From: a virus
Length of the DNA: 64,000 bases
Virus record (IMG/VR): IMGVR_UViG_3300047323_000673
Span: 116,808-180,807 of that record
Direction: 5' to 3' (one strand)
Numbering within the stretch: the first letter of the stretch is position 1; every line of letters begins with the position of its first letter. The notes under the pieces were generated by a model, which worked only from the letters and a program-made list of their open reading frames with translations, did no database searches and had not been told where the DNA came from. A program made the translations under genes and the position numbers. This document shows positions 1 to 64,000 of this stretch, in pieces.

Positions 1-351
1 AGCATGTTCAAGATCAGCATATTTTTCCTTATATTCTTTTAAATGTGGTGTTTTAAAAAGATAATCCATAATTTTGAATTTTGCTTCACCACTAGCAATA
101 TGTAATGCTGATCCATCATTTATAGTTCTATAAACAGGTTCTGAATCAACAAGATTAAGAAGATAATCTAAAACTTTAGGAGAATCATTATGACAAGCAT
201 TGTATACTCCTTGAATGCAGAAATGCTCATGTGTACGATTTAAATGTGGAGTATTAAAAATGTAATCAAGTATATGTATATCTTCATTTTTACATGCCTC
301 TTCAAATTTAAGGTATAAATCTTTTTCATTTAAATTACTATAATCAGTCAT
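1..351 (-). CDS. Ankyrin-like repeat protein, array member (3' end runs off the window; not in supplied ORF track)
   Basis: ATG at 351, one base after the stop of 353..1213. Open to position 1: MTDYSNLNEKDLYLKFEEACKNEDIHILDYIFNTPHL...GSALHIASGEAKFKIMDYLF. Same N-terminal cap as the other members. Confidence 0.85.
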   Translation of the reverse strand, partial: MTDYSNLNEKDLYLKFEEACKNEDIHILDYIFNTPHLNRTHEHFCIQGVYNACHNDSPKVLDYLLNLVDSEPVYRTINDGSALHIASGEAKFKIMDYLFKTPHLKEYKEKYADLEHA

Positions 352-352
352 A

Positions 353-1213
353 TTACACCTTTGGTTTTTTAGTTTTGGCATCATTAAATTGTAAGTTATT
401 TACCAAGTCATGAAAATCAAACATTTTTTCAATTGCCTCGTTAGGAAATTTTTTTAAATGTTCCGCAATATCTTTCGTTTTTTCAATATTGAAGTCAACG
501 ATTAAATATCTCAAAACATTAAGCATTGTACCATTATGAGCACACTTATAGATTATATCATTATCTTCATGGATATGTATCTTATCTTTAAGATCAGGTG
601 AAGTTAATAGGTATTTAATAACATCTATTTTATCATTTGATTCAGCAGTGTACAAAATTGTACTATTTTTCAATGTTTTGAGAGCAAATGAATAGTTTGT
701 TTCAAAGAAATATTTTAAAACATGATTATGTCCATTTCTTACAGCTAAGGTAACTCCATACTCAAAAGCAGGAAAGTTACTTTTAATTCCTAACTCTTGT
801 TTAAACAAATAATTAATTATTTTTAAATGTCCGTTTTTACAAGCTTCATAGAAGCCTGCTTCAATACCATTAGGTTTTTTTTTAAGATTTAACTCAGATG
901 AATTTAATAGATATTCAACAATATCTAATTTTCCATTAGAACATGCAACTTTAAATGCATCCTTTAATAAATATTTTTTAAATTTAGCAGAAATAATATT
1001 GTTTAATTCTTCAGAATTAATCATATATTCTATAATATCAAGATATCCTTGTTCAGCAGCAATTAATAACATATTTTTAGGGATGGTATTATTGCATTTT
1101 TTAGCCTTAGTAATATTAAATATTTCTTTAATAAGATTTAAATCATTATTAAAGCAAGCAGTGCATAAAACAGAATTAAGATCTTGCTTTGAGAGTTCAG
1201 AGTAATTCTTCAT
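353..1213 (-). CDS. Ankyrin-like repeat protein with C-terminal basic tail (KKPKV)
   Basis: Repeated A(A/C)xxGxLxI(V/I)xYL motifs (AAEQGYLDIIEYM, ACSNGKLDIVEYL, ACKNGHLKIINYL). Confidence 0.85.
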   Translation of the reverse strand: MKNYSELSKQDLNSVLCTACFNNDLNLIKEIFNITKAKKCNNTIPKNMLLIAAEQGYLDIIEYMINSEELNNIISAKFKKYLLKDAFKVACSNGKLDIVEYLLNSSELNLKKKPNGIEAGFYEACKNGHLKIINYLFKQELGIKSNFPAFEYGVTLAVRNGHNHVLKYFFETNYSFALKTLKNSTILYTAESNDKIDVIKYLLTSPDLKDKIHIHEDNDIIYKCAHNGTMLNVLRYLIVDFNIEKTKDIAEHLKKFPNEAIEKMFDFHDLVNNLQFNDAKTKKPKV

Positions 1214-1214
1214 A

Positions 1215-1970
1215 TTAAACCTTTGGTTTTTTACTTATAGAAGTATTATCAGATTGAGTAGATAATTCTTCTTTTAAAGATTTATTTAACTCTCTAACAT
1301 TAAACATATTATCTACATCTTTTTTAAAGACATGGCTCATATATTCTTTAATATCTTCAGTTTTTTCTAAATTTAAATCAAAGATAAAATATCTTAAGAC
1401 TTCAAAGTGATTACGGTCATAAGCTGCTCTAAATAATTGATTCCCATTATCTTGAAGACCAAACTTTATTTTTATATCTGGTGACTCCATTAAATATTTT
1501 ACAATTTCAAGCCTACCTTCATCACAAGCAGCATCTAAAATAATGCCATTTTTCAATCCTTTTAGCATGAGTGGATCATCAGGAAAGGATTCAAAAATAT
1601 ATTTGAGAATATTCAAATGGCCAAAACTACTACAATATAATGCAGCCATCATGGGAGCATCAGAATTAGCATTCTCATCCTTAAGCTCTGGCTGCTCTAA
1701 TAAAAATTTAGTAATCTCAAAATAACCTTTTTCACAAGTAATTTTTACTAATTCCCTAACTTCATCTAATACTTTAAATGTTCTTCTAGCTTCCCACATG
1801 TCAAAGATGCATTTAACAATTTCTAATTGATTATCAAAGCAACCATGAAGAAGCATTTGATGAACAGATACTTGATTAGAATATTTGAACAAATCCGAAT
1901 CTAAAAAATTTTTTAAAAAATTAATATCACCATTTTTACATGCATTATAAACTTCTTGTACAGTAATCAT
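1215..1970 (-). CDS. Ankyrin-like repeat protein with C-terminal basic tail (KKPKV)
   Basis: ACKNGDINFLK, TCEKGYFEITKFL, ACDEGRLEIVKYL repeats. Confidence 0.85.
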   Translation of the reverse strand: MITVQEVYNACKNGDINFLKNFLDSDLFKYSNQVSVHQMLLHGCFDNQLEIVKCIFDMWEARRTFKVLDEVRELVKITCEKGYFEITKFLLEQPELKDENANSDAPMMAALYCSSFGHLNILKYIFESFPDDPLMLKGLKNGIILDAACDEGRLEIVKYLMESPDIKIKFGLQDNGNQLFRAAYDRNHFEVLRYFIFDLNLEKTEDIKEYMSHVFKKDVDNMFNVRELNKSLKEELSTQSDNTSISKKPKV

Positions 1971-1971
1971 A

Positions 1972-2736
1972 TTATACTTTCATTGTTCTATTTTTATTTT
2001 TACTACTAGTAAGTAAATTATTTTGAAGAGAGTTATTTAAATCTCTTATCTCAAACATCTTTTCTACATCTTTATTAGGATATGTGTTTAAATATTTTTT
2101 TATACTTTCAGTTTTTTCAATATTTAACTCAAATATGAGATATCTTAAATTCTCTAATGCTTGTTTTTCACAAGCTGTTTCAAATCCTTTTGCTAGATTT
2201 TTTTGCAAATTATAATTAGGTAAACTTATTAAATATTGTAAAACTAAAATATTATTATCTTTACAACAAGCAGCATCAAAAATTTCTTTTTCAGGATTTG
2301 GAATATTAGACATATAATTCTCATGTGTCTCTACAAAATATTTTAAGATATTTAAATGTCCATATTGAGCAGCACACATTGTTCCAAAATAAAGTATAGT
2401 AGAATTATGGTTAATTTTTATTGATGGTGTATCAGTTAAATATTTAACTATATCTATATGACCATATTGACTGGAATAATTCATAAATTGTGAAATATTT
2501 AGTGAATTATTAAAATATTTTTCAAATGGAGATTCAAAAAGAACTTTCATTATTTCTAGTCTACCTAGAATACAACATTCTTTAATCATTGCAACCATAA
2601 ACTGATCAAATTTTGATTCATGGATTAACCAGTTAGACTGTAAAAATTCTTTTACAAAATTGACATTATCATTTGCACAAGCTTCTTGTAATTTATCAGC
2701 TATTTCCTGTGGAGTAAATGTATCAATATTTTTCAT
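1972..2736 (-). CDS. Ankyrin-like repeat protein with C-terminal tail (RTMKV)
   Basis: SSQYGHIDIVKYL, AAQYGHLNILKYF; close paralogue of 2739..3503. Confidence 0.85.
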   Translation of the reverse strand: MKNIDTFTPQEIADKLQEACANDNVNFVKEFLQSNWLIHESKFDQFMVAMIKECCILGRLEIMKVLFESPFEKYFNNSLNISQFMNYSSQYGHIDIVKYLTDTPSIKINHNSTILYFGTMCAAQYGHLNILKYFVETHENYMSNIPNPEKEIFDAACCKDNNILVLQYLISLPNYNLQKNLAKGFETACEKQALENLRYLIFELNIEKTESIKKYLNTYPNKDVEKMFEIRDLNNSLQNNLLTSSKNKNRTMKV

Positions 2737-2738
2737 AC

Positions 2739-3503
2739 TTAAACCTTTGGCTTTTTATTCACAGAAGTGTTTAATTCCATATTTGAATGCAAATTATTAT
2801 GTAAATCTCTTATTTGGAACATTCTTTCTACTTCATCATTTTTATATTTTTTCAAATAAAAATTAACATTACTATTTCTTTCAATATTTAAATCAAAGAC
2901 AATATATTTTAAATTATCTAAATTACCTTTGTATAAAGATGATTCAAATCCTTTTTCAATATTTTTTTGTACATTATAATTGGGTAATGTTACTAAATAT
3001 TGTAAAATAGGTAAATTATTTTTCCGACAAGCAGATTCAAAAATTTCTGATTCAGGTTGAATGCTATTAACTAAATAATTTTTATTTGGATCTAATAAGT
3101 ATTTAACGATATCTAAATGACCATGTTCAGCAGCAACCATTGCACCAAATTGAGGAGTTGTAAAATTGTCTCCGATTTTTACTGCTGGCGTATCAATTAA
3201 ATATTTAACTATATCAATATGACCGTTTTTACTAGCATGTGTGAAAAAACATTGAATTTTGTGAGGTGAGTTAATTACAGGCTCAAATACAGAATTAAAA
3301 AGATTTTTTACTATATCTAAAGAACCATGAATACAACTTATTTCTAGTAAATTAAGTATTAATTTTTCAAATCTAGGAATATTAGATTCACTTATCCAGT
3401 CAGATTTTAAAAAATCATGTAAAAAACTAGCATTGCCAATTTTTGCCACCTCTTTTAACTTATCTACAAGTTCATTGGGAGTAAGTGTATCAATATTCTG
3501 CAT
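2739..3503 (-). CDS. Ankyrin-like repeat protein with C-terminal basic tail (KKPKV)
   Basis: ASKNGHIDIVKYL, AAEHGHLDIVKYL. Confidence 0.85.
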   Translation of the reverse strand: MQNIDTLTPNELVDKLKEVAKIGNASFLHDFLKSDWISESNIPRFEKLILNLLEISCIHGSLDIVKNLFNSVFEPVINSPHKIQCFFTHASKNGHIDIVKYLIDTPAVKIGDNFTTPQFGAMVAAEHGHLDIVKYLLDPNKNYLVNSIQPESEIFESACRKNNLPILQYLVTLPNYNVQKNIEKGFESSLYKGNLDNLKYIVFDLNIERNSNVNFYLKKYKNDEVERMFQIRDLHNNLHSNMELNTSVNKKPKV

Positions 3504-3505
3504 AA

Positions 3506-4279
3506 TTAAACCTTTAATTTTTTGTTTTTTTCTTGATTAATACTCATCTCAGACTTTAAATTACTATTTAAATCTCTCATCATAAACATTTTTTCAATTT
3601 CTTTGTTTGGTTTTTCTTTGAGTATTGCTGCAATATCATCAGTTTTATCTAAATTTAAATCAAATATTAAATATTTTACAACATCAAAATTATTGTTTTC
3701 ATATGCTGCTCGAAAATGACAATCAGAATGTTCGTGAATATTATCATTATGTAAAACATTAATAGAATGAAGATATTTTAAAATTGGAACTTCTCCATAC
3801 TCACATGCGGTATTTGTTAAGTTGCCATTTTTAATGACATCTTCATTTAATAAATATTTAAACTCCTTTAAAAGATATTTAATAATATTTAATCTACCAT
3901 CTTTCGCAGCATTTGTTAATCCTATTGAAAATAAAATTGCAGGGTTTGATCGTTGAACATGTAAGTCTTTAGATAAATATTCAACTGTTTTTAAATGACC
4001 ATTTTCACAAGAAATTTTAAAATATTCTGTAATATAGTGTTCACGATTAATCCTATTCTGGAAAGGAGAAGACTCAATCAAATATTTTATAATACTTGTT
4101 TTTCCATTAGAACAAGAAGTTAGGCCCATTCTATAAAAAAGATTACCTGTATCCATTGAATAAATAGTATCAAAATCATTTTTAATAATTTGTTTCAGAA
4201 GATTAATTTGACCTGAACGACAGGAACTTAATAATTTATCGCTTAATGCTGCTTCAGTTAATGGAGAATAGTTATTCAT
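3506..4279 (-). CDS. Ankyrin-like repeat protein with C-terminal basic tail (KKLKV)
   Basis: SCENGHLKTVEYL, AAKDGRLNIIKYL, ACEYGEVPILKYL. Confidence 0.85.
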   Translation of the reverse strand: MNNYSPLTEAALSDKLLSSCRSGQINLLKQIIKNDFDTIYSMDTGNLFYRMGLTSCSNGKTSIIKYLIESSPFQNRINREHYITEYFKISCENGHLKTVEYLSKDLHVQRSNPAILFSIGLTNAAKDGRLNIIKYLLKEFKYLLNEDVIKNGNLTNTACEYGEVPILKYLHSINVLHNDNIHEHSDCHFRAAYENNNFDVVKYLIFDLNLDKTDDIAAILKEKPNKEIEKMFMMRDLNSNLKSEMSINQEKNKKLKV

Positions 4280-4340
4280 AATAAAATGTATTTTTAATAA
4301 ATATATTCTATCAAATAGAAACTAATCATCAACTAAATTG

Positions 4341-5126
4341 TTAAACTTTTATCTTTTTAATTGATGATTGTGAATTTTTCAATTCTGATTGAAGATCACT
4401 ATATAAATCTCTTCTTTTGAACATTTCTTCAACATGAGAAAGCTCATATGCTTCTATATATTGAGAGATATCATCAGTTTTAGGTAAATTTAAATCAACA
4501 ATCAAATACTCTACAATATGCCATTTATCAAAAGAACAAGCTGTTCTAAAGTAAATATTTTTATCATGGGAAAGTTCAATATGCTGACTTAATTTAGGAT
4601 TCTGCATGATATATTTAATTATATCAAGGTAGCCTTCCATACAAGCTGTATCAAACATTTTACGAGCCAAATGATAATGATGTAAATCATAATCTTTAGT
4701 AAAGTCATCAATTAGATATTTAACTATAGATACATGTCCTTGCTCATAAGCATTCTTAACCCCCTCTGTAAATGAAACTGCTTCATAAATATTCCTTTGT
4801 AAGCCAGGTGTTTCCAATGTATATTTAACTATATCTAAACAACCATTATTACAGGCATTTTTAAAGATATAATCATTATAAACATTTATATTAGCATGTT
4901 CCTTTAAGTCAGGCGATGTTAATAAATAACTAAAGACCTCTACATTATTATTGTCAGCAGCATGTCTTAATGCTTTATCATTTCTATAATGAATATTTAT
5001 TTTAAAAGGAAGTACTGAAGATGTTAATAAATACTTAACTGACTCAATATCATTTTTTTCGCAAGCATTAACAAACTCATCATGTAATGCTTCTTCATCT
5101 AAAAATTTATAATCATCTATTTTCAT
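4341..5126 (-). CDS. Ankyrin-like repeat protein with C-terminal basic tail (KKIKV)
   Basis: YLLTSPDLKEHANIN, ACNNGCLDIVKY, ACMEGYLDIIKY. Confidence 0.85.
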   Translation of the reverse strand: MKIDDYKFLDEEALHDEFVNACEKNDIESVKYLLTSSVLPFKINIHYRNDKALRHAADNNNVEVFSYLLTSPDLKEHANINVYNDYIFKNACNNGCLDIVKYTLETPGLQRNIYEAVSFTEGVKNAYEQGHVSIVKYLIDDFTKDYDLHHYHLARKMFDTACMEGYLDIIKYIMQNPKLSQHIELSHDKNIYFRTACSFDKWHIVEYLIVDLNLPKTDDISQYIEAYELSHVEEMFKRRDLYSDLQSELKNSQSSIKKIKV

Positions 5127-5890
5127 ATTTTTATTCTTTTATTTGTAGTTTGATTATCTTCAAGCTCGGAAGTAAGCTGTTGATTTATTTCTCGTAATTC
5201 AAATAATTTAATAACAGATTCATTAGGATTTTTGGAAAAATAGCTTTTTAAATCATTGTCTAAATTTATATTTTTATTAAAGATAAAATATTTAATAACT
5301 TCCATTTCATCAAATGAACATGCACTTTTAAATGCTAAGTTATAATTGATAGGAAAACGATAATTAGTTAAATCAGGTGATTCTAAAAGATACTTTACAA
5401 TATCAATATGACCATGTTGGGAAGCAGCAGAGAGTATACCTCCATTTAATAACATTTTTCCGATTCTAGAATTATCTTTTTGAGGAGTTAATAGTGCCTG
5501 TAAAAGATGAAGATGTCCATTTCTAGATGCAATTAATGCTTGATCCATACAAAATTTTGAGAAAATATTATCTTTAATTATACTAGAATTCGTTATTATA
5601 TAAGAAATAATTTCGAATTCGTATTCATCACAACATTCTAGTAAAATTCCATTAACATTATCAGGCAAATTAACATATTGAGAAACATAATTATCTTCAA
5701 AAAGATATTTTACAATATTTAAATGACCATTTTTACCTGCCTCATAAAGTAAATCATACCCATAGTTGTTATACTCTTCAAACATTAATTTATCAGTTAA
5801 TTTTTGGAGGGTTTGCAAATCTCCTATTTTACAAGATTCTTTTGCTTTTTTAAATAACTCACGCTGAGTTAAATTATGATAATCGTTCAT
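5123..5890 (-). CDS. Ankyrin-like repeat protein with C-terminal basic tail (KRIKI)
   Basis: AGKNGHLNIVKYL, ASQHGHIDIVKYL; ATGA overlap with the next gene. Confidence 0.85.
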   Translation of the reverse strand: MNDYHNLTQRELFKKAKESCKIGDLQTLQKLTDKLMFEEYNNYGYDLLYEAGKNGHLNIVKYLFEDNYVSQYVNLPDNVNGILLECCDEYEFEIISYIITNSSIIKDNIFSKFCMDQALIASRNGHLHLLQALLTPQKDNSRIGKMLLNGGILSAASQHGHIDIVKYLLESPDLTNYRFPINYNLAFKSACSFDEMEVIKYFIFNKNINLDNDLKSYFSKNPNESVIKLFELREINQQLTSELEDNQTTNKRIKI

Positions 5891-5948
5891 ATTAATTTTA
5901 GTTATATAGATCTTTATTATAGCAAAATAAAATTAATGAACAATAAAT

Positions 5949-6722
5949 TTAAATTTTAGTTTTTTTAATTGGTATTATATTAGGCTCTAAATTTTTATTT
6001 AATTCTGAATTTAAATCACGAATTTCAAAATATTTATCTACATTTTCATTAGGATAACGAGATAAAGACTCTAATATATAAGGTGTTTTCTCAATATTTA
6101 AATCAATAATAAAGTATTTAAGAATATCTAGATGTTTATGTTGTAATGCATTATCAAAGCCAACATCATTATCTAAATGGATATTTGCATGTTCTGATAA
6201 TTCAGGTGAAGTTAATACATATTGCACAATGTTTAAATGTCCATTTAAAACAGCTTGTTTAAATGCTTTGTTTTGACCATATTCAATAGACAATCTATTT
6301 GTTGGAGATATGTCAGGTGAAGTAAGAAAATATTTAAGAACATTTAACTGACCAGAATTTGCTGCATAAGTGACTCCGTCCATGCATGATACTTTAAAAT
6401 TAATGGTTCTTTCGTAAGTATCATAGAGAATGTATTTAACAAGCTCTAAATGACCATTTATACAAGCTTGTCTAAAAGGATTATCATTTCTAGTCATTAT
6501 GTTTGCATTCTCTTCTAAATCTGGTGATGTTAAAAGATAATTTACAAGTTCTAAATGGCCTTTTTCAGCCACAAAGCTAAGTATAGTATTTGGGTGGGCT
6601 ATAACCTTTCTAGCATGTTTACAAGTAAAAAGGCTTTTAAGAGTTTCTAAATCACCATCCTCACAGCACTGTTGTAATATATCCTGTATTTTTTCTTCAC
6701 TTAAAATTGAATACCTACTCAT
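5949..6722 (-). CDS. Ankyrin-like repeat protein with C-terminal basic tail (KKTKI)
   Basis: AEKGHLELVNYLLTSPDL, ACINGHLELVKY, AVLNGHLNIVQY. Confidence 0.87.
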   Translation of the reverse strand: MSRYSILSEEKIQDILQQCCEDGDLETLKSLFTCKHARKVIAHPNTILSFVAEKGHLELVNYLLTSPDLEENANIMTRNDNPFRQACINGHLELVKYILYDTYERTINFKVSCMDGVTYAANSGQLNVLKYFLTSPDISPTNRLSIEYGQNKAFKQAVLNGHLNIVQYVLTSPELSEHANIHLDNDVGFDNALQHKHLDILKYFIIDLNIEKTPYILESLSRYPNENVDKYFEIRDLNSELNKNLEPNIIPIKKTKI

Positions 6723-6723
6723 G

Positions 6724-7512
6724 TTATACCTTTAATTGTTTATGCTGTAATTTGTTTTTAGATAACTCTAATTCAAGAGAATTATGTAAATCTCTAATTT
6801 TAAAAAAATCATTTATTTTATGTGTTATTGTATTATCTGATGAATAAAGATGATTTTTTATTTCTTCAGTTTGCTCTAACTGCTGTTCAAAAATTAAAAA
6901 TTCAATAATATCTAAATGTGAATATGAGCAAGCTCCTTTAAAACATGAATCATTATTAAAGTGGAAATCTAATTTCTGATTAAAATAAGGTAATTGTATA
7001 AGATATTTTAAAATATCAAGCCTACCACATTCACATGCTGCTTCTAATATCCTTTCTTTGTCATAATTTATATTTTGATGATGAATTTCAGTTGAATTTA
7101 ATATATAATCTACAACTTCAATTTTATCATAATAGATTCCTCTTATTATAGCTTCGTAAGAATATTTTTGTAATTGGAACTTATCATTAATGCTTGGATC
7201 AAATAAAAAATATTTAATGATATTTAAATGACCATTTTTACATGCCCATCTAAAAGCATCACTCGATTGTGAATGAGGATTTGCATGAGATTTTAAATCA
7301 GGAGAAGTTAGTAAATATTTTAAAACTTCTAAATTTCCATAACGACATGCTAAAGAAATACATTCATCATTTTCAAAATGAATATCAGCATTATTTTCAA
7401 GTTCATTTGAAGTAAGTAAATACTTAACTAAATCTAAATTTCCTTTAATACAAGCTACATGAAACTCATGATTTGCTTCATCAAAATTTAATTTTTTATA
7501 ATTTTTTTCCAT
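6724..7512 (-). CDS. Ankyrin-like repeat protein with C-terminal tail (KQLKV)
   Basis: ACIKGNLDLVKYL, ACRYGNLEVLKYL, ACKNGHLNIIKYF; 35-aa period. Confidence 0.87.
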   Translation of the reverse strand: MEKNYKKLNFDEANHEFHVACIKGNLDLVKYLLTSNELENNADIHFENDECISLACRYGNLEVLKYLLTSPDLKSHANPHSQSSDAFRWACKNGHLNIIKYFLFDPSINDKFQLQKYSYEAIIRGIYYDKIEVVDYILNSTEIHHQNINYDKERILEAACECGRLDILKYLIQLPYFNQKLDFHFNNDSCFKGACSYSHLDIIEFLIFEQQLEQTEEIKNHLYSSDNTITHKINDFFKIRDLHNSLELELSKNKLQHKQLKV

Positions 7513-7514
7513 AA

Positions 7515-8285
7515 TTAAATTTTATTTTTTTTGATTTTTTCTTGATTTTCATTTAATTCTGACTGAAGTCCTTGATTCAAATCTCTTAGCTCAAATAATT
7601 TTTCAACTTCATTATCACCATGTATAAAAATTTTTATTGTTTCAGTTTTTTTAATATTTAAATCAAAAATAAGATATTTAAGCACATTAATTTGGTCATA
7701 TTGATGTGCATAGAAAAATCCTTTATCATCATTAATATGTATATCAATATGTTTATTTAATTCAGGTGAAGTAAGTAGATATTTAACCATATCTAAGTAG
7801 CCATGCTCACATGCAAACTCTAATAATCTGCCTTCTTTTAAATCAACCTTTGGATTATCAGGTATTTCAGGAGATGTTAGAAAATATTTTAAAATATTTA
7901 AATGACCATATCTAGCTGCCAATATAATACCTTTATCACAATTATATTTAAGTGTAGGTTTTTGACATACTTCAAGTGAAAACAAATAATATTTAATGAC
8001 ATCTAAATTACCACCTCTGCAAGCCTTTTCATAAGAGTAAGAATCTGCAATAGCATGCTCTTTAAGCTCTGGGGATGTTAAAAGATATTTAAGAACATCA
8101 AGATGCCCATTAAGTGCTGCTAAAGCAACACATTCATCTCCAGCATAATGTATTTTAGCATTATATTTTAACTTGGAAGATGTAAGAAAATATCTGACAA
8201 GATTTAAATCGCCAGCTTCACAAGCATCAAGAAATGTCATATTTAACTCATCTTGAGTTAATTCATTATAATTAACAGAAATCAT
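7515..8285 (-). CDS. Ankyrin-like repeat protein with C-terminal basic tail (KKNKI)
   Basis: AALNGHLDVLKYL, AARYGHLNILKYF, ACEHGYLDMVKYL. Confidence 0.87.
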   Translation of the reverse strand: MISVNYNELTQDELNMTFLDACEAGDLNLVRYFLTSSKLKYNAKIHYAGDECVALAALNGHLDVLKYLLTSPELKEHAIADSYSYEKACRGGNLDVIKYYLFSLEVCQKPTLKYNCDKGIILAARYGHLNILKYFLTSPEIPDNPKVDLKEGRLLEFACEHGYLDMVKYLLTSPELNKHIDIHINDDKGFFYAHQYDQINVLKYLIFDLNIKKTETIKIFIHGDNEVEKLFELRDLNQGLQSELNENQEKIKKNKI

Positions 8286-9037
8286 ATTTTTATTTTTTTA
8301 GTTGATTGATGATTAGTTTCTAAGTTTTCATGCAAATTTCTATTTAATTCTCTTTTATTAAACAACTCAACTATATCATATCTATTATTTTCTACTAAAT
8401 AATCTCTAATATGTTGGTTCATTTCTATCTTTAAATCAAAAATAAAATAATTAAAAACTGCCATTTGATTATTTTTGCATGCTTCATATATTCCATAATA
8501 AATCATATCTGATACATTAACATTATTAACAAATTCTGGATAATTTAGTAAATACTTTAATATGTTAACATGCCCTTTTTCACAAGTAGATGGAAATATA
8601 TCACTTAAGGTTTTTATTTTATTAATATTTTTAAATTGAATATCTGTTAAAAAATAATTTAGAAGTTCTTCTTGTCCAAAAGTTGCTGACATTATTATAC
8701 CCATATTAGCTATATGAGATTTATCTTTTTTTAATGTAGGCAAAGTAAACAAGTATTTTAATATTTCTAGTTGTCCAGTCTCAAAAGAAGAATTATAAAT
8801 AGTGCCAGAATAATCAGAATGTTTGTTTTTTAATAGATACTTTACTATTTCTATTCTTCCAAATAATGTTGCAGATTTAACGGATTCTCGATAATTAAAT
8901 TCTAGATCTGCTTTAATATTTAAATCATCTGATTCAAGTAAGTATTTAGCTAAATTTAAATCACCATCAATACAAGCATGTACGAGTGCTTTATTTAATT
9001 CATCTTGAGTTAGTTCATTATAATTTACAGAATTCAT
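8282..9037 (-). CDS. Ankyrin-like repeat protein with C-terminal basic tail (KKIKI)
   Basis: ACIDGDLNLAKYL, TCEKGHVNILKYL; N-terminus nearly identical to 7515..8285. Confidence 0.85.
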   Translation of the reverse strand: MNSVNYNELTQDELNKALVHACIDGDLNLAKYLLESDDLNIKADLEFNYRESVKSATLFGRIEIVKYLLKNKHSDYSGTIYNSSFETGQLEILKYLFTLPTLKKDKSHIANMGIIMSATFGQEELLNYFLTDIQFKNINKIKTLSDIFPSTCEKGHVNILKYLLNYPEFVNNVNVSDMIYYGIYEACKNNQMAVFNYFIFDLKIEMNQHIRDYLVENNRYDIVELFNKRELNRNLHENLETNHQSTKKIKI

Positions 9038-9795
9038 ATTTTTATTTTCCTAGTTTGCTCATTATGAATTCTTAAATTTTTATTTAAATCTGTATGCAAA
9101 TCTTTTCTTAACTCTCTAATGTTAAACATGTCTAAAATGTCATTTCTACCTGCTTTAATTAAATGCTCCTTTGTATTCTCTTTAAGGGTCATATTAAGAT
9201 TAAATATAAGATATTTCATCATTTCAGTTTCATTACTATCACAAGCAACAATCATTCCTTTATTGCAAGCATTATTAAGACTATTATTTTGTATGAATTT
9301 TGGCAGATTAGCTAAATACTCAACTACATTTATTTGCCCTGAATTACATGCTCCAGTAAAAAGATCTTCCATTTGGTTATTTTTGACAAATAGAATAAAT
9401 TCTTTTGAGGTAAGGAAGTAATCTATAATATTTACTTGTCCGCTTGATGCTGCGGATAATCCACCATAATACCAAGAAGAATCCTTTTCTGATTTAAAAT
9501 CAGTAGCTTCATATACAAGTTTTAAAATTTCTAATTGTCCATTTTGACAAGCATGATAAAATACTATATTAGGATAATGATTTTGGATATCTTCTAAAAA
9601 ATACTTAACTACATCAATTTGACCTGATGCAGTAGCTGATTTAATGGCAATCCATTTATTATGAGTGATATCTGCATGAACAGGGAGTTCATTAGAACTA
9701 ACAAGATATTTGGCAAGTTCTAAGTCTCCACTTTCACAAGCTTTAACTAACTCTCTATTTAAATCTTGAGATGATAATTTTGTATAATCAATCAT
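9034..9795 (-). CDS. Ankyrin-like repeat protein with C-terminal basic tail (RKIKI)
   Basis: ACESGDLELAKYL, ACQNGQLEILKL, ACNSGQINVVEYL. Confidence 0.85.
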   Translation of the reverse strand: MIDYTKLSSQDLNRELVKACESGDLELAKYLVSSNELPVHADITHNKWIAIKSATASGQIDVVKYFLEDIQNHYPNIVFYHACQNGQLEILKLVYEATDFKSEKDSSWYYGGLSAASSGQVNIIDYFLTSKEFILFVKNNQMEDLFTGACNSGQINVVEYLANLPKFIQNNSLNNACNKGMIVACDSNETEMMKYLIFNLNMTLKENTKEHLIKAGRNDILDMFNIRELRKDLHTDLNKNLRIHNEQTRKIKI

Positions 9796-10952
9796 AGTTT
9801 TGGTTTTTTACTTTCTATTTTATTTAAGTTATTAGAGAATTCCTTGTTTAATTCATTTGCTAACTTATTTGTCTCATATAATTTATATAGCTCAGGAACA
9901 CTTTTTAAAATTTGAACAAATAATGTATCACTATCAGAATTTGGTGCTATATATTTATAATCTTCAACAATATATCTTAATACTTCGTATTGATATTCAT
10001 CATCATCATTCATTTGCTCATAGTGTATATGATAAATCCACTCAATACTTTCTGTTATATCTATATGATATTTTAAATTTGAATCTGTTAATAAAAAATG
10101 AGCAATATCTGCACTATCATTCCTTAAAACACTTCTAAAAATAATGTCATGGTAAGTATGTATATCGGCATGTTCTTTTAACTCTAGCGAAGTGGTTAAA
10201 TATTTTACTAACTCTAAATTGTCGTTTAATACAGAATTTTTAAGTGCTTGGTTATTGTCAGCATGTATATTGGCATGTTCTTTTAAATTGTTATCTGTTA
10301 AAAGAAATTTCGCAATATTGATATGACCTTTATCGCAAGATACAATTAATGCTCTATCATCTAAGAAATGAATGTCGGCATTTTTAGGTATGTCTTGATC
10401 AAGTAATAAAAACTTTACCATTGCAAGATCATTGCGTTCACAAGCCTTAACAAGTAATTCATCCATATTAAAAAGTTTACCAGCCACAACAACTGCATTA
10501 TATTGTTGGTAGCCAGTCCCCATTATATTGGATTTAACTGCTTCCTTAACTCCATCTGAAGTTAATATTAACTTTACTATTTCATGTTTACCACTACTAA
10601 AAGCTGTATTGAAAAGAGTATCTAAATTAGATTGAACTATTGTGTCATTTAATAAATATTCAATTATATGTTTTTGATTTTTATAACAAGCAGATTCACA
10701 TCCATCTATAAGCGAAAAAGATAGACTAGAAGAATATGTATGAAATTTCTTAACGATATCAATATGTCCACCGCCACATGCCATAATGAAAGCCATATTA
10801 TGATAGCTTTGATTTATTTTTTCTAACAGTTGTTTATTATCTATAATACATGAAATTGCTTCTAAATTACCATCGTAACATAACTGTACAAAAGTAGCAG
10901 TTAAATTTTGTTGGCTTAGCTTTATATATTCATTAAAGTAATCTGTGGACAT
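9792..10952 (-). CDS. Ankyrin-like repeat protein (long) with C-terminal basic tail (KKPKL)
   Basis: ACGGGHIDIVK, ACERNDLAMVKFL, SCDKGHINIAKFL, KEHANIH repeats. Confidence 0.85.
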   Translation of the reverse strand: MSTDYFNEYIKLSQQNLTATFVQLCYDGNLEAISCIIDNKQLLEKINQSYHNMAFIMACGGGHIDIVKKFHTYSSSLSFSLIDGCESACYKNQKHIIEYLLNDTIVQSNLDTLFNTAFSSGKHEIVKLILTSDGVKEAVKSNIMGTGYQQYNAVVVAGKLFNMDELLVKACERNDLAMVKFLLLDQDIPKNADIHFLDDRALIVSCDKGHINIAKFLLTDNNLKEHANIHADNNQALKNSVLNDNLELVKYLTTSLELKEHADIHTYHDIIFRSVLRNDSADIAHFLLTDSNLKYHIDITESIEWIYHIHYEQMNDDDEYQYEVLRYIVEDYKYIAPNSDSDTLFVQILKSVPELYKLYETNKLANELNKEFSNNLNKIESKKPKL

Positions 10953-10961
10953 AATGTGATA

Positions 10962-12338
10962 TTAAATTTTTAATTTTTTCTGTTCATTTCTATTTAATTT
11001 ATTTTCTTTATTTAATTCATTAGTAAGTTGAATTGTCCTAAAAGCCTTTTTTAATTCAGGATTAGATTCTAACATTTCTTCTATATCTTGAGTAAATTCT
11101 GGATTATTAGTAAATATTTTATGCTCATAAACCAAATATGTTAGAACTTTCATATCATAATGATAGTTAGTTTCAGTTATATTATCATTAACATTAACTA
11201 AATGTTGTTCTTTTAATTCTTGAAAATTTTTAAAAATATCAGGATGGGTTTTTAATTTTGGACTTTCTAAAAAAAACTCTACTACTTCTTTATGATCACC
11301 TTTAAATGCTAAATATAAAGCATAATCATTTTGTGCATGAATATCAGCATGATCTTTTAATTCAGGAGAAGTTGTGAGGTAATCAACTAAATGTAAATTT
11401 CCTTCTTTTGCAGCATATAAGAGTGGAGAATCTTCTTGTGCATGAATATTAGCATGTTCTTTTAATTCAGGTGAAGTTAATAAATACTTAACAGTTTCTA
11501 AGTGTCCTCTATGACAAGCATGCAAAAGTGCGGTGTCATCATTAGCATGGATGTCTACCTGTTTATCAGGATCTGAATGAAGTAGAAGATGTTTGATTAA
11601 GGGTAAATAATTGTGTTCACATGCTTTAAAAAATAGTTTTGTTAAAATATTGTTAGGTAAAAATATGTGTTTTTCTTCACAATAAATTAATAGATAGTGG
11701 GATAATTCGGGCTTGATAGTGGTATTATATTTTACAGGATTAATTAAGCCAATAAAATTAATAGTTTGTCTAGCTTCATGAGGAATAGCAGCATCATTTA
11801 AATAAAATCTAATTAATTCAAGATTATTATTGGTGTATGCTTCTATTAATAATTTTTTTAATTCAAAACCAAATTGATCAATCATAATAATCCCCTCATT
11901 CAATCGAGGATTATTTTTATTTAATTCAATAACAGAAGAGTCAGTCAATACTTGTTTAATTAAACTTAAGTTGTTTTCAGAAATAGCTTTTTTCATTATT
12001 GGATGCAAAATATTTTTTTTGGAATGAAATAAGTATTGAACAACATCTTTATGATTTTCTTGTAAAGCACAAACTACACTATCATACAGTTCAACATTAT
12101 GGAGCTTATTATTTTTATGAAGTTCTTGAACAACATTAATATGTCCATTAAGGCAAGCTAATTCCAATCCATTACTTATGTGTTCGTATTGTATTTTGTA
12201 TTGTAATTCTTCGTGTTCTAAAATCCAAGCAACCGAATCTAAATCACCTTTGCTACAAGCATTAATAAATAAAATGCCCAATATAGATTTAGATGCATTT
12301 ATATATTTTTTTTGTAAATCTTCAGATAAATAATTCAT
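10962..12338 (-). CDS. Ankyrin-like repeat protein (longest, first in operon) with C-terminal basic tail (KKLKI)
   Basis: ACLNGHINVVQEL, ACHRGHLETVKYLLTSPELKEHANIH, AAKEGNLHLVDYL; internal DNA repeat with 105-bp period. Confidence 0.87.
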   Translation of the reverse strand: MNYLSEDLQKKYINASKSILGILFINACSKGDLDSVAWILEHEELQYKIQYEHISNGLELACLNGHINVVQELHKNNKLHNVELYDSVVCALQENHKDVVQYLFHSKKNILHPIMKKAISENNLSLIKQVLTDSSVIELNKNNPRLNEGIIMIDQFGFELKKLLIEAYTNNNLELIRFYLNDAAIPHEARQTINFIGLINPVKYNTTIKPELSHYLLIYCEEKHIFLPNNILTKLFFKACEHNYLPLIKHLLLHSDPDKQVDIHANDDTALLHACHRGHLETVKYLLTSPELKEHANIHAQEDSPLLYAAKEGNLHLVDYLTTSPELKDHADIHAQNDYALYLAFKGDHKEVVEFFLESPKLKTHPDIFKNFQELKEQHLVNVNDNITETNYHYDMKVLTYLVYEHKIFTNNPEFTQDIEEMLESNPELKKAFRTIQLTNELNKENKLNRNEQKKLKI

Positions 12339-12363
12339 GCTATTATAATAATTAACTATTCTT

Positions 12364-12392
12364 ATTATAAACGATTAAAAAGATAGAGTAAA
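12364..12392 (-). promoter_or_regulatory. Sigma70-type promoter for the ankyrin array
   Basis: TTTACT-N17-TATAAT on the minus strand, about 25 nt upstream of the 12338 start. Confidence 0.6.
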
Positions 12393-12455
12393 ATCTTAAT
12401 GAAAAAATATAAATTGGAAAGAAGCAACATAATGGTTATGTTGAAATACAAAATT

Positions 12456-12482
12456 AAAAAGCCTCCAGTTTGGAGGCTTTTT
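12456..12482. terminator. Intrinsic terminator after pncB (bidirectional form)
   Basis: AAAAAGCCTCCA-GTT-TGGAGGCTTTTT. Confidence 0.8.
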
Positions 12483-12501
12483 GTAATTACTTAATGCTTA
12501 A

Positions 12502-13695
12502 TTATTCTTTAATTTCAAACACTTGTTTCAAGTAAGTCAAATATTCATCGTTTTTGCACATGGTTTTACCTGGCGAATCACTGATTTTGGCAACAGGTGA
12601 GCCGTTGCATTCAGTCATTTTAATCACGATATTCAGTGCTTTTACACCCATATCGTTAGTCAAATTAGTGCCAATACCGAAGAACATTTTTGCCTGACCT
12701 TCAAAGGTTTTGTAAATATCAATCGCTTTCGGAACATCAAGACCATCCGAGAATACAAGACTCTTGGTTTTTGGATCGATTTTCATTTTCTTGTAGTGAT
12801 CAATAAATTTTTGAGCCCATTCTTTTGCATCACCACTATCATGACGAACACCATCAAATAGTTTGCAGAAATAAAGGTCAAAATCACGCAAGAAAGCATC
12901 AGTTCCGACAACATCAGTCAATGCGATAGCGACATCACCACGATATTCTTGAACCCAATTTTCAAGAGCATATTTTTGGCTATCACGCAGGCGAGGTCCC
13001 AATGCTTGGCAAGCTTGCAGATATTCATGAGCCATTGTGCCAACTGGAGTCAAATTATATTTCATTGCGAACAAAACATTACTAGTGCCAGTAAAATTGG
13101 TTGGCAGTGATTCCTTCAAAGCCTTGACAACTTGTTCGTGCCATTGACGCGAAAAACGGCGGCGAGTACCGAAATCCGAGAATTTAAAGTCTTCATGATT
13201 AAAATCTTGAAGCATCTTAATTTTCTCAGCAAGACGCTTGCGACCTTCTACATAAAGCTCATCACTACCATATTGACGGAAATAAACTTCATTAACAATT
13301 GCTAGAACAGGAACTTCAAATAGAATGGTATGAACCCAAGGGCCACGAATAACAATATCAATTTCTTCGTCATCCAATTGAACAACATTAATATATTGGC
13401 GTTGCATACGGAAGATGTTCAAGAATGCAATGTAGTCAGGCTTGAAGTATGCACGAGTGCTTAGATAATCAAGTTCTTCTTTAGTGAATTCAAGAGTGCA
13501 AAGATGGTCAATTTGACGATTGATCTCATCAATATATTTAACCATGTTGGCACCTTTAGTGCGGCACTTAAAATGAAATTCAACATTATGAGCATGAGGG
13601 AATTGATGTAGAACCGTTTGCTGCATAGTAAATTTATACAGATCAGTATCCAACAGCGAAGTGATGATAGGGTTGAATTCTTGTGCTTTAGTCAT
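12502..13695 (-). CDS. pncB: Nicotinate phosphoribosyltransferase
   Basis: [52 protein letters not shown] and [10 protein letters not shown] motifs. Confidence 0.95.
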
Positions 13696-13728
13696 TTTTA
13701 TTACTCCGTTTTATTGTTCAGTGAGGCT

Positions 13729-13764
13729 AGTATATTCTACTTAGTTGGAAAAGTCAACTAAGTA
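13729..13764 (-). promoter_or_regulatory. pncB promoter with overlapping palindromic operator (candidate NrtR box)
   Basis: TTGACT-N17-TATACT (13757..13729) overlapped by the perfect inverted repeat TACTTAGTTG-N7-CAACTAAGTA (13738..13764). Confidence 0.8.
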
Positions 13765-13797
13765 TTTAAAATATTTTAAGGTTGTTGCCCAAAAGAA

Positions 13798-13820
13798 TAA
13801 AGCCCGTTCAACAGGCTTTA
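13798..13820. terminator. Probable terminator after 13824..14339
   Basis: TAAAGCC-cgttcaaca-GGCTTTA. Confidence 0.55.
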
Positions 13821-13823
13821 TCT

Positions 13824-14339
13824 TCATTTGCTTGAATCATTAATATCAGATTCATAATGATGGTCATATTTTTTAAATATTTGCTGCACATACTCATCTT
13901 GAGTATGATATTTTAACAAAGACATTTGACCCTCACTATATTTATATAAATCTATTAAAGTCATAAAATTAATTGTTTTATTATGTCTTAAATGAACAGC
14001 CAACTGTCTGCCCAATATAGGACATATTTCACCTAAATTGTCCCAGTGGACTAACCATTTAGATTGCACAGGAAAGCCCTTAGTCATAGCTATAGCAATT
14101 TTAATAATCAGGATTTTGGCAACAAACCACACAGTTTCAATCAGCCAGATTTTTACAATTTCCCAAATATGTGAAAAATTTTTCTCTAAGGAATCAATAT
14201 TCATAAGCAAATCAAAAAGCTTATTGTCTTGAAAATAATGCCAACTATTTTTAACCCATAATAGTAAAGCTAACATTATTGATATTTTTAAAACCCATAA
14301 GAAACTATTATAGGCAATTCTAAATTGGCGAAAGTTCAT
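13824..14339 (-). CDS. Hypothetical membrane protein
   Basis: 171-aa ORF with two hydrophobic segments; no family recognised. Confidence 0.6.
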   Translation of the reverse strand: MNFRQFRIAYNSFLWVLKISIMLALLLWVKNSWHYFQDNKLFDLLMNIDSLEKNFSHIWEIVKIWLIETVWFVAKILIIKIAIAMTKGFPVQSKWLVHWDNLGEICPILGRQLAVHLRHNKTINFMTLIDLYKYSEGQMSLLKYHTQDEYVQQIFKKYDHHYESDINDSSK

Positions 14340-14412
14340 ATTTTAACCTTATATTATGTCTGTGACAGATATTTTCATTGAAAATAATAAAAATGTATAA
14401 ATAATCAAGTGC

Positions 14413-14445
14413 TTAGTTGCTTTTTCCAACTAACTGAGTTATAAT
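14413..14445 (+). promoter_or_regulatory. nadD-like/nrtR promoter with palindromic operator (candidate NrtR box)
   Basis: TTGCTT-N17-TATAAT (14417..14445) overlapped by TTAGTTG-N7-CAACTAA (14413..14433), the same core as the pncB site. Confidence 0.8.
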
Positions 14446-14473
14446 GTCTAAAATCACGATAAAAGAAGGTTAT

Positions 14474-15007
14474 ATGCGAAAAATTGGACTTTTTGGTGTA
14501 ACAGGTAATCCACCACATTTGGGGCATTTAAAGGCAGTAAAAGAGGCAATAAATTCTTGTGATGAAGTTTGGGTATCTCCAGTATATATCCATCCATTTA
14601 ACAAGAAATTTATTGACTACTCTCATCGCCTTGCAATGCTGAATTTATTATTTGAAGGATTGGATAAGGTTAAAATTGTAGAGCTAGATAAAGAATTTTT
14701 TCTCAAAAACAATAAAACTCCATATAGTTACGACTTATTGAAGTTTATGAAAGATGAAAACAAAGATATTTCTCCATTATTAGTAATTGGAGAGGACAAT
14801 TATAAAGAAAATGTATGGCAAAAATTTTATTTTCATGATAAAATTGAATCAGAATTTGGATTAATTGTAGTAAAAGATTCTGGTGCTCATAGCACTCAAG
14901 TTCGTTCGTTTTGTCATGATGGTAATTGGGCAATGGTTGCTCAAGAGTGTGGACAGCCAGTTGCTGAATACTTAAGAAAAAATCAAATTAATTATGTTGG
15001 AGATTAA
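14474..15007 (+). CDS. nadD: Nicotinate/nicotinamide mononucleotide adenylyltransferase-like (cytidylyltransferase family)
   Basis: IGLFGVTGNPPHLGH (HxGH), PFNK, HSTQVR. Start moved to 14474 (AGAAGG upstream) because the ATG at 14444 lies inside the -10 box. Confidence 0.8.
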   Translation: MRKIGLFGVTGNPPHLGHLKAVKEAINSCDEVWVSPVYIHPFNKKFIDYSHRLAMLNLLFEGLDKVKIVELDKEFFLKNNKTPYSYDLLKFMKDENKDISPLLVIGEDNYKENVWQKFYFHDKIESEFGLIVVKDSGAHSTQVRSFCHDGNWAMVAQECGQPVAEYLRKNQINYVGD

Positions 15008-15008
15008 A

Positions 15009-15713
15009 ATGAGTCATGATAATCCGAATTTAGAGAAAAATATGTTTGTTGCTAGTGTAGATCCTGTTATTTTTTCTATCATTAATAATGAACTACACAT
15101 TCTGCTGATTAAGCGCACAAGTAATGACCCTAAAAAGCCAGATATCTTTGAAGGTTATTGGGCTTTCCCTGGTGGGTTAATGGAGCATGGGGATTCATCT
15201 ATGGAGGCCGCAGTTAGCCGCGTTTTGGCTAATAAAACTGGTGCCAAAGTTAATTATATGGAACAACTGAATTCTCGCAAAAATCACGATCCTCGTGGAG
15301 CAACGATTTCAATTTCTTATATTGCTCTTGTTGATGAACAAAAAGTAAAAGAAAATGCTGTTTGGATGCCTTTGAGTGAAGTGAGGAAAACTGTATTAGC
15401 TTTTGACCATAATGGTGTTGTTGATGTTGCTATTGAGCGTTTAACTAGTAAGGTTAATTATTCAACACTGCCAATGCATTTTCTTCCACAACCATTTACT
15501 CTGCCTAAATTACAGAAAGTTTATGAGATTTTGTTAGGTGAGGAGTTAGATAAAAGCACTTTCCGTGAAAAGATTAAAGAAACCAATGCTATTTACAAAA
15601 CTGGTGAAAAGATTAAAGAAGGTCCACATCGACCATCTGATCTTTATCGCTTAGTGAATGATAAAGTGCATAATTTTGATAGCAATATTATTCGTTCTTC
15701 ACAGAAAGCATAA
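15009..15713 (+). CDS. nrtR: NrtR-like Nudix-fold plus winged-helix regulator
   Basis: SVDPVIF, LLIKR, WAFPGG, DPRG, LAFDH, then FTLPKLQKVYEILLG..LDKSTFR and GPHRPSDLY. The Nudix box lacks the canonical glutamates. Start is 1 nt after the nadD-like stop. Confidence 0.85.
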   Translation: MSHDNPNLEKNMFVASVDPVIFSIINNELHILLIKRTSNDPKKPDIFEGYWAFPGGLMEHGDSSMEAAVSRVLANKTGAKVNYMEQLNSRKNHDPRGATISISYIALVDEQKVKENAVWMPLSEVRKTVLAFDHNGVVDVAIERLTSKVNYSTLPMHFLPQPFTLPKLQKVYEILLGEELDKSTFREKIKETNAIYKTGEKIKEGPHRPSDLYRLVNDKVHNFDSNIIRSSQKA

Positions 15714-15729
15714 ATTAAAGGAAATAATC

Positions 15730-16773
15730 GTGAAATCAACTAATATTAATGTTTTCTCCCTATTGGAGCTTTCAGACCAAGAAATCATTAATACTATGAA
15801 GTCATTAATGTCTGAAGGAATCAGTATTAATGATGTTCTTGGAGATGAAAATCACCAATATACTATGATGCATGCTTGCTGCTTTTTCTTAAAAGATAAA
15901 GCACTTGCATGGATGCTTGAAAATGGTGCTGAAGTTGATATGAAATGCTCTACCACGACTGCTCTTGGGATGTTAGTAAGTAATTTTTTTTCAAATAAGG
16001 AAAGAGGGACAAACTATTGGTCAAAGTTTCGTGCTTGTTTAGCTATTTTAAAAAAGCATGAGGCTAATTTTGATATTCTGAATCATGAAAAGAAAAAGCC
16101 TCTTTTTGCTCTTTTAGAATATGAGAAAACCAAAATTCCCCAAGAGATTATGAATATCTTCTTTGATAGAACTACTTTAAAAGAGAAGAAAGGGATGAAT
16201 ATTGTTGATGCTTTACTAAAAAACGAAATAAACTTTACTCCTACAAACATTAATTATATTGTAGAGAAGAAATCTTATGATTTAAATAGTAAAAATGAAC
16301 CTCAAAATTCGCTTGCTTTTAGCTTAGCAAACCTTCCTGAAAAGATTTTCAAGAAGATGAAAAAAGCAATTGAAAGTATTTATGAAAAGTATAGTTTTAA
16401 ACTGAATATTCCCAATAACACTAAAAATGTTAAAGCAATATCAGTTCAGCCAATTGAGGTGGCCATTACTAAGAAAAATTTAAGTTTTTTTAAGTTTATC
16501 TTAGAAAAATGTCCTGAAATTATTAAGCATAAATTCGGGACTATGGACTTGACCCAATATTGTGCTATGGTTGGATTCAAAGATGGATTAAAATTTATGT
16601 TGACATCTAATCAATTTGATTGGGAGAATAAAGACGAACTTGTAAATATTTGTTCTAGAGCTAAAGACAAAGGATTGGTCAAAAAAGAACATATGAAACA
16701 TTTATATGATTCTTTCAGTGCAGAATTGACCACCAATGTCCCCGTAAAACCAGTAAAGCGAATGAAGTTGTAA
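15730..16773 (+). CDS. Hypothetical protein with weak ankyrin-like repeat and C-terminal basic tail (KRMKL)
   Basis: Likely GTG start at 15730 after AAGGA; TMMHACCFFLKDKALAWMLENGAEVD resembles one ankyrin repeat. Confidence 0.65.
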   Translation: MKSTNINVFSLLELSDQEIINTMKSLMSEGISINDVLGDENHQYTMMHACCFFLKDKALAWMLENGAEVDMKCSTTTALGMLVSNFFSNKERGTNYWSKFRACLAILKKHEANFDILNHEKKKPLFALLEYEKTKIPQEIMNIFFDRTTLKEKKGMNIVDALLKNEINFTPTNINYIVEKKSYDLNSKNEPQNSLAFSLANLPEKIFKKMKKAIESIYEKYSFKLNIPNNTKNVKAISVQPIEVAITKKNLSFFKFILEKCPEIIKHKFGTMDLTQYCAMVGFKDGLKFMLTSNQFDWENKDELVNICSRAKDKGLVKKEHMKHLYDSFSAELTTNVPVKPVKRMKL

Positions 16774-16777
16774 AATT

Positions 16778-16806
16778 AAAGCCCTAGTTAAAGCTAGGGC
16801 TTTTTT
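16778..16806. terminator. Bidirectional intrinsic terminator
   Basis: AAAGCCCTAG-TTAAAG-CTAGGGCTTTTTT between convergent genes. Confidence 0.85.
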
Positions 16807-17425
16807 ATCGTGAAAGTTTTAACTCTTTAATAATCGCTAATGCAGCATCTGCTCCCTCTTCTTTATAAACTTTCTTAACAAGAGCTTGCTTCGCTGCAAA
16901 ATCTTCAATTTCTTGAGTAGTCCACATTTTTCTCATCTCTATTTTAGGAATCTTTAAACTTGTAAGTGAATTCCTAAGGTTATAAAGTTGAGTTGAAATT
17001 TCAGGGAATGATTGCCATGAAACTCCATTAATTTCATCAATAGCTAAGTCCATAATCCAGTTGTCTTTTTTATTAACTAAGGATTCTTTAGCAGTGATTA
17101 TATATTTCTTATAAGCTTGTTCAGGTTTAAGGCATGCTAGGAATGCAGCAAATGCTGAACATTTATGAGGATTAAAAGTGCATAAATCGAAAATAAGATC
17201 TTCATTAATGCTACCTAATGCTCTTAATAAAATATAGTGGTTATCCAAAGGTTCACATAAAACATTAGGGTATAGATTTAAAATATCTTTTAAATCTTCA
17301 CCAAGTTCTATGGTATCTTTTAAAAAAATATTTAAACTATTTTCAGAACGATACCAACCTTTGGGTACTAGATTTACCAAGGCAAATACATCATATTCAT
17401 CAAATGTGTTATTTTTTTCATTCAT
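16805..17425 (-). CDS. Hypothetical protein
   Basis: 206-aa ORF; no family recognised. Confidence 0.6.
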   Translation of the reverse strand: MNEKNNTFDEYDVFALVNLVPKGWYRSENSLNIFLKDTIELGEDLKDILNLYPNVLCEPLDNHYILLRALGSINEDLIFDLCTFNPHKCSAFAAFLACLKPEQAYKKYIITAKESLVNKKDNWIMDLAIDEINGVSWQSFPEISTQLYNLRNSLTSLKIPKIEMRKMWTTQEIEDFAAKQALVKKVYKEEGADAALAIIKELKLSR

Positions 17426-17440
17426 ATTATACCCAATTAA

Positions 17441-17466
17441 AAATAGACCTAATTTTAGGTCTATTT
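17441..17466. terminator. Hairpin, probable terminator
   Basis: Perfect 12-bp inverted repeat AAATAGACCTAA-TT-TTAGGTCTATTT. Confidence 0.55.
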
Positions 17467-17487
17467 AATTATAGCATAAGTTGATAA

Positions 17488-18183
17488 TTATTTCTTCTTT
17501 TTATTAAGAAGGTTTTCTTCTCTAAACTGCTTAAACTCATCAGTATTAAGCTTTTTGTTACCAACAGAAATATATTCAATTGCATACATGCTTTCGTCCA
17601 TTTTTTGCATATCAACAAAGACATGAGTCATATTTAATGCTTTTTTAAAACCGAAAATAACGAATTCTTTTAAAAAAGATAGCATTTCTTCTGCTTGCTC
17701 TCCTTCAGCATCTTTTACTCTCATGCATGAAAGAATTGCTGGGAACCATTGATTCACAATTTCTTCAGTTTGAAGAATATGTTTACTGCCAATATAACCA
17801 TAATCTTTTAAAAAATATCCTTGGAAAGTAATTTCAAAGGGTGAACTTCCTTCAAAACTATTTTTTTGAATATTCATTTCATTTTCATCAAAATAGACCT
17901 CTTGATTAATTTGTGTCATTAACTCATTAATAGTTTGTTCTAAATATTTTCCACGATTAATATGGAAAGTAAAAGTAACTGGTTTTGGATTCATTCGTGA
18001 AATTCGCTCTTTAATTACTCTATCACTAACTTGGAAAGTTAAGTCCGTAATATATAAAGAAACTTTTGATTCTTTGTCCTCTTCTGACTCATTAACAAGA
18101 GTCTTTGCATATGCTGGAACTTTTGTTGATACAACATGATTGAGCTTATGTTTAATTTCTTTTGTGATTTCTTGAATATCCAT
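17488..18183 (-). CDS. Hypothetical protein
   Basis: 231-aa ORF with AGGAA ribosome-binding site; no family recognised. Confidence 0.6.
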   Translation of the reverse strand: MDIQEITKEIKHKLNHVVSTKVPAYAKTLVNESEEDKESKVSLYITDLTFQVSDRVIKERISRMNPKPVTFTFHINRGKYLEQTINELMTQINQEVYFDENEMNIQKNSFEGSSPFEITFQGYFLKDYGYIGSKHILQTEEIVNQWFPAILSCMRVKDAEGEQAEEMLSFLKEFVIFGFKKALNMTHVFVDMQKMDESMYAIEYISVGNKKLNTDEFKQFREENLLNKKKK

Positions 18184-18320
18184 TTTTTTCCTTGTTTAAA
18201 ATGCGAGAGCATTATTAAATATTTTATGAATTAAGTCAAATTTCTAATTAAAATAGTTGTGTTAAATATCTGTTAGTGTATAATTAAATTACTGAATAAA
18301 TAAAATAGGAGGAAAAGATT

Positions 18321-18956
18321 ATGACCCACCTTACTGACAATACTTATCAGCGTCTTTTCATTTCTATGCGTTATTGGTTGATTGGCATCTCCAAAAATGA
18401 CAAACAATTTGAGCCAGCATTGGAAGCTCTCGAATATGCTAAAAATATTCACATTGGTTTTCGTAAAGATGGTAAAACACCAGAATTTCAACATCAAATC
18501 GAAATTTGTCATTATTTGAGAACTTTGGTCGATGGACTAATGTATCCTGGTGCTACTTTAGCTGCGGCCTTCCTTCATGATGTTCCTGAAGATTATGATA
18601 TTTCTTTTGAAGAATTAGAAAGGAAATTTGGTAAGCAAATTAGTGATGCAGTTTGGCTTTTGACCAAACAATATCGTGGTGAGAAAAAAGATATTGAAGT
18701 TTATTTTGATGAAATGGCACATTGCCCAATTGCTAGTGTAATTAAAGGTGCTGACCGAATTAATAATCATCAAACTATGCATCCAGTTTTCAAACCAGAA
18801 AAGCAGCAATCTTATATTTTAGAAACAGATAATCATATTATTCCGATGCTTAAAAAAGCTCGTCATATTCATGTTCGTCAAGAGCATATTTATGAAAATA
18901 TTAAATTTGTTTTGAAATCACAAATGGCAATGGTCAACCATCGCCTAAATGGTTAA
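18321..18956 (+). CDS. HD-domain protein, RelA/SpoT hydrolase-like (small alarmone hydrolase type)
   Basis: YAKNIHIGFRKDGKTPEFQH, AAAFLHDVPED, AVWLLTK and VIKGADRINN match the (p)ppGpp hydrolase HD pattern; AGGAGG RBS. Confidence 0.8.
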   Translation: MTHLTDNTYQRLFISMRYWLIGISKNDKQFEPALEALEYAKNIHIGFRKDGKTPEFQHQIEICHYLRTLVDGLMYPGATLAAAFLHDVPEDYDISFEELERKFGKQISDAVWLLTKQYRGEKKDIEVYFDEMAHCPIASVIKGADRINNHQTMHPVFKPEKQQSYILETDNHIIPMLKKARHIHVRQEHIYENIKFVLKSQMAMVNHRLNG

Positions 18957-18959
18957 AAA

Positions 18960-19775
18960 TTAAGCCCCATTGTGGGCTTTTTCCATTTTTTCATTAAGTA
19001 AATTAGCTAAGGATGCAATTGTTTTCAATGCTGGATTATTTGCATTGGCTAGAGCTTCTCCAACTTCTTTAATATCCAATTTAATAGGATATCTTGTTCC
19101 TCTATGTTCAATACCCTTTTTCATTAATTGAGTAAATGGTACTCCAATTTTTTTCAAGAAAATCATCATTTTTCTTTCACACATAAAAATTGAGCAATCC
19201 AACCCTTTGGACAAAACAAAACTTGCAGAAAATACACTAAAAAGAAGATAATTTCCATTAATTGCTCCTTGAATTTTAAATAATGATTTATTTCTATGAT
19301 CATTTAATATTAAAAGCCTAGAAATTTCAGCATATTTTAATCCATTTAATTGTTCTTTTATTTGAATATATTCTTCAGGATAAAGATGCTTAATAGCCTC
19401 CAAACAAGGCAAATCACCATTCTCAGGAGCGAAGATAAGTCTTACTCCAGCAATAGCAGGATCATCAAAAGGTGTAATATAAGTTGTAGCTCTATCAATT
19501 ATATCATCAAGTTTAGATTTTTTTACTTTTTTGGAAATAACACAACCAATAGAATCTTTATCATAAATATCAAATTCTTGTTGTTCTTTACTAACTTCTT
19601 CAAAACCGAATTCGTCACAATAAACTTTATGTCTCAAAGTAAAGCTCCGTTTAGCAGTGATTCGGCCTAATTGTTTAGATGTGTTAAAAAATTCAACGAC
19701 ATAATTACTCTTAAAATACCTAAGAGTAATATATGGTATCATTTTTTGATAAATTTCGTGGAAATATTTTTTCAT
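18960..19775 (-). CDS. GNAT/LuxI-fold acyltransferase (exosortase-associated acyltransferase / N-acyl amino acid synthase-like)
   Basis: LRHKVYCDEFGFE, EFDIYD, AGVRLI, AEISRL, IEHRGTRYP. Confidence 0.6.
   Translation of the reverse strand: MKKYFHEIYQKMIPYITLRYFKSNYVVEFFNTSKQLGRITAKRSFTLRHKVYCDEFGFEEVSKEQQEFDIYDKDSIGCVISKKVKKSKLDDIIDRATTYITPFDDPAIAGVRLIFAPENGDLPCLEAIKHLYPEEYIQIKEQLNGLKYAEISRLLILNDHRNKSLFKIQGAINGNYLLFSVFSASFVLSKGLDCSIFMCERKMMIFLKKIGVPFTQLMKKGIEHRGTRYPIKLDIKEVGEALANANNPALKTIASLANLLNEKMEKAHNGA
18962..18982. terminator. Bidirectional intrinsic terminator
   Basis: AAGCCC-CATTGT-GGGCTTTTT at a convergent junction. Confidence 0.7.
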
Positions 19776-19878
19776 GACATTTTATTCTTATTTTAGTTTT
19801 TTTAATTTTGAAAATGACACATTGAATATAGACGATATAATGGTTTTTTAAAAAATCAAGTGTCGAAAAATTTTACAC

Positions 19879-19907
19879 TTGATTTAAATTATTGTGCATT
19901 ATATAAT
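19879..19907 (+). promoter_or_regulatory. Sigma70-type promoter
   Basis: TTGATT-N17-TATAAT upstream of 19936. Confidence 0.7.
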
Positions 19908-19935
19908 GCATAATAATTTTACTGAAAGTTAAAAA

Positions 19936-20697
19936 ATGCGTTTACATGTCCTATCAGATCTGCATATTGAATTCTCTAATTATCTTATTCCTATTCAGGA
20001 AGCTGATGTATTAGTTTTAGCTGGTGATATAGGTAATGGTTTGACAGGTATTCTTTATGCTGCTCAATATAAGAAATATTACAAGCATGTTATATATGTA
20101 GCGGGGAATCATGAGTTTTATGGTCATCATTTGTCTAAAATGAGTATTGAATTAGCTAAATTTGCCGAACAATATGGAATAATTTTTTTAGATAATAGTA
20201 ATATTGAAATTGATGGAATTTCTTTTATTGGTGCTACTCTATGGACTGATTTTAAGCTTTATGGTGAAAAACCTGAGCATATTGCATATTATATGAATAA
20301 AGGGGCTGCATCTTTAAACGATTTCTCACAAATTAGATATGGAACATTTTGGTTCAATCCTGTAGATTGTGCAAAAATGAGCCTGAATTCACAAGATTAT
20401 ATTAATAATGCTTTAACTAATAATATTGGTAAAAAAAATGTAGTAGTAACTCATCATTGTCCAAGTTCAAAGAGTATTAGTCAAAAGTATTTAGGTAATC
20501 ATATTAATCCATGTTTTGCTAATAATCTTGATTCTTTGGTTAAAAAGGCTGATATTTGGATTCATGGACATACTCATGACTCTTTTGATTACCCATTAGG
20601 AAAGTGTAGGGTAATTTGTAATCCTAGAGGATATTCTAAGTATCAAGAAAAACAGGAAAATGTTAATTTTAATCCTAGTTTAGTAGTAGAAATTTAA
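19936..20697 (+). CDS. Calcineurin-like metallophosphoesterase
   Basis: SDLH, AGDI, GNHEFY, VTHH, WIHGHTH, NPRGY. Confidence 0.92.
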   Translation: MRLHVLSDLHIEFSNYLIPIQEADVLVLAGDIGNGLTGILYAAQYKKYYKHVIYVAGNHEFYGHHLSKMSIELAKFAEQYGIIFLDNSNIEIDGISFIGATLWTDFKLYGEKPEHIAYYMNKGAASLNDFSQIRYGTFWFNPVDCAKMSLNSQDYINNALTNNIGKKNVVVTHHCPSSKSISQKYLGNHINPCFANNLDSLVKKADIWIHGHTHDSFDYPLGKCRVICNPRGYSKYQEKQENVNFNPSLVVEI

Positions 20698-20749
20698 TAT
20701 TGTTTTTACTTAAATGAAGCTTATTAGTTTTTGATTACTTCTAGCATAA

Positions 20750-21262
20750 TCAATACTTAAGCTTCATTTTATTATTAAGTGGCATAGTATCTAAATTAAT
20801 TATTTTTTTTTCTTTAGATATTGGATGCTTAATAAATAATTTGGGATTATTTAAAATAATTTTTTGACCGCAGTATTTATTCTCCCAATCTTTCAAGCTT
20901 GCAGGTATTTCTTTTAATTTTTTCTTAATAGATACATGCATGATTCTTTCTTTATAATCTTCCACAATAGAAAAATGTTTTAAAATATTTTTATTAGTAA
21001 TTATTAAATTCGGATTATCTATCAATAAAGTTATATGATTATTTAGAATTTCTATTTTGGTAATAATTGCTTCCTCTTCTTTAGGTATATTAAATGAATT
21101 TAATTTATCTAAATGTTTATCAGAAAAATCTTCCTTTGAATAAGCTAAAGTGCAATGTAATTCATCTTTAGTATAGAAACCTTCTTCTTCAATATAATCA
21201 GGGATTAATGCATCGTATGAAAAATAATATGGCATATATTTTAAATGTATTTGTATTGTCAT
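20750..21262 (-). CDS. 2H phosphoesterase-like protein (T4 gp57B/Acb1-like)
   Basis: Two HxT/S motifs, LHCTLAYS and IMHVSI, spaced as in T4 Acb1 (HSTICYS ... PHITL). Confidence 0.55.
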   Translation of the reverse strand: MTIQIHLKYMPYYFSYDALIPDYIEEEGFYTKDELHCTLAYSKEDFSDKHLDKLNSFNIPKEEEAIITKIEILNNHITLLIDNPNLIITNKNILKHFSIVEDYKERIMHVSIKKKLKEIPASLKDWENKYCGQKIILNNPKLFIKHPISKEKKIINLDTMPLNNKMKLKY

Positions 21263-21371
21263 ATTATATTTAAAAAATAAACATTAACAAGTATATTAAA
21301 ATATCTTTTATTTAATTGATTATTTCATAAAAAGCATTAAGATATATATACATATCATAATAATAATACAA

Positions 21372-21722
21372 ATGGACAATATTAAAAAAATTAATGAAGT
21401 TGAAAATTATGAAATTATTGGAAAAACTAGGGATATATTAATTACTTATTCATTACATGATTGTACTGAATTGTCAGATATTGAAAATGGTTCAATTATT
21501 ATTAAAGAAAAAAATTTAGATAATTATGACTTGATTGTGACTACAGAATTAGGGGATTACCTAGTAATATTTAAGAATTTAAATGAAAAAACAGCAGAAT
21601 CTTTAATTAGAAAAACAATTGTTTTTGCTGGAATTTCAGAAAAAACTAATGATATTGAAGAAGCACTTTTAGTCTCTAAAATTACCATAGAAAACAAAAC
21701 AAAGAAAACGATGGAGTTATAA
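21372..21722 (+). CDS. Hypothetical protein
   Basis: 116-aa ORF; no family recognised. Confidence 0.55.
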   Translation: MDNIKKINEVENYEIIGKTRDILITYSLHDCTELSDIENGSIIIKEKNLDNYDLIVTTELGDYLVIFKNLNEKTAESLIRKTIVFAGISEKTNDIEEALLVSKITIENKTKKTMEL

Positions 21723-21725
21723 ATA

Positions 21726-22922
21726 ATGAATGCTAAACAAAAATTATTAGATCATGTTAAAAAGATTATCAAAGAAACAGATGATAAGGACATTCAGTAT
21801 ATTGGCTCTAAACCTTGGTATCAAAGACCTTTGAATAAATTTAAGCTAGGTTTAGCTATTGGGGTAGCTACAGGATTAGTTTCTGGCTTATCTTCTTTTG
21901 CTTTACTTGAAAAAAATATGTCAGATCATTTGAAAATGGGATCACAATTAGCCTCAGGAAAAGTGCAGTCTGAAGTTTCAGTAGAAAATTTAACTCTTCA
22001 ACCAAAAAAGAAAAATGCTTTTGCTCAAGCACTTGAAAGTTTTAGAAAAGAATATCCTAATTTAGATTTTACAAATATTAAAAATGCAAGAGAAGTTTCT
22101 AAGCAATTTTTAGGAAAGAATAATTTTATTGCTTTAGCAGCAGAGATGGAAGGTTTTCGTGGTGATTTACATAAAGATCCAGCAACAGGATTAAATATCG
22201 GTTTTGGTTATAATATAAGTAAAAGAGCAGAATTATCTCCTGAGGAAGTAATAGCAGATTTAACTGCTATAGGAATTAGCACTCGTAAAATTGATAGAAT
22301 TATTGAGATATCTAAGAAAAAACAAAGTAATTTAAGCAAAGAAATTAAAAAATTTAATGAAGAATTTAATTTGCCAGATAATCAGCTTATAACATTAGAA
22401 CAAGGTGTAGCTTTATTAAAAAGAACCGAAGCAGAATATAAAAACCAGGCCAAAGTAACTTTTAGCTCTTCTTTTGATAAAATGGGTTCTCATCAGCAGC
22501 AAGTATTAACTTATGCTGCTTACAAAGCAGGATATGATGCATTAACTAAATATAAAAGAGCAATTAAAAAGGCCGATAAAATTTATGCTAATAATAAAGA
22601 ACCAGGAACCAAACAATTAAAATCTATCGCTCAAGAGCTTACTTTTTACTATTCTAAAGATGGTAAAGAAATGGTTTTGGATGAAAGAGCCACTCTTATT
22701 GCTCATACATTTATTAGTCAAGACTATTTAGGTTTACAAATAGGTAAAAAAGATTTACTAAAACAGTCACCACAAAAATTATATCAACAACAAATAGACT
22801 TCTCTCATCTAGATACAACATTAGATAAGACTAAACATGCAAAACCAGATATTAGAAATGTTTTGGAAAAATACAGAAAACATGATGCTGAACATAAGCA
22901 TAAAAGTAAACATAGCTTATAA
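21726..22922 (+). CDS. Membrane-anchored lysozyme-like (GH24/pesticin-type) protein
   Basis: EGFRGDLHKDPATGLNIGFGYN resembles the T4-lysozyme E-x8-D-x5-T(N) catalytic loop; Gly/Ala-rich hydrophobic segment at about aa 38-60. Confidence 0.6.
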   Translation: MNAKQKLLDHVKKIIKETDDKDIQYIGSKPWYQRPLNKFKLGLAIGVATGLVSGLSSFALLEKNMSDHLKMGSQLASGKVQSEVSVENLTLQPKKKNAFAQALESFRKEYPNLDFTNIKNAREVSKQFLGKNNFIALAAEMEGFRGDLHKDPATGLNIGFGYNISKRAELSPEEVIADLTAIGISTRKIDRIIEISKKKQSNLSKEIKKFNEEFNLPDNQLITLEQGVALLKRTEAEYKNQAKVTFSSSFDKMGSHQQQVLTYAAYKAGYDALTKYKRAIKKADKIYANNKEPGTKQLKSIAQELTFYYSKDGKEMVLDERATLIAHTFISQDYLGLQIGKKDLLKQSPQKLYQQQIDFSHLDTTLDKTKHAKPDIRNVLEKYRKHDAEHKHKSKHSL

Positions 22923-23759
22923 TTAAGCTACTAGTTCTACAAAGTTAGGCTTTGACATCTGATCTGCAAGTTTGTTTTCTTTTCTAGAAATCCAAGCTAT
23001 TTTATATGAATCAAAATCCTGAAGCATTTCATATATTTCATCAACAAGTTTTTTAAATTTGTTATTGATATTATTTTTTCTTGTTTGAAATGAGATTAAT
23101 GCATCAACAGAAGCAATAGAATCAGTAAATACCTCAAGTGAAGGTAAATTCATTTCTTTTGCAATAAGAACAGCTTGTTTAATAGCTTTAAGTTCAGCCA
23201 CATTATTATCTTGATTAGACTCCTTAAAACGAAAACTAACAATGATATTTTTGTCAGAAATTCCGTACCCTGCCATATAAGAATCTTCTTTAACCGCAGC
23301 ATCAGTAAAGAAAGAAATTGGTGGTTTATTAAAATTTTCTGTTTGGACTATTGAATCATTGCTGCCAACATGTTGGGTAGCATTAAAAATCTCTCCAAGA
23401 TTAACGACTAAATCTGTTTCATACTCAATACGATAAAAGGGACTAAGCAAATAAACTAATTTATGTCCTGAATTGGTTTGTTTTTTGCTTTCTTCTAACA
23501 TAATAGAAATAAATTTAGCAGGTTTGTGTGATGCATATTTAAATTTATGCTTGAAGCTTTCTCCATAAATACATTGAACTTTGGTATTTGCTTTAGGAGG
23601 AAACCCTTTAAGTTTTAATTCTTGAATGCCAGCTTTAAGTGCAGCAGTGAATCCTGCTACTAAAGCATCAGCGATAAAAGGAAAGACCTCTTTAAATAGA
23701 GAATTGCCATTCTGAATCAATTCAATTTCATGTTGTTCATTGTATTGCAGGATATTCAT
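22923..23759 (-). CDS. Protein with C-terminal RNase H-like domain
   Basis: FFTDAA, NNVAELKAI, VFTDS, WISRKENKLAD give the D-E-D-D acidic set; N-terminal half unknown. Confidence 0.75.
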   Translation of the reverse strand: MNILQYNEQHEIELIQNGNSLFKEVFPFIADALVAGFTAALKAGIQELKLKGFPPKANTKVQCIYGESFKHKFKYASHKPAKFISIMLEESKKQTNSGHKLVYLLSPFYRIEYETDLVVNLGEIFNATQHVGSNDSIVQTENFNKPPISFFTDAAVKEDSYMAGYGISDKNIIVSFRFKESNQDNNVAELKAIKQAVLIAKEMNLPSLEVFTDSIASVDALISFQTRKNNINNKFKKLVDEIYEMLQDFDSYKIAWISRKENKLADQMSKPNFVELVA

Positions 23760-23773
23760 AACTGTTATTTTAA

Positions 23774-24430
23774 TTAGGAGTTAATTTCTAGTTCAAATAG
23801 ATTAGTTTTACCAAATTTTTCTTTAAGGAAGTTACCATTCGCACGAAGTGCAGTAACATCATCTTCATACATTCCATAAGCAATTTCTTTAACTTTTTGA
23901 TCAAGAACAGTAAGCTGTTCAATCAACATTTGTTTTGCTGTTTTGCCATTTGATGATTTAATTTCATTAGCATATTTAGATGGAAGCTTTGAATATTGAT
24001 TAATGATATTAGGCAAATATGAATCAAAAATAGATGTAAAGTTAATAATATCTTCGTTAAAAGATGTATTTTTATTAGCTTCCTGAACAAAAGTAATTAA
24101 TTCAGTTGCATTTTGTGAGATACTATGAAGAATTTCTTTTGCTTCTTGTGGAACTTTTTCTGAAGCCATAACAGTATTTTTCATTTTATTAATAAATCCA
24201 ATATAGTCATTAAGGCTTTGTCCTTCATAATGATAAAACTTAATTTTTTTATCAGCAGGGCCAGCTACATAACCAAAAATATAAGCCATTACAGCAATTG
24301 GTAGCCAAAAGCTTTTCATAATACCAATAAGTGCTAAAACAAGAACAATAGAAGTCAAAGCACAACCCAAGATATTTTTGTTAGAGAAAAGGAATTTTTG
24401 AATTTTGAAGTTCATTGTGTTTACTCTCAT
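23774..24430 (-). CDS. XpaC-like (5-bromo-4-chloroindolyl phosphate hydrolysis family) membrane protein
   Basis: Two N-terminal TM segments, then YLPNIINQYSKLP...LIEQLTVL...DDVTALRANGNFLKEKF; typical neighbour of SBP-vWA genes. Confidence 0.55.
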   Translation of the reverse strand: MRVNTMNFKIQKFLFSNKNILGCALTSIVLVLALIGIMKSFWLPIAVMAYIFGYVAGPADKKIKFYHYEGQSLNDYIGFINKMKNTVMASEKVPQEAKEILHSISQNATELITFVQEANKNTSFNEDIINFTSIFDSYLPNIINQYSKLPSKYANEIKSSNGKTAKQMLIEQLTVLDQKVKEIAYGMYEDDVTALRANGNFLKEKFGKTNLFELEINS

Positions 24431-24484
24431 TTTATTTTGATGAATTATTATATCATAATTAAAATAATTTGTAGTAATTAAAAT

Positions 24485-24514
24485 AAAAAAAGCCCTGATT
24501 TCTCAAGGCTTTTT
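24485..24514. terminator. Intrinsic terminator
   Basis: A-run, GCC-ctgatttctcaa-GGC, T-run. Confidence 0.55.
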
Positions 24515-24531
24515 ATCGTTATTAATACAGT

Positions 24532-26088
24532 TTATTGATAACTACGAATTTCACGGAAAGCACTTGAAAGGTTCTTTTTACCGTCAAAGACTTTACCACC
24601 TGAGATTTGTGTAATACCGTTTAATTGGTTAATATCTGCATCACCGAATGAGATAGCAAACACACGAATACCATGAGATTCAATCTTATTTTGCGTAAAC
24701 CACTGAGCAAACCCTTCCATATTAGCACCTTCATTACTCATTCCGTCAGTTAAAACAATTACACTGTAACGATATTTATCACCATTAACTTTTTTATCTT
24801 CTACTAGTTGATGGATTGCAGTAGCTACACCATCATACATAGCTGTTCCACCATCCATATGCAAATTCTGAATGAAAGAATCAAATTCTACCTTCTGTTT
24901 ATCATTAAATACATGAGATTCTGCTACTTGACTAGAGAAAGGAACAACAATAATCTCTTCACGATTACGAATAGTCGCAAATTTAGAGAGTGTTCCTTTT
25001 GCAAATCCATCAACCATTTGTTTCATTTGCATTTCTCGCTCACCGCCCATTGAACCACTAGTGTCTACAACAAAAGCAAATTTAGCAGGTTTCTTATATT
25101 CATTAAAATAAGCCATAAGAATTGAATCAGAAAGATTTGCATCAGGATTAAATGGCATTTCAACAAGTAGCTTGTCAGTATCAAATACTTTTTGAGATTG
25201 CATTACTTCTGCATTACCTGAACGGTATTTATACTCATTGACAAGCCGATTTTGAACTTCCTTACTCTTCATGAATTGAACAAATGCTTTATACTGCTCT
25301 GTTTTCTTATCATTTAGTAAGAGCATTGGATAATCCGAAGTAATAATACCTTCATTCGGATAAACAGCAACAAGTTTATTTGGGTTCTTTAGAATTGCTG
25401 ATTCATAGTTAACAATAAAATCAATATTTGATTCTTTATTAAAAGTATCCATCAACCAACTTGATGATTTAGCAGTAACCTTTTGCCCTTTAAAAAAATT
25501 CTGGACAACATCTTTATTAACATCAGCAATAGTAATGTTTTCACCTTTATTAGTGGTGGCATAAATAACACCCATTAGAGCCACATAACCCGAATTAGAT
25601 ACACTAGGGTCAGTCATTGCATAAGTCATATTTTTATTCTTAACCCAACCTGCAATGTCTTTCCAATCATAATTTTTAGACTCAGATAGTCCATTTTTAC
25701 TAAATGACTCGGAACGAACACCAACAATAACTGGCGAGAACATAATTTTCTCACTGAGCTTAATACGCTTTGAGCTTTCAGGGGTATCATAAAAATATTT
25801 TGCATTGCCAAACCATGCAACATCATATGCAGCACCGGATTTAACAGCGTCTACACCTTCAATGGTGCCAGTATATTTAACTTGAATTGGGAAGCCAAGT
25901 TTATTTGATGCCTCTTGAATCAAAGGCTTGATTATTTCGATTTCAGAACCAGCAACAATAGTCAATGCGTTACTGTCAGCATCAACATTTGCCTCAACTG
26001 AATCTTTTTTAGAACAACCAACCATAATTGCACCAGCAAAGATAGTGAAGGCAATATTACGAAGAACCTTATTCATGTTTTCTCCCAA
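24532..26088 (-). CDS. Lipoprotein: solute-binding-protein fold plus vWA domain
   Basis: Lipobox-like MVGC; AGSE, SPVIVG, TDPSVSNSG; vWA MIDAS VVDTSGSM, T (GGTAMYD) and VLTDG. Confidence 0.85.
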   Translation of the reverse strand: MGENMNKVLRNIAFTIFAGAIMVGCSKKDSVEANVDADSNALTIVAGSEIEIIKPLIQEASNKLGFPIQVKYTGTIEGVDAVKSGAAYDVAWFGNAKYFYDTPESSKRIKLSEKIMFSPVIVGVRSESFSKNGLSESKNYDWKDIAGWVKNKNMTYAMTDPSVSNSGYVALMGVIYATTNKGENITIADVNKDVVQNFFKGQKVTAKSSSWLMDTFNKESNIDFIVNYESAILKNPNKLVAVYPNEGIITSDYPMLLLNDKKTEQYKAFVQFMKSKEVQNRLVNEYKYRSGNAEVMQSQKVFDTDKLLVEMPFNPDANLSDSILMAYFNEYKKPAKFAFVVDTSGSMGGEREMQMKQMVDGFAKGTLSKFATIRNREEIIVVPFSSQVAESHVFNDKQKVEFDSFIQNLHMDGGTAMYDGVATAIHQLVEDKKVNGDKYRYSVIVLTDGMSNEGANMEGFAQWFTQNKIESHGIRVFAISFGDADINQLNGITQISGGKVFDGKKNLSSAFREIRSYQ

Positions 26089-26227
26089 TTATTAATCATG
26101 CGGCTATTATATATCAAAAATTGGTATTTATAACACTTTTTTTAAAATAATTTTAAGAGTTTAATATCTTATGATTAAAATATCTATTTATGATATAATT
26201 ACTCATTAAATCTTTCAGGAGAAGGTA

Positions 26228-26917
26228 ATGGGTATTAGAATTCACAAACAAATTGGGTATTTCATTCCCTTAGAAAAATATGATAATTTTATTGTCAAAA
26301 ACTATGAGGAAGTCTTGGAAGATTTAGATGAAAATAGTGAGACTCATATCAATAATATGCTTGAAGGATATAAAAATTATATTCCTTATAATAAAGATGA
26401 TTATGAACAGCCTTTATTAAAATATCTTGCTAGAGAATATAATAAAGAAAAAGAAAAGTTTTCTGCTTACCACTTTGTATCGGAAGTTCATTTTGGAGAT
26501 GATGTAGTTGGTATTATTGTTAAAACACCTGAGTTACATAAACATACTCGTTATGATAATTTAATTGATTACTATGAAAATAATTTAAATGTAGAAAATA
26601 CTATCAAATATCTAAATCAACCTATTTATCCATCACAAGGATATATTTATACAGGGGGATTAGAAAAAGAGTTTCCTGACTTAAAAGTAGGGAAAATTTA
26701 TGAAATGTTTCATATTAAATGCATTTATTTAACAGAAGCATTGCAAGTGCCAGAAGAACAACGAGTTGAATTTGTTTGCAAAAGTGGTTATTTCCGCCCT
26801 AATATTGAAGGTGCTGCATTTGTAATTGCAAAAACTTTTGGAATTTTAGAAGAACATATTACTGAAAATGATTTTAATAAAATGATGGAACCAGTGATTA
26901 TTACCTCCTGGGGATAA
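26228..26917 (+). CDS. Hypothetical protein
   Basis: 229-aa ORF with AGGAG RBS; no family recognised. Confidence 0.6.
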   Translation: MGIRIHKQIGYFIPLEKYDNFIVKNYEEVLEDLDENSETHINNMLEGYKNYIPYNKDDYEQPLLKYLAREYNKEKEKFSAYHFVSEVHFGDDVVGIIVKTPELHKHTRYDNLIDYYENNLNVENTIKYLNQPIYPSQGYIYTGGLEKEFPDLKVGKIYEMFHIKCIYLTEALQVPEEQRVEFVCKSGYFRPNIEGAAFVIAKTFGILEEHITENDFNKMMEPVIITSWG

Positions 26918-26931
26918 TATTTAGATTAAAC

Positions 26932-27016
26932 AAAAAAGCCTTATAGAGAGATCTGTAAGGCCTTTTTGTTGTGAACGATATTTTTAATAACAAAAAAGCC
27001 CCTAAATGGGGCTTTT
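26932..27016. terminator. Two tandem intrinsic terminators
   Basis: GCCTTATAGA-GAGA-TCTGTAAGGC plus T-run (26932..26967) and AAAAAAGCCCC-TAAAT-GGGGCTTTT (26992..27016). Confidence 0.8.
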
Positions 27017-27031
27017 ATTATGATTCAAGCA

Positions 27032-28138
27032 TTATTGTGCTTTTGCTTCAACCAACTCTGCCATGTAGTCTAGAACATCATAGTTTGGTGGGTCAATAAC
27101 ATCCACAACAACATCAGGAATATTCACGCCAATTTTTTTAGCTTTTTGAACAATACCTGCATCACCTTCAAATCGGAACCCATATTCTACAGCTAATTTT
27201 TTGAGTTCGTCATCTTTCTTAAACAGGTTAACAAGTGCTTGTGCCTTAGGATTAAGAGCAACTAGAACATGCTTAGTGAAAACAGTAGGAGTAGGATAAA
27301 TAAGTTGCATATCTTTACCTAGACCACCGTTTTTAAATGCATTTTCAAGAAATTCACTTTCATAAGCAAACATCATTGGAACCTTACCACGACCAATAGA
27401 CATGTAATCACTCATCATATTGGTGCTTGAACTTTCACGATTACCTTGAGCCTGAATAATACGCTTTAAAGTAGGCATAACTTTATCTACTTCTTGATTA
27501 TTAGACACAACATTATTACTATTTAGAACATAAGAGTTTAGAGCAAGATACATTTTTGCGGCATTACTAAAGCGTGAATCACTTGAAGATACAAGAACAA
27601 CTTTATTAACAGGGTAAGAGCCTGAATTTTTTAGGTCTTTCCAGCGAACACCATTTTCAGCTAACTTCATAAAACTCTCCATATCAAGAGCTTCATAATC
27701 ACCAACTTTTTTAATTACATTATTTTCTTTAAGAATGCTGACAATGGGAGTCCAAGTAGCGATAACCATTGGGCTATAAAAGATATTATAAGCTTGAGAA
27801 CCTTTAAAATTAGACTTTACTTTTTCTGATGTTTGAATACCGGAAGGGAAAACAAAATCCGCATTATTTAAATCAGCAGGTTTTGTAGCCTGAGCAATTT
27901 TGCCTGAGGCCATTCGTTCAAATTCAATATCAAATCCATTTTTAACCAAAATAGCTTTAACTCGTTCATCACGGAAGAAGTTCTCTTTTTCAGAAGTAAT
28001 AACACCTTTAAGAACATTTCTTTCTCCAACAACAGCAGCAATACCAGCACTTTTTGAATCACCTTTTGTTGAATACCATCCAGCAACACCAATTAGTACT
28101 GCAAAGAATACTAGAAAAATCGCTTTACCTTTATTCAT
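27032..28138 (-). CDS. Membrane-anchored solute-binding-fold protein (partner of SBP-vWA)
   Basis: N-terminal TM; FYSPMVIATW, SNAAKMYL, GKVPMMFAYES, IYPTPTV motifs parallel to 24532..26088. Confidence 0.65.
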   Translation of the reverse strand: MNKGKAIFLVFFAVLIGVAGWYSTKGDSKSAGIAAVVGERNVLKGVITSEKENFFRDERVKAILVKNGFDIEFERMASGKIAQATKPADLNNADFVFPSGIQTSEKVKSNFKGSQAYNIFYSPMVIATWTPIVSILKENNVIKKVGDYEALDMESFMKLAENGVRWKDLKNSGSYPVNKVVLVSSSDSRFSNAAKMYLALNSYVLNSNNVVSNNQEVDKVMPTLKRIIQAQGNRESSSTNMMSDYMSIGRGKVPMMFAYESEFLENAFKNGGLGKDMQLIYPTPTVFTKHVLVALNPKAQALVNLFKKDDELKKLAVEYGFRFEGDAGIVQKAKKIGVNIPDVVVDVIDPPNYDVLDYMAELVEAKAQ

Positions 28139-28246
28139 TTATTACTCCTTATAGAGATTAATTTTAACTATGTTTTGCAGAATTATAACATGGTTAAAAT
28201 TTTAAAACAATCAAATTATTATTTAAAAAATCATCTTATCACTAAG

Positions 28247-29131
28247 TTAATCACGATAATCTACACTGCCAACACCTGTATTTTGAATAAATACATTTTT
28301 TATACCGCTATAAGTAACATTACCAACACCCGTAGATTTACCTAAAATCTCTTTAGTAGCATAAATTTCAATATCACCTGTTCCAGAAGCATAAAAATCA
28401 ACTTTTTCAGCTTTTAGCTTAAACAAATTAACCTCGCCAGCACTGGTATTCTCCATCTTTACAGAATTTGCCGAACCAACAATATTAATATCGCCAGTTC
28501 CAGAGTTTTCAATTTTTAAAAAGTCACACTCTAAATTACCCGTAAACTCTCCTGCACTATTGTTTTCAACTTGAACAGAATCTGCTGAACCATTAAAATT
28601 AATATCACCCGTACCAGAATTTTTAATATTAATATTATTGCTTATAAAATTACCATTAAACTTCCCTGCACTATTATTAAAAATATCAATAAAATCAGAT
28701 TTGCCAGAAAGAGAAATATTTCCAGTTCCCAAATTTTTTAAATCTAAAGAATTACCAATAAAATTACCATCAAGCTCACCAGCACTAGAATTTTTAATTT
28801 TAGCAAGATTATGAGTTTGTAGAGTAATTTTAATATTACCAAATGACTCATTGACTGCACTAGAACTAATAACAAGAGTGCCATTTTGCTCAACAAGATG
28901 AATTTTATTGATTTGATCTTCTGGTGCCTCAAGAGTGGCAAAATCAGATTTATTAATTGGATTATTATCTAATGCAACATCAAAAATTGTATCATTAACA
29001 ATCGAAGTAATATTTTCAAACTTAAATTCTTTATTGACAAGAGATTGATTATTCATATTTGCGCCCACATTAATACTGTTTGTAGAATTTTTACCATTAA
29101 AAAAGTTGAAAAAACTGTTCAAAATGTTCAT
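28247..29131 (-). CDS. GIN/DUF2807-like beta-helix repeat protein
   Basis: Regular repeats NNSAG(E/K)FxGN and NSGTGDI, ending GVGNVTYSG...GVGSV; start uncertain. Confidence 0.75.
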   Translation of the reverse strand: MNILNSFFNFFNGKNSTNSINVGANMNNQSLVNKEFKFENITSIVNDTIFDVALDNNPINKSDFATLEAPEDQINKIHLVEQNGTLVISSSAVNESFGNIKITLQTHNLAKIKNSSAGELDGNFIGNSLDLKNLGTGNISLSGKSDFIDIFNNSAGKFNGNFISNNINIKNSGTGDINFNGSADSVQVENNSAGEFTGNLECDFLKIENSGTGDINIVGSANSVKMENTSAGEVNLFKLKAEKVDFYASGTGDIEIYATKEILGKSTGVGNVTYSGIKNVFIQNTGVGSVDYRD

Positions 29132-29306
29132 GTTCGCCTTAATAATAATGGTTAATCGGAATATTAAAATCATACCACAGTTTTAAAATAATTTGGTAAG
29201 ATAGCAAAAATATTTTTAATTTTTGTTGTTTGTTTTTAGGGTAAAATAATAAGTCATAAAAAAAGCAGGCATCTCTACCTGCAAATTTTTAAAATATTAT
29301 CCTACT

Positions 29307-30488
29307 TTAGAAAGGTGTTGCCTCAAAAGGTAAAGTTTTGTCTTTACTTATCCATTGACCAACTAATTTACCTCCAATAATTCTGAACTTAAGTTTTGGC
29401 TGCTCTTCTTTTTTCATATCGGAGTTTGCTGAATCTTCAGTAAGAATATATTCCCCTTTTTTAAGAGCTTCAGCATCGACATTTAAATTAATCTGCTTTT
29501 TATATTTAGTGTAATAATATCTTTCTCCATAATAACGAGAATCATTATCGCTATTTTTTCTCAAAAGTCTTTTAGTATCTCCAAGATAAAGAACCATATC
29601 TATTTTACCAATTTTTCCTTGATATAATTGAGAATAAGGATTAATTATAGGGACTTCACCATTACCTTCTCCAAAAACAACATATTTACCATATTCTGTT
29701 AAATATTGCTTTAAATCTTCACCTTTTAAGGAGTAATTAAAATCGCCTAAGTCATCTAAAGCTCTCATAGCATGATTTGAGCATCTGCCATGATTAAAAA
29801 TTATTGCGTTGTTAGAAACAGAAATCCAACCTGGATTTTTTTTATAAAGATCATAGTGACTATCTATATCATACCAATCTGATAAGCAAAGTTCATACAT
29901 AGAAATTGTTTCTTCAATCCTTTCTATTTCTTCTTTTTTATTTTTACCTTTAATACCTTTTTTTTCTTTTTCTAATTTTGCCATATAGTTTTTAAGAACT
30001 TTAGCATGCTCCCTACTTACGATTTTAGCTATTTTTCCAAATGCATCCGATTTAATAAGCTCTTGAGCAGTTAAAACTCTTCCATTCCTAGTATCAAACT
30101 GAACTTCCGTTTCAGAAGATTCACAATATGCACCACATCCTTCCATATAAAAAGAAAAATCAATAACTCTGCCCTCATTGATAAGTGTCATACCTGAAAA
30201 TGAGAAATCACTAATATTAAGACCGTTAATCGTCTTAATTGGCTCACCATTGGGAGGCAATGTTTCAAGAATATAATGATGAAGAAATGTATTTATTTGC
30301 TTAGCAGCTTTAACATCCTCACTGACAACAAAAGGAAATTGAATTTTTATTTTTTCACCACCATCATAAACCGGCCCAAGCTCATAACTAATAGGTTTGT
30401 TCTCAAAAGTGGCAGCATTGGTTAAATCACTTACCAATAACATACTTAAAGCTAAAGCAATATAATTTTTTTTCATCAAAATCTCCAA
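29307..30488 (-). CDS. Exported hypothetical protein
   Basis: Signal peptide (ALALSMLLVSDLTNA); paired Cys (GCGAYC, GRCSNH). Confidence 0.6.
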   Translation of the reverse strand: MEILMKKNYIALALSMLLVSDLTNAATFENKPISYELGPVYDGGEKIKIQFPFVVSEDVKAAKQINTFLHHYILETLPPNGEPIKTINGLNISDFSFSGMTLINEGRVIDFSFYMEGCGAYCESSETEVQFDTRNGRVLTAQELIKSDAFGKIAKIVSREHAKVLKNYMAKLEKEKKGIKGKNKKEEIERIEETISMYELCLSDWYDIDSHYDLYKKNPGWISVSNNAIIFNHGRCSNHAMRALDDLGDFNYSLKGEDLKQYLTEYGKYVVFGEGNGEVPIINPYSQLYQGKIGKIDMVLYLGDTKRLLRKNSDNDSRYYGERYYYTKYKKQINLNVDAEALKKGEYILTEDSANSDMKKEEQPKLKFRIIGGKLVGQWISKDKTLPFEATPF

Positions 30489-30674
30489 ATTTTGTGAATA
30501 ATAACAAAAGCATTAAAAAAGTAAATAAATCACCAAAATTAAAATCATTGTGTTATAATTCTTTTTGTTAAGTTACAGCAAAACTTAACAATAATAAATA
30601 AATTAAAATAGCTGTACATTTTAAGAAATCTAATTTATAATTAATTTTTAGCTTAACCAATAAAGGATATAAAT

Positions 30675-31265
30675 ATGAAAAAAACTCTGGCGATTTTTGC
30701 AATTCTGACTTCTGTTATGCTGTCTGGCTGTGGTTACAATACTATTCAAGAACAAGATGAGCAAGTCACTGCAAATTGGTCTGAAGTGGTAAACCAATAT
30801 AAGCGTCGTGCCGATCTAATTCCTAACTTGGTAAATGTTGTTCAAGGTTATGCTTCACATGAAAAAGACACCCTTACTGCGGTGACTGAAGCTCGTTCTA
30901 AAGCTACCTCAATTGTTCTAACTCCTGAAGCACTGAAAGATCCTAAAGCAATGGAAGCATTCCAAAATGCTCAAGCCCAAATGAGTTCGGCTCTATCACG
31001 CCTAATGAGTGTTGCAGAAAATTACCCTGAACTGAAAGCAAATACAAATTTCCGTGATCTTCAGTCTCAACTTGAGGGCACTGAAAATCGTATTACTGTG
31101 GCTCGTAATCGTTATATTTCTTCAGTTAAAGATTACAATCTAACTATTCGTAAATTCCCAACGAATTTGACCGCTAGTATGTTTAAATATGATGTTAAAC
31201 CACAATTTACTGTAGAAAATGAAGCTGCAATTTCTAGTGCTCCTGCTGTCAAGTTTGGTAAATAA
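30675..31265 (+). CDS. lemA: LemA family protein
   Basis: LSGCGYN, QYKRRADLIPNLV, ENYPELKAN, LEGTENRITVAR. Confidence 0.95.
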   Translation: MKKTLAIFAILTSVMLSGCGYNTIQEQDEQVTANWSEVVNQYKRRADLIPNLVNVVQGYASHEKDTLTAVTEARSKATSIVLTPEALKDPKAMEAFQNAQAQMSSALSRLMSVAENYPELKANTNFRDLQSQLEGTENRITVARNRYISSVKDYNLTIRKFPTNLTASMFKYDVKPQFTVENEAAISSAPAVKFGK

Positions 31266-31266
31266 A

Positions 31267-32202
31267 ATGAACAAGTTCATTACCTCACTGATGTTGGTAA
31301 TGGCAATGGTTGTAGGCTCTGTTGCATTTGCAGCGGAGCCTGCTCCCACAGAAATTGTGGTGCCAGAACTGACTAAACAAGCTGTATTTTTGACTAAAGA
31401 GGCAATTTCACAAGATGAACAGCAAAAGATTTTAAATGCTTTGCAAGCTTTAGAGGTAAAAAATAAAGTAGCAATGACAGTTCTTGTTGTTGATTCAGTT
31501 TCTCCATTTGAAATTGAAGAATACAGCATTAAAGTTGCTGAGAAATGGAAAGTTGGTAAATCAAAAGAAGATAATGGTCTGATTCTTATTGTCGCTACAC
31601 AGGACAAAAAGGCTCGTATTGAAGTTGGATACGGCATGGAAGGAAAAATTACTGATGCAGTATCATCTCGTATTCTAAATGATTATGCTACACCTGAATT
31701 TAAAAATAAAAATTGGTATGGTGGTATTATGCAAGTCATTGGTAGAGTAGACAACATTGCAAGTGATAAACCTATTGATGCTCCGTTAAGTGCAGATATT
31801 ACTAATACTTCTGTATTAAAAAATAAGAAATCAAATGATGAAGATGCAGTTATTATGGCTATTATTTCATTCTTCACCACTAAAATTGGTCAAACAATTT
31901 TAATTGGTTTTATTATTGGTGGAATTGCTAATTTTACTCAAAATATTTTTGGTGCAGTTAAAGCAAGTGGTATTGGTGCAGTAGTTTCGGGAACAATTTC
32001 ATTTTTTGTTGTTGATGGTTATTTTTATATTGCTGCAATTTCGGGTGCTATTTTTGGATTAATTGGAATTATGTGGCTATTAGATGTAATTCAAATTATT
32101 CTATCTGCTCGTGGTGGTGGCGGAAGTGGTGGTTCAAGCTCTAATCGTTATTCTGGTGGTGGCGGTAAATTTGGTGGTGGTGGTTCATCATCAAGTTGGT
32201 AA
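31267..32202 (+). CDS. TPM-domain (YgcG-like) membrane protein
   Basis: FEIEEYSIKVAEKWKVG, DNGLILIVA, RIEVGYGMEG; Gly-rich GGGKFGGGGSSSSW tail; start at 31267 just after lemA. Confidence 0.9.
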   Translation: MNKFITSLMLVMAMVVGSVAFAAEPAPTEIVVPELTKQAVFLTKEAISQDEQQKILNALQALEVKNKVAMTVLVVDSVSPFEIEEYSIKVAEKWKVGKSKEDNGLILIVATQDKKARIEVGYGMEGKITDAVSSRILNDYATPEFKNKNWYGGIMQVIGRVDNIASDKPIDAPLSADITNTSVLKNKKSNDEDAVIMAIISFFTTKIGQTILIGFIIGGIANFTQNIFGAVKASGIGAVVSGTISFFVVDGYFYIAAISGAIFGLIGIMWLLDVIQIILSARGGGGSGGSSSNRYSGGGGKFGGGGSSSSW

Positions 32203-32228
32203 TTTAAATATAAAATAAATAAAAATGC

Positions 32229-32268
32229 TTGCACTAAAATCCATGCTGCCTTATAATGGTGGCATGGA
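32229..32268 (+). promoter_or_regulatory. Sigma70-type promoter whose -10 box sits in the loop of an inverted repeat
   Basis: TTGCAC-N17-TATAAT (32229..32257); arms CCATGCTGCC / GGTGGCATGG flank TTATAAT. Confidence 0.6.
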
Positions 32269-32308
32269 CTCGTTCTGCGATATTAAAATAATCTAATAAG
32301 GATTAAAT

Positions 32309-33304
32309 ATGATTAAAAGGTTTTTTCTAGTAACAATTCTTTTCTTTTTCTCTAATTTTTCTTTTGCTAATTCAGATATTAAAATTCCTGAATTGGTTGG
32401 TCGTGCTATGTTTGAAGGAAGCGTTCAACCTACGGAATCCCAAAAAGAAAACCTTACTGCTGCTCTACGAAATTTAGAGGCTGAAAACAAAGTTCAAATG
32501 GGTGTATTGGTTGTAGATAGTGTTAAACCATACTCTATTGAAGAATATTCCATCATGGTTGCTGAAAAATGGAAAATTGGACAAAAAGGAGTTGATAATG
32601 GTGTTTTAATGGTTGTGGCTACTAAAGACCGTAAAGCTCGTATTGAGGTAGGCAATGGTCTACAAGGCTCTCTAACAGATGCAATGTCAAAACGAATCCA
32701 AGTAGAAAAAATGGTTCCTGAATTTAAAAAGGGACAATTTATTGATGGAATTATTGCCACTGTAAATGGAATTAAAGAGGTTACAGTTAAAGAAACTCCT
32801 GTAATTACACAAGCTCTTGAAGTGAAAAAAGCTAAAGAAGCATCAAATGAAATGTCACCTGGGGCTGTATTTTTACTAATTTTTGGTAGTATTGCTGGAT
32901 TTGTTGGCATTATTACTTATTTTGTAGTTAAGAATACTAAAAATAAAGAAGCTGCAAGAAAACGCCGTGAAGCTGATCTTGCTGAATATTCTCGTCGCCA
33001 AAATCAATATTCAGAATCAGTTTCAAAATATAGAAATAGTAGTGGTGGAGGATATAGTAGGGGCAGATCTAGTTCATCTTCTCGTTCTACTTCAAGTGCT
33101 AGTTCATCTATTAAACAAACAAGTGGAACTAGTAAATCAACATCAACAAATTCAGGATATACAGGTTATTCATCTAATAGTGATGATATCAACAAAAATA
33201 AGTCTAATGATTCAAGCTACAGTCCTAGTATCTCTAATAATTCAGATACTGGAATTAGCGGTGGTGGTTCATTTAATGGTGGTGGCTCCACTACAGATTG
33301 GTAA
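32309..33304 (+). CDS. Second TPM-domain membrane protein with Ser/Gly-rich C-terminus
   Basis: YSIEEYSIMVAEKWKIG, DNGVLMVVA, RIEVGNGLQG; ends GGGSFNGGGSTTDW. Confidence 0.9.
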   Translation: MIKRFFLVTILFFFSNFSFANSDIKIPELVGRAMFEGSVQPTESQKENLTAALRNLEAENKVQMGVLVVDSVKPYSIEEYSIMVAEKWKIGQKGVDNGVLMVVATKDRKARIEVGNGLQGSLTDAMSKRIQVEKMVPEFKKGQFIDGIIATVNGIKEVTVKETPVITQALEVKKAKEASNEMSPGAVFLLIFGSIAGFVGIITYFVVKNTKNKEAARKRREADLAEYSRRQNQYSESVSKYRNSSGGGYSRGRSSSSSRSTSSASSSIKQTSGTSKSTSTNSGYTGYSSNSDDINKNKSNDSSYSPSISNNSDTGISGGGSFNGGGSTTDW

Positions 33305-33309
33305 TAAAG

Positions 33310-33335
33310 AAAGCTCACAATAGTGGGCTTTTTTT
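33310..33335 (+). terminator. Intrinsic terminator
   Basis: AAAGCTCAC-AATA-GTGGGCTTT plus T-run. Confidence 0.8.
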
Positions 33336-33400
33336 ATTTTAATAATTGCTGAAAAATCACGAATATAATATAATAAGAATAACTTAAAAAGGGGGTATAA

Positions 33401-33829
33401 ATGATTAAATTAGCCAACGCATCAATTTTGGCATTATTTTCAACCAATGTTTTAGCTATGGAAGATAAAGCTTTAAATAAGGTTGATATGGCAGGAGCAA
33501 TGATTTTGACCATTCCCTTAGTGATTCTATTTTGTACAGTATTTATTTATTACAAAAATAAGAAAAAAGTAGTAACTAAAAAATCATATGCATCAACCAA
33601 TGTAATTGTTGAGCAAAGTAAATATAACCTACCTAAATCAGAGTCAAATAAAAAAGGAAGTGGAAATTTAGTAGATTCAATAGATGCAATTACTGATTTA
33701 GTTCCAAACCATGCAACAAAAGTAGCCTCGGCTGTAGTTACTACTGATTTAATTAGTAATGGTGGGGATATGAGTGGTGGTGGTTCATCTTTGGATTTTG
33801 ATTTAGATTTTGATTTTGATTGGGATTAA
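33401..33829 (+). CDS. Small membrane protein with acidic/aromatic repeat tail
   Basis: Signal peptide, TM segment, basic stop-transfer; ends GGDMSGGGSSLDFDLDFDFDWD. Confidence 0.65.
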   Translation: MIKLANASILALFSTNVLAMEDKALNKVDMAGAMILTIPLVILFCTVFIYYKNKKKVVTKKSYASTNVIVEQSKYNLPKSESNKKGSGNLVDSIDAITDLVPNHATKVASAVVTTDLISNGGDMSGGGSSLDFDLDFDFDWD

Positions 33830-33830
33830 A

Positions 33831-34012
33831 ATGAGATATTTATTTCAAATATTGCCATTATTTTTTTTTGTGAATAATGCTTTAGCAGCAAATTTAGAAA
33901 AAAAGATGCATTAACTATTACTTTAATTTTTATTATTGCCCAAATTCTTTCCATTATAGGAATTGTTAGCTTAGGTTTTAAAAAGAAAAACAAAAATAAA
34001 TCGGATAAATAG
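33831..34012 (+). pseudogene. Frameshifted small membrane protein (60 aa if -1 shifted)
   Basis: MRYLFQILPLFFFVNNALAANLEKK stops at 33914 in frame 0; the -1 frame from the A7 run continues DALTITLIFIIAQILSIIGIVSLGFKKKNKNKSDK. Confidence 0.5.
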
Positions 34013-34020
34013 TTGAAATA

Positions 34021-34047
34021 AAAAGCTCATATAAATGAGCTTTTTTA
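34021..34047 (+). terminator. Intrinsic terminator
   Basis: AAAAGCTCAT-ATAA-ATGAGCTTTT plus T-run. Confidence 0.8.
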
Positions 34048-34051
34048 TTTA

Positions 34052-34080
34052 TTGCTTAAAATCTTTAATTAATTTATAAT
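34052..34080 (+). promoter_or_regulatory. Sigma70-type promoter for the RNase H gene
   Basis: TTGCTT-N17-TATAAT. Confidence 0.7.
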
Positions 34081-34104
34081 CCAATAAATTTTAAGGATTT
34101 TAAA

Positions 34105-35076
34105 ATGCGTATTTTCTATACCGATGGTTCATATGGCAAAAGTAGAATGGATGCTGGTGGTTGGGCTTATTTAGAAGTATTAAATAATGAAATTGTTTTA
34201 GAAAAATGGGATGCTGATTTTTCTGTTGATCTGACTAGTAATCAAATGGAAATGAAGGCCGTTATTGAAGCTTTAAAAATAATTAAAGATGGTGAAAGTG
34301 CAGAAATTTATAGTGATTGCCAATATGTAGTTAAAGGTATTAGTGAATGGATTTTTGTTTGAATAAAAAACAATTGGATCACATCCAAAGATGAACCTGT
34401 TCTAAATAAAGAATTATGGTTAGAAATTTTAGAATTAACTCAAAACAAACATATTAATTGGATTTGGGTTAGAAGTCACAATAAAAATAAATATAATCAT
34501 CGAGTTGATGAATTAGCTTGTTTAGCTTATGTTGAACCTGAAGAGTTAAACCCTAAAACAGAACAAGTTAATGAAATAAATCTAGATGTGGGTAATTTAA
34601 TTTATTTTGATGATCCATCAAAAAAATATATTGTTATGCTAAATAATATAATCTTAAATAATGATTCAGGTTTTTTAGCTAAACTTTTAGCAAATAATTT
34701 AGGAACTGAAACCCAGTTTTTTTCTTATGAAACAAAGCCAAATATTGTGGATCAAAAGTCCGATAAAGAATCACGAATAGTATTCAAAGCAGTAGAACAA
34801 TTCAAAAATAAAGTATCACAATCTTTTAAAGATATGAAAAATTCTTGTCATCATAAAATAAAAGATATAGATGAGAGTGCTTTTTGCTCTTTATGCGATA
34901 GAGATTTTGGTTGGTATTGTGTAGAATCAAAAGATAAATGCTGCCACTATTTTAGTGAAAAAGGGAAAGTAAAACTAATTACGGGTGAATTAGTTGATGT
35001 TCCAAAAGATCATGACCCGTATAATGAAGATTATGATTGGTGTATTTTCTGTGGTGCTCCTGAGGAACGAAAGTGA
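34105..35076 (+). pseudogene. rnhA: RNase HI fused to a Cys-rich domain, interrupted by one in-frame TGA (34360..34362)
   Basis: YTDGS, NQMEMKA, YSDCQYV, EWIFV*IKNNW, NKELW, WVRSH, RVDELA in one frame, continuing into the 34588..35076 ORF (CSLC, GWYC, CCHY, CIFCGAPEERK). Confidence 0.8.
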
Positions 35077-35078
35077 AT

Positions 35079-35105
35079 AAAAAAGCCTTGAGATTCAAGG
35101 CTTTT
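35079..35105. terminator. Bidirectional intrinsic terminator
   Basis: AAAAAAGCCTTGA-GAT-TCAAGGCTTTT. Confidence 0.85.
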
Positions 35106-35108
35106 ATT

Positions 35109-35582
35109 TTATTTGTTTTTTATAACAATTCCTGCATCAGCTTGTGCTCTATCTCTAGCTTCTTTAATCCTATTAAATAATTTATCATCTTCTTCCTTCA
35201 TATTTAAATTAGTGCATAAATATTCATATGCTCTATCTAAAGTATAAAATGTTTCATTAGTAGATGTCTTAAGATTTTCTACAACAGATAAGTGCATAAT
35301 TAAACCTGGTTTTTTATCTTTTCCATTTGGGCAAGTTCTAGAGATAAAATTATTTTCATATTTTTTACCATTATTCAAACTTACAACATCAATAAAAACT
35401 CCATTACTTTCCTCTTTATAATCAATAAGCCTAAATGCTTGTAATGGTGAACGATCTACCGCAAGAAAGTCTTCTTCAATATCTTTTGTTACCGTGTAAT
35501 TCCCAATTAAACTAACAATTAATACAAGAGCAGATACTGCACCAATACCAATAGAGATTTTTCTTTTTAGCTCATCATCCAT
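35109..35582 (-). CDS. Hypothetical membrane-anchored protein
   Basis: Probable start at 35582 (AAAGG upstream); N-terminal TM. Confidence 0.6.
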   Translation of the reverse strand: MDDELKRKISIGIGAVSALVLIVSLIGNYTVTKDIEEDFLAVDRSPLQAFRLIDYKEESNGVFIDVVSLNNGKKYENNFISRTCPNGKDKKPGLIMHLSVVENLKTSTNETFYTLDRAYEYLCTNLNMKEEDDKLFNRIKEARDRAQADAGIVIKNK

Positions 35583-35689
35583 AATATTACCTTTAAAAAT
35601 TTTCTTCATTATATAAATAAGTAGGAAAAGGTCAACCATTTATTAAATTTTGTGTTAAAATGAAGAATAATTGAAAACAAAGGATTTAT

Positions 35690-36058
35690 ATGCCATTTTT
35701 TATGTCAATTGCAATCGCAATTTTTTTTCATGAATTCATGATTACTTATGCTTCCGTTGCAGCAGGAGTAGCAATGCCAGCAGCATGGGTTATTTTCTTT
35801 TTAAGCTTATATATTTTGGAAAATATTAAACCAATTAAACTTTTAAATAGTGCTACTAAATTGCTTGCAGAAAAAAGAAAAGAGAATAATCAAAAAATTT
35901 TAGAGCTAGAAAAAGAAATTGATAATACTCATAATGAGATTCAAGAATTAAAGCATCAAATAAACGAGTTAAAGAATCAATTAAATATTATTCAAAATAA
36001 ACCAATTGAACATACAATGGAAGCTGAATTAAATTTTTTTAAAAAAACACAAAAATAA
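35690..36058 (+). CDS. Hypothetical membrane protein with coiled coil
   Basis: Two hydrophobic segments followed by a heptad-rich tail. Confidence 0.6.
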   Translation: MPFFMSIAIAIFFHEFMITYASVAAGVAMPAAWVIFFLSLYILENIKPIKLLNSATKLLAEKRKENNQKILELEKEIDNTHNEIQELKHQINELKNQLNIIQNKPIEHTMEAELNFFKKTQK

Positions 36059-36059
36059 A

Positions 36060-36088
36060 TTGCAAAAATAAGTGAGTTAATATATAAT
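36060..36088 (+). promoter_or_regulatory. Sigma70-type promoter reading into an ORF-less structured region
   Basis: TTGCAA-N17-TATAAT. Confidence 0.7.
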
Positions 36089-36094
36089 TAATTT

Positions 36095-36330
36095 ACGCTC
36101 TTGTTGGAAACAAGATAGTGGCAACAATCCACGATGAAATATCCTAACCAGATATATTTGTGACACTAGGAAAGACTGGCGCTCTACTAAGCGATAATTA
36201 GACTTAATTGTAATGGGGTACTGTGAAGCTTGGAGATAAGTAGTAGCACGCAATTGGCCACTGTTGTGTATGCAAATCTTTGAAGAGTGGAGTCCATGAA
36301 TTAAGTCTAGTAGTTCAAAATACCCCAAAC
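36095..36330 (+). ncRNA. Candidate structured non-coding RNA, family unassigned
   Basis: Own promoter; GC visibly above background; long-range complementarities 36199-36209/36299-36309 (11 bp), 36214-36220/36321-36327 (7 bp) and 36117-36122/36257-36262, plus hairpin 36099-36115. Confidence 0.5.
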
Positions 36331-36394
36331 TATTGATTTCTTTAGGTTGACTTTTTCTATAATTTAAAATAAAACCATATTATTACAAGTTAAG

Positions 36395-36697
36395 GTGATA
36401 ATAATGGGCAAAAAGAACGACTTAGATTTACAAACATTCCAAATATATCAGGATGAGGAGACAACAACCCCACCATCTGAAGAAAATATACAGAAAAAAA
36501 AGAAATTTAGTATGCCCTCTTTTGCAAAAAAAGCAAAAGGGTCAAATTCAGTTGATGCAGAGAATAATACTGATGAACATCCATCTGATTCAGTTTCAGT
36601 TAATAAATCAGGTAATGTTAAAACAATATTAAAGGGAATAGGTATTGGTTTTGCAATTGTATTAATAATAGTGCTAGCTGATCAGCTAAGGAAATAA
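36395..36697 (+). CDS. Hypothetical tail-anchored membrane protein
   Basis: Disordered acidic N-terminus and a single C-terminal TM segment. Confidence 0.55.
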   Translation: MIIMGKKNDLDLQTFQIYQDEETTTPPSEENIQKKKKFSMPSFAKKAKGSNSVDAENNTDEHPSDSVSVNKSGNVKTILKGIGIGFAIVLIIVLADQLRK

Positions 36698-36714
36698 TTA
36701 AACTTTTAAAAAAT

Positions 36715-36742
36715 AAAAAACCTTGTTTAAACAAGGTTTTTT
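36715..36742. terminator. Bidirectional intrinsic terminator
   Basis: AAAAAACCTTGTT-TA-AACAAGGTTTTTT. Confidence 0.8.
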
Positions 36743-36743
36743 A

Positions 36744-36992
36744 TTACATTCCTGTAAACATTTGGTTGCTAAATAAGATCCGTAATACAGCAATATTTTC
36801 AGACAAAGAAACTTTAGCATATGGTTTTGGAGAATCTACCTTTTTAAAATAATAAAACCCTTCCACTTGATGAATTTGCTGTAAACCTGGCTCAAGTTGA
36901 GCACCTCCGATTTTTACAGCTTCATCTAAAGTAAAAATTGCAAAATCAATTCTTCGTCCAGCATTTAACATAATAAAAGTTCCCAAAATCAA
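36744..36992 (-). CDS. Hypothetical protein
   Basis: 82-aa ORF; start uncertain. Confidence 0.45.
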   Translation of the reverse strand: MILGTFIMLNAGRRIDFAIFTLDEAVKIGGAQLEPGLQQIHQVEGFYYFKKVDSPKPYAKVSLSENIAVLRILFSNQMFTGM

Positions 36993-37041
36993 TAATCATG
37001 AGAGGAATTATACATCAAACCGCCAAATATTAAAAGCAATT

Positions 37042-37737
37042 TTAATATTTTAAATTAAGTAATTTATGTAAAGTAGCATTTTCTTGAACTGAACAAAAGG
37101 AGCTTTCATATTCATAGTTTTGTCGACTATCAATCTTAGCATGAAGCGGATTAGAACTGTTTTCAAAATGTTGCCCAATAGCATTAATAAAATCTGAGCT
37201 TTTCTTTTTTAAGATTGATGAGATTTTATCTACTTCATCTTGATTCGTTACATAAAACGGCTGATTAAAATAACTATTAGCTAAATTATTAATAAATGGT
37301 TTAGCTTTAGAAGCAGTATTGACTTCAAATTGATAATGTAAAAGTTCATGTTGTTCTACTCTTTGTTTAGTACAAGAAAATTGTTGAGCTTCTTTTGCTA
37401 TATAAATAATAGGATGAATATTAACTTTTACGATTAATGAAGAAACTGTCATGCAATAATAATTTTTTCCAAGAGATGTAACTTTAAATGATGGTTGAAC
37501 ATTGATTAATGCATCAGAATTAAATAATCCCAAAAGGTTAGGATTTTTATTGCCTTTCACTGATTCTATTTGTCTGCTGGTATAACCATATTCATAATGA
37601 ATTGGATTCATATTAACTTGTATATCAAGATTTCCAAGAGGTTGTGGACATTCTTGAGCATGTGCGCAATGATTTATAAAAAATATACCTAATCCCAAGA
37701 ATTTAAACAACATTTTACTCATATCTTTATCAACCAT
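37042..37737 (-). CDS. Exported protein with HExxH motif (possible zinc peptidase)
   Basis: Signal peptide (AHA cleavage site); QHELLHYQFE. Confidence 0.5.
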   Translation of the reverse strand: MVDKDMSKMLFKFLGLGIFFINHCAHAQECPQPLGNLDIQVNMNPIHYEYGYTSRQIESVKGNKNPNLLGLFNSDALINVQPSFKVTSLGKNYYCMTVSSLIVKVNIHPIIYIAKEAQQFSCTKQRVEQHELLHYQFEVNTASKAKPFINNLANSYFNQPFYVTNQDEVDKISSILKKKSSDFINAIGQHFENSSNPLHAKIDSRQNYEYESSFCSVQENATLHKLLNLKY

Positions 37738-37830
37738 TCTTAATTTTTGTTGATGGTAACAAAAAAATGGATTAAATCAATTTTGACTTTGTGTATAAAA
37801 ATTATAAAATTAATAAAAAAAGGAAATATT

Positions 37831-38409
37831 ATGAAGATAAATAAATTTAAAATGTTAGGTGTTGCAACAGTATTAGTTGCCGCAGGATTTAATGTTCAAC
37901 ATGCTGAAGCAGCACAATATGGAACTCCAGTTCAACAAGAACAGAAAGTTGAACAAACTGAAAAATTAACCATTTTTAACTTAGTTGGTAAAGTTATTAA
38001 AAAATCTGATCCAGTAGAAAAAAAAGAAGTAGAAGTAGTTGATAAAGGAACAGTTTCTTCAAAATTAAATGATCGTTCAAAACAAGAAGATGTATCTAAT
38101 AACTCAGAACCAAATCAATCAGGTAATATTCTATTAAAAGCTTGGGAAGGAACCAAAAATGTAACTTCAAATTTGGCAGAAAAAGGCAAAGAATCATTTT
38201 TAGCTGCTAAAGCTAAGGCAGATGCAGAAAATGAAAAAAGACAAGCACAACCTAAAGTTGTTGAAGCCCGTGGACCTAACTTTGGTCAAGTATCTTCTGA
38301 GGATGTGGTTAAAGCAAAAGATAAGGTTGTAGGTGGAATAAGCAATCTTTTAGGGAAATTAAGAGCAGAGCCAACATCAGAAAATACAAATAAAGTTAAA
38401 CCAAATTAA
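37831..38409 (+). CDS. Exported hypothetical protein, paralogue of 38513..38899
   Basis: Start at 37831 after AAGGA; MKINKFKMLGVATVLVAAG; C-terminal KAKDKVVGGISNLLGKLRAE. Confidence 0.6.
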   Translation: MKINKFKMLGVATVLVAAGFNVQHAEAAQYGTPVQQEQKVEQTEKLTIFNLVGKVIKKSDPVEKKEVEVVDKGTVSSKLNDRSKQEDVSNNSEPNQSGNILLKAWEGTKNVTSNLAEKGKESFLAAKAKADAENEKRQAQPKVVEARGPNFGQVSSEDVVKAKDKVVGGISNLLGKLRAEPTSENTNKVKPN

Positions 38410-38410
38410 T

Positions 38411-38435
38411 AAAAAGCCCCATCATGGGGCTTTTT
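38411..38435 (+). terminator. Intrinsic terminator
   Basis: AAAAAGCCCCAT-C-ATGGGGCTTTTT. Confidence 0.8.
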
Positions 38436-38512
38436 ATTATAGAAATAATATTTTTTAAATTTTGACATTAATAATAATTTATATAAAATTAATATACAGA
38501 TTGGGAAATATT

Positions 38513-38899
38513 ATGAAAATTAGTAAGCTTACAGTATTAGGTGTTGCAGCAGTTTTAATTGTAGTTGGAGTAAACAAATTTGATGATCCTGAAAGAGAAA
38601 GACAATTAGATGCAGAAGCATCTAATTATCACTACATAACTCATGCAGAGGCAACAGTATTATTTAATGAAGCCGTTGATAAAACAAAAAAAATCGCACA
38701 AGATACTAAACAAACCATTATAAATAGCTATGATAAAAATCTTGAAAGCGAAAAGAAGATACAAAAAGCGGAAATCACCCCCTTACTTACTAAAGATGAT
38801 TTAATCAAAGGTAAAGATAAAACAATTGATGGTATTGTAGGATTTTTAGAAAAACTTCGCTCAGAATCACCAAAAGAAAAACATAAAAATAAACCGTAA
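38513..38899 (+). CDS. Exported hypothetical protein, paralogue of 37831..38409
   Basis: MKISKLTVLGVAAVLIVVG; C-terminal KGKDKTIDGIVGFLEKLRSE. Confidence 0.6.
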   Translation: MKISKLTVLGVAAVLIVVGVNKFDDPERERQLDAEASNYHYITHAEATVLFNEAVDKTKKIAQDTKQTIINSYDKNLESEKKIQKAEITPLLTKDDLIKGKDKTIDGIVGFLEKLRSESPKEKHKNKP

Positions 38900-38904
38900 T
38901 AAAC

Positions 38905-38925
38905 AAAGCCCCATTTTGGGGCTTT
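38905..38925. terminator. Bidirectional intrinsic terminator
   Basis: AAAGCCCCA-TTT-TGGGGCTTT. Confidence 0.75.
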
Positions 38926-38928
38926 AGT

Positions 38929-39306
38929 TTAAGGTTGGATAGGTGCAGGAAGATTTAACATATCTTCCCAATTTAAATGCCAAGCTTCGCAATAAGCATC
39001 ATAAATCCATTGTCCATTTTGCATCACATATCTTCCGATAGAAAAATTATTATCGTATATCCAAATACATTCGCAATGAATATCTTTGTGAAAAGGTTTT
39101 GTTTCAATAGGATCATTTGGTTCATAAATATGACCTTTCCCCCAAGCATAACCTCTATAACCCATTGAACTTATTTGCTGAGCCTGCTCTAAACTAATAT
39201 GATAAGTATAATCATAACTAACTAAACAAGAAAATTCTTGACCATCTTCAATAAAAGAAAAATCTTTTTTTACCCATTCACATACATAAATTCTGCCATC
39301 ACTCAT
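38929..39306 (-). CDS. Hypothetical protein
   Basis: 125-aa aromatic-rich ORF. Confidence 0.55.
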   Translation of the reverse strand: MSDGRIYVCEWVKKDFSFIEDGQEFSCLVSYDYTYHISLEQAQQISSMGYRGYAWGKGHIYEPNDPIETKPFHKDIHCECIWIYDNNFSIGRYVMQNGQWIYDAYCEAWHLNWEDMLNLPAPIQP

Positions 39307-39391
39307 ATCGTTATCTTATTGGTTCATTAAAATATTTGTAGTGTATTAAATTTATTAAGAAAAAGGAAGAGCAAAACGATTATAATTTAAT

Positions 39392-39416
39392 AAAAAAGCC
39401 CATATTGGGGCTTTTT
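39392..39416 (-). terminator. Intrinsic terminator after the GGDEF gene
   Basis: AAAAAAGCCC-ATATTG-GGGCTTTTT. Confidence 0.7.
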
Positions 39417-40539
39417 AAACTTTAATAACACGATTTCTACCATTTGCTTTTGCTTCATATAATCCAGTATCTGCTCTTGCTAATGTTTTACTAAATTCTT
39501 CTCCAACTTCATATTGTGTAACACCAACTGAAATAGATACTTTTAATCCATCAATAACCAGTTCAGAGACAGTTTGGCGTAAACGATCTGCGAAGAGATA
39601 TGCATTATCTTTATTTGTATTTTTTAACAAACATAAAAACTCCTCACCACCATATCTAGCACATATATCACCACTTCTTATTTGTGATTGTATGTGTGCC
39701 GCAACAGTCTTTAATACCGTATCTCCCATTGGGTGTCCATATGTATCATTAATACTTTTAAATTTATCTAAATCCATCAGGCAGACTGAGAAAATATCTT
39801 CTCCCTGATTAGCACGACGCTCTGCACTACTCATTTCATCCCATATAAAACGACGATTATAAATACCAGTTAATGCATCTCTGATTGCAAGCTCATTAAT
39901 TTGTTCATGAGCTTTTTTTAATTTTCTAAAAGCACTACGGCGAGAAAGTTCGCCTAATACAATAAAAAGAGTAAGTGCAAATATTAATCCTAAATGACTT
40001 TCAAAATGAATTTCATACCAAAATGGGTACATTTTTTCAATAACCCAAATGTTATTTCCAAAGGTTAAATGAATACTTAATATAGTGATACAGTCAATTA
40101 TTGACCATACTATTGCTGAGCCAATTCCTCCTAATAAAACAGCAATTACAGGAAGAGCACCAAACCATAAAGCGGAGGAAACTAATCCTTTAAAATAAAT
40201 AAGCTGACTTAAATTAAGTGCATAAAGGCTAAAAATAAAAAGTTCTCTCGTTAATGTTAAATTGCCAGTTTTTTTATAAATTAATGGGCTTCCCATCATA
40301 AGTAATCCCTCAAATACAAGTCCAATTGCAATACTTGTCATTCCTAGTAATGAAAAACGCACCAAATAAAAAGGGATACAAAAAAGACTCAAAAACCAAA
40401 CATAAAATAAATTAATATAATAAGTTGTTTTTTCAGAAGTTGCAGATTCTTCTTTCGGAATAAACCATGCCAAAACAGCATCATGTTTTTTTTGAAGAGT
40501 AGAAAATAAATTTTTAAATTTTTCTTTTATTTTATTCAT
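39415..40539 (-). CDS. Membrane-bound diguanylate cyclase (GGDEF)
   Basis: About five TM helices; DALTGIYNRR, DLDKFKSINDTYGHPMGD, RSGD I-site, intact RYGGEEF. Confidence 0.92.
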   Translation of the reverse strand: MNKIKEKFKNLFSTLQKKHDAVLAWFIPKEESATSEKTTYYINLFYVWFLSLFCIPFYLVRFSLLGMTSIAIGLVFEGLLMMGSPLIYKKTGNLTLTRELFIFSLYALNLSQLIYFKGLVSSALWFGALPVIAVLLGGIGSAIVWSIIDCITILSIHLTFGNNIWVIEKMYPFWYEIHFESHLGLIFALTLFIVLGELSRRSAFRKLKKAHEQINELAIRDALTGIYNRRFIWDEMSSAERRANQGEDIFSVCLMDLDKFKSINDTYGHPMGDTVLKTVAAHIQSQIRSGDICARYGGEEFLCLLKNTNKDNAYLFADRLRQTVSELVIDGLKVSISVGVTQYEVGEEFSKTLARADTGLYEAKANGRNRVIKV

Positions 40540-40760
40540 GTAAATATTCTTTCTTTTAGATAAGATAAAGAATTCTGATTTACATATATAACTAAAAAAT
40601 TTATGTATTGTAAATAAGCGGTTTTATTAATAATTACTAATAGTTACTGAACAAATGCTAGATGCATAAAAAATTAGATTAATTTAGAAAAAAACTTCTT
40701 TTCTTAAGCAATTTAGAGAAATTAATGATATAATAAATTCTTTAATTAATTTTACTAACT

Positions 40761-41132
40761 ATGAAACTATATTCTATTCTTATGCGTCATTGTGCTCCTA
40801 AAGATTGTAAAGAATCTATCGTTGGATATTTTGTTGCAGAAAATGATAATGTAGTTATGGAATATATCAATAAAGAGTTAACTTCAGGTATTTGGGAAGA
40901 TAGACATAATGAAGATGGTCTTTGTGAAATTTTGGATGACGATTATAATGTAATTGGCACAGAAACTTATAAAGAAAAAATGCTACGAATTCGTGGTGAA
41001 TTTAATGATGAAGATGCGGATTATTCTGATGCTTATTATGGAGTTACCCACTATGGTTGGACTGAAGGAAAAGAAGTATTAAATGAAGAAGTTGAAACAC
41101 TAGTTAAACTTGGTGTAGCTCAAAAAATTTAA
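40761..41132 (+). CDS. Hypothetical protein
   Basis: 123-aa acidic ORF. Confidence 0.6.
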   Translation: MKLYSILMRHCAPKDCKESIVGYFVAENDNVVMEYINKELTSGIWEDRHNEDGLCEILDDDYNVIGTETYKEKMLRIRGEFNDEDADYSDAYYGVTHYGWTEGKEVLNEEVETLVKLGVAQKI

Positions 41133-41181
41133 GCGGTTTATCTTTATTAAGCTAGTATTAATATATATTTAGGAGAAAAAT

Positions 41182-41682
41182 ATGGAATATACCAAAGTAG
41201 ATGTAGAAAAAATTTCGCAAATGATTCAAGATGGTACTTTGACCAAAATGATTGCTGTAAAAAATGTTCCTGTTAAAGCTATTAAATTAACACAAGAAGT
41301 AGTTGACAAGATTCTTGCTGAAGGTGGTTATAAAACCGTTGTGATTGATGATGAAGGTAAGCCATTTGTAGAAACTACTAATAAAAAAATTAATGTTGGT
41401 GATATGCTGGTTACTAACCAAATTGCAGGATATGATAACTCATATATTATCTCTGCTGAAAAATTTACTAAACTTTATACAGAAGGAAGTCAGCCTGATA
41501 TTTTTAATCCTGCTGGCGAAGATAGAACCGTATATGTAATTCCTAAGGGACTAAATTTGGAATTTGAAGCTCCTTGGGGTGGGGATATGAAAATTCGTGC
41601 GGGTGGAGTTCTTGTCCCCGATGGTGAAAAATTCTACGGTATTAATCCTGAAGAATTTAAAGCTACACACAGTGTAAAATAA
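41182..41682 (+). CDS. Hypothetical protein
   Basis: AGGAG RBS; GDMLVTN...YIISAEKFTKLY and APWGGDM segments of a kind seen in phage hypothetical proteins. Confidence 0.65.
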   Translation: MEYTKVDVEKISQMIQDGTLTKMIAVKNVPVKAIKLTQEVVDKILAEGGYKTVVIDDEGKPFVETTNKKINVGDMLVTNQIAGYDNSYIISAEKFTKLYTEGSQPDIFNPAGEDRTVYVIPKGLNLEFEAPWGGDMKIRAGGVLVPDGEKFYGINPEEFKATHSVK

Positions 41683-41683
41683 G

Positions 41684-41710
41684 AAAACGCCACCGCAAGG
41701 TGGTTTTTTT
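41684..41710 (+). terminator. Intrinsic terminator
   Basis: CCACC-GCAA-GGTGG plus T-run (GNRA loop). Confidence 0.8.
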
Positions 41711-41763
41711 ATATAATCAATGTTTTTTTATTATTTATTTTTAAATATAAAAACAAGAACATT

Positions 41764-41790
41764 AAAAAAAGCCCCTAATATGGGGCTTTT
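41764..41790 (-). terminator. Intrinsic terminator
   Basis: A7-GCCCC-TAATAT-GGGGCTTTT. Confidence 0.75.
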
Positions 41791-41807
41791 TATTGATATA
41801 AAATTTT

Positions 41808-42278
41808 TCAATACGCTACGCCCAAATCTTCTTTTAATGTATTTTTAATTTTTTTCATTTCGTTTATGTAAAATAGAATTACTCCTACTGGAATAATAAT
41901 GGTGGCAGCACCAAAGAAACTTGCTAAAATCAATGCATAGGTTTTAAAAAGACCAAAAGAATTTACAAAAGATCTAAATCCTAACTCCTCAGAATATTTT
42001 TTGTTTCCAGCTTTTACACCAATAATAATATTCTTATATAATGAAATCGCTACTTCTTGTCCAAGATTCTCATGCAATTTTTCAAAAAGATATCCAGTTG
42101 AAGTAATTTTTCTTAATTCAGAAATGTCTTCATAAAAGTCTATTGAGCCAACAGTTCCCCATTTTGAAACTTGGTTAATTGTACCTTTTCCAATAGACTT
42201 AAGTTTTCCAGTAATTAGCATGTTGTCTCCTTTTGGGTATTTAAGATGATCAAAATATAATATAATGAATTTTATCAC
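41808..42278 (-). CDS. Hypothetical membrane protein
   Basis: C-terminal hydrophobic hairpin; probable internal start (MLITGKL) after GGAG. Confidence 0.55.
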   Translation of the reverse strand: MIKFIILYFDHLKYPKGDNMLITGKLKSIGKGTINQVSKWGTVGSIDFYEDISELRKITSTGYLFEKLHENLGQEVAISLYKNIIIGVKAGNKKYSEELGFRSFVNSFGLFKTYALILASFFGAATIIIPVGVILFYINEMKKIKNTLKEDLGVAY

Positions 42279-42301
42279 TATTTATTATTATTGTAAATAA
42301 G

Positions 42302-42324
42302 AAAAAGCCCCAATTAAGGGGCTT
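42302..42324 (-). terminator. Intrinsic terminator after the PheRS-like gene
   Basis: AAAAAGCCCC-AATTAA-GGGGCTT. Confidence 0.75.
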
Positions 42325-42329
42325 ATAAG

Positions 42330-43430
42330 TTAAATTAAATAACCATTTTCTCCTTGATGTATTTTTTGATATATTTGCATATATATTCCATTAGCTTCTT
42401 CACTAGTTAAAGTTCTTTCAATATCCCTAAGAACAATTTTAAGTAAAATATTTTTTTGACTAGAGTTCATACCTAATCTTTCTCTTGCAACTTTAGGTAA
42501 ATCCTCATAACTAGTTTGTGCAACAACTTGAATACTTTCTATGATAGATTGAGTTCCTTCAGAAATACTATCAAGAATAAGCTCTGTTAACTCTTCTTCA
42601 TTGATTTCTTTATCAATAGCAATAGATAAATCTCGTTTAATTGCAGGTTGATTAGAAATGGCTTTATATTTATTCAAATGGGTCAATTGTTTTTGAATAA
42701 GTGGATTATTAGAGTTAAGAATACGAATGTCATCAATATTTTTAATTATCATGGCAAGTCTTTCTAATCCCATACCTAAAGCTAAACCATTATATTCTGA
42801 AAGATGATGATTAGCTAAAAGCTTTTTAGAAATCAAACCACATTCTAAAATTTCTAACCATCTATTTTGATAATAAATTTCTACTTCAATACCATCATCA
42901 GTATAGTTGTGAGAAGTTTCATTATATCTCCATTGAATTTTCCTTTTATGAACATCTTCAATAACAGAAATAATAGTTTCAACCAAAATAATTAAATCCT
43001 GTCTAGTTTGAGATTGAGATGTGAGATACCACACATCCATTTGATGAGGTTCTCCCACATGGGTTTTATCCCTGACATCTCTACGATAAACAATTCCTGG
43101 ACACATCCATAATTTATCTTCATCTTTTTGATAATTTCTAAGTAAAGATGGAATAACTGAACTCATCTGAGTTCTAAGCATATCATGTTCATTAATATAT
43201 TTAGTATAGCGAGTGCCTAAAGTCACTTCATTTTTGTCGTATCCCAGTGCATAATAATTATCATGGGCAGAAACAATTTTTGTGCCTTTTTCTATACTTG
43301 GTGTAAGAGAATATTTCTTTTCTAGCTTCTCTCTAATTTTATTCACTATGATTGAAACACAATGGTTAGAGTCTTCAGTCAAATCTTTTTTGTTTAGTAA
43401 ATCTTGCAACTGCTGTGAGGTTAAATACAT
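42330..43430 (-). CDS. Single-chain PheRS-like protein (alpha-type catalytic domain plus FDX anticodon-binding domain)
   Basis: MLRTQMS, GIVYRRD..DKTH...PHQMD (class II motif 2), WLEILECG, GLALGMGLERLAM (motif 3), then QPAIKRDLSIAID...RTLTSEEAN (FDX-ACB). Confidence 0.8.
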   Translation of the reverse strand: MYLTSQQLQDLLNKKDLTEDSNHCVSIIVNKIREKLEKKYSLTPSIEKGTKIVSAHDNYYALGYDKNEVTLGTRYTKYINEHDMLRTQMSSVIPSLLRNYQKDEDKLWMCPGIVYRRDVRDKTHVGEPHQMDVWYLTSQSQTRQDLIILVETIISVIEDVHKRKIQWRYNETSHNYTDDGIEVEIYYQNRWLEILECGLISKKLLANHHLSEYNGLALGMGLERLAMIIKNIDDIRILNSNNPLIQKQLTHLNKYKAISNQPAIKRDLSIAIDKEINEEELTELILDSISEGTQSIIESIQVVAQTSYEDLPKVARERLGMNSSQKNILLKIVLRDIERTLTSEEANGIYMQIYQKIHQGENGYLI

Positions 43431-43545
43431 TTTTTTCTCCTAATAAGTAAAGTTAAATATCAGGAGAAAAATTCTCCTGATTAAGTGGTAAAGCTTTTAA
43501 AGTGTGTAAAGTCAGATTCCATGATGTTTATTAAAAAATTTAGGT

Positions 43546-43572
43546 AATAAAAAAGGCACCATTAGGCGCCTT
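43546..43572 (-). terminator. Attenuator terminator in the PheRS-like leader
   Basis: AAGGCGCC-TAAT-GGTGCCTT-TTTTATT on the minus strand, between the leader ORF and the gene. Confidence 0.75.
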
Positions 43573-43596
43573 ATTGTTTAATTATTAGAACTTACT

Positions 43597-43686
43597 TCAT
43601 TCTTTAAGCAAAATAGCACCCCTAGCTTGGGTTCCAAAGAAATCAAACATAAAGAAGCTAAAGTTGTTTTTGTTAAGCATATTCAT
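43597..43686 (-). CDS. Phe-rich leader peptide (29 aa; not in ORF track)
   Basis: MNMLNKNNFSFFMFDFFGTQARGAILLKE*, with 6 Phe codons in residues 9-17, between the promoter and the terminator hairpin. Confidence 0.75.
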   Translation of the reverse strand: MNMLNKNNFSFFMFDFFGTQARGAILLKE

Positions 43687-43719
43687 AAGTATTCTAAAAA
43701 TATTGAGTAATTAATACAT

Positions 43720-43748
43720 AGTTTAAACTGAAGATAAGAAAAAGGCAA
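43720..43748 (-). promoter_or_regulatory. Sigma70-type promoter of the leader/PheRS-like transcript
   Basis: TTGCCT-N17-TAAACT. Confidence 0.65.
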
Positions 43749-43814
43749 GAGTTTTCTAAATTGATTTTAGTTAAGATTACTTTATAATAGTAAAGTTACC
43801 ATTAAGGAATAATT

Positions 43815-43961
43815 ATGAAAGCACTCAAATCAAAGTTGGCTAAAGAAATACTGGAAAGTGGAAAGAGAATTCCTTTAGAAGATGGAAGTAAACTAGAACA
43901 TCAAGGTAAAGAATACACTATCAAGATTGTTCCTAAAGCTTCAAATAAACCTAAAAAATAA
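43815..43961 (+). CDS. Small basic hypothetical protein (48 aa; not in ORF track)
   Basis: TAAGGA RBS; MKALKSKLAKEILESGKRIPLEDGSKLEHQGKEYTIKIVPKASNKPKK. Confidence 0.6.
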   Translation: MKALKSKLAKEILESGKRIPLEDGSKLEHQGKEYTIKIVPKASNKPKK

Positions 43962-43967
43962 AACAAC

Positions 43968-44741
43968 ATGAGTCAGTATTCAGAATTTAAAGAAAAATTT
44001 CTTGATTCAATTCAGGAAAGTATAAAAAATATAAAATCTTTTAAAAATCTTCCTATGAAATTAAAAAAAGACCCTAATTTCATAGCGGAAACTCTAAAAT
44101 TAGTTCACATAAATGAAGCATATGTTGGCCAATATGAAGAATTAGTTCCTGAAATAATAAAAGAATTAGATATAAATAAAGAGGTTGCATTAATTCTTGT
44201 TAAGTCACATGGATATTTACTATGTCGTTTGCCAGAACATTTTAAAGATGATGAAGATGTTATTTTAGAAGCTATTAATAGTTATGCTTTTTCCTTAAAT
44301 TATGCTAGTAAAAAATCAAAAGATAATAAAAAATTGGCTTTAGCCGCAGTTAAGCTTAAACCAGATATGTTAGAAGTGATTTCTAAAAGATTATGTGAAG
44401 ATAAAGAAGTAGTATTGGAAGCAGTAAAAGTTGATGGAAAAGCAGTTAACTATGCTCCTAACTTATGGAGTGACAAAGAAGTTATGTTAGAAGCAGCAAA
44501 AACTAACATAAATGTTTTGCAATATTTAGGGCAGGATTTAGTTGGTGATAAAGAAATAGCATTAGCAGCATATAAATGTGACAAATTTGCTTACCAATAT
44601 TTCACCAAAGAATTAAAACAAGAAATTATAGATAAAAATATTGAAGATATTGCTTCATATCTTGAATCATCAATTTTAGCTGATGCATTACAAACAGAAT
44701 TGATTGAGTCAAAAATACAAATAAAAAAGGTAAAAATTTGA
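43968..44741 (+). CDS. DUF4116-like repeat protein with C-terminal basic tail (KKVKI)
   Basis: DDEDVILEAI, DNKKLALAAV, EDKEVVLEAV, SDKEVMLEAA repeats. Confidence 0.8.
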   Translation: MSQYSEFKEKFLDSIQESIKNIKSFKNLPMKLKKDPNFIAETLKLVHINEAYVGQYEELVPEIIKELDINKEVALILVKSHGYLLCRLPEHFKDDEDVILEAINSYAFSLNYASKKSKDNKKLALAAVKLKPDMLEVISKRLCEDKEVVLEAVKVDGKAVNYAPNLWSDKEVMLEAAKTNINVLQYLGQDLVGDKEIALAAYKCDKFAYQYFTKELKQEIIDKNIEDIASYLESSILADALQTELIESKIQIKKVKI

Positions 44742-44769
44742 AAAATAATATTCAAATTAAAAATGATAT

Positions 44770-45930
44770 ATGAATAAAGATGACTATATTAAATTAATCA
44801 AAAAACAACATATTCAACGAGTTACAGCTAATATTAATCTTTTAAAAAATGTTCCTAGTTTATTTAAAAATGATAAAACTTTTATTTTGGAAGTAATAAG
44901 TAAACTCCAACTATATAACGATTTTAATATTTTATACGAATCAATATCAGAAGATTTACAAAAAAATAAAGAAATAGTATCAAAAATTATTGAAATTCAA
45001 CCTATCTTTCTCAAAAATTTACCTGAAGAATTTAAAAACGATGAGAAATTTGTTTATCAAGCAATAAACAAAGAACCATCTGCATTAATGTACGCATCTG
45101 ATAGGTTTAAAGATAATAAAAAATTAGTTTTATATTCCATAAAAGCATTAGATATGAGATTCAATATAAAGATTTTTTTAGAAAGCTTATCAGATAAAAT
45201 GAAAGATGATAAAGATGTTATATTGGAATGCATAAAGTCAGAACCTTCCTCATTTCTTTTGGCTTCAAATAAAATAAGAAATAATAAAGTAATAGTTAAG
45301 AAAGCAGTTAAAAACGATGTTGATTTATATAAATATCTTCCAGATGAGTTGAAAAGAGATAAAGAAATTGCATTACTGTTCGTGGGACGATTTGTATGTG
45401 CTTACCATGAATTACCCTTAGAATTAAAAAATGATGAAGATATAATATTAGAGGAATTAAAACATGATACATCGTGTTTACTTGATGCTAGTAATGACAT
45501 ATTTGAGAATAAAAAAATTGCTTTAGCTGCTTTAAAAAAAGATTCCCATTTTTTGAATAAATTTTCTGAACAATTAAGGGATGATGAAGATGTTGTATTG
45601 ACATCAGTTAAGCAGAATGGCTTAAGCTTAGAACATGCATCACCCAGATTAAAAAATAATAAAAATATAGTAATTGAAGCTGTAAAAAAAATAAGTCAAG
45701 CCATAAGTTTTGCATCTACTGAATTAAAAAATGATAAAGAAGTTGCTCTAGTTGCTTGTAGGAAAAAATCTTCTGTAAATTATCTTAGCGATGAACTGAA
45801 AAAAGAGCTTGATGGAGTAAAAGATATTGAAAGCTATTTAAAGGCGGCTATCCTTAAAGAAAACTTAGATAGTGAACTTTCTATGACAAAATCAAAAAGC
45901 ATGATGCAAACTAAAAAACTGAAAGTTTAA
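44770..45930 (+). CDS. DUF4116-like repeat protein with C-terminal basic tail (KKLKV)
   Basis: DDEDVVLTSVKQNGLSLEHASPRLKNNKNIVIEAV and similar repeats. Confidence 0.85.
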   Translation: MNKDDYIKLIKKQHIQRVTANINLLKNVPSLFKNDKTFILEVISKLQLYNDFNILYESISEDLQKNKEIVSKIIEIQPIFLKNLPEEFKNDEKFVYQAINKEPSALMYASDRFKDNKKLVLYSIKALDMRFNIKIFLESLSDKMKDDKDVILECIKSEPSSFLLASNKIRNNKVIVKKAVKNDVDLYKYLPDELKRDKEIALLFVGRFVCAYHELPLELKNDEDIILEELKHDTSCLLDASNDIFENKKIALAALKKDSHFLNKFSEQLRDDEDVVLTSVKQNGLSLEHASPRLKNNKNIVIEAVKKISQAISFASTELKNDKEVALVACRKKSSVNYLSDELKKELDGVKDIESYLKAAILKENLDSELSMTKSKSMMQTKKLKV

Positions 45931-45933
45931 AAC

Positions 45934-47157
45934 ATGAATAAAGAAATCAGACAACAACATATTAATAGACTTAAATATAATCTAAACTCTTTTAAGGATT
46001 TATTAACTTCTATTAAAAGTGATAAAGAGTTTGTTCTAGAGTTAATAGGCAATTTAAATATAATGCATGATATGAAGACATTATATGATGCATTGCCCGA
46101 AGTTTTACAAAAAGATAAAGAGGTAGGATTAAAAATTGTTGAAATAAATCCGATGGCTTTACAACACCTCTCTGATAATTTTAAAGATGATAAAGATATT
46201 GTCTATAAAGCAGTAAAATTAGAACCATCTGTATTAATTTATGCATCTGAAAAATTTAGGGATGATAAAACTTTAGCTTTATATGCTACAAGCTCTTATG
46301 AATTACTTATGGATGTAACCCCAATGTTAGAAAGCTTATCAGATAGATTAAAAGATGATAAGGAAATTATTAGTCAATGTGCAAGATTACAGCCTTCTTC
46401 TTTTTTATTAGCTTCAGATAGGCTCCAAAATGATAAAGATGTGGCAAAAATAGCAGTTAGAGGTGATGGTATTTTATATAGACATCTTCCAGAACAATTT
46501 AAAAATGATAAAGAAATTGCATTAATAGCAGTAAGTCAATACTCATCCATTTATGAATCTTTACCATTAGAGCTACAAAATGATAAAGATATAGGCTTAG
46601 CAGCAGTAAGAAAGAACTATCAAGTATATGAAAGTTTAACTCCACATTTACAAAATGATGAAGATATAGCCTTAGAAGCATTAAAAGTAGACACATCTTG
46701 TCTAAATTATGCAGGAAAAGAGATATTTAAAAGTAAAATAGTCGCTTTAACTGCTTTTAAAAAAGATTCACAATTTTTACATAAATTCAGTGAAAAATTA
46801 AAAGATGATGAAGATGTAATTAAACTTGCAATTAAGCAAAATGGTTTAAATTTAGAGTATGCTTCTAGTAGACTACGCAATAACAAAGAGTTAGTGCTTG
46901 CAGCAGTAAAAAGTCAGGGTTCTTCACTATTCTTTGCATCTGATATATTAAAAAATGACAAAGAAATAGCCTTATATGCATATAAAAGATATAAGAAAGC
47001 TATGAATTATTTTGGTGAAGAACTGAAAAAAGAACTTGTTGGAGTAAAGAATATTGAAGGCTATCTGAAAGCAGCCATGTTTAAAGAAGATTTGGCTAGT
47101 GAGTTAAGTGAACAAACACAAGAAGCTACTACAAAAGCGAAGAAGATTAAAATTTGA
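45934..47157 (+). CDS. DUF4116-like repeat protein with C-terminal basic tail (KKIKI)
   Basis: DDEDVIKLAIKQNGLNLEYASSRLRNNKELVLAAV; close paralogue of 44770..45930. Confidence 0.85.
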   Translation: MNKEIRQQHINRLKYNLNSFKDLLTSIKSDKEFVLELIGNLNIMHDMKTLYDALPEVLQKDKEVGLKIVEINPMALQHLSDNFKDDKDIVYKAVKLEPSVLIYASEKFRDDKTLALYATSSYELLMDVTPMLESLSDRLKDDKEIISQCARLQPSSFLLASDRLQNDKDVAKIAVRGDGILYRHLPEQFKNDKEIALIAVSQYSSIYESLPLELQNDKDIGLAAVRKNYQVYESLTPHLQNDEDIALEALKVDTSCLNYAGKEIFKSKIVALTAFKKDSQFLHKFSEKLKDDEDVIKLAIKQNGLNLEYASSRLRNNKELVLAAVKSQGSSLFFASDILKNDKEIALYAYKRYKKAMNYFGEELKKELVGVKNIEGYLKAAMFKEDLASELSEQTQEATTKAKKIKI

Positions 47158-47167
47158 TAAAAAAGTC

Positions 47168-47196
47168 TTGCATTTATTAAAGAGTTGGGATATAAT
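47168..47196 (+). promoter_or_regulatory. Promoter of the tmRNA gene
   Basis: TTGCAT-N17-TATAAT. Confidence 0.8.
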
Positions 47197-47203
47197 CTTT
47201 TCT

Positions 47204-47532
47204 GTAGTCAGCGATGATTACAAGATTGCTGTATATCTGGTCAAGCGGAAGTGTTTCGGAAGCGGGTTCGACTCCCGCCATCTCCACCAAAAACATATTC
47301 GTTTTACACTCTCAACAAGTGTACTCCAGAAATTAGATACTGAAGTATGAGTATTTTTTTGATGGGGATGTTCTGGCTTCGACGGGGCAACAAAGTGAGA
47401 TTGGCAGCACGGTAGGCGATGACCGTAAATCAAGCAAAAATGATATCTGCAAACGATACCAACTATAGTCTCGCTGCTTAAAAACCAGTGACTATCGGGG
47501 CCTTCCAAAGCCTTGTTACCCAAGATGGAATG
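47204..47532 (+). ncRNA. ssrA: Circularly permuted (two-piece) tmRNA; tag peptide ANDTNYSLAA
   Basis: The 3' half comes first: T-arm GCGGG-TTCGACT-CCCGC and CATCTCC-A-CCA (47262..47289). After a 74-nt intervening segment, the 5' half GGGGATG-TTCTGGCTTCGAC starts at 47364 (G3:U70 pair). Tag ORF GCA AAC GAT ACC AAC TAT AGT CTC GCT GCT TAA at 47449..47481. Outer ends approximate. Confidence 0.93.
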
Positions 47533-47557
47533 AAAAAGCACCTTCGGGTGCTTTTTT
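47533..47557 (+). terminator. Intrinsic terminator of tmRNA
   Basis: AAAAAGCACC-TTCG-GGTGCTTTTTT. Confidence 0.9.
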
Positions 47558-47642
47558 CGTTTTTGCTTTAGATTTATTAAAAATTATTTGATAATTTTAA
47601 TATTATTTTATATGTTGCTCCTAAGCAATTTATGGAATAATA

Positions 47643-48386
47643 GTGAAGATAATAACGGAAAATAATGCATTTGTTTATATTTGGTATAACAAGGTTAAAA
47701 AGATGTTCTATATTGGTAAGCATTATGGGTTGCCTAATGATGGCTATATTTGTTCATCTAAGCCAATGTTAAGAGATTATAAAAAGAATCCTGAACATTT
47801 CAAAAGAAGAATTTTACAATATGTAAATGAAATAGATGGTTCACAAAGTTTAGATGCTGAAACTAAATGGCTTGCTCTCATTCCGGATGAACAATTAGGA
47901 AAAAAATATTACAATTTGAAAAAGGAGACTTTTGGGCATAATCGTGGACATAAAAAATCTCGTGTTTGGAATTCAGGGCTGTCCAAAGAACAGCAAAGAG
48001 AATATCAAGAGTTAAGAAAAAATAAATTATTTTGTCTTTTAACTGAAAAACCAAAAAGAGGAATAATCTTTAAACCTATTATTGAATATACTTGTGGTTT
48101 TTGTAAAAAAATTTTTGATAGTAAAATAAATAGAAAGTTTTGCTCAAAAAGCTGTTCTGCAAAATGGGCAAATGCTAATGGTGGTGCAGAAAGATCTAGT
48201 AAAGCAAATAAAGGCAGACTAGCTTGGAATAAAGGTCTTCCCAATGCTACTGCTGCTGCCAATGGTAAAAAAAGTGCCGCTAAACAATCTGCAACAGTCA
48301 CTGGTCGTAAATTATTTATTCGTGAAGATGGTTCAAGAACCTGGATTTACCCTAATAAGAATCTTGGCACTCAACAAGCCACCTAA
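47643..48386 (+). CDS. Free-standing GIY-YIG (Seg-like) homing endonuclease
   Basis: FVYIWYN...FYIGKH, DGYICSS, RRIL, KYYNL; CxxC pair (CGFC, CSKSC) and NUMOD-like AWNKG repeats. Confidence 0.8.
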   Translation: MKIITENNAFVYIWYNKVKKMFYIGKHYGLPNDGYICSSKPMLRDYKKNPEHFKRRILQYVNEIDGSQSLDAETKWLALIPDEQLGKKYYNLKKETFGHNRGHKKSRVWNSGLSKEQQREYQELRKNKLFCLLTEKPKRGIIFKPIIEYTCGFCKKIFDSKINRKFCSKSCSAKWANANGGAERSSKANKGRLAWNKGLPNATAAANGKKSAAKQSATVTGRKLFIREDGSRTWIYPNKNLGTQQAT

Positions 48387-48411
48387 AAAAAAGCCCTGTG
48401 TGGGCTTTTTT
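48385..48411. terminator. Bidirectional intrinsic terminator
   Basis: A-run-GCCC-TGTGT-GGGC-T-run. Confidence 0.75.
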
Positions 48412-48426
48412 CATTTCTGCTTCAAA

Positions 48427-49074
48427 TTATATTTTCGTTCTTTTACTAGGTAATTGATTTTTTGGTAAATCTTTTTGTAGTTTTTCAGATAAAATATAAT
48501 TATCAATTGCATTTTTTCTAGTATCAGGATCTTTGATTAAAAACCAGTAAGGAATAAATTGATATGATTCATCAAATATATATTCGGAATCATTCAGCAG
48601 TAAATTATATGGAGTCCAAAGGGTTAAATCTTTATTGAATTTAGCATTATCAAACATTTGAGTCATGCTTTCTACATTACTAACATTCCACTTGCTGATA
48701 TCACCATTAAATTCAGAACTAGCGAACATTCTGCCCATATCATTTACTTGAGAGACATCCCATTGTGATATATTTCCATTAAATTTTGCTTGGCTGAACA
48801 TATTAACCATATCTTTAACTTTTGATGTATTCCATTTTGAAATATCACCATTAAAGTTTGAGCGAGAAAACATTCCTACCATGTATTCAACATTAGAAAC
48901 ATCCCATTTACTAATATCCCCATTGAATTTAGAATTATAGAATAAGTAATACATATTTGTAACTTGGCTTACATCTATATGATTTAAATCACATTCATTT
49001 CCACACAGGGACATTTCTAGCTTAATTAAAGTTTTTAAATGGTCTTTATCTTTAGCAATGATTTTATGTGTCAT
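48427..49074 (-). CDS. DUF285/BspA-like repeat protein with C-terminal basic tail (KRTKI)
   Basis: Five copies of (D/N)[23 protein letters not shown]; no signal peptide. Confidence 0.85.
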
Positions 49075-49081
49075 AATAAAA

Positions 49082-49432
49082 TTAAACCTTTAGCTTTTTG
49101 CTATCTATATTATGACTTACATCCAACTCTTTACTTAATTCTTCAGCTTTTCTTTGTACAAATAAATCTTTAACCTCTCCAGTTATATACTTAGGATCAA
49201 TCAATTCTTCCTTTAGATTTAATTCAAAAATTAAACAATGTAAAAAATTTTTATTTTCAGAATTAAAACATGCACCATAAGCTATAACATATCTATTTTC
49301 TTGAGATAATTCATGTTTTGAAGTCAACAAATTTTTAAATTGTTCTAAATTATTTAAAATAATCGTTGCATTTATTTCAATTAAAAATAAACTAGATTGA
49401 GAAAAAAATGTTGGAAGTGCCATATGTGACAT
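49082..49432 (-). CDS. Small protein resembling the C-terminal module of the ankyrin paralogues (ends KKLKV)
   Basis: [12 protein letters not shown]...[31 protein letters not shown] aligns with YLIFELNIEK...VEKMFEIRDLNNSL of the array. Confidence 0.6.
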
Positions 49433-49542
49433 AGTTAATAACCTTATATTATTAGTTATTATTATATACCAAGAAGATCATGAATGTCACCTCACAGTCT
49501 CAATATATGTTATACTTTATCTAACTTTAACAAATTCTAGAT

Positions 49543-49887
49543 ATGACAATGACTGAAACAATCAAATTTGCTCTTGCCATCAAGATACTGCGTGAGTCTC
49601 GTGGTCTATCAGCTTCTGAACTATCAATTCGTGCTGGTTTAGCTCCCTACATTGTTAGTCGTCTTGAACGAGGGAAATTAAATTTAGACTTTCTAACAGC
49701 AATGAGTTTAGCTAAAGAACTAGATATTAGTTTAGAATTATTGGCTGAAACTGCTAAGAATTTGCCACCTGAGCTATTAGAGCAAGAAACAAAGTTAATT
49801 CAAGCTCGTGAAGAAATAAAAAAACTAAAAAATGAATCAAAAGTAATTCTCAAAAATTCTCTTGAAACCAATAAAAATAAACCATAA
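49543..49887 (+). CDS. XRE-family helix-turn-helix protein
   Basis: IKILRESRGLSASELSIRAGLAPYIVSRLERGK; coiled-coil tail. Confidence 0.85.
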   Translation: MTMTETIKFALAIKILRESRGLSASELSIRAGLAPYIVSRLERGKLNLDFLTAMSLAKELDISLELLAETAKNLPPELLEQETKLIQAREEIKKLKNESKVILKNSLETNKNKP

Positions 49888-49963
49888 TTAAAATATATAT
49901 TAATTGACTAATTAATTGTGTTAAAATAATATAATATCGGATTAAACTATAAGGAAAATACTT

Positions 49964-50128
49964 ATGAAAAGTATTCATCATGGAAAAGCTGGAGCAAATG
50001 CTAAACTAAAAGGTAAGCTAACTAAAGATTTATCTTGTGGTTGCTGCACAATGCAAAATTTTAAATGGCAAGAAAAAGTAAAAGAAGCTAAGAAAGAAAT
50101 TAAGAAAGTTAATATGGAAGAAGCATGA
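49964..50128 (+). CDS. Small Cys-containing hypothetical protein (54 aa; not in ORF track)
   Basis: TAAGGA RBS; MKSIHHGKAGANAKLKGKLTKDLSCGCCTMQNFKW...; ATGA overlap with 50125. Confidence 0.65.
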   Translation: MKSIHHGKAGANAKLKGKLTKDLSCGCCTMQNFKWQEKVKEAKKEIKKVNMEEA

Positions 50129-50364
50129 TTCAACATTATCTAAAAAATTCAACAGATTATTGGGAAGTGAATACAGCAGGCACTTTACATATGATTTGGT
50201 TTGAACCTAAAGTAGCACTTAAAGTTAAGGGCAAAAAAGGCTTAACCGATATAGAAATGACTCCTGAAGAAGCAGAAAAAATGGCTTCTGAATTATTAAA
50301 TTATGCAGAATTTATTAGGGAGACAAAAAATAAGTTGCTTAATAAACAAAAGGAACAAGCATGA
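50125..50364 (+). CDS. Hypothetical protein, tandem paralogue 1
   Basis: FEPKV...MTPEEAEKMASELL, shared with 50361..50597; ATGA overlaps. Confidence 0.65.
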   Translation: MIQHYLKNSTDYWEVNTAGTLHMIWFEPKVALKVKGKKGLTDIEMTPEEAEKMASELLNYAEFIRETKNKLLNKQKEQA

Positions 50365-50597
50365 TTCATAATAGAATAAATGGTTCAGGAGATCATTGGG
50401 GAGTAAGTTACACAGGATATATTGAAGAAATGCCACTAGACTTTGAACCAAAGGTTCTTGTTCAATTGCAGGAAAAAGGTGAACAGGTTCGTGTAGGTAT
50501 GAGTCCTGAAGAAGCAGAATATATGGCGGCTGACTTATTGAAGTTTGCAGCTAAAGTAAGAGAAGGTATAAAGAATAGAGATGCTCAAGTAGAGTAA
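50361..50597 (+). CDS. Hypothetical protein, tandem paralogue 2
   Basis: FEPKV...MSPEEAEYMAADLL. Confidence 0.65.
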   Translation: MIHNRINGSGDHWGVSYTGYIEEMPLDFEPKVLVQLQEKGEQVRVGMSPEEAEYMAADLLKFAAKVREGIKNRDAQVE

Positions 50598-50599
50598 AG

Positions 50600-50623
50600 A
50601 AAAGCCTCCAACTGGAGGCTTTT
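50600..50623. terminator. Bidirectional intrinsic terminator
   Basis: AAAAGCCTCCA-AC-TGGAGGCTTTT, nearly identical to 12456..12482. Confidence 0.8.
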
Positions 50624-50630
50624 GTATTAT

Positions 50631-51038
50631 TTATCCATGCGTAAACTTTATGACAAATTCATTGTTTTGGCAATTTTTATACTTTACAAAAGAAACATTT
50701 TCAACTTCTTTTATAAGATCTTTTACATTATTGCAGTTTTGAACTTTATATTTTATAACAGCAATAGTATCTTTATTTTCTGTGCTTAATGTAAATTTAC
50801 CTAAGTCTTTATCATTAATAGCATAAGGTTCTTGAGATACTATTGGTTTCATCATCATTATATTTAAATTATGAAAATTAGCTTGAGCAATATAAAGACC
50901 ACCAATCTCATATATCATTCTTTTTATATTTATCACATCTTGATTAATTTTAACTGGTTGGGTTGATGCTCCAAAAAATGCTGCATAACTTGAAGTTGCA
51001 AATAAGCTCATAAATAGTGTAAAAATTATTTTTTTCAT
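50631..51038 (-). CDS. Exported hypothetical protein
   Basis: Classical signal peptide MKKIIFTLFMSLFATSSYA; AAGGAG RBS. Confidence 0.65.
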   Translation of the reverse strand: MKKIIFTLFMSLFATSSYAAFFGASTQPVKINQDVINIKRMIYEIGGLYIAQANFHNLNIMMMKPIVSQEPYAINDKDLGKFTLSTENKDTIAVIKYKVQNCNNVKDLIKEVENVSFVKYKNCQNNEFVIKFTHG

Positions 51039-51231
51039 ATATCTCCTTAGTTAAGTATTTAATCTTAACATAAAATTAAAAAAATATAAATTAAATTCAA
51101 AGGGATAATGAAATTTCTTTATAAAATACATTTAAATTTATGTCGGTTTTTAATTTCTGTAAAATTTTTTAACAAATTAACTATAAAAAAGGTCTTTTTT
51201 TATTGACAGATCTTGATTTCTTTCTTATAAG

Positions 51232-51606
51232 ATGTGCTCAATTGTTATAGAAGAAGACATGGATACCATTAATATTATCACCTTAGTAGCTATCATTATC
51301 GTTTTAGCATGTGTTGTGTTTCAATTTATCTTAATTGGTCAATTAAGTAAAAAGAATGAAGACTTGGCTTCAATGGTAAACAAATTAATTATGACAAATG
51401 AGGAATATAAGGCCAATTTGTCTAACATTATGGAACAAAAGGGAAGAGAGTCTGCTCAAGCAATTAGTGAAGTAGGTAAAGACATCAAATTACAGTTGTC
51501 TTACCACAAGTCATTTTTGGAAGATCAAGCTCAAAAGAACAGACAAGATATCGTGGATATCAAAGAGCGTTTAGAGTACCTTTCAACCGAAGTAAATATT
51601 GACTAA
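51232..51606 (+). CDS. Membrane-anchored coiled-coil protein
   Basis: N-terminal TM followed by heptad repeats. Confidence 0.6.
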   Translation: MCSIVIEEDMDTINIITLVAIIIVLACVVFQFILIGQLSKKNEDLASMVNKLIMTNEEYKANLSNIMEQKGRESAQAISEVGKDIKLQLSYHKSFLEDQAQKNRQDIVDIKERLEYLSTEVNID

Positions 51607-51623
51607 TTAATTGATGGGTAAAA

Positions 51624-54600
51624 ATGAGCGACACACTTTTAAATTACTTTGAGTATCTAAGAGATACAAGTAAAAATCTAGCTACATCAGGGGACTTATA
51701 TCGTTGTTTAGTCCCCAAATTTTCGAAAACACTTAAAAATGAAGTCTGCGAAGCATCCCGTAGTTTCGTAGAAAAGAATATTATTCATAGAGACTCACCT
51801 GAAGGTAAGGCTTTTTTATCTTATTTAATGCAAATTAAAAAAGAAGTAAATCGTCAAGTATATTTAGGTGTTGGTTATATTATTGGTTCATTCAACAAAA
51901 GAGTATTTGGCTCTATTGTTAATATTCCAGTTGAATTTGAAAAAGAAGACTTCTTAGGTGGTTCTTTAAAATACGAATTGAATTTTGGTGATATATCTGT
52001 CAATTATGATTTGATTTCTGCATTACTTCCTGAGTATTTTGTTAGTGAAATGGATGGAACTGCACAAGACATTCTTATGACTATTTCTCAATTTGAGGAA
52101 AAGATCAAAACTACAACTAATTTGTCTGAAATAGAGGATATGACTAAAGAGTTTATGGAGAATCTCCTGAAAACTAATAAGAATATTATCATTGAATTTT
52201 TAGATAAAGATATTGCTCATGCAGATCTTTCTGATTATAAGAAAACTGATGCAATAATTAATAAAAAAGATTGGTTTTATCGTCATGATAAATACCATTT
52301 CTTTATTGCTTATGTTCCTGATGCGATTTCAACTTGGAAAAATTTAAGTTCTTTCTGTGAAGAGATTAAAGAGAATTCTTTTAGAAGTTATGTGTTAAAA
52401 GAATTCTTTAGTAATGTTTTTAATGTTGAAGGATTTATAAAAAATGAGCAAGAAGCTCCTGTAGATTATAGTGCAATGATTAAACATCATTTACCTATTA
52501 GTTTATCAAAGAATCAATCTATCGCAGTTAATAATTGTTTTAATTCTCATATTTCATATGTTCAAGGGCCTCCAGGAACTGGTAAATCACATACTATTTC
52601 AGGTGTTATTTTAGCCAGCTTCTTACTTAATAAAAAAGTATTGGTAGTTGCTCAAAAACATAATGCATTAGATGTGGTGAAAAATAAGATTAGTAGTTTT
52701 TATGATGAAAATCTTACAGTGCCATTTATTCACTTTAATAAAGAAGACAAAGCTGCATTAAAGAGTAGCTTGATTACTATGTGTAATCAAGGTCTACCTG
52801 AAAAGAAAGATTTAGATATTTTAAATCTTCAAATTAATAAGACTGAAGAAAAGCTAAAGCAATTTGTAACTCATCTTGAAAGAAAGGTAAATAATCTTTC
52901 TGTTTCATTAAATAACTATGCGGATTTTTATGAAAAGAATGAATACATCATTCAACAAAAAGAGCTTACATTTAATAACCCTGCATATGGAGATGATTTA
53001 CCTGAAAAGTTAATTCCATTAAAAACTCAGAATATGGAATTTTTGGAAAAGGTCAGAAATATTGAGAATAAGTTTTTTGAATTCCAATGCTTAACAAAAT
53101 ATGACCACTTTGGATTAAAGCGCTTTCAAAAGCAATTTAATAATACTTTTAAACTTGGTGTCGATTTTCATATGTTAATGAAAAATCGCATGCTTACTAG
53201 TTTCTTAGAAGACTGGTTTAATCTTTCATGGTCATTAGGTAATACTGAAACCATGCGTAATAAATTAACAGAGGCACATTTCTTAAAAAGTATGCGTTAT
53301 GAAATTGCAAATATTGAAGCTGAGATATCAAAAATTCAAGCTGTTTTATTTAAGCAATATCATAAAAAGAAATTATTTGTTAGTTTATTAAATAAGGAAA
53401 CAAATTCTGAGATTCAGAAATTTGGCAAAATGCTTCATTGGACTCGTGGCGATAAAGTTTTAGAAAAAATGGAGCAAATTAACTATGAAAAACTATTAAA
53501 TGCTTTCCCAATTTGGTTATCTGAAATTAGAAATATTGGTGAGATTTTACCTAATCAAGCTGAGATGTTTGATTTAGTTATTGTTGATGAAGCATCCCAA
53601 GTTAATCTTGCCGAAATCCTTCCTATTTTCTATCGTGCAAAGCATATTTGTATTGTAGGTGATCATAAACAATTAGGTTTAAATGCAGCAGGTTTAACAT
53701 TTAGCTTAAGTAAGAAATTTGATAAGATTATTTGGAATAAATATCAGCCAAACGGAATTGATTTTGATACTGCAACTCAAAGAAACTTAACTATTACAAA
53801 AGCTTCTATTTTAGATTTACTTCGTTCAGAAGAAAATAAAGAAACATTCAAATATGTTATGTTAGATGAGCATTATCGTTCATTACCTGGATTGACTGCA
53901 TTTAATAACAAAGAGTTTTATGATAATGAATTAAAAATTATGACTGAAGTTCCTGATAAGTCATTAGTTTCATGTTTTGCAGCTATTAAAGTGCCAGGTT
54001 CAAGAGATAATAAGATTAATAAAGTAGAAGCAGAAGAGGTTGTTAACTCTATTAAGTTTGTAATTGGTAAAAAGCTTCCTGCTGAGAAAAAGACAGAACT
54101 AGCTGAGACTATAAAATTAAATAGTTTTGTTCCTGCTATACCTACAATTGGAATTATTTCTGCTGTAAGGGATCAGGTTGAGTATATCAAAGAATTATTA
54201 GAGGAATTTTCAGAAGAAGATTTTAATAAACATCGTTTAGTATGTGGAACTCCTGAAGAATTTCAAGGTGATGAATTTGATATTGTAATTATTTCTTCAA
54301 CTACTGATGATGACTCAAGAAATAACGGTCACTATGCAAATGAGAATCGTTTTAATGTTGCATCAAGTCGTTCTAGATTCTTTACCATATTCGTTTATAG
54401 TAATGTAGGTAAGATTCCTATGTATGACAGATATTTACAGCATTTTGGTTTATCAGGAAGAAAGCAAATTGCAACAGAAAATATACTTGGTTGGAATTAT
54501 AATGAGAAGAAGATTAAAACCAAATTTGATCATATGATTGGTAATTTTTTAAACGAAATTATTGAGCAGATGAATGAAGAAGGAAAAGAAAAAATTCAAA

Positions 54601-54884
54601 TCTTTAGTAATATTAAATCATGTGGTCAATCTGAATTAAGTTTTGTTTTATATAATCCCATTAACCATAAGTTCTTGGGTGTTGAGGCAACTGGAGTATT
54701 TAATTCAGAAGAACATTCAAATTCTTATGCTGATGTTCATTTAGATAGATTACATATATTAGAGAAAGCAGGTTGGACAGTTATACATACACCATATCAT
54801 TTGTGGCATAAAAATGGCGAAGTTGTTTCTAATAAAATGGAATTAGCTAGAATTAAAAGTCAAATCACGAAAGATTTGTTATAA
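51624..54884 (+). CDS. Superfamily 1 (Upf1/DNA2-like) helicase with probable C-terminal restriction-endonuclease-like domain
   Basis: VQGPPGTGKS, DEASQ, GDHKQL, LDEHYRS, TPEEFQGDEFD, NRFNVASSR; tail FLGVEATG...HILEKAGWTVI. Confidence 0.88.
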   Translation: MSDTLLNYFEYLRDTSKNLATSGDLYRCLVPKFSKTLKNEVCEASRSFVEKNIIHRDSPEGKAFLSYLMQIKKEVNRQVYLGVGYIIGSFNKRVFGSIVNIPVEFEKEDFLGGSLKYELNFGDISVNYDLISALLPEYFVSEMDGTAQDILMTISQFEEKIKTTTNLSEIEDMTKEFMENLLKTNKNIIIEFLDKDIAHADLSDYKKTDAIINKKDWFYRHDKYHFFIAYVPDAISTWKNLSSFCEEIKENSFRSYVLKEFFSNVFNVEGFIKNEQEAPVDYSAMIKHHLPISLSKNQSIAVNNCFNSHISYVQGPPGTGKSHTISGVILASFLLNKKVLVVAQKHNALDVVKNKISSFYDENLTVPFIHFNKEDKAALKSSLITMCNQGLPEKKDLDILNLQINKTEEKLKQFVTHLERKVNNLSVSLNNYADFYEKNEYIIQQKELTFNNPAYGDDLPEKLIPLKTQNMEFLEKVRNIENKFFEFQCLTKYDHFGLKRFQKQFNNTFKLGVDFHMLMKNRMLTSFLEDWFNLSWSLGNTETMRNKLTEAHFLKSMRYEIANIEAEISKIQAVLFKQYHKKKLFVSLLNKETNSEIQKFGKMLHWTRGDKVLEKMEQINYEKLLNAFPIWLSEIRNIGEILPNQAEMFDLVIVDEASQVNLAEILPIFYRAKHICIVGDHKQLGLNAAGLTFSLSKKFDKIIWNKYQPNGIDFDTATQRNLTITKASILDLLRSEENKETFKYVMLDEHYRSLPGLTAFNNKEFYDNELKIMTEVPDKSLVSCFAAIKVPGSRDNKINKVEAEEVVNSIKFVIGKKLPAEKKTELAETIKLNSFVPAIPTIGIISAVRDQVEYIKELLEEFSEEDFNKHRLVCGTPEEFQGDEFDIVIISSTTDDDSRNNGHYANENRFNVASSRSRFFTIFVYSNVGKIPMYDRYLQHFGLSGRKQIATENILGWNYNEKKIKTKFDHMIGNFLNEIIEQMNEEGKEKIQIFSNIKSCGQSELSFVLYNPINHKFLGVEATGVFNSEEHSNSYADVHLDRLHILEKAGWTVIHTPYHLWHKNGEVVSNKMELARIKSQITKDLL

Positions 54885-54885
54885 C

Positions 54886-54910
54886 AAAAAGGGCTTTCAA
54901 GCCCTTTTTT
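54886..54910. terminator. Bidirectional intrinsic terminator
   Basis: AAAAAGGGCTT-TC-AAGCCCTTTTTT. Confidence 0.85.
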
Positions 54911-54917
54911 TATATAA

Positions 54918-64000: not shown

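What the first reader, a model, noticed from the sequence alone, without database searches (positions are those of the whole stretch)
1..12338. 12.3-kb single-operon array of at least 15 ankyrin-like genes with a 35-residue repeat variant and conserved N- and C-caps
Seen: 14 complete genes plus one partial, head-to-tail on the minus strand behind one clear promoter (12364..12392). I found no GC-stem terminator inside the array. Members are highly diverged, yet most start with a cap of the form M..Y..L(S/T)..EL and end with a roughly 55-aa module (YLIFDLN.EKT..I..YL....N..V...F..R.L...L). Measured repeat period is 35 aa (SPELK-to-SPELK in 10962..12338, 105-bp DNA period at 11361/11466; also in 6724..7512), against the canonical 33. 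Neighbours are the closest paralogues (1972/2739; 7515/8282 share MxSVNYNELTQDELN), which points to serial tandem duplication. Inference: a diversifying binder repertoire on a constant scaffold, such as anti-defence or eukaryote-modulating effectors. Phage ankyrins that dampen eukaryotic immunity are known from sponge phages, but not to my knowledge as arrays of this size.
Basis: partly seen in the sequence, partly recalled or inferred. Interest (0 to 1): 0.72.

Follow-up and report, generated by a model that had tools for sequence, protein, structure and literature searches.

The report
Tagged ankyrin effector array, bacterial
The tightly packed run of small ankyrin-repeat genes is real, but it lies on the chromosome of an uncultured AT-rich bacterium, not on a phage. 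Each protein ends in a short tail shared with over 100 unrelated neighbouring proteins, so the array is most likely a set of binder proteins exported into a eukaryotic host cell.

Summary
Observation confirmed and enlarged. The window holds 14 complete genes and one cut gene. All are true ankyrin proteins by Pfam, by an AlphaFold model (pLDDT 91.5) and by VIA-align 2 (Z 16). The modal repeat period is 35 residues.

In the full 180.8-kb record the array has 17 genes over 14.15 kb. Two copies of the organism's standard GC-hairpin terminator bracket it. Junctions are 1-2 nt gaps or ATGA overlaps. Thirty-six family members lie on the record.

The "C-cap" has two parts:
- a degenerate seventh repeat;
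- a portable ~22-residue tail ending [KR][KR]xK[VIL]-COOH, found on 107 of 235 ORFs (0.08 expected by chance) from unrelated families.

The phage reading fails. The record carries tmRNA, ArgRS, a NAD-salvage cluster with NrtR, and GGDEF. It has no phage matches. An identical member protein sits on a 2.23-Mb contig.

Counterpart proteins at 60-69% identity lie on ~2.22-Mb contigs. Metagenomic contigs hold arrays of up to 17 genes. The ankyrins diverge far faster than ArgRS.

Best reading: a paralogous binder library of exported effectors, probably through a type IVB-like route (an IcmW-like and a DotL/TrbC-like gene are nearby). Export is inferred, not shown.

Other windows of this scan noted the tag and the array on this same genome.

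The parts
1..384 (-). Array member cut by the window edge. The full gene is record 116589-117191. The likely true start is window 351, 1 nt after the stop of the preceding gene.
353..1213 (-). Ankyrin array gene, 286 aa, ends in the tag. A counterpart at 67% identity lies on ~2.22-Mb contigs.
1215..1970 (-). Ankyrin array gene, 251 aa, ends in the tag.
1972..2736 (-). Ankyrin array gene, 254 aa. Closest paralogue pair with the next gene (46-48% identity).
2739..3503 (-). Ankyrin array gene, 254 aa, ends in the tag.
3506..4279 (-). Ankyrin array gene, 257 aa, ends in the tag.
4280..4340 (-). 61-nt internal gap with a promoter-like TTGATG-16-TAGAAT preceded by TGn. A possible internal promoter; no terminator here.
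4341..5126 (-). Ankyrin array gene, 261 aa, ends in the tag.
5123..5890 (-). Ankyrin array gene, 255 aa. An identical protein is on record on a 2,230,803-bp contig.
5891..5948 (-). 58-nt internal gap with TGCTATAAT (extended -10-like). A possible internal promoter; no terminator here.
5949..6722 (-). Ankyrin array gene, 257 aa. A counterpart at 69% identity lies on ~2.22-Mb contigs.
6724..7512 (-). Ankyrin array gene, 262 aa, ends in the tag.
7515..8285 (-). Ankyrin array gene, 256 aa. This is the modelled member: six ankyrin repeats, a degenerate seventh cap repeat, and a long terminal helix carrying the tag.
8282..9037 (-). Ankyrin array gene, 251 aa. ATGA overlap with its neighbours. A counterpart at 62% identity lies on ~2.22-Mb contigs.
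9034..9795 (-). Ankyrin array gene, 253 aa. A counterpart at 60% identity lies on ~2.22-Mb contigs.
9792..10952 (-). Longer, more divergent member, 386 aa, at least 7 repeats. The family-specific cap motif is weak but the tag is kept.
10962..12338 (-). First gene of the array, 458 aa, about 9 repeats including three clean 35-aa repeats. Ends in the tag.
11324..11521 (.). 105-bp DNA tandem repeat (1.9 copies, 74% matches). It encodes the 35-aa repeats.
12342..12392 (-). Two overlapping sigma-70-like matches (TTTACT-17-TATAAT and TTTATA-18-TATAAT) in the 117-nt spacer before the first gene. The position is right, but the sequence match is not above chance.
12456..12482 (-). Strong GC-hairpin terminator (12-bp stem) that ends pncB. 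A near-identical hairpin follows the last array gene at record 114971-114992, outside the window.

Best explanation
This is a chromosomal, translationally coupled array of 17 paralogous genes in an uncultured, AT-rich bacterium with a genome of about 2.2 Mb.

Each gene encodes a small soluble protein of about 255 residues with four parts:
- a short N-cap;
- six ankyrin repeats with a 35-residue period;
- a degenerate seventh repeat as C-cap;
- a terminal helix carrying a portable tail, roughly L..L..EL..N....KKxK[VIL]-COOH.

The framework residues of the repeats are fixed. The hairpin and helix-1 surface positions are free to vary. Each paralogue therefore presents a different binding face.

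The shared tail is read as an export address, most likely recognised by a type IVB-like coupling apparatus. It would deliver the binders, together with DUF285, DUF4116 and other tagged families, into a eukaryotic host cell. There each binder would hold a different host protein.

Shown here: the fold, the array anatomy, the bacterial origin, the portability of the tail, the old duplications and the fast divergence.

Inferred: export, the export route, and a eukaryotic target.
For: Fold:
- Pfam Ank families are above cut-off in all 14 complete genes.
- The AlphaFold model has pLDDT 91.5.
- Foldseek gives probability 1.0 to ankyrin domains.
- VIA-align 2 gives Z 16.2 over model residues 8-242 against seven-repeat ankyrin proteins.

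Scaffold against surface: repeat entropy is low at L8, A11, C12, G15, L17 and positions 19-24. It is high at positions 1-7, 9-10 and 13-14.

One transcription unit with coupling:
- Terminators of the form AAAGCCTCC-loop-GGAGGCTTT lie just before the promoter region and just after gene 17, with none inside. The record holds 6 of them.
- Junctions are -4, +1 or +2 nt.
- In 54 tagged genes the final Ile or Leu codon plus TGA contains the next ATG.
- The Lys before a terminal Val is AAG in 10 of 15 coupled genes, against 17% genome-wide. This makes AAGGT before the next start.

Tail:
- The strict form is on 107 of 235 ORFs, against 0.08 expected.
- It sits on DUF4116, DUF285, DUF1281_C and unknown families.
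- All 36 ankyrins have at least 3 basic residues in the last 25, a hydrophilic C-terminus, and no signal peptide or transmembrane segment.
- These are features used to predict type IV effectors (PMC3814349).

Secretion link:
- An IcmW-like gene: Pfam PF23130 at 56.7 bits (cut-off 27), NCBIfam IcmW_IVB at E 1.4e-10.
- A gene with a TrbC/DotL-like segment at E 2.7e-14.

Bacterial origin.

Wider family:
- The C-module profile finds 869 cluster representatives, each match ending at the extreme C-terminus among the best 150 listed.
- Metagenome contigs hold arrays of 6 to 17 genes with the same junctions.

Evolution:
- Closest outside proteins are 53-79% identical, against at most 48% for any paralogue.
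- In a syntenic relative ArgRS is 88% identical, but the best ankyrin counterpart is 46%.
Against: - No secretion machine core is on the 180 kb available. The IcmW-like and TrbC-like hits are below NCBIfam's equivalog cut-offs.
- The tail lacks the strict EExxE E-block (0 of 36). Only 21 of 36 have a hydrophobic residue at -3 or -4, and only 16 of 36 reach net charge +2.
- No host is known and no transcript or protein data exist.
- The two ~60-nt gaps may hold internal promoters.
- dN/dS is not interpretable because synonymous sites are saturated.
- The organism's taxon is unresolved. Its permuted tmRNA fits Rfam's betaproteobacterial model best, which is not what a Legionella relative would be expected to have (that expectation is from memory).
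Confidence: 0.6

Rival explanations
1. The array belongs to a phage or prophage, and the ankyrins are phage-borne anti-defence or host-immunity modulators, like the sponge-phage ankyrins.
For: IMG/VR lists the 180.8-kb record as a provirus. The Atlas feature search puts generic ankyrin clusters of Uroviricota and Nucleocytoviricota among the nearest.
Against: - No match in 50,697 phage records.
- No PHROG match for 10 tested proteins, including an array member.
- No viral contig carries the module pattern.
- The record holds tmRNA, ArgRS, NAD synthase, pncB with NrtR, and GGDEF.
- A protein identical to a member lies on a 2,230,803-bp contig, and counterparts lie on ~2.22-Mb contigs seen in dozens of assemblies.
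Confidence: 0.03
2. The proteins stay inside the bacterium. The tail would be a recognition tag for an AAA+ unfoldase or protease, or for sorting into an internal compartment. The ankyrins would then act on bacterial or phage targets, for example in defence.
For: The IcmW-like gene sits next to a 487-aa AAA+ ATPase. C-terminal tags read by AAA+ machines are well known (the ssrA tag; general knowledge). No export machine core was seen on the record.
Against: - Nearly half of the ORFs on the record carry the tail. They include repeat families typical of host-interaction proteins: ankyrin, DUF285 and DUF4116.
- Fast divergence and array turnover fit conflict with an outside partner.
- A degradation tag on that many proteins would be costly.
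Confidence: 0.12
3. The proteins are exported, but the basic end of the tail works in the host rather than at the bacterial machine. K-K-x-K matches the classical monopartite nuclear-localisation consensus. Export would then go by another route such as type I secretion, as for Orientia ankyrins.
For: The last five residues fit K-[KR]-x-[KR] (the consensus itself is general knowledge). Orientia ankyrin proteins are type I substrates (PMC4315096).
Against: - The motif is fixed at the very C-terminus and always followed by one aliphatic residue. This points to recognition of a free end rather than to an internal nuclear signal.
- The last 50 residues are not enriched in LDAVTSIF (0.46 against 0.51 in the rest of the protein) and not poor in KHPMWC (0.21 against 0.19). 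These are the type I criteria.
- No F-box or PRANC domain is present.
Confidence: 0.15
4. The DNA is giant-virus DNA. Nucleocytoviricota commonly carry tandem arrays of ankyrin, DUF285-like and DUF4116 paralogues and some aminoacyl-tRNA synthetases.
For: AT-rich DNA, paralogue arrays and an ArgRS. Nucleocytoviricota ankyrin clusters are among the nearest Atlas hits.
Against: - Bacterial permuted tmRNA at 140 bits.
- The NrtR regulator with pncB and GGDEF.
- Rho-independent terminators and ATGA-coupled polycistrons.
- An IcmW homologue.
Confidence: 0.02

Closest known systems
Orientia tsutsugamushi Ank effector family (PMC4315096, PMC4148323)
   Same: A large paralogous family of small ankyrin proteins in a bacterium. 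Each has a variable repeat domain followed by a conserved C-terminal module and a C-terminal export signal. No Sec signal.
   Different: - Orientia's module is an F-box-like (PRANC) domain and export is type I.
- Here no F-box or PRANC domain is found and the type I composition rule is not met.
- The tail here is shared with unrelated families.
- The genes here sit in long coupled arrays.
Legionella/Coxiella Dot/Icm ankyrin effectors and their C-terminal translocation signal (PMC3814349, PMC5802825)
   Same: Ankyrin proteins without a signal peptide, with a hydrophilic, charged C-terminal signal of about 25-35 residues. An IcmW homologue is present on the same DNA. There is weak NCBIfam similarity to AnkG and AnkF effectors through the repeats.
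   Different: - Legionella signals are loose and have no fixed end motif. Here the tail is a sharp consensus ending KKxK[VIL].
- There is no EExxE block.
- Legionella ankyrin genes are scattered, not in 17-gene arrays (from memory).
- No machine core was seen on this record.
Expanded effector-like gene families of intracellular bacteria: Ca. Ichthyocystis IchFam families (PMC4943182) and Parachlamydiaceae F-box/BTB/LRR expansions (PMC4209131)
   Same: Reduced genomes of about 2-2.6 Mb in which families made by duplication and diversification fill a large share of the genome and are predicted effectors.
   Different: - Those families are mostly of unknown fold or are ubiquitination-related.
- No common C-terminal tail across families has been described there, as far as I read.
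- Here the fold is a clean six-to-seven-repeat ankyrin.
Sponge-phage ankyrin ANKp and ankyrin arrays of poxviruses and giant viruses
   Same: Small ankyrin proteins used by a parasite against a eukaryotic host. In large DNA viruses they occur as tandem paralogue arrays, often as ankyrin repeats plus a C-terminal module.
   Different: - This array is not viral.
- It has no PRANC or F-box domain.
- It has no N-terminal signal peptide.
Designed ankyrin repeat proteins (DARPins)
   Same: Fixed framework, capping repeats, and variation confined to the hairpin and the end of helix 1. DARPin structures are among the best structural matches at Z 14-15.
   Different: This is a natural family with a 35-residue rather than a 33-residue repeat. 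It lacks the TPLH motif and carries an export-like tail.

Membership tests
Ankyrin repeat superfamily (Pfam clan Ank) | Significant match to the Pfam Ank profiles | tested here: met
   Ank_2 E from 6e-12 to 4e-25, above the cut-off, in all 14 complete genes.
Ankyrin repeat superfamily (Pfam clan Ank) | Stacked helix-turn-helix repeats forming a curved solenoid | tested here: met
   Model pLDDT 91.5 with paired helices. Foldseek probability 1.0. VIA-align 2 Z 16.2, 204 residues aligned, rmsd 4.1.
Ankyrin repeat superfamily (Pfam clan Ank) | Typical but not defining: 33-residue period and TPLH / GADVNA motifs | tested here: not met
   The modal period is 35 (68 of 157 spacings). The repeat consensus has L..AC..G.L.IVKYLL.SP.L, with no TPLH. 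The two extra residues lie in the loop after helix 2.
Dot/Icm (type IVB) translocated effectors | The genome encodes a type IVB machine | tested here: inconclusive
   Only 180 kb is held. An IcmW-like gene (PF23130, 56.7 bits) and a TrbC/DotL-like segment (E 2.7e-14) are present, both under NCBIfam equivalog cut-offs. No core parts were seen. The tool that could fetch the 2.23-Mb contig was closed.
Dot/Icm (type IVB) translocated effectors | C-terminal signal features: basic, hydrophilic, hydrophobic residue at -3 or -4, E-block | tested here: inconclusive
   At least 3 basic residues in 36 of 36. Net charge of +2 or more in 16 of 36. Hydrophobic residue at -3 or -4 in 21 of 36. EExxE in 0 of 36. 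At least 2 acidic residues at -20 to -9 in 28 of 36. Criteria from PMC3814349.
Dot/Icm (type IVB) translocated effectors | Machine-dependent translocation into host cells | not testable with these tools
   Needs a reporter-fusion assay.
Orientia-type Ank / F-box (PRANC) type I substrates | C-terminal F-box-like or PRANC domain | tested here: not met
   No F-box or PRANC hit at E up to 0.01 in whole proteins, nor at E up to 1 in 32 isolated C-modules. No PDB sequence relative.
Orientia-type Ank / F-box (PRANC) type I substrates | Last 50 residues rich in LDAVTSIF and poor in KHPMWC | tested here: not met
   LDAVTSIF 0.46 and KHPMWC 0.21 in the last 50 residues, against 0.51 and 0.19 in the rest of the protein.
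Phage-encoded ankyrins (sponge 'ankyphage' ANKp) | Gene lies in a phage genome or prophage | tested here: not met
   No phage-record match, no PHROG hits, bacterial housekeeping genes around it, and an identical protein on a 2.23-Mb contig.

The most novel reading that the evidence does not exclude
The ankyrin array is one module of a tail-addressed arsenal in which one sharp C-terminal address marks every substrate. The address, an amphipathic L..EL helix, a polar linker and KKxK[VIL]-COOH, would be read not by a canonical Dot/Icm coupling complex but by a so far undescribed handling device built around the IcmW-like protein and its neighbouring AAA+ ATPase. If so, the whole effector set of this lineage could be read straight from the sequence. 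The six-repeat ankyrins would then be a natural DARPin-like library against protist proteins.
Probability: 0.15. Interest if true: 0.85.

Novelty: new variant of a known kind. Interest (0 to 1): 0.55.

Why it matters
Ankyrin effectors are a main tool of intracellular bacteria, but their repertoires are usually scattered and hard to define because export signals are fuzzy. Here the substrates appear to be marked by a sharp tail. They are laid out in long coupled arrays, and framework and surface positions are cleanly separated. If export is confirmed, this lineage would offer three things:
- a readable effector catalogue;
- a compact transferable export tag;
- a natural library of small ankyrin binders whose targets could map host pathways in protists.

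The record also shows that a 180-kb 'provirus' call in a virus database can be a bacterial effector island.

Tried and rejected
The 2.2-Mb contigs holding identical and counterpart proteins could therefore not be fetched, and gene order there is unknown.
- Two genome-contig scans (one protein, one alignment) found no relative in the species-representative genomes.
- The first metagenome scan also found nothing.
The taxon stays unresolved.
- A word-based search with the C-module found nothing. The exhaustive profile search was needed.
- A degenerate DNA pattern for the module found no viral contig.
- The C-module has no Pfam or PDB sequence relative.
- The Atlas gave only generic ankyrin neighbours.
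- Nei-Gojobori dN/dS on the closest paralogues and on syntenic pairs is saturated (pS 0.45-0.59) in this AT-rich DNA, so no selection claim is made.
- By eye, the upstream regions of the array heads show no shared regulatory motif.
- The three weak terminator-like sites inside the array have only 3 GC pairs, lie in coding sequence, and are within chance (5 found, 2.9 expected).
- Ca. Ichthyocystis was considered as the source organism because of the beta-type tmRNA and a similar genome size. Its described families do not match, so it is kept only as an analogue.

Full report
**1. What is in the sequence**

The window holds 14 complete minus-strand ORFs of 251-458 aa between 353 and 12338, plus one ORF that runs off the left edge. 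All 14 complete genes exceed Pfam's Ank_2 cut-off. The cut gene passes Ank_3 only.

The window is bases 116808-180807 of a 180,807-bp IMG/VR record. On the whole record the array continues for three genes in all: the cut one and two more. That makes 17 genes from 114996 to 129145, or 14.15 kb.

A profile of the family finds 36 members on the record:
- the 17-gene array;
- a second head-to-tail array of 15 genes at 90.8-100.9 kb;
- three genes at 83.5-85.9 kb;
- two singles.

GC is 24-27% in the array and 28-33% in the neighbouring housekeeping DNA.

**2. Fold and repeat**

An AlphaFold model of the 256-aa member (window 7515-8285) was built on a 30-member family alignment. It has mean pLDDT 91.5 and shows paired helices.

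Foldseek gives probability 1.0 to ankyrin domains. VIA-align 2 gives Z 16.2, with 204 residues aligned at rmsd 4.1. Model residues 8-242 are laid on seven-repeat ankyrin proteins such as gankyrin and DARPins.

The protein is therefore built as follows:
- an N-cap;
- six regular repeats;
- a degenerate seventh repeat, made of a short helix at 215-220 and the start of the long helix at 225-254;
- the end of that long helix, which projects as the tail.

A repeat profile built from the family gives 157 spacings between successive repeats: 35 aa in 68, 34 aa in 27 and 33 aa in 15. The 105-bp DNA period is seen by TRF at 11324-11521.

The two extra residues lie in the loop after helix 2, where S-P-E-L-K-x-H-A-x-I-H replaces the usual G-A-D-V-N-A. 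There is no TPLH motif. The 35-residue variant is real, but it is a loop-length variant of an ordinary ankyrin repeat.

**3. Constant scaffold, variable face**

Over 68 aligned 35-aa repeats, entropy is low at the framework: L8, A11, C12, G15, L17, positions 19-24 (I-V-K-Y-L-L), S26 and P27. It is high at positions 1-7, 9-10, 13-14, 28 and 31-32.

The variable positions correspond to the hairpin and the end of helix 1. These are the positions randomised in DARPins (general knowledge).

**4. Caps**

The N-cap motif in its strict form is in 5 of the 17 array genes. A loose form is in 14 of 17, but in only 16 of the 36 family members. It marks this array's sub-family.

The "55-aa C-cap" has two parts.

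The family-specific part is Y-L-I-F-D-L-N-I-x-K-T ... M-F. It is helix 2 of repeat six plus the cap repeat.

The last ~22 residues are not family-specific:
- The strict form [KR][KR]xK[VIL]-COOH ends 107 of the record's 235 ORFs of at least 80 aa that are not nested in a longer ORF. From the motif's internal frequency, 0.08 would be expected.
- The same L..EL..N....KKxK[VIL] consensus appears on the 78 tagged non-ankyrin proteins.
- In this window these include three DUF4116 proteins, a DUF285 protein, a DUF1281_C protein and several proteins with no known domain.

The isolated C-module has no Pfam relative and no PDB sequence relative. It is not an F-box or PRANC domain.

**5. Transcription and translation**

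- A 12-bp-stem GC hairpin with a T-run (window 12482-12456) ends the upstream pncB gene.
- A near-identical hairpin follows the stop of gene 17 within a few bases.
- This AAAGCCTCC-loop-GGAGGCTTT hairpin occurs six times on the record and never inside the array.
Such matches are no commoner than chance in this DNA: 106 found against 115 expected.
- Fourteen of the 16 junctions are tightly coupled: seven are 1-2 nt gaps, five are 4-nt ATGA overlaps, one is a 9-nt gap, and the 32-nt overlap at the cut gene becomes a 1-nt gap if that gene starts at window 351.
- The other two junctions are gaps of 58 and 61 nt that contain extended -10-like sequences.

The array is therefore one terminator-bounded unit. 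It may have up to two internal promoters.

The tail is woven into the coupling:
- In 54 tagged genes the final Ile or Leu codon plus TGA (ATATGA or TTATGA) contains the next ATG.
- When the tail ends in Val and a gene follows closely, the preceding Lys codon is AAG in 10 of 15 cases, against 17% genome-wide. This creates AAGGT six bases before the next start.

**6. Not a phage**

The record carries the following:
- a permuted tmRNA (140 bits);
- pncB, an NMN-adenylyltransferase-like gene and the bacterial regulator NrtR directly beside the array;
- GGDEF, a photolyase and an SBP-VWA protein;
- ArgRS and NAD synthase.

Ten proteins, including an array member, match no PHROG family. The array member matches none of 50,697 phage records.

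A protein identical to window 5123-5890 is on record on a 2,230,803-bp contig. The 'provirus' label is best read as a miscall on a bacterial effector-rich region.

**7. Relatives and tempo**

A profile of the C-module finds 869 cluster representatives at E up to 1e-3, and 214 at E up to 1e-10. Every match among the best 150 listed ends at, or within four residues of, the C-terminus of an ankyrin-sized protein.

Ten metagenome contigs at 24-33% GC encode family members. Five of them (24-27% GC) carry head-to-tail arrays of 6, 7, 8, 11 and 17 genes with the same overlaps and tails.

For most members the closest outside protein is nearer (53-79% identity) than any paralogue (at most 48%). The counterparts of window genes 353, 5949, 8282 and 9034, at 60-69% identity, all lie on the same ~2.22-Mb contigs, which are seen in dozens of assemblies. 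These duplications therefore appear to predate the split of at least two lineages, and individual paralogues are kept.

Divergence is nevertheless fast. In a syntenic relative (L024) ArgRS is 88% identical. The neighbouring tagged 201-aa protein is 51% identical. The best ankyrin counterpart is 46%, and it matches a different array position than the adjacent one.

Within the array, neighbours are more alike than distant members (Spearman -0.44; 0 of 2000 permutations reach it). This fits local tandem duplication.

dN/dS cannot be read because synonymous sites are saturated.

**8. Mechanism**

The proteins have no signal peptide and no transmembrane segment. They have hydrophilic C-termini, and all have at least 3 basic residues in the last 25. 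These features are used to predict type IV effectors (PMC3814349).

The record holds two secretion-related genes:
- an IcmW homologue;
- a gene with a TrbC/DotL-like segment.

Both are below equivalog cut-offs, and no machine core is on the 180 kb. The type I composition rule is not met.

I therefore read the array as a library of exported ankyrin binders whose tail is the export address, most likely for a type IVB-like route. My confidence is about 0.6 for export and lower for the route.

Rivals are:
- an intracellular AAA+-read tag;
- a host-acting nuclear-signal role for K-K-x-K;
- the viral readings, which are nearly excluded.

**9. Comparison and verdict**

The closest known cases are the Orientia Ank family, the Legionella and Coxiella Ank effectors, the expanded effector families of Ca. 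Ichthyocystis and the Parachlamydiaceae, and the ankyrin arrays of large DNA viruses.

Four things differ here:
- the long coupled arrays;
- the uniform six-plus-one repeat scaffold with a 35-residue period;
- a cap repeat that runs into the tail;
- a sharp tail shared across unrelated families.

This is a new variant of a known kind. The tail and the 17-gene array were also noted on this same genome in other windows of this scan. I tested those leads here and did not rely on them.

Noticed in passing
window 47144-47559 (+): A circularly permuted, two-piece tmRNA with tag peptide ANDTNYSLAA. The best Rfam fit is the betaproteobacterial model (RF01850, 140 bits), and RF04321 (permuted) also matches. 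It is a hint to the taxon and argues against a Legionella-type lineage.
   Followed up: partly
whole record; junctions listed: The codons of the C-terminal tail double as translation-coupling signals. ATATGA or TTATGA at 54 gene ends contains the next ATG. AAG is enriched (10 of 15, against 17% genome-wide) before a terminal Val, giving AAGGT ahead of the next start.
   Followed up: yes
window 12502-15713: A NAD-salvage cluster right next to the array: pncB (NAPRTase), a cytidylyltransferase-like (NMNAT-like) gene, and the Nudix-type regulator NrtR. NAD synthase lies further upstream at record 59260-60195.
   Followed up: partly
window 15658-16773, 43968-47157, 48427-49432, 54918-56523, 58317-59771, 61666-62475: Non-ankyrin proteins with the same tail: three DUF4116 proteins, one DUF285 protein, a pair of neighbouring proteins (one tested and carrying DUF1281_C), and four proteins with no clear domain, one of which has a weak sub-threshold Ank_2 match.
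   Followed up: partly
record 1770-2222 and 279-1742; record 37037-37978: An IcmW-like gene (PF23130, 56.7 bits) sits beside a 487-aa AAA+ ATPase. A 313-aa protein has a segment matching the conjugative TrbC / DotL-type model (E 2.7e-14). Both are below equivalog cut-offs.
   Followed up: partly
record 59217, 60278, 90086, 114971, 129263, 167407: A recurring, two-way readable terminator hairpin, AAAGCCTCC-loop-GGAGGCTTT, occurs six times in 180 kb. Two copies bracket the 17-gene array.
   Followed up: yes
window 31219-33829 (+): Three consecutive proteins with Gly/Ser-rich ends finishing in W or in an acidic D/F/W run. They have no Pfam or PHROG match. This is a different kind of C-terminal end from the Lys tail.
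   Followed up: no
window 42330-43430 (-): A single-chain PheRS-like protein of the mitochondrial type (tRNA-synt_2d plus FDX-ACB in 366 aa).
   Followed up: no
record 60304-61131 and 73263-73925: Two further ankyrin proteins without the tail and outside the family. Not every ankyrin in this organism is tagged.
   Followed up: no
L023 (JACCDQ011652650.1, 436-kb contig, 33% GC), 9956-10369: A truncated family member that ends inside the cap motif and lacks the tail. It lies beside genes syntenic with window 24532-26917. This looks like a decayed copy in a less AT-rich relative that has few tagged genes.
   Followed up: partly
whole record: IMG/VR lists this 180.8-kb stretch as a provirus at 28% completeness. 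The content and the 2.23-Mb parent contig indicate a bacterial effector island miscalled as viral.
   Followed up: yes

Follow-up and report, generated by a model that had tools for sequence, protein, structure and literature searches.

Phe-codon leaders upstream of genes for SrmL, a single-chain PheS-like ligase, point to a probable role in charging tRNA-Phe

The leader of an SrmL-family gene described here is probably a two-tier sensor of Phe-codon decoding, and the single-chain PheS-like enzyme encoded downstream probably acts as an auxiliary enzyme for charging tRNA-Phe. A cis-regulatory leader tells which signal its gene answers to, and we have applied this to a family that database curators list as a “mystery”. 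A literature search found no paper on SrmL, and monomeric phenylalanyl-tRNA synthetase (PheRS) is treated there as organellar only. Judged from sequence and gene order, the leaders seem to tie the SrmL family to Phe-codon decoding and the neighboring genes seem to tie it to tRNA-Phe, which together would provide the first concrete clue to a tRNA-Phe role.

The gene occupies 42330..43430 on the minus strand of a 64,000-nt stretch of DNA (the window), which belongs to a 180.8-kb record that is itself part of an organism’s genome. Its 366-aa product scores 387 bits with the NCBIfam model NF051887 (“PheS-related mystery ligase SrmL”; cut-off 300) and covers positions 2-349 of the 349 in the profile, so that the annotation suggested in a preliminary description of this DNA was right. 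Pfam detects PF01409 (114.5 bits) and, at residues 259-359, the FDX-ACB domain PF03147 (38.3 bits, cut-off 31.1), with no further domain and no B3/B4 editing domain. The AlphaFold model (pLDDT 93, pTM 0.88) finds its best fold matches in full-length human mitochondrial PheRS (TM 0.79-0.81 over 382-402 columns). In SrmL, a PheS-type class II catalytic core and FDX-ACB share one chain, which is the organellar PheRS architecture without the editing beta subunit; both the Pfam domains and the confident model bear out this earlier proposal. All equivalog models for true PheRS leave the protein below their cut-offs (TIGR00468, 102.8 of 237 bits; TIGR00469, pheS_mito, 143.1 of 258; NF003210, 67.7 of 350).

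A homologue search returned 971 matches at E <= 0.001, a set that probably includes canonical PheS; the best 120 of the 971 lie at E <= 1e-88. SrmL homologues are present in Actinomycetota, Myxococcota, Pseudomonadota, large phages and intracellular bacteria. Canonical pheT was found in 5/5 SrmL-bearing genomes tested, and SrmL is therefore an extra copy there; within the 180.8-kb record, the pheT model matches the FDX-ACB part of SrmL only. The role in an element or in defence that had been suggested for the gene finds no support here: no phage genes were seen near it, and the exact protein occurs on a 2.23 Mb contig. No protein-coding neighbors of SrmL conserved across phyla were found, the top clusters being shadow ORFs inside the SrmL gene. 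The same record also carries an Arg-codon leader with a terminator upstream of argS.

Motif 2 (VYRRD..THvGEPHQMD) and motif 3 (GLALGMGLERL) of SrmL align with solved PheRS alpha chains, and their ATP and alpha-amino residues are kept (R116/R117, H129-Q130 and A217, with D132 replacing Glu). Bacterial and mitochondrial PheRS grip the Phe ring with an FPF pair (F258/F260 in T. thermophilus); SrmL has H174-N175-Y176 instead, in which H174 and Y176 are invariant across 26 homologues, and the flanks of motif 3 are changed from F to L. With this replacement, the amino-acid substrate of SrmL could differ. The strongest of the competing explanations, unlikely in our judgment, starts from here: the leaders sense Phe-codon decoding, but SrmL joins another amino acid (e.g., a hydroxylated or polar aromatic one) to tRNA-Phe, or draws on Phe or tRNA-Phe to make a non-ribosomal product. 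While the curators’ choice of “mystery ligase”, the altered pocket and motif 3 flanks, the scores under all true PheRS cut-offs and the missing editing domain would suit such an enzyme, the genuine PheRS of the human cytosol has Asn410 and Tyr412 at the same two aromatic positions and still uses Phe (PMC3275996), and the retained residues of motifs 2 and 3 also argue for Phe. Induction by stalling at Phe codons, together with the tRNA-Phe gene arrays described below, best fits an enzyme that restores Phe-tRNA-Phe, and we suggest that SrmL most probably charges tRNA-Phe with Phe.

Upstream of the gene, on the same strand, lies a leader of about 280 nt. A putative promoter was read directly from the sequence at 43720..43748, with TTGCCT at 43748-43743 and TAAACT at 43725-43720 separated by a 17-nt spacer (8/12 consensus positions matched); it falls below the cut-off of the promoter scan and is hence unlisted there, and its position is kept in a relative at 88% identity as TTGCAT-N17-TACACT. 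Leader ORF 1 (43597..43686) has 29 codons, MNMLNKNNFSFFMFDFFGTQARGAILLKE, with six Phe in codons 9-17 (codons beginning at 43662, 43656, 43653, 43647, 43641 and 43638); its counterpart in the 88% relative is MNMLSNNKFGSFMFGFFGTQTDGVILFKA. An intrinsic terminator at 43547..43572 consists of AAGGCGCC (43572-43565), TAAT and GGTGCCTT (43560-43553) followed by a U-run. It was found independently by a scan, has 8 pairs of which 5 are G-C, and folds at -12.9 kcal/mol. In the 88% relative it reads AAGGCACC-GATG-GGTGCCTT, and a G-U pair of the window is G-C there. The gene start follows after 113 nt, preceded by a Shine-Dalgarno (SD) region at 43432..43445 (AGGAG at 43441-43437), and the terminator scan places another terminator-like hairpin 3' of the gene at 42305..42324. 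Promoter, leader ORF, terminator, 366-aa gene and the GGTGCT and GGCGCC segments all lie in the sequence where the preliminary description had located them; it had missed a second, conserved mini-ORF (43522..43481) and a hairpin at 43481-43459.

We propose that the first tier works by attenuation of transcription. With ample Phe-tRNA, ribosomes would traverse the 29-codon ORF, segment 2 (43614..43634) would stay with segment 1 (43639..43660, the Phe-codon tract and 5' arm of a pause hairpin) or be covered by the ribosome, and the terminator (pairing 3:4) would fold and end transcription at about 43547. A stall at the six Phe codons would free segment 2 to bind the 5' arm of the terminator, and RNA polymerase would continue. 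Segments 1 and 2 were delimited by folding: in the free fold, segment 1 pairs with 43634-43614 via UAGC:GCUA, UCUUUA:UAGGGG, GUUUG:CAAGC and UUC:GAA, and GGUGCU (43620-43615) pairs with the Phe-codon tract in this free fold and with GGCGCC (43570-43565) in constrained folds. When the nascent transcript was folded, the antiterminator structure (-11.5 kcal/mol) appeared for ribosome footprints at five of the six Phe codons, and the 5' arm of the terminator was unpaired when the RNA was free or the ribosome stood at the stop codon. The same dependence of the 1:2, 2:3 and 3:4 pairings on ribosome position is evident in the nascent folds of three relatives. These alternative pairings, postulated before from the letters of the sequence, are seen in nascent-transcript folding but not at equilibrium, where the terminator withstands ribosome footprints (P = 0.96 whichever state is modelled). 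With an antiterminator core of just 6 bp, two of them G-U, the switching is therefore seen only in the kinetic nascent-RNA model.

Phe-rich mini-ORFs (at least 5 Phe in 9 codons) are common in this AT-rich record, with 23 on both strands of its 180.8 kb, and a second competing explanation, which we hold to be quite improbable, denies that the upstream ORF and hairpin are a sensor: the ORF would be a chance product of AT-rich sequence, or the two would make up a small separate gene or sRNA that has its own terminator, and a promoter further downstream would drive the gene. Consistent with this, a clear SD sequence is absent from both mini-ORFs of the window, leader ORF 1 included, weak sub-threshold sRNA matches (STnc40, 26 bits) overlap the terminator, and the terminator stands 113 nt away from the gene start. 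The promoter scan, however, finds no promoter-like site between terminator and SrmL gene, and the alternative pairings act as an attenuator in nascent folds. A terminator-like site lies downstream of 2 of the 23 mini-ORFs, and that of the window is the sole strong case. In a control set of 227 ORFs (150 aa or longer), drawn from the window’s record and the loci of 13 AT-rich relatives, a Phe-rich mini-ORF with a terminator lies upstream of five, all of them SrmL genes. The combination is seen in 5 lineages, whose leader peptides are unrelated in sequence.

Leaders of this kind were what the preliminary description expected upstream of homologues, and Phe-codon leaders of SrmL indeed recur in many lineages, in three independent architectures. 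Homologues at 47-60% identity have unalignable Phe-rich leaders with terminators (MYLNQQHFFFTFFPL.., MSINTFKFSFTSFFF.., MNNLSFNFFSFFMGEKS and MNKYFTYFFFTSFR), and the leaders of the AT-rich relatives contain many Phe codons amid unrelated flanks. In 7 other lineages, tRNA-Phe(GAA) genes are located within 1.5 kb upstream of SrmL in 2 to 6 copies. Among the Pseudomonas, phage-like and some other homologues no such leader was found; the Pseudomonas loci do have Phe-rich “ORFs” at -300 to -400, but these run antisense to the start of a neighboring gene and were rejected as leaders. Neighboring tRNAs are rare in the high-GC and Pseudomonas loci, and none is tRNA-Phe. The Rfam family RF01859 (Phe_leader) aligns full length to 43673-43547 at 25 bits (E = 0.05 in a 431-nt search), below its gathering threshold of 55 bits. 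No Rfam family reaches threshold in the window leader or in 20 homologue loci, and no NCBIfam family matches any leader peptide.

A second tier, which would act on translation, is suggested by the sequence between the terminator and the gene. Mini-ORF 2 (43481..43522, minus strand) has 13 codons, MESDFTHFKSFTT, three of them UUU, and its counterparts in relatives at 49-88% identity (MESDFTHFISFTT, METDFSDFRKLKEFKT, MESDFRNLIPS, MESHFRKIN, MKPRFTKIT, MSEADFTRIP, MDNTEFSQNP and METDFTDFI) keep a UUU codon at position 5-6; most of them have an SD sequence. The final base of the stop codon begins the 5' arm of a hairpin (43459..43481; 10 pairs in the scan, -12.4 kcal/mol) between a pseudo-SD, ATCAGGAGAA (43481-43472), and an anti-SD, TTCTCCTGAT (43468-43459). 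In the full-length free RNA the anti-SD masks the SD of the gene (P(unpaired) 0.04) in a 14-bp helix that involves 43472-43459, and the SD is likewise masked (P(unpaired) <= 0.23) in the free fold of 8/10 lineages. The anti-SD could thus capture the SD of the gene and provide translational control. In nascent RNA, the pseudo-SD hairpin would lock the anti-SD; because the stop codon abuts the hairpin, a ribosome completing MESDFTHFKSFTT would melt it, freeing the anti-SD to mask the real SD, and a ribosome stalled at a UUU codon would leave the hairpin intact and the SD open. In folding, a footprint on the stop codon of mini-ORF 2 does abolish the hairpin, and in 6 of the 10 lineages the anti-SD is held in a local hairpin except with a ribosome at the mini-ORF stop codon; the logic is ambiguous in the other 4. 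The net outcome of both tiers, if the mini-ORFs are translated and control runs in the direction that we infer, would be that SrmL is made during a shortage of Phe-tRNA-Phe, and auxiliary charging of tRNA-Phe, with Phe and tRNA-Phe as the likely substrates, is therefore its most likely function.

A different arrangement is evident in the high-GC homologues, where CG[AC]-UUU followed by a C-rich arm is present in 86 of 97 SrmL loci. CGA-UUU is conserved at the nucleotide level, and its codons are rare even in 70% GC genomes. At all 88 non-redundant sites an ATG or GTG lies upstream in frame (the other two frames give 14 and 6) and an in-frame stop is found within 78 nt (other frames, 26 and 28), and at 74/88 a TAnnnT box precedes the start by 4-9 nt (other frames, 0 and 4), which indicates leaderless mini-ORFs in these loci; the distance from the start to UUU varies by multiples of three. 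Covariation is seen in a long-range helix with a mean duplex energy of -27.6 kcal/mol, and enforcing this helix modestly raises SD accessibility, from 0.19 to 0.30. In nascent RNA the anti-SD is paired at 0.68 during a stall on UUU, as opposed to 0.49 in free RNA and 0.46 with a ribosome at the stop (p = 4e-6). Equilibrium folding gave no rise in SD accessibility on a simulated UUU stall (0.17 vs 0.21, not significant). A -1 or +1 frameshift at CGA-UUU with the hairpin was also considered and dropped, as there is no slippery heptamer. That the leader structures are instead operators, bound by SrmL on its own mRNA (as ThrRS at thrS) or by uncharged tRNA-Phe at UUU (T-box-like) with the frames incidental, is very improbable, as the nucleotide-level conservation of rare codons and the covarying helix that would favor it are outweighed by starts, stops and a fixed-spacing -10 box that are far fewer in the other frames, by start-to-UUU indels that are all multiples of three, by the lack of any T-box or other Rfam family at threshold, by the many Phe codons amid unrelated flanks in AT-rich relatives, and by the precedent for rare control codons in classical attenuators, such as the CUA codons of the leu leader.

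A more far-reaching interpretation, which we offer tentatively and consider less likely than not, combines these observations. SrmL would be a true stand-alone PheRS of bacteria and phages, a free-living counterpart of the organellar enzyme, that is silent until ribosomes stall at Phe codons, for example after an antibiotic, a toxin or a phage-defence nuclease has poisoned the main PheRS or tRNA-Phe. The high-GC phyla would use a new kind of attenuator, with a leaderless mini-ORF and a single invariant, wobble-decoded rare codon pair, CGA-UUU, as the sensor, and 5-6 nt would separate this pair from the bistable hairpin system that follows. To this the intracellular AT-rich lineage would have added a terminator tier of the classical, multi-Phe kind.

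The SrmL family suggests a reservoir of alternative, editing-free PheRS, which could bear on how cells resist PheRS inhibitors, on the conflicts between phages and hosts over tRNA and on where the organellar enzyme came from. A leaderless mini-ORF with the single-codon CGA-UUU signal would widen the known range of ribosome-mediated attenuators.

Comparison with known systems shows both precedent and departure. In the E. coli pheST (pheM) and pheA (pheL) leaders, ribosomes stalling at Phe codons cause read-through of a terminator, and the window resembles them in its short Phe-rich ORF, alternative hairpins, intrinsic terminator and Phe-related gene. Unlike pheST, the controlled gene is a single-chain paralogue and not pheS-pheT; unlike either leader, the window would have a second, translational tier and neither mini-ORF has an evident SD, and by sequence its leader is no member of the pheA leader family RF01859 (25 against 55 bits). 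In translational attenuation of the ermC type, the position of the ribosome on the leader ORF sets which hairpins hide or expose the downstream SD. We propose this logic for the second tier of the window and for the high-GC leaders, with the differences that the stall signal would be a hungry codon and not a drug-bound ribosome and that, in the window, the pseudo-SD would serve as a decoy partner of the anti-SD. Streptomyces coelicolor trpRS1 reportedly encodes an auxiliary, antibiotic-resistant TrpRS under ribosome-mediated attenuation; the proposed logic of a second synthetase gene induced by a stall at the codons of its own amino acid would be the same for SrmL, although the amino acid and the enzyme class are different and SrmL is not known to have an inhibitor or to confer resistance. 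Human mitochondrial PheRS (FARS2; PDB 3CMQ, 5MGV) shares with SrmL the single chain, the PheS core with C-terminal FDX-ACB and the absence of an editing module, but identity is just 21-22%, the FPF of the pocket is H-N-Y in SrmL, and SrmL is found in bacteria and phages and, in the genomes tested, is an additional copy alongside pheST. Finally, in the leaderless poly-Cys short ORFs of mycobacteria, stalled ribosomes unmask a ribosome-binding site (Canestrari et al., 10.1101/834739). The high-GC SrmL loci likewise have a leaderless ATG or GTG mini-ORF before an RNA-masked ribosome-binding site, and we propose that a stalled ribosome keeps this site from being masked; in contrast to the mycobacterial leaders, a single invariant pair of rare codons, CGA-UUU, would be their sensor in place of a codon run, and they would sense Phe, not Cys, in control of a synthetase-like gene.

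The locus is best read as a two-tier Phe-codon attenuator ahead of a ligase of the SrmL family whose most likely role is to charge tRNA-Phe once the usual supply gives out. The promoter-like site, leader ORF, terminator and 366-aa gene of the preliminary description are all present on the minus strand. The promoter-like site (TTGCCT-17 nt-TAAACT, 43748-43743 and 43725-43720), read directly, matches 8 of 12 consensus positions and is absent from the list of the scan tool; an 88% relative carries a promoter-like site at the corresponding position. Then come leader ORF 1 (43686..43597; ATG start, 29 codons, MNMLNKNNFSFFMFDFFGTQARGAILLKE, six Phe in codons 9-17) and a terminator stem-loop (AAGGCGCC-TAAT-GGTGCCTT, 43572-43547) followed by a U-run. 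The second tier comprises mini-ORF 2 (43522..43481, 13 codons, MESDFTHFKSFTT), an element that the preliminary description had not mentioned, a 10-bp hairpin (ATCAGGAGAA-TTT-TTCTCCTGAT, 43481-43459) and the Shine-Dalgarno (SD) sequence AGGAG (43441-43437) of the SrmL gene (43430..42330). All leader elements were read directly, and the hairpin/terminator scan recovered both leader hairpins together with a terminator-like hairpin 3' of the gene (42324-42305), three sites against 0.6 expected.

Pfam assigns the encoded protein a class II PheRS core (PF01409, 114.5 bits) and an FDX-ACB domain for anticodon binding (PF03147, 38.3 bits), and NCBIfam places it in NF051887, 'PheS-related mystery ligase SrmL' (387 bits, cut-off 300), as the preliminary description had suggested for such proteins. 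It is not established as a PheRS proper, since it scores under the cut-off of every true PheRS model in NCBIfam and has an altered substrate pocket. A confident AlphaFold model built from an alignment of 26 homologues (pLDDT 93, pTM 0.88) has as its top PDB matches full-length human mitochondrial PheRS (TM 0.79-0.81, 382-402 aligned columns, 21-22% identity). In bacterial and mitochondrial PheRS both Phe of an FPF triplet grip the substrate ring; alignment to solved PheS chains shows motifs 2 and 3 preserved, with H174-N175-Y176 at the triplet position and the His and Tyr invariant across the family. In human cytosolic PheRS the two aromatic positions are occupied by Asn and Tyr, yet Phe is still recognised (review of the three PheRS forms, PMC3275996). 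The change in SrmL therefore leaves Phe as a possible, though not proven, substrate. Literature searches turned up no publication on either SrmL or a bacterial single-chain PheRS.

In the fold of the free RNA the Phe-codon tract (43660-43639) is paired with 43634-43614. We folded nascent transcripts extending to the terminator loop, imposing a ribosome footprint of 30 nt: the terminator 5' arm was unpaired both in free RNA and when the footprint covered the stop codon, and paired with GGUGCU (43620-43615) when the footprint lay on five of the six Phe codons, reproducing the alternative pairings proposed from the sequence. Folding energies are -11.5 kcal/mol for the antiterminator and -12.9 kcal/mol for the terminator. 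At full-length equilibrium the terminator prevails in all states (P = 0.96), so the switch, a modelled and not a measured step, would be kinetic, as in classical attenuators. The Rfam Phe_leader model can be aligned from end to end, scoring 25 bits and so well under its threshold of 55.

Phe-rich mini-ORFs (at least 5 Phe in 9 codons) are by themselves common in the AT-rich DNA of the 180.8-kb record, with 23 on both strands, two of which have six Phe. A terminator-like site follows only two of the 23, and such sites occur in about 4% of 130-nt tiles. Decisive against chance is a control on 227 ORFs (150 aa or longer, each with 300 nt of preceding sequence) from the record and the loci of 13 AT-rich relatives: a Phe-rich mini-ORF together with a terminator stands upstream of exactly five, every one of them an SrmL gene.

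The exact protein lies on a 2.23 Mb contig, and its close relatives come from metagenomes. The 88% relative retains leader ORF 1 (as MNMLSNNKFGSFMFGFFGTQTDGVILFKA) and mini-ORF 2, and its terminator has a G-C pair in place of the G-U of the window. Some further homologues also have such leaders: unalignable Phe-rich ORFs with terminators precede genes of 47-60% identity (MYLNQQHFFFTFFPLRKRGVF in L097, MSINTFKFSFTSFFFRKK.. in L103, MNNLSFNFFSFFMGEKS in L104 and MNKYFTYFFFTSFR in L112), and attenuators typically resemble one another in the regulatory codon alone. Footprint folding gave the expected behavior in L112, L097 and L103, and a weaker or ambiguous one in L104 and L083. Seven other lineages (49-66% identity) are without the first tier, and there the SrmL gene immediately follows a set of tRNA genes from which tRNA-Phe(GAA) is never missing: L085 has six copies interleaved with tRNA-Gln, L087 has five with tRNA-Asp, and L090, L092, L096, L107 and L108 have two to four. 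Some of these tandem arrays are very dense (L085:1279-2208 and 5281-6107, with 21 tRNA genes in 6.1 kb at that locus; L087:1230-2380; L108:341-1382), each alternating two or three species (Phe/Gln, Asp/Arg, Phe/Asp), some members having odd anticodon loops.

In relatives of 49-88% identity a short ORF corresponding to mini-ORF 2 recurs near -100 (MESDFTHFISFTT, METDFSDFRKLKEFKT, MESDFRNLIPS, MESHFRKIN, MKPRFTKIT, MSEADFTRIP, MDNTEFSQNP, METDFTDFI); most of these ORFs are preceded by a good SD, and all have UUU as first Phe codon. In the full-length fold an upstream anti-SD masks the SD of the gene (P(unpaired) 0.04 in the window and no higher than 0.23 in eight of ten lineages). Before the SD is synthesized, the anti-SD is held in a local hairpin, its partner in the window being a pseudo-SD. 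In six of ten lineages this hairpin persists with a ribosome stalled at the first UUU and is lost with one at the abutting stop codon of the mini-ORF (-9 to -21 kcal/mol in the first state, 0 to -3 kcal/mol in the second); folding is ambiguous in the other four. A stall in mini-ORF 2 would thus leave the SD open, and finished translation would close it. The mini-ORF before SrmL in a 60% relative (L090:2431-2478) terminates ..ILRF-stop, encoded CGA UUU UGA, the same rare pair as in high-GC phyla despite an AT-rich genome; MKPRF of L108 also uses CGA UUU.

Full-length canonical pheT was present in all five SrmL-bearing genomes tested (Pseudomonas, Microbacterium, Minicystis, Marinobacter, Kitasatospora), making SrmL an extra copy in them, and no protein-coding neighbor of SrmL conserved across phyla was found. 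Copies on a 508-kb viral contig and phage-like contigs of about 145 kb lie within operons and lack such a leader. On the former (CheckV 97%; L002:2400-3000 and 6735-7037) the homologue begins 10 nt past the stop codon of a HisRS-like gene, with three tRNA-Glu genes nearby, an arrangement that resembles a cluster of translation genes in a very large virus or phage. The record itself is filed as a provirus (CheckV 28%), and the suggestion of a mobile or defence element found no support: the neighbors are DUF4116, DUF285, GGDEF and orphan genes and a two-piece tmRNA, and family searches matched no phage family. With argS, tmRNA and arrays of ankyrin, DUF285 and DUF4116 genes, the region probably represents an effector island in the chromosome of an intracellular bacterium, not a prophage. 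The permuted tmRNA (47144-47559, plus strand; tag ANDTNYSLAA; best Rfam family beta_tmRNA, 140 bits) lies directly 3' of three tandem DUF4116 genes (43968-47157). A 166-aa ORF (41182-41682, plus strand) weakly matches an intein splicing domain (PF14890, 18 bits, below cut-off), and the 156-aa ORF just downstream of SrmL (41808-42278, minus strand) matched no family. Upstream of argS, in the same record but outside the window (L180:3114-3318 = G000:C1:87629-87833, minus strand), a 35-codon ORF (MKNFANIVIRRRHTSIYAQGEKVDGSLCSIKVKPS) with three consecutive Arg codons (CGC AGG CGA) precedes a terminator (AAGGCTCC-TTAT-GGAGCT plus T-run) and looks like an Arg attenuator; leader-peptide control thus appears general for the synthetase genes of this organism.

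High-GC homologues (36-41% identity; Actinomycetota, Myxococcota, some Pseudomonadota) carry, 120-270 nt upstream, the motif C[AG]N-CGA-UUU, 5-6 variable nt and a C-rich arm, the motif occurring at 86 of 97 loci with gene GC of at least 0.62. This motif is a reading frame: each of 88 non-redundant sites has an in-frame ATG/GTG 9-45 nt before it (14 and 6 in the other two frames) and an in-frame stop within 78 nt (26 and 28), and 74 have a TAnnnT box ending 4-9 nt ahead of the start (0 and 4), which at such spacing is a leaderless-mRNA signature. Start-to-UUU indels are multiples of three. Phe is UUU at all sites and Arg CGA at nearly all, codons that are rare and wobble-read in genomes of about 70% GC; this fits a selective advantage of slow decoding, of which the CUA codons of the leu leader are a known example. 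At Pseudomonas loci no convincing leader was found. Seven of them (L006, L020, L026, L029, L033, L046, L078) share, within AT-rich sequence roughly -170 to -120 from the gene, the motif GGTTATTTGTGT..CTGTAG..TTCTGAAAAT; some Pseudomonas loci have a small ORF MG(L/V)VF.. at about -70, and L006 has a C4 antisense RNA (P1/P7-type) 1.6 kb downstream.

The C-rich arm has two partners, the next segment or a distal GGCCGGGGG-like segment, and its duplex (mean -27.6 kcal/mol) shows many compensatory changes. In free RNA the SD is masked (mean P(unpaired) 0.17), and a simulated stall gives no SD opening at equilibrium. In nascent RNA, anti-SD engagement is 0.68 with a stall at UUU, against 0.49 in free RNA and 0.46 with the ribosome at the stop codon (p = 4e-6), shifting by more than 0.2 in 20 loci and in none in the opposite direction. 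This stall behavior agrees with the mechanism demonstrated in mycobacteria for leaderless poly-Cys short ORFs (10.1101/834739).
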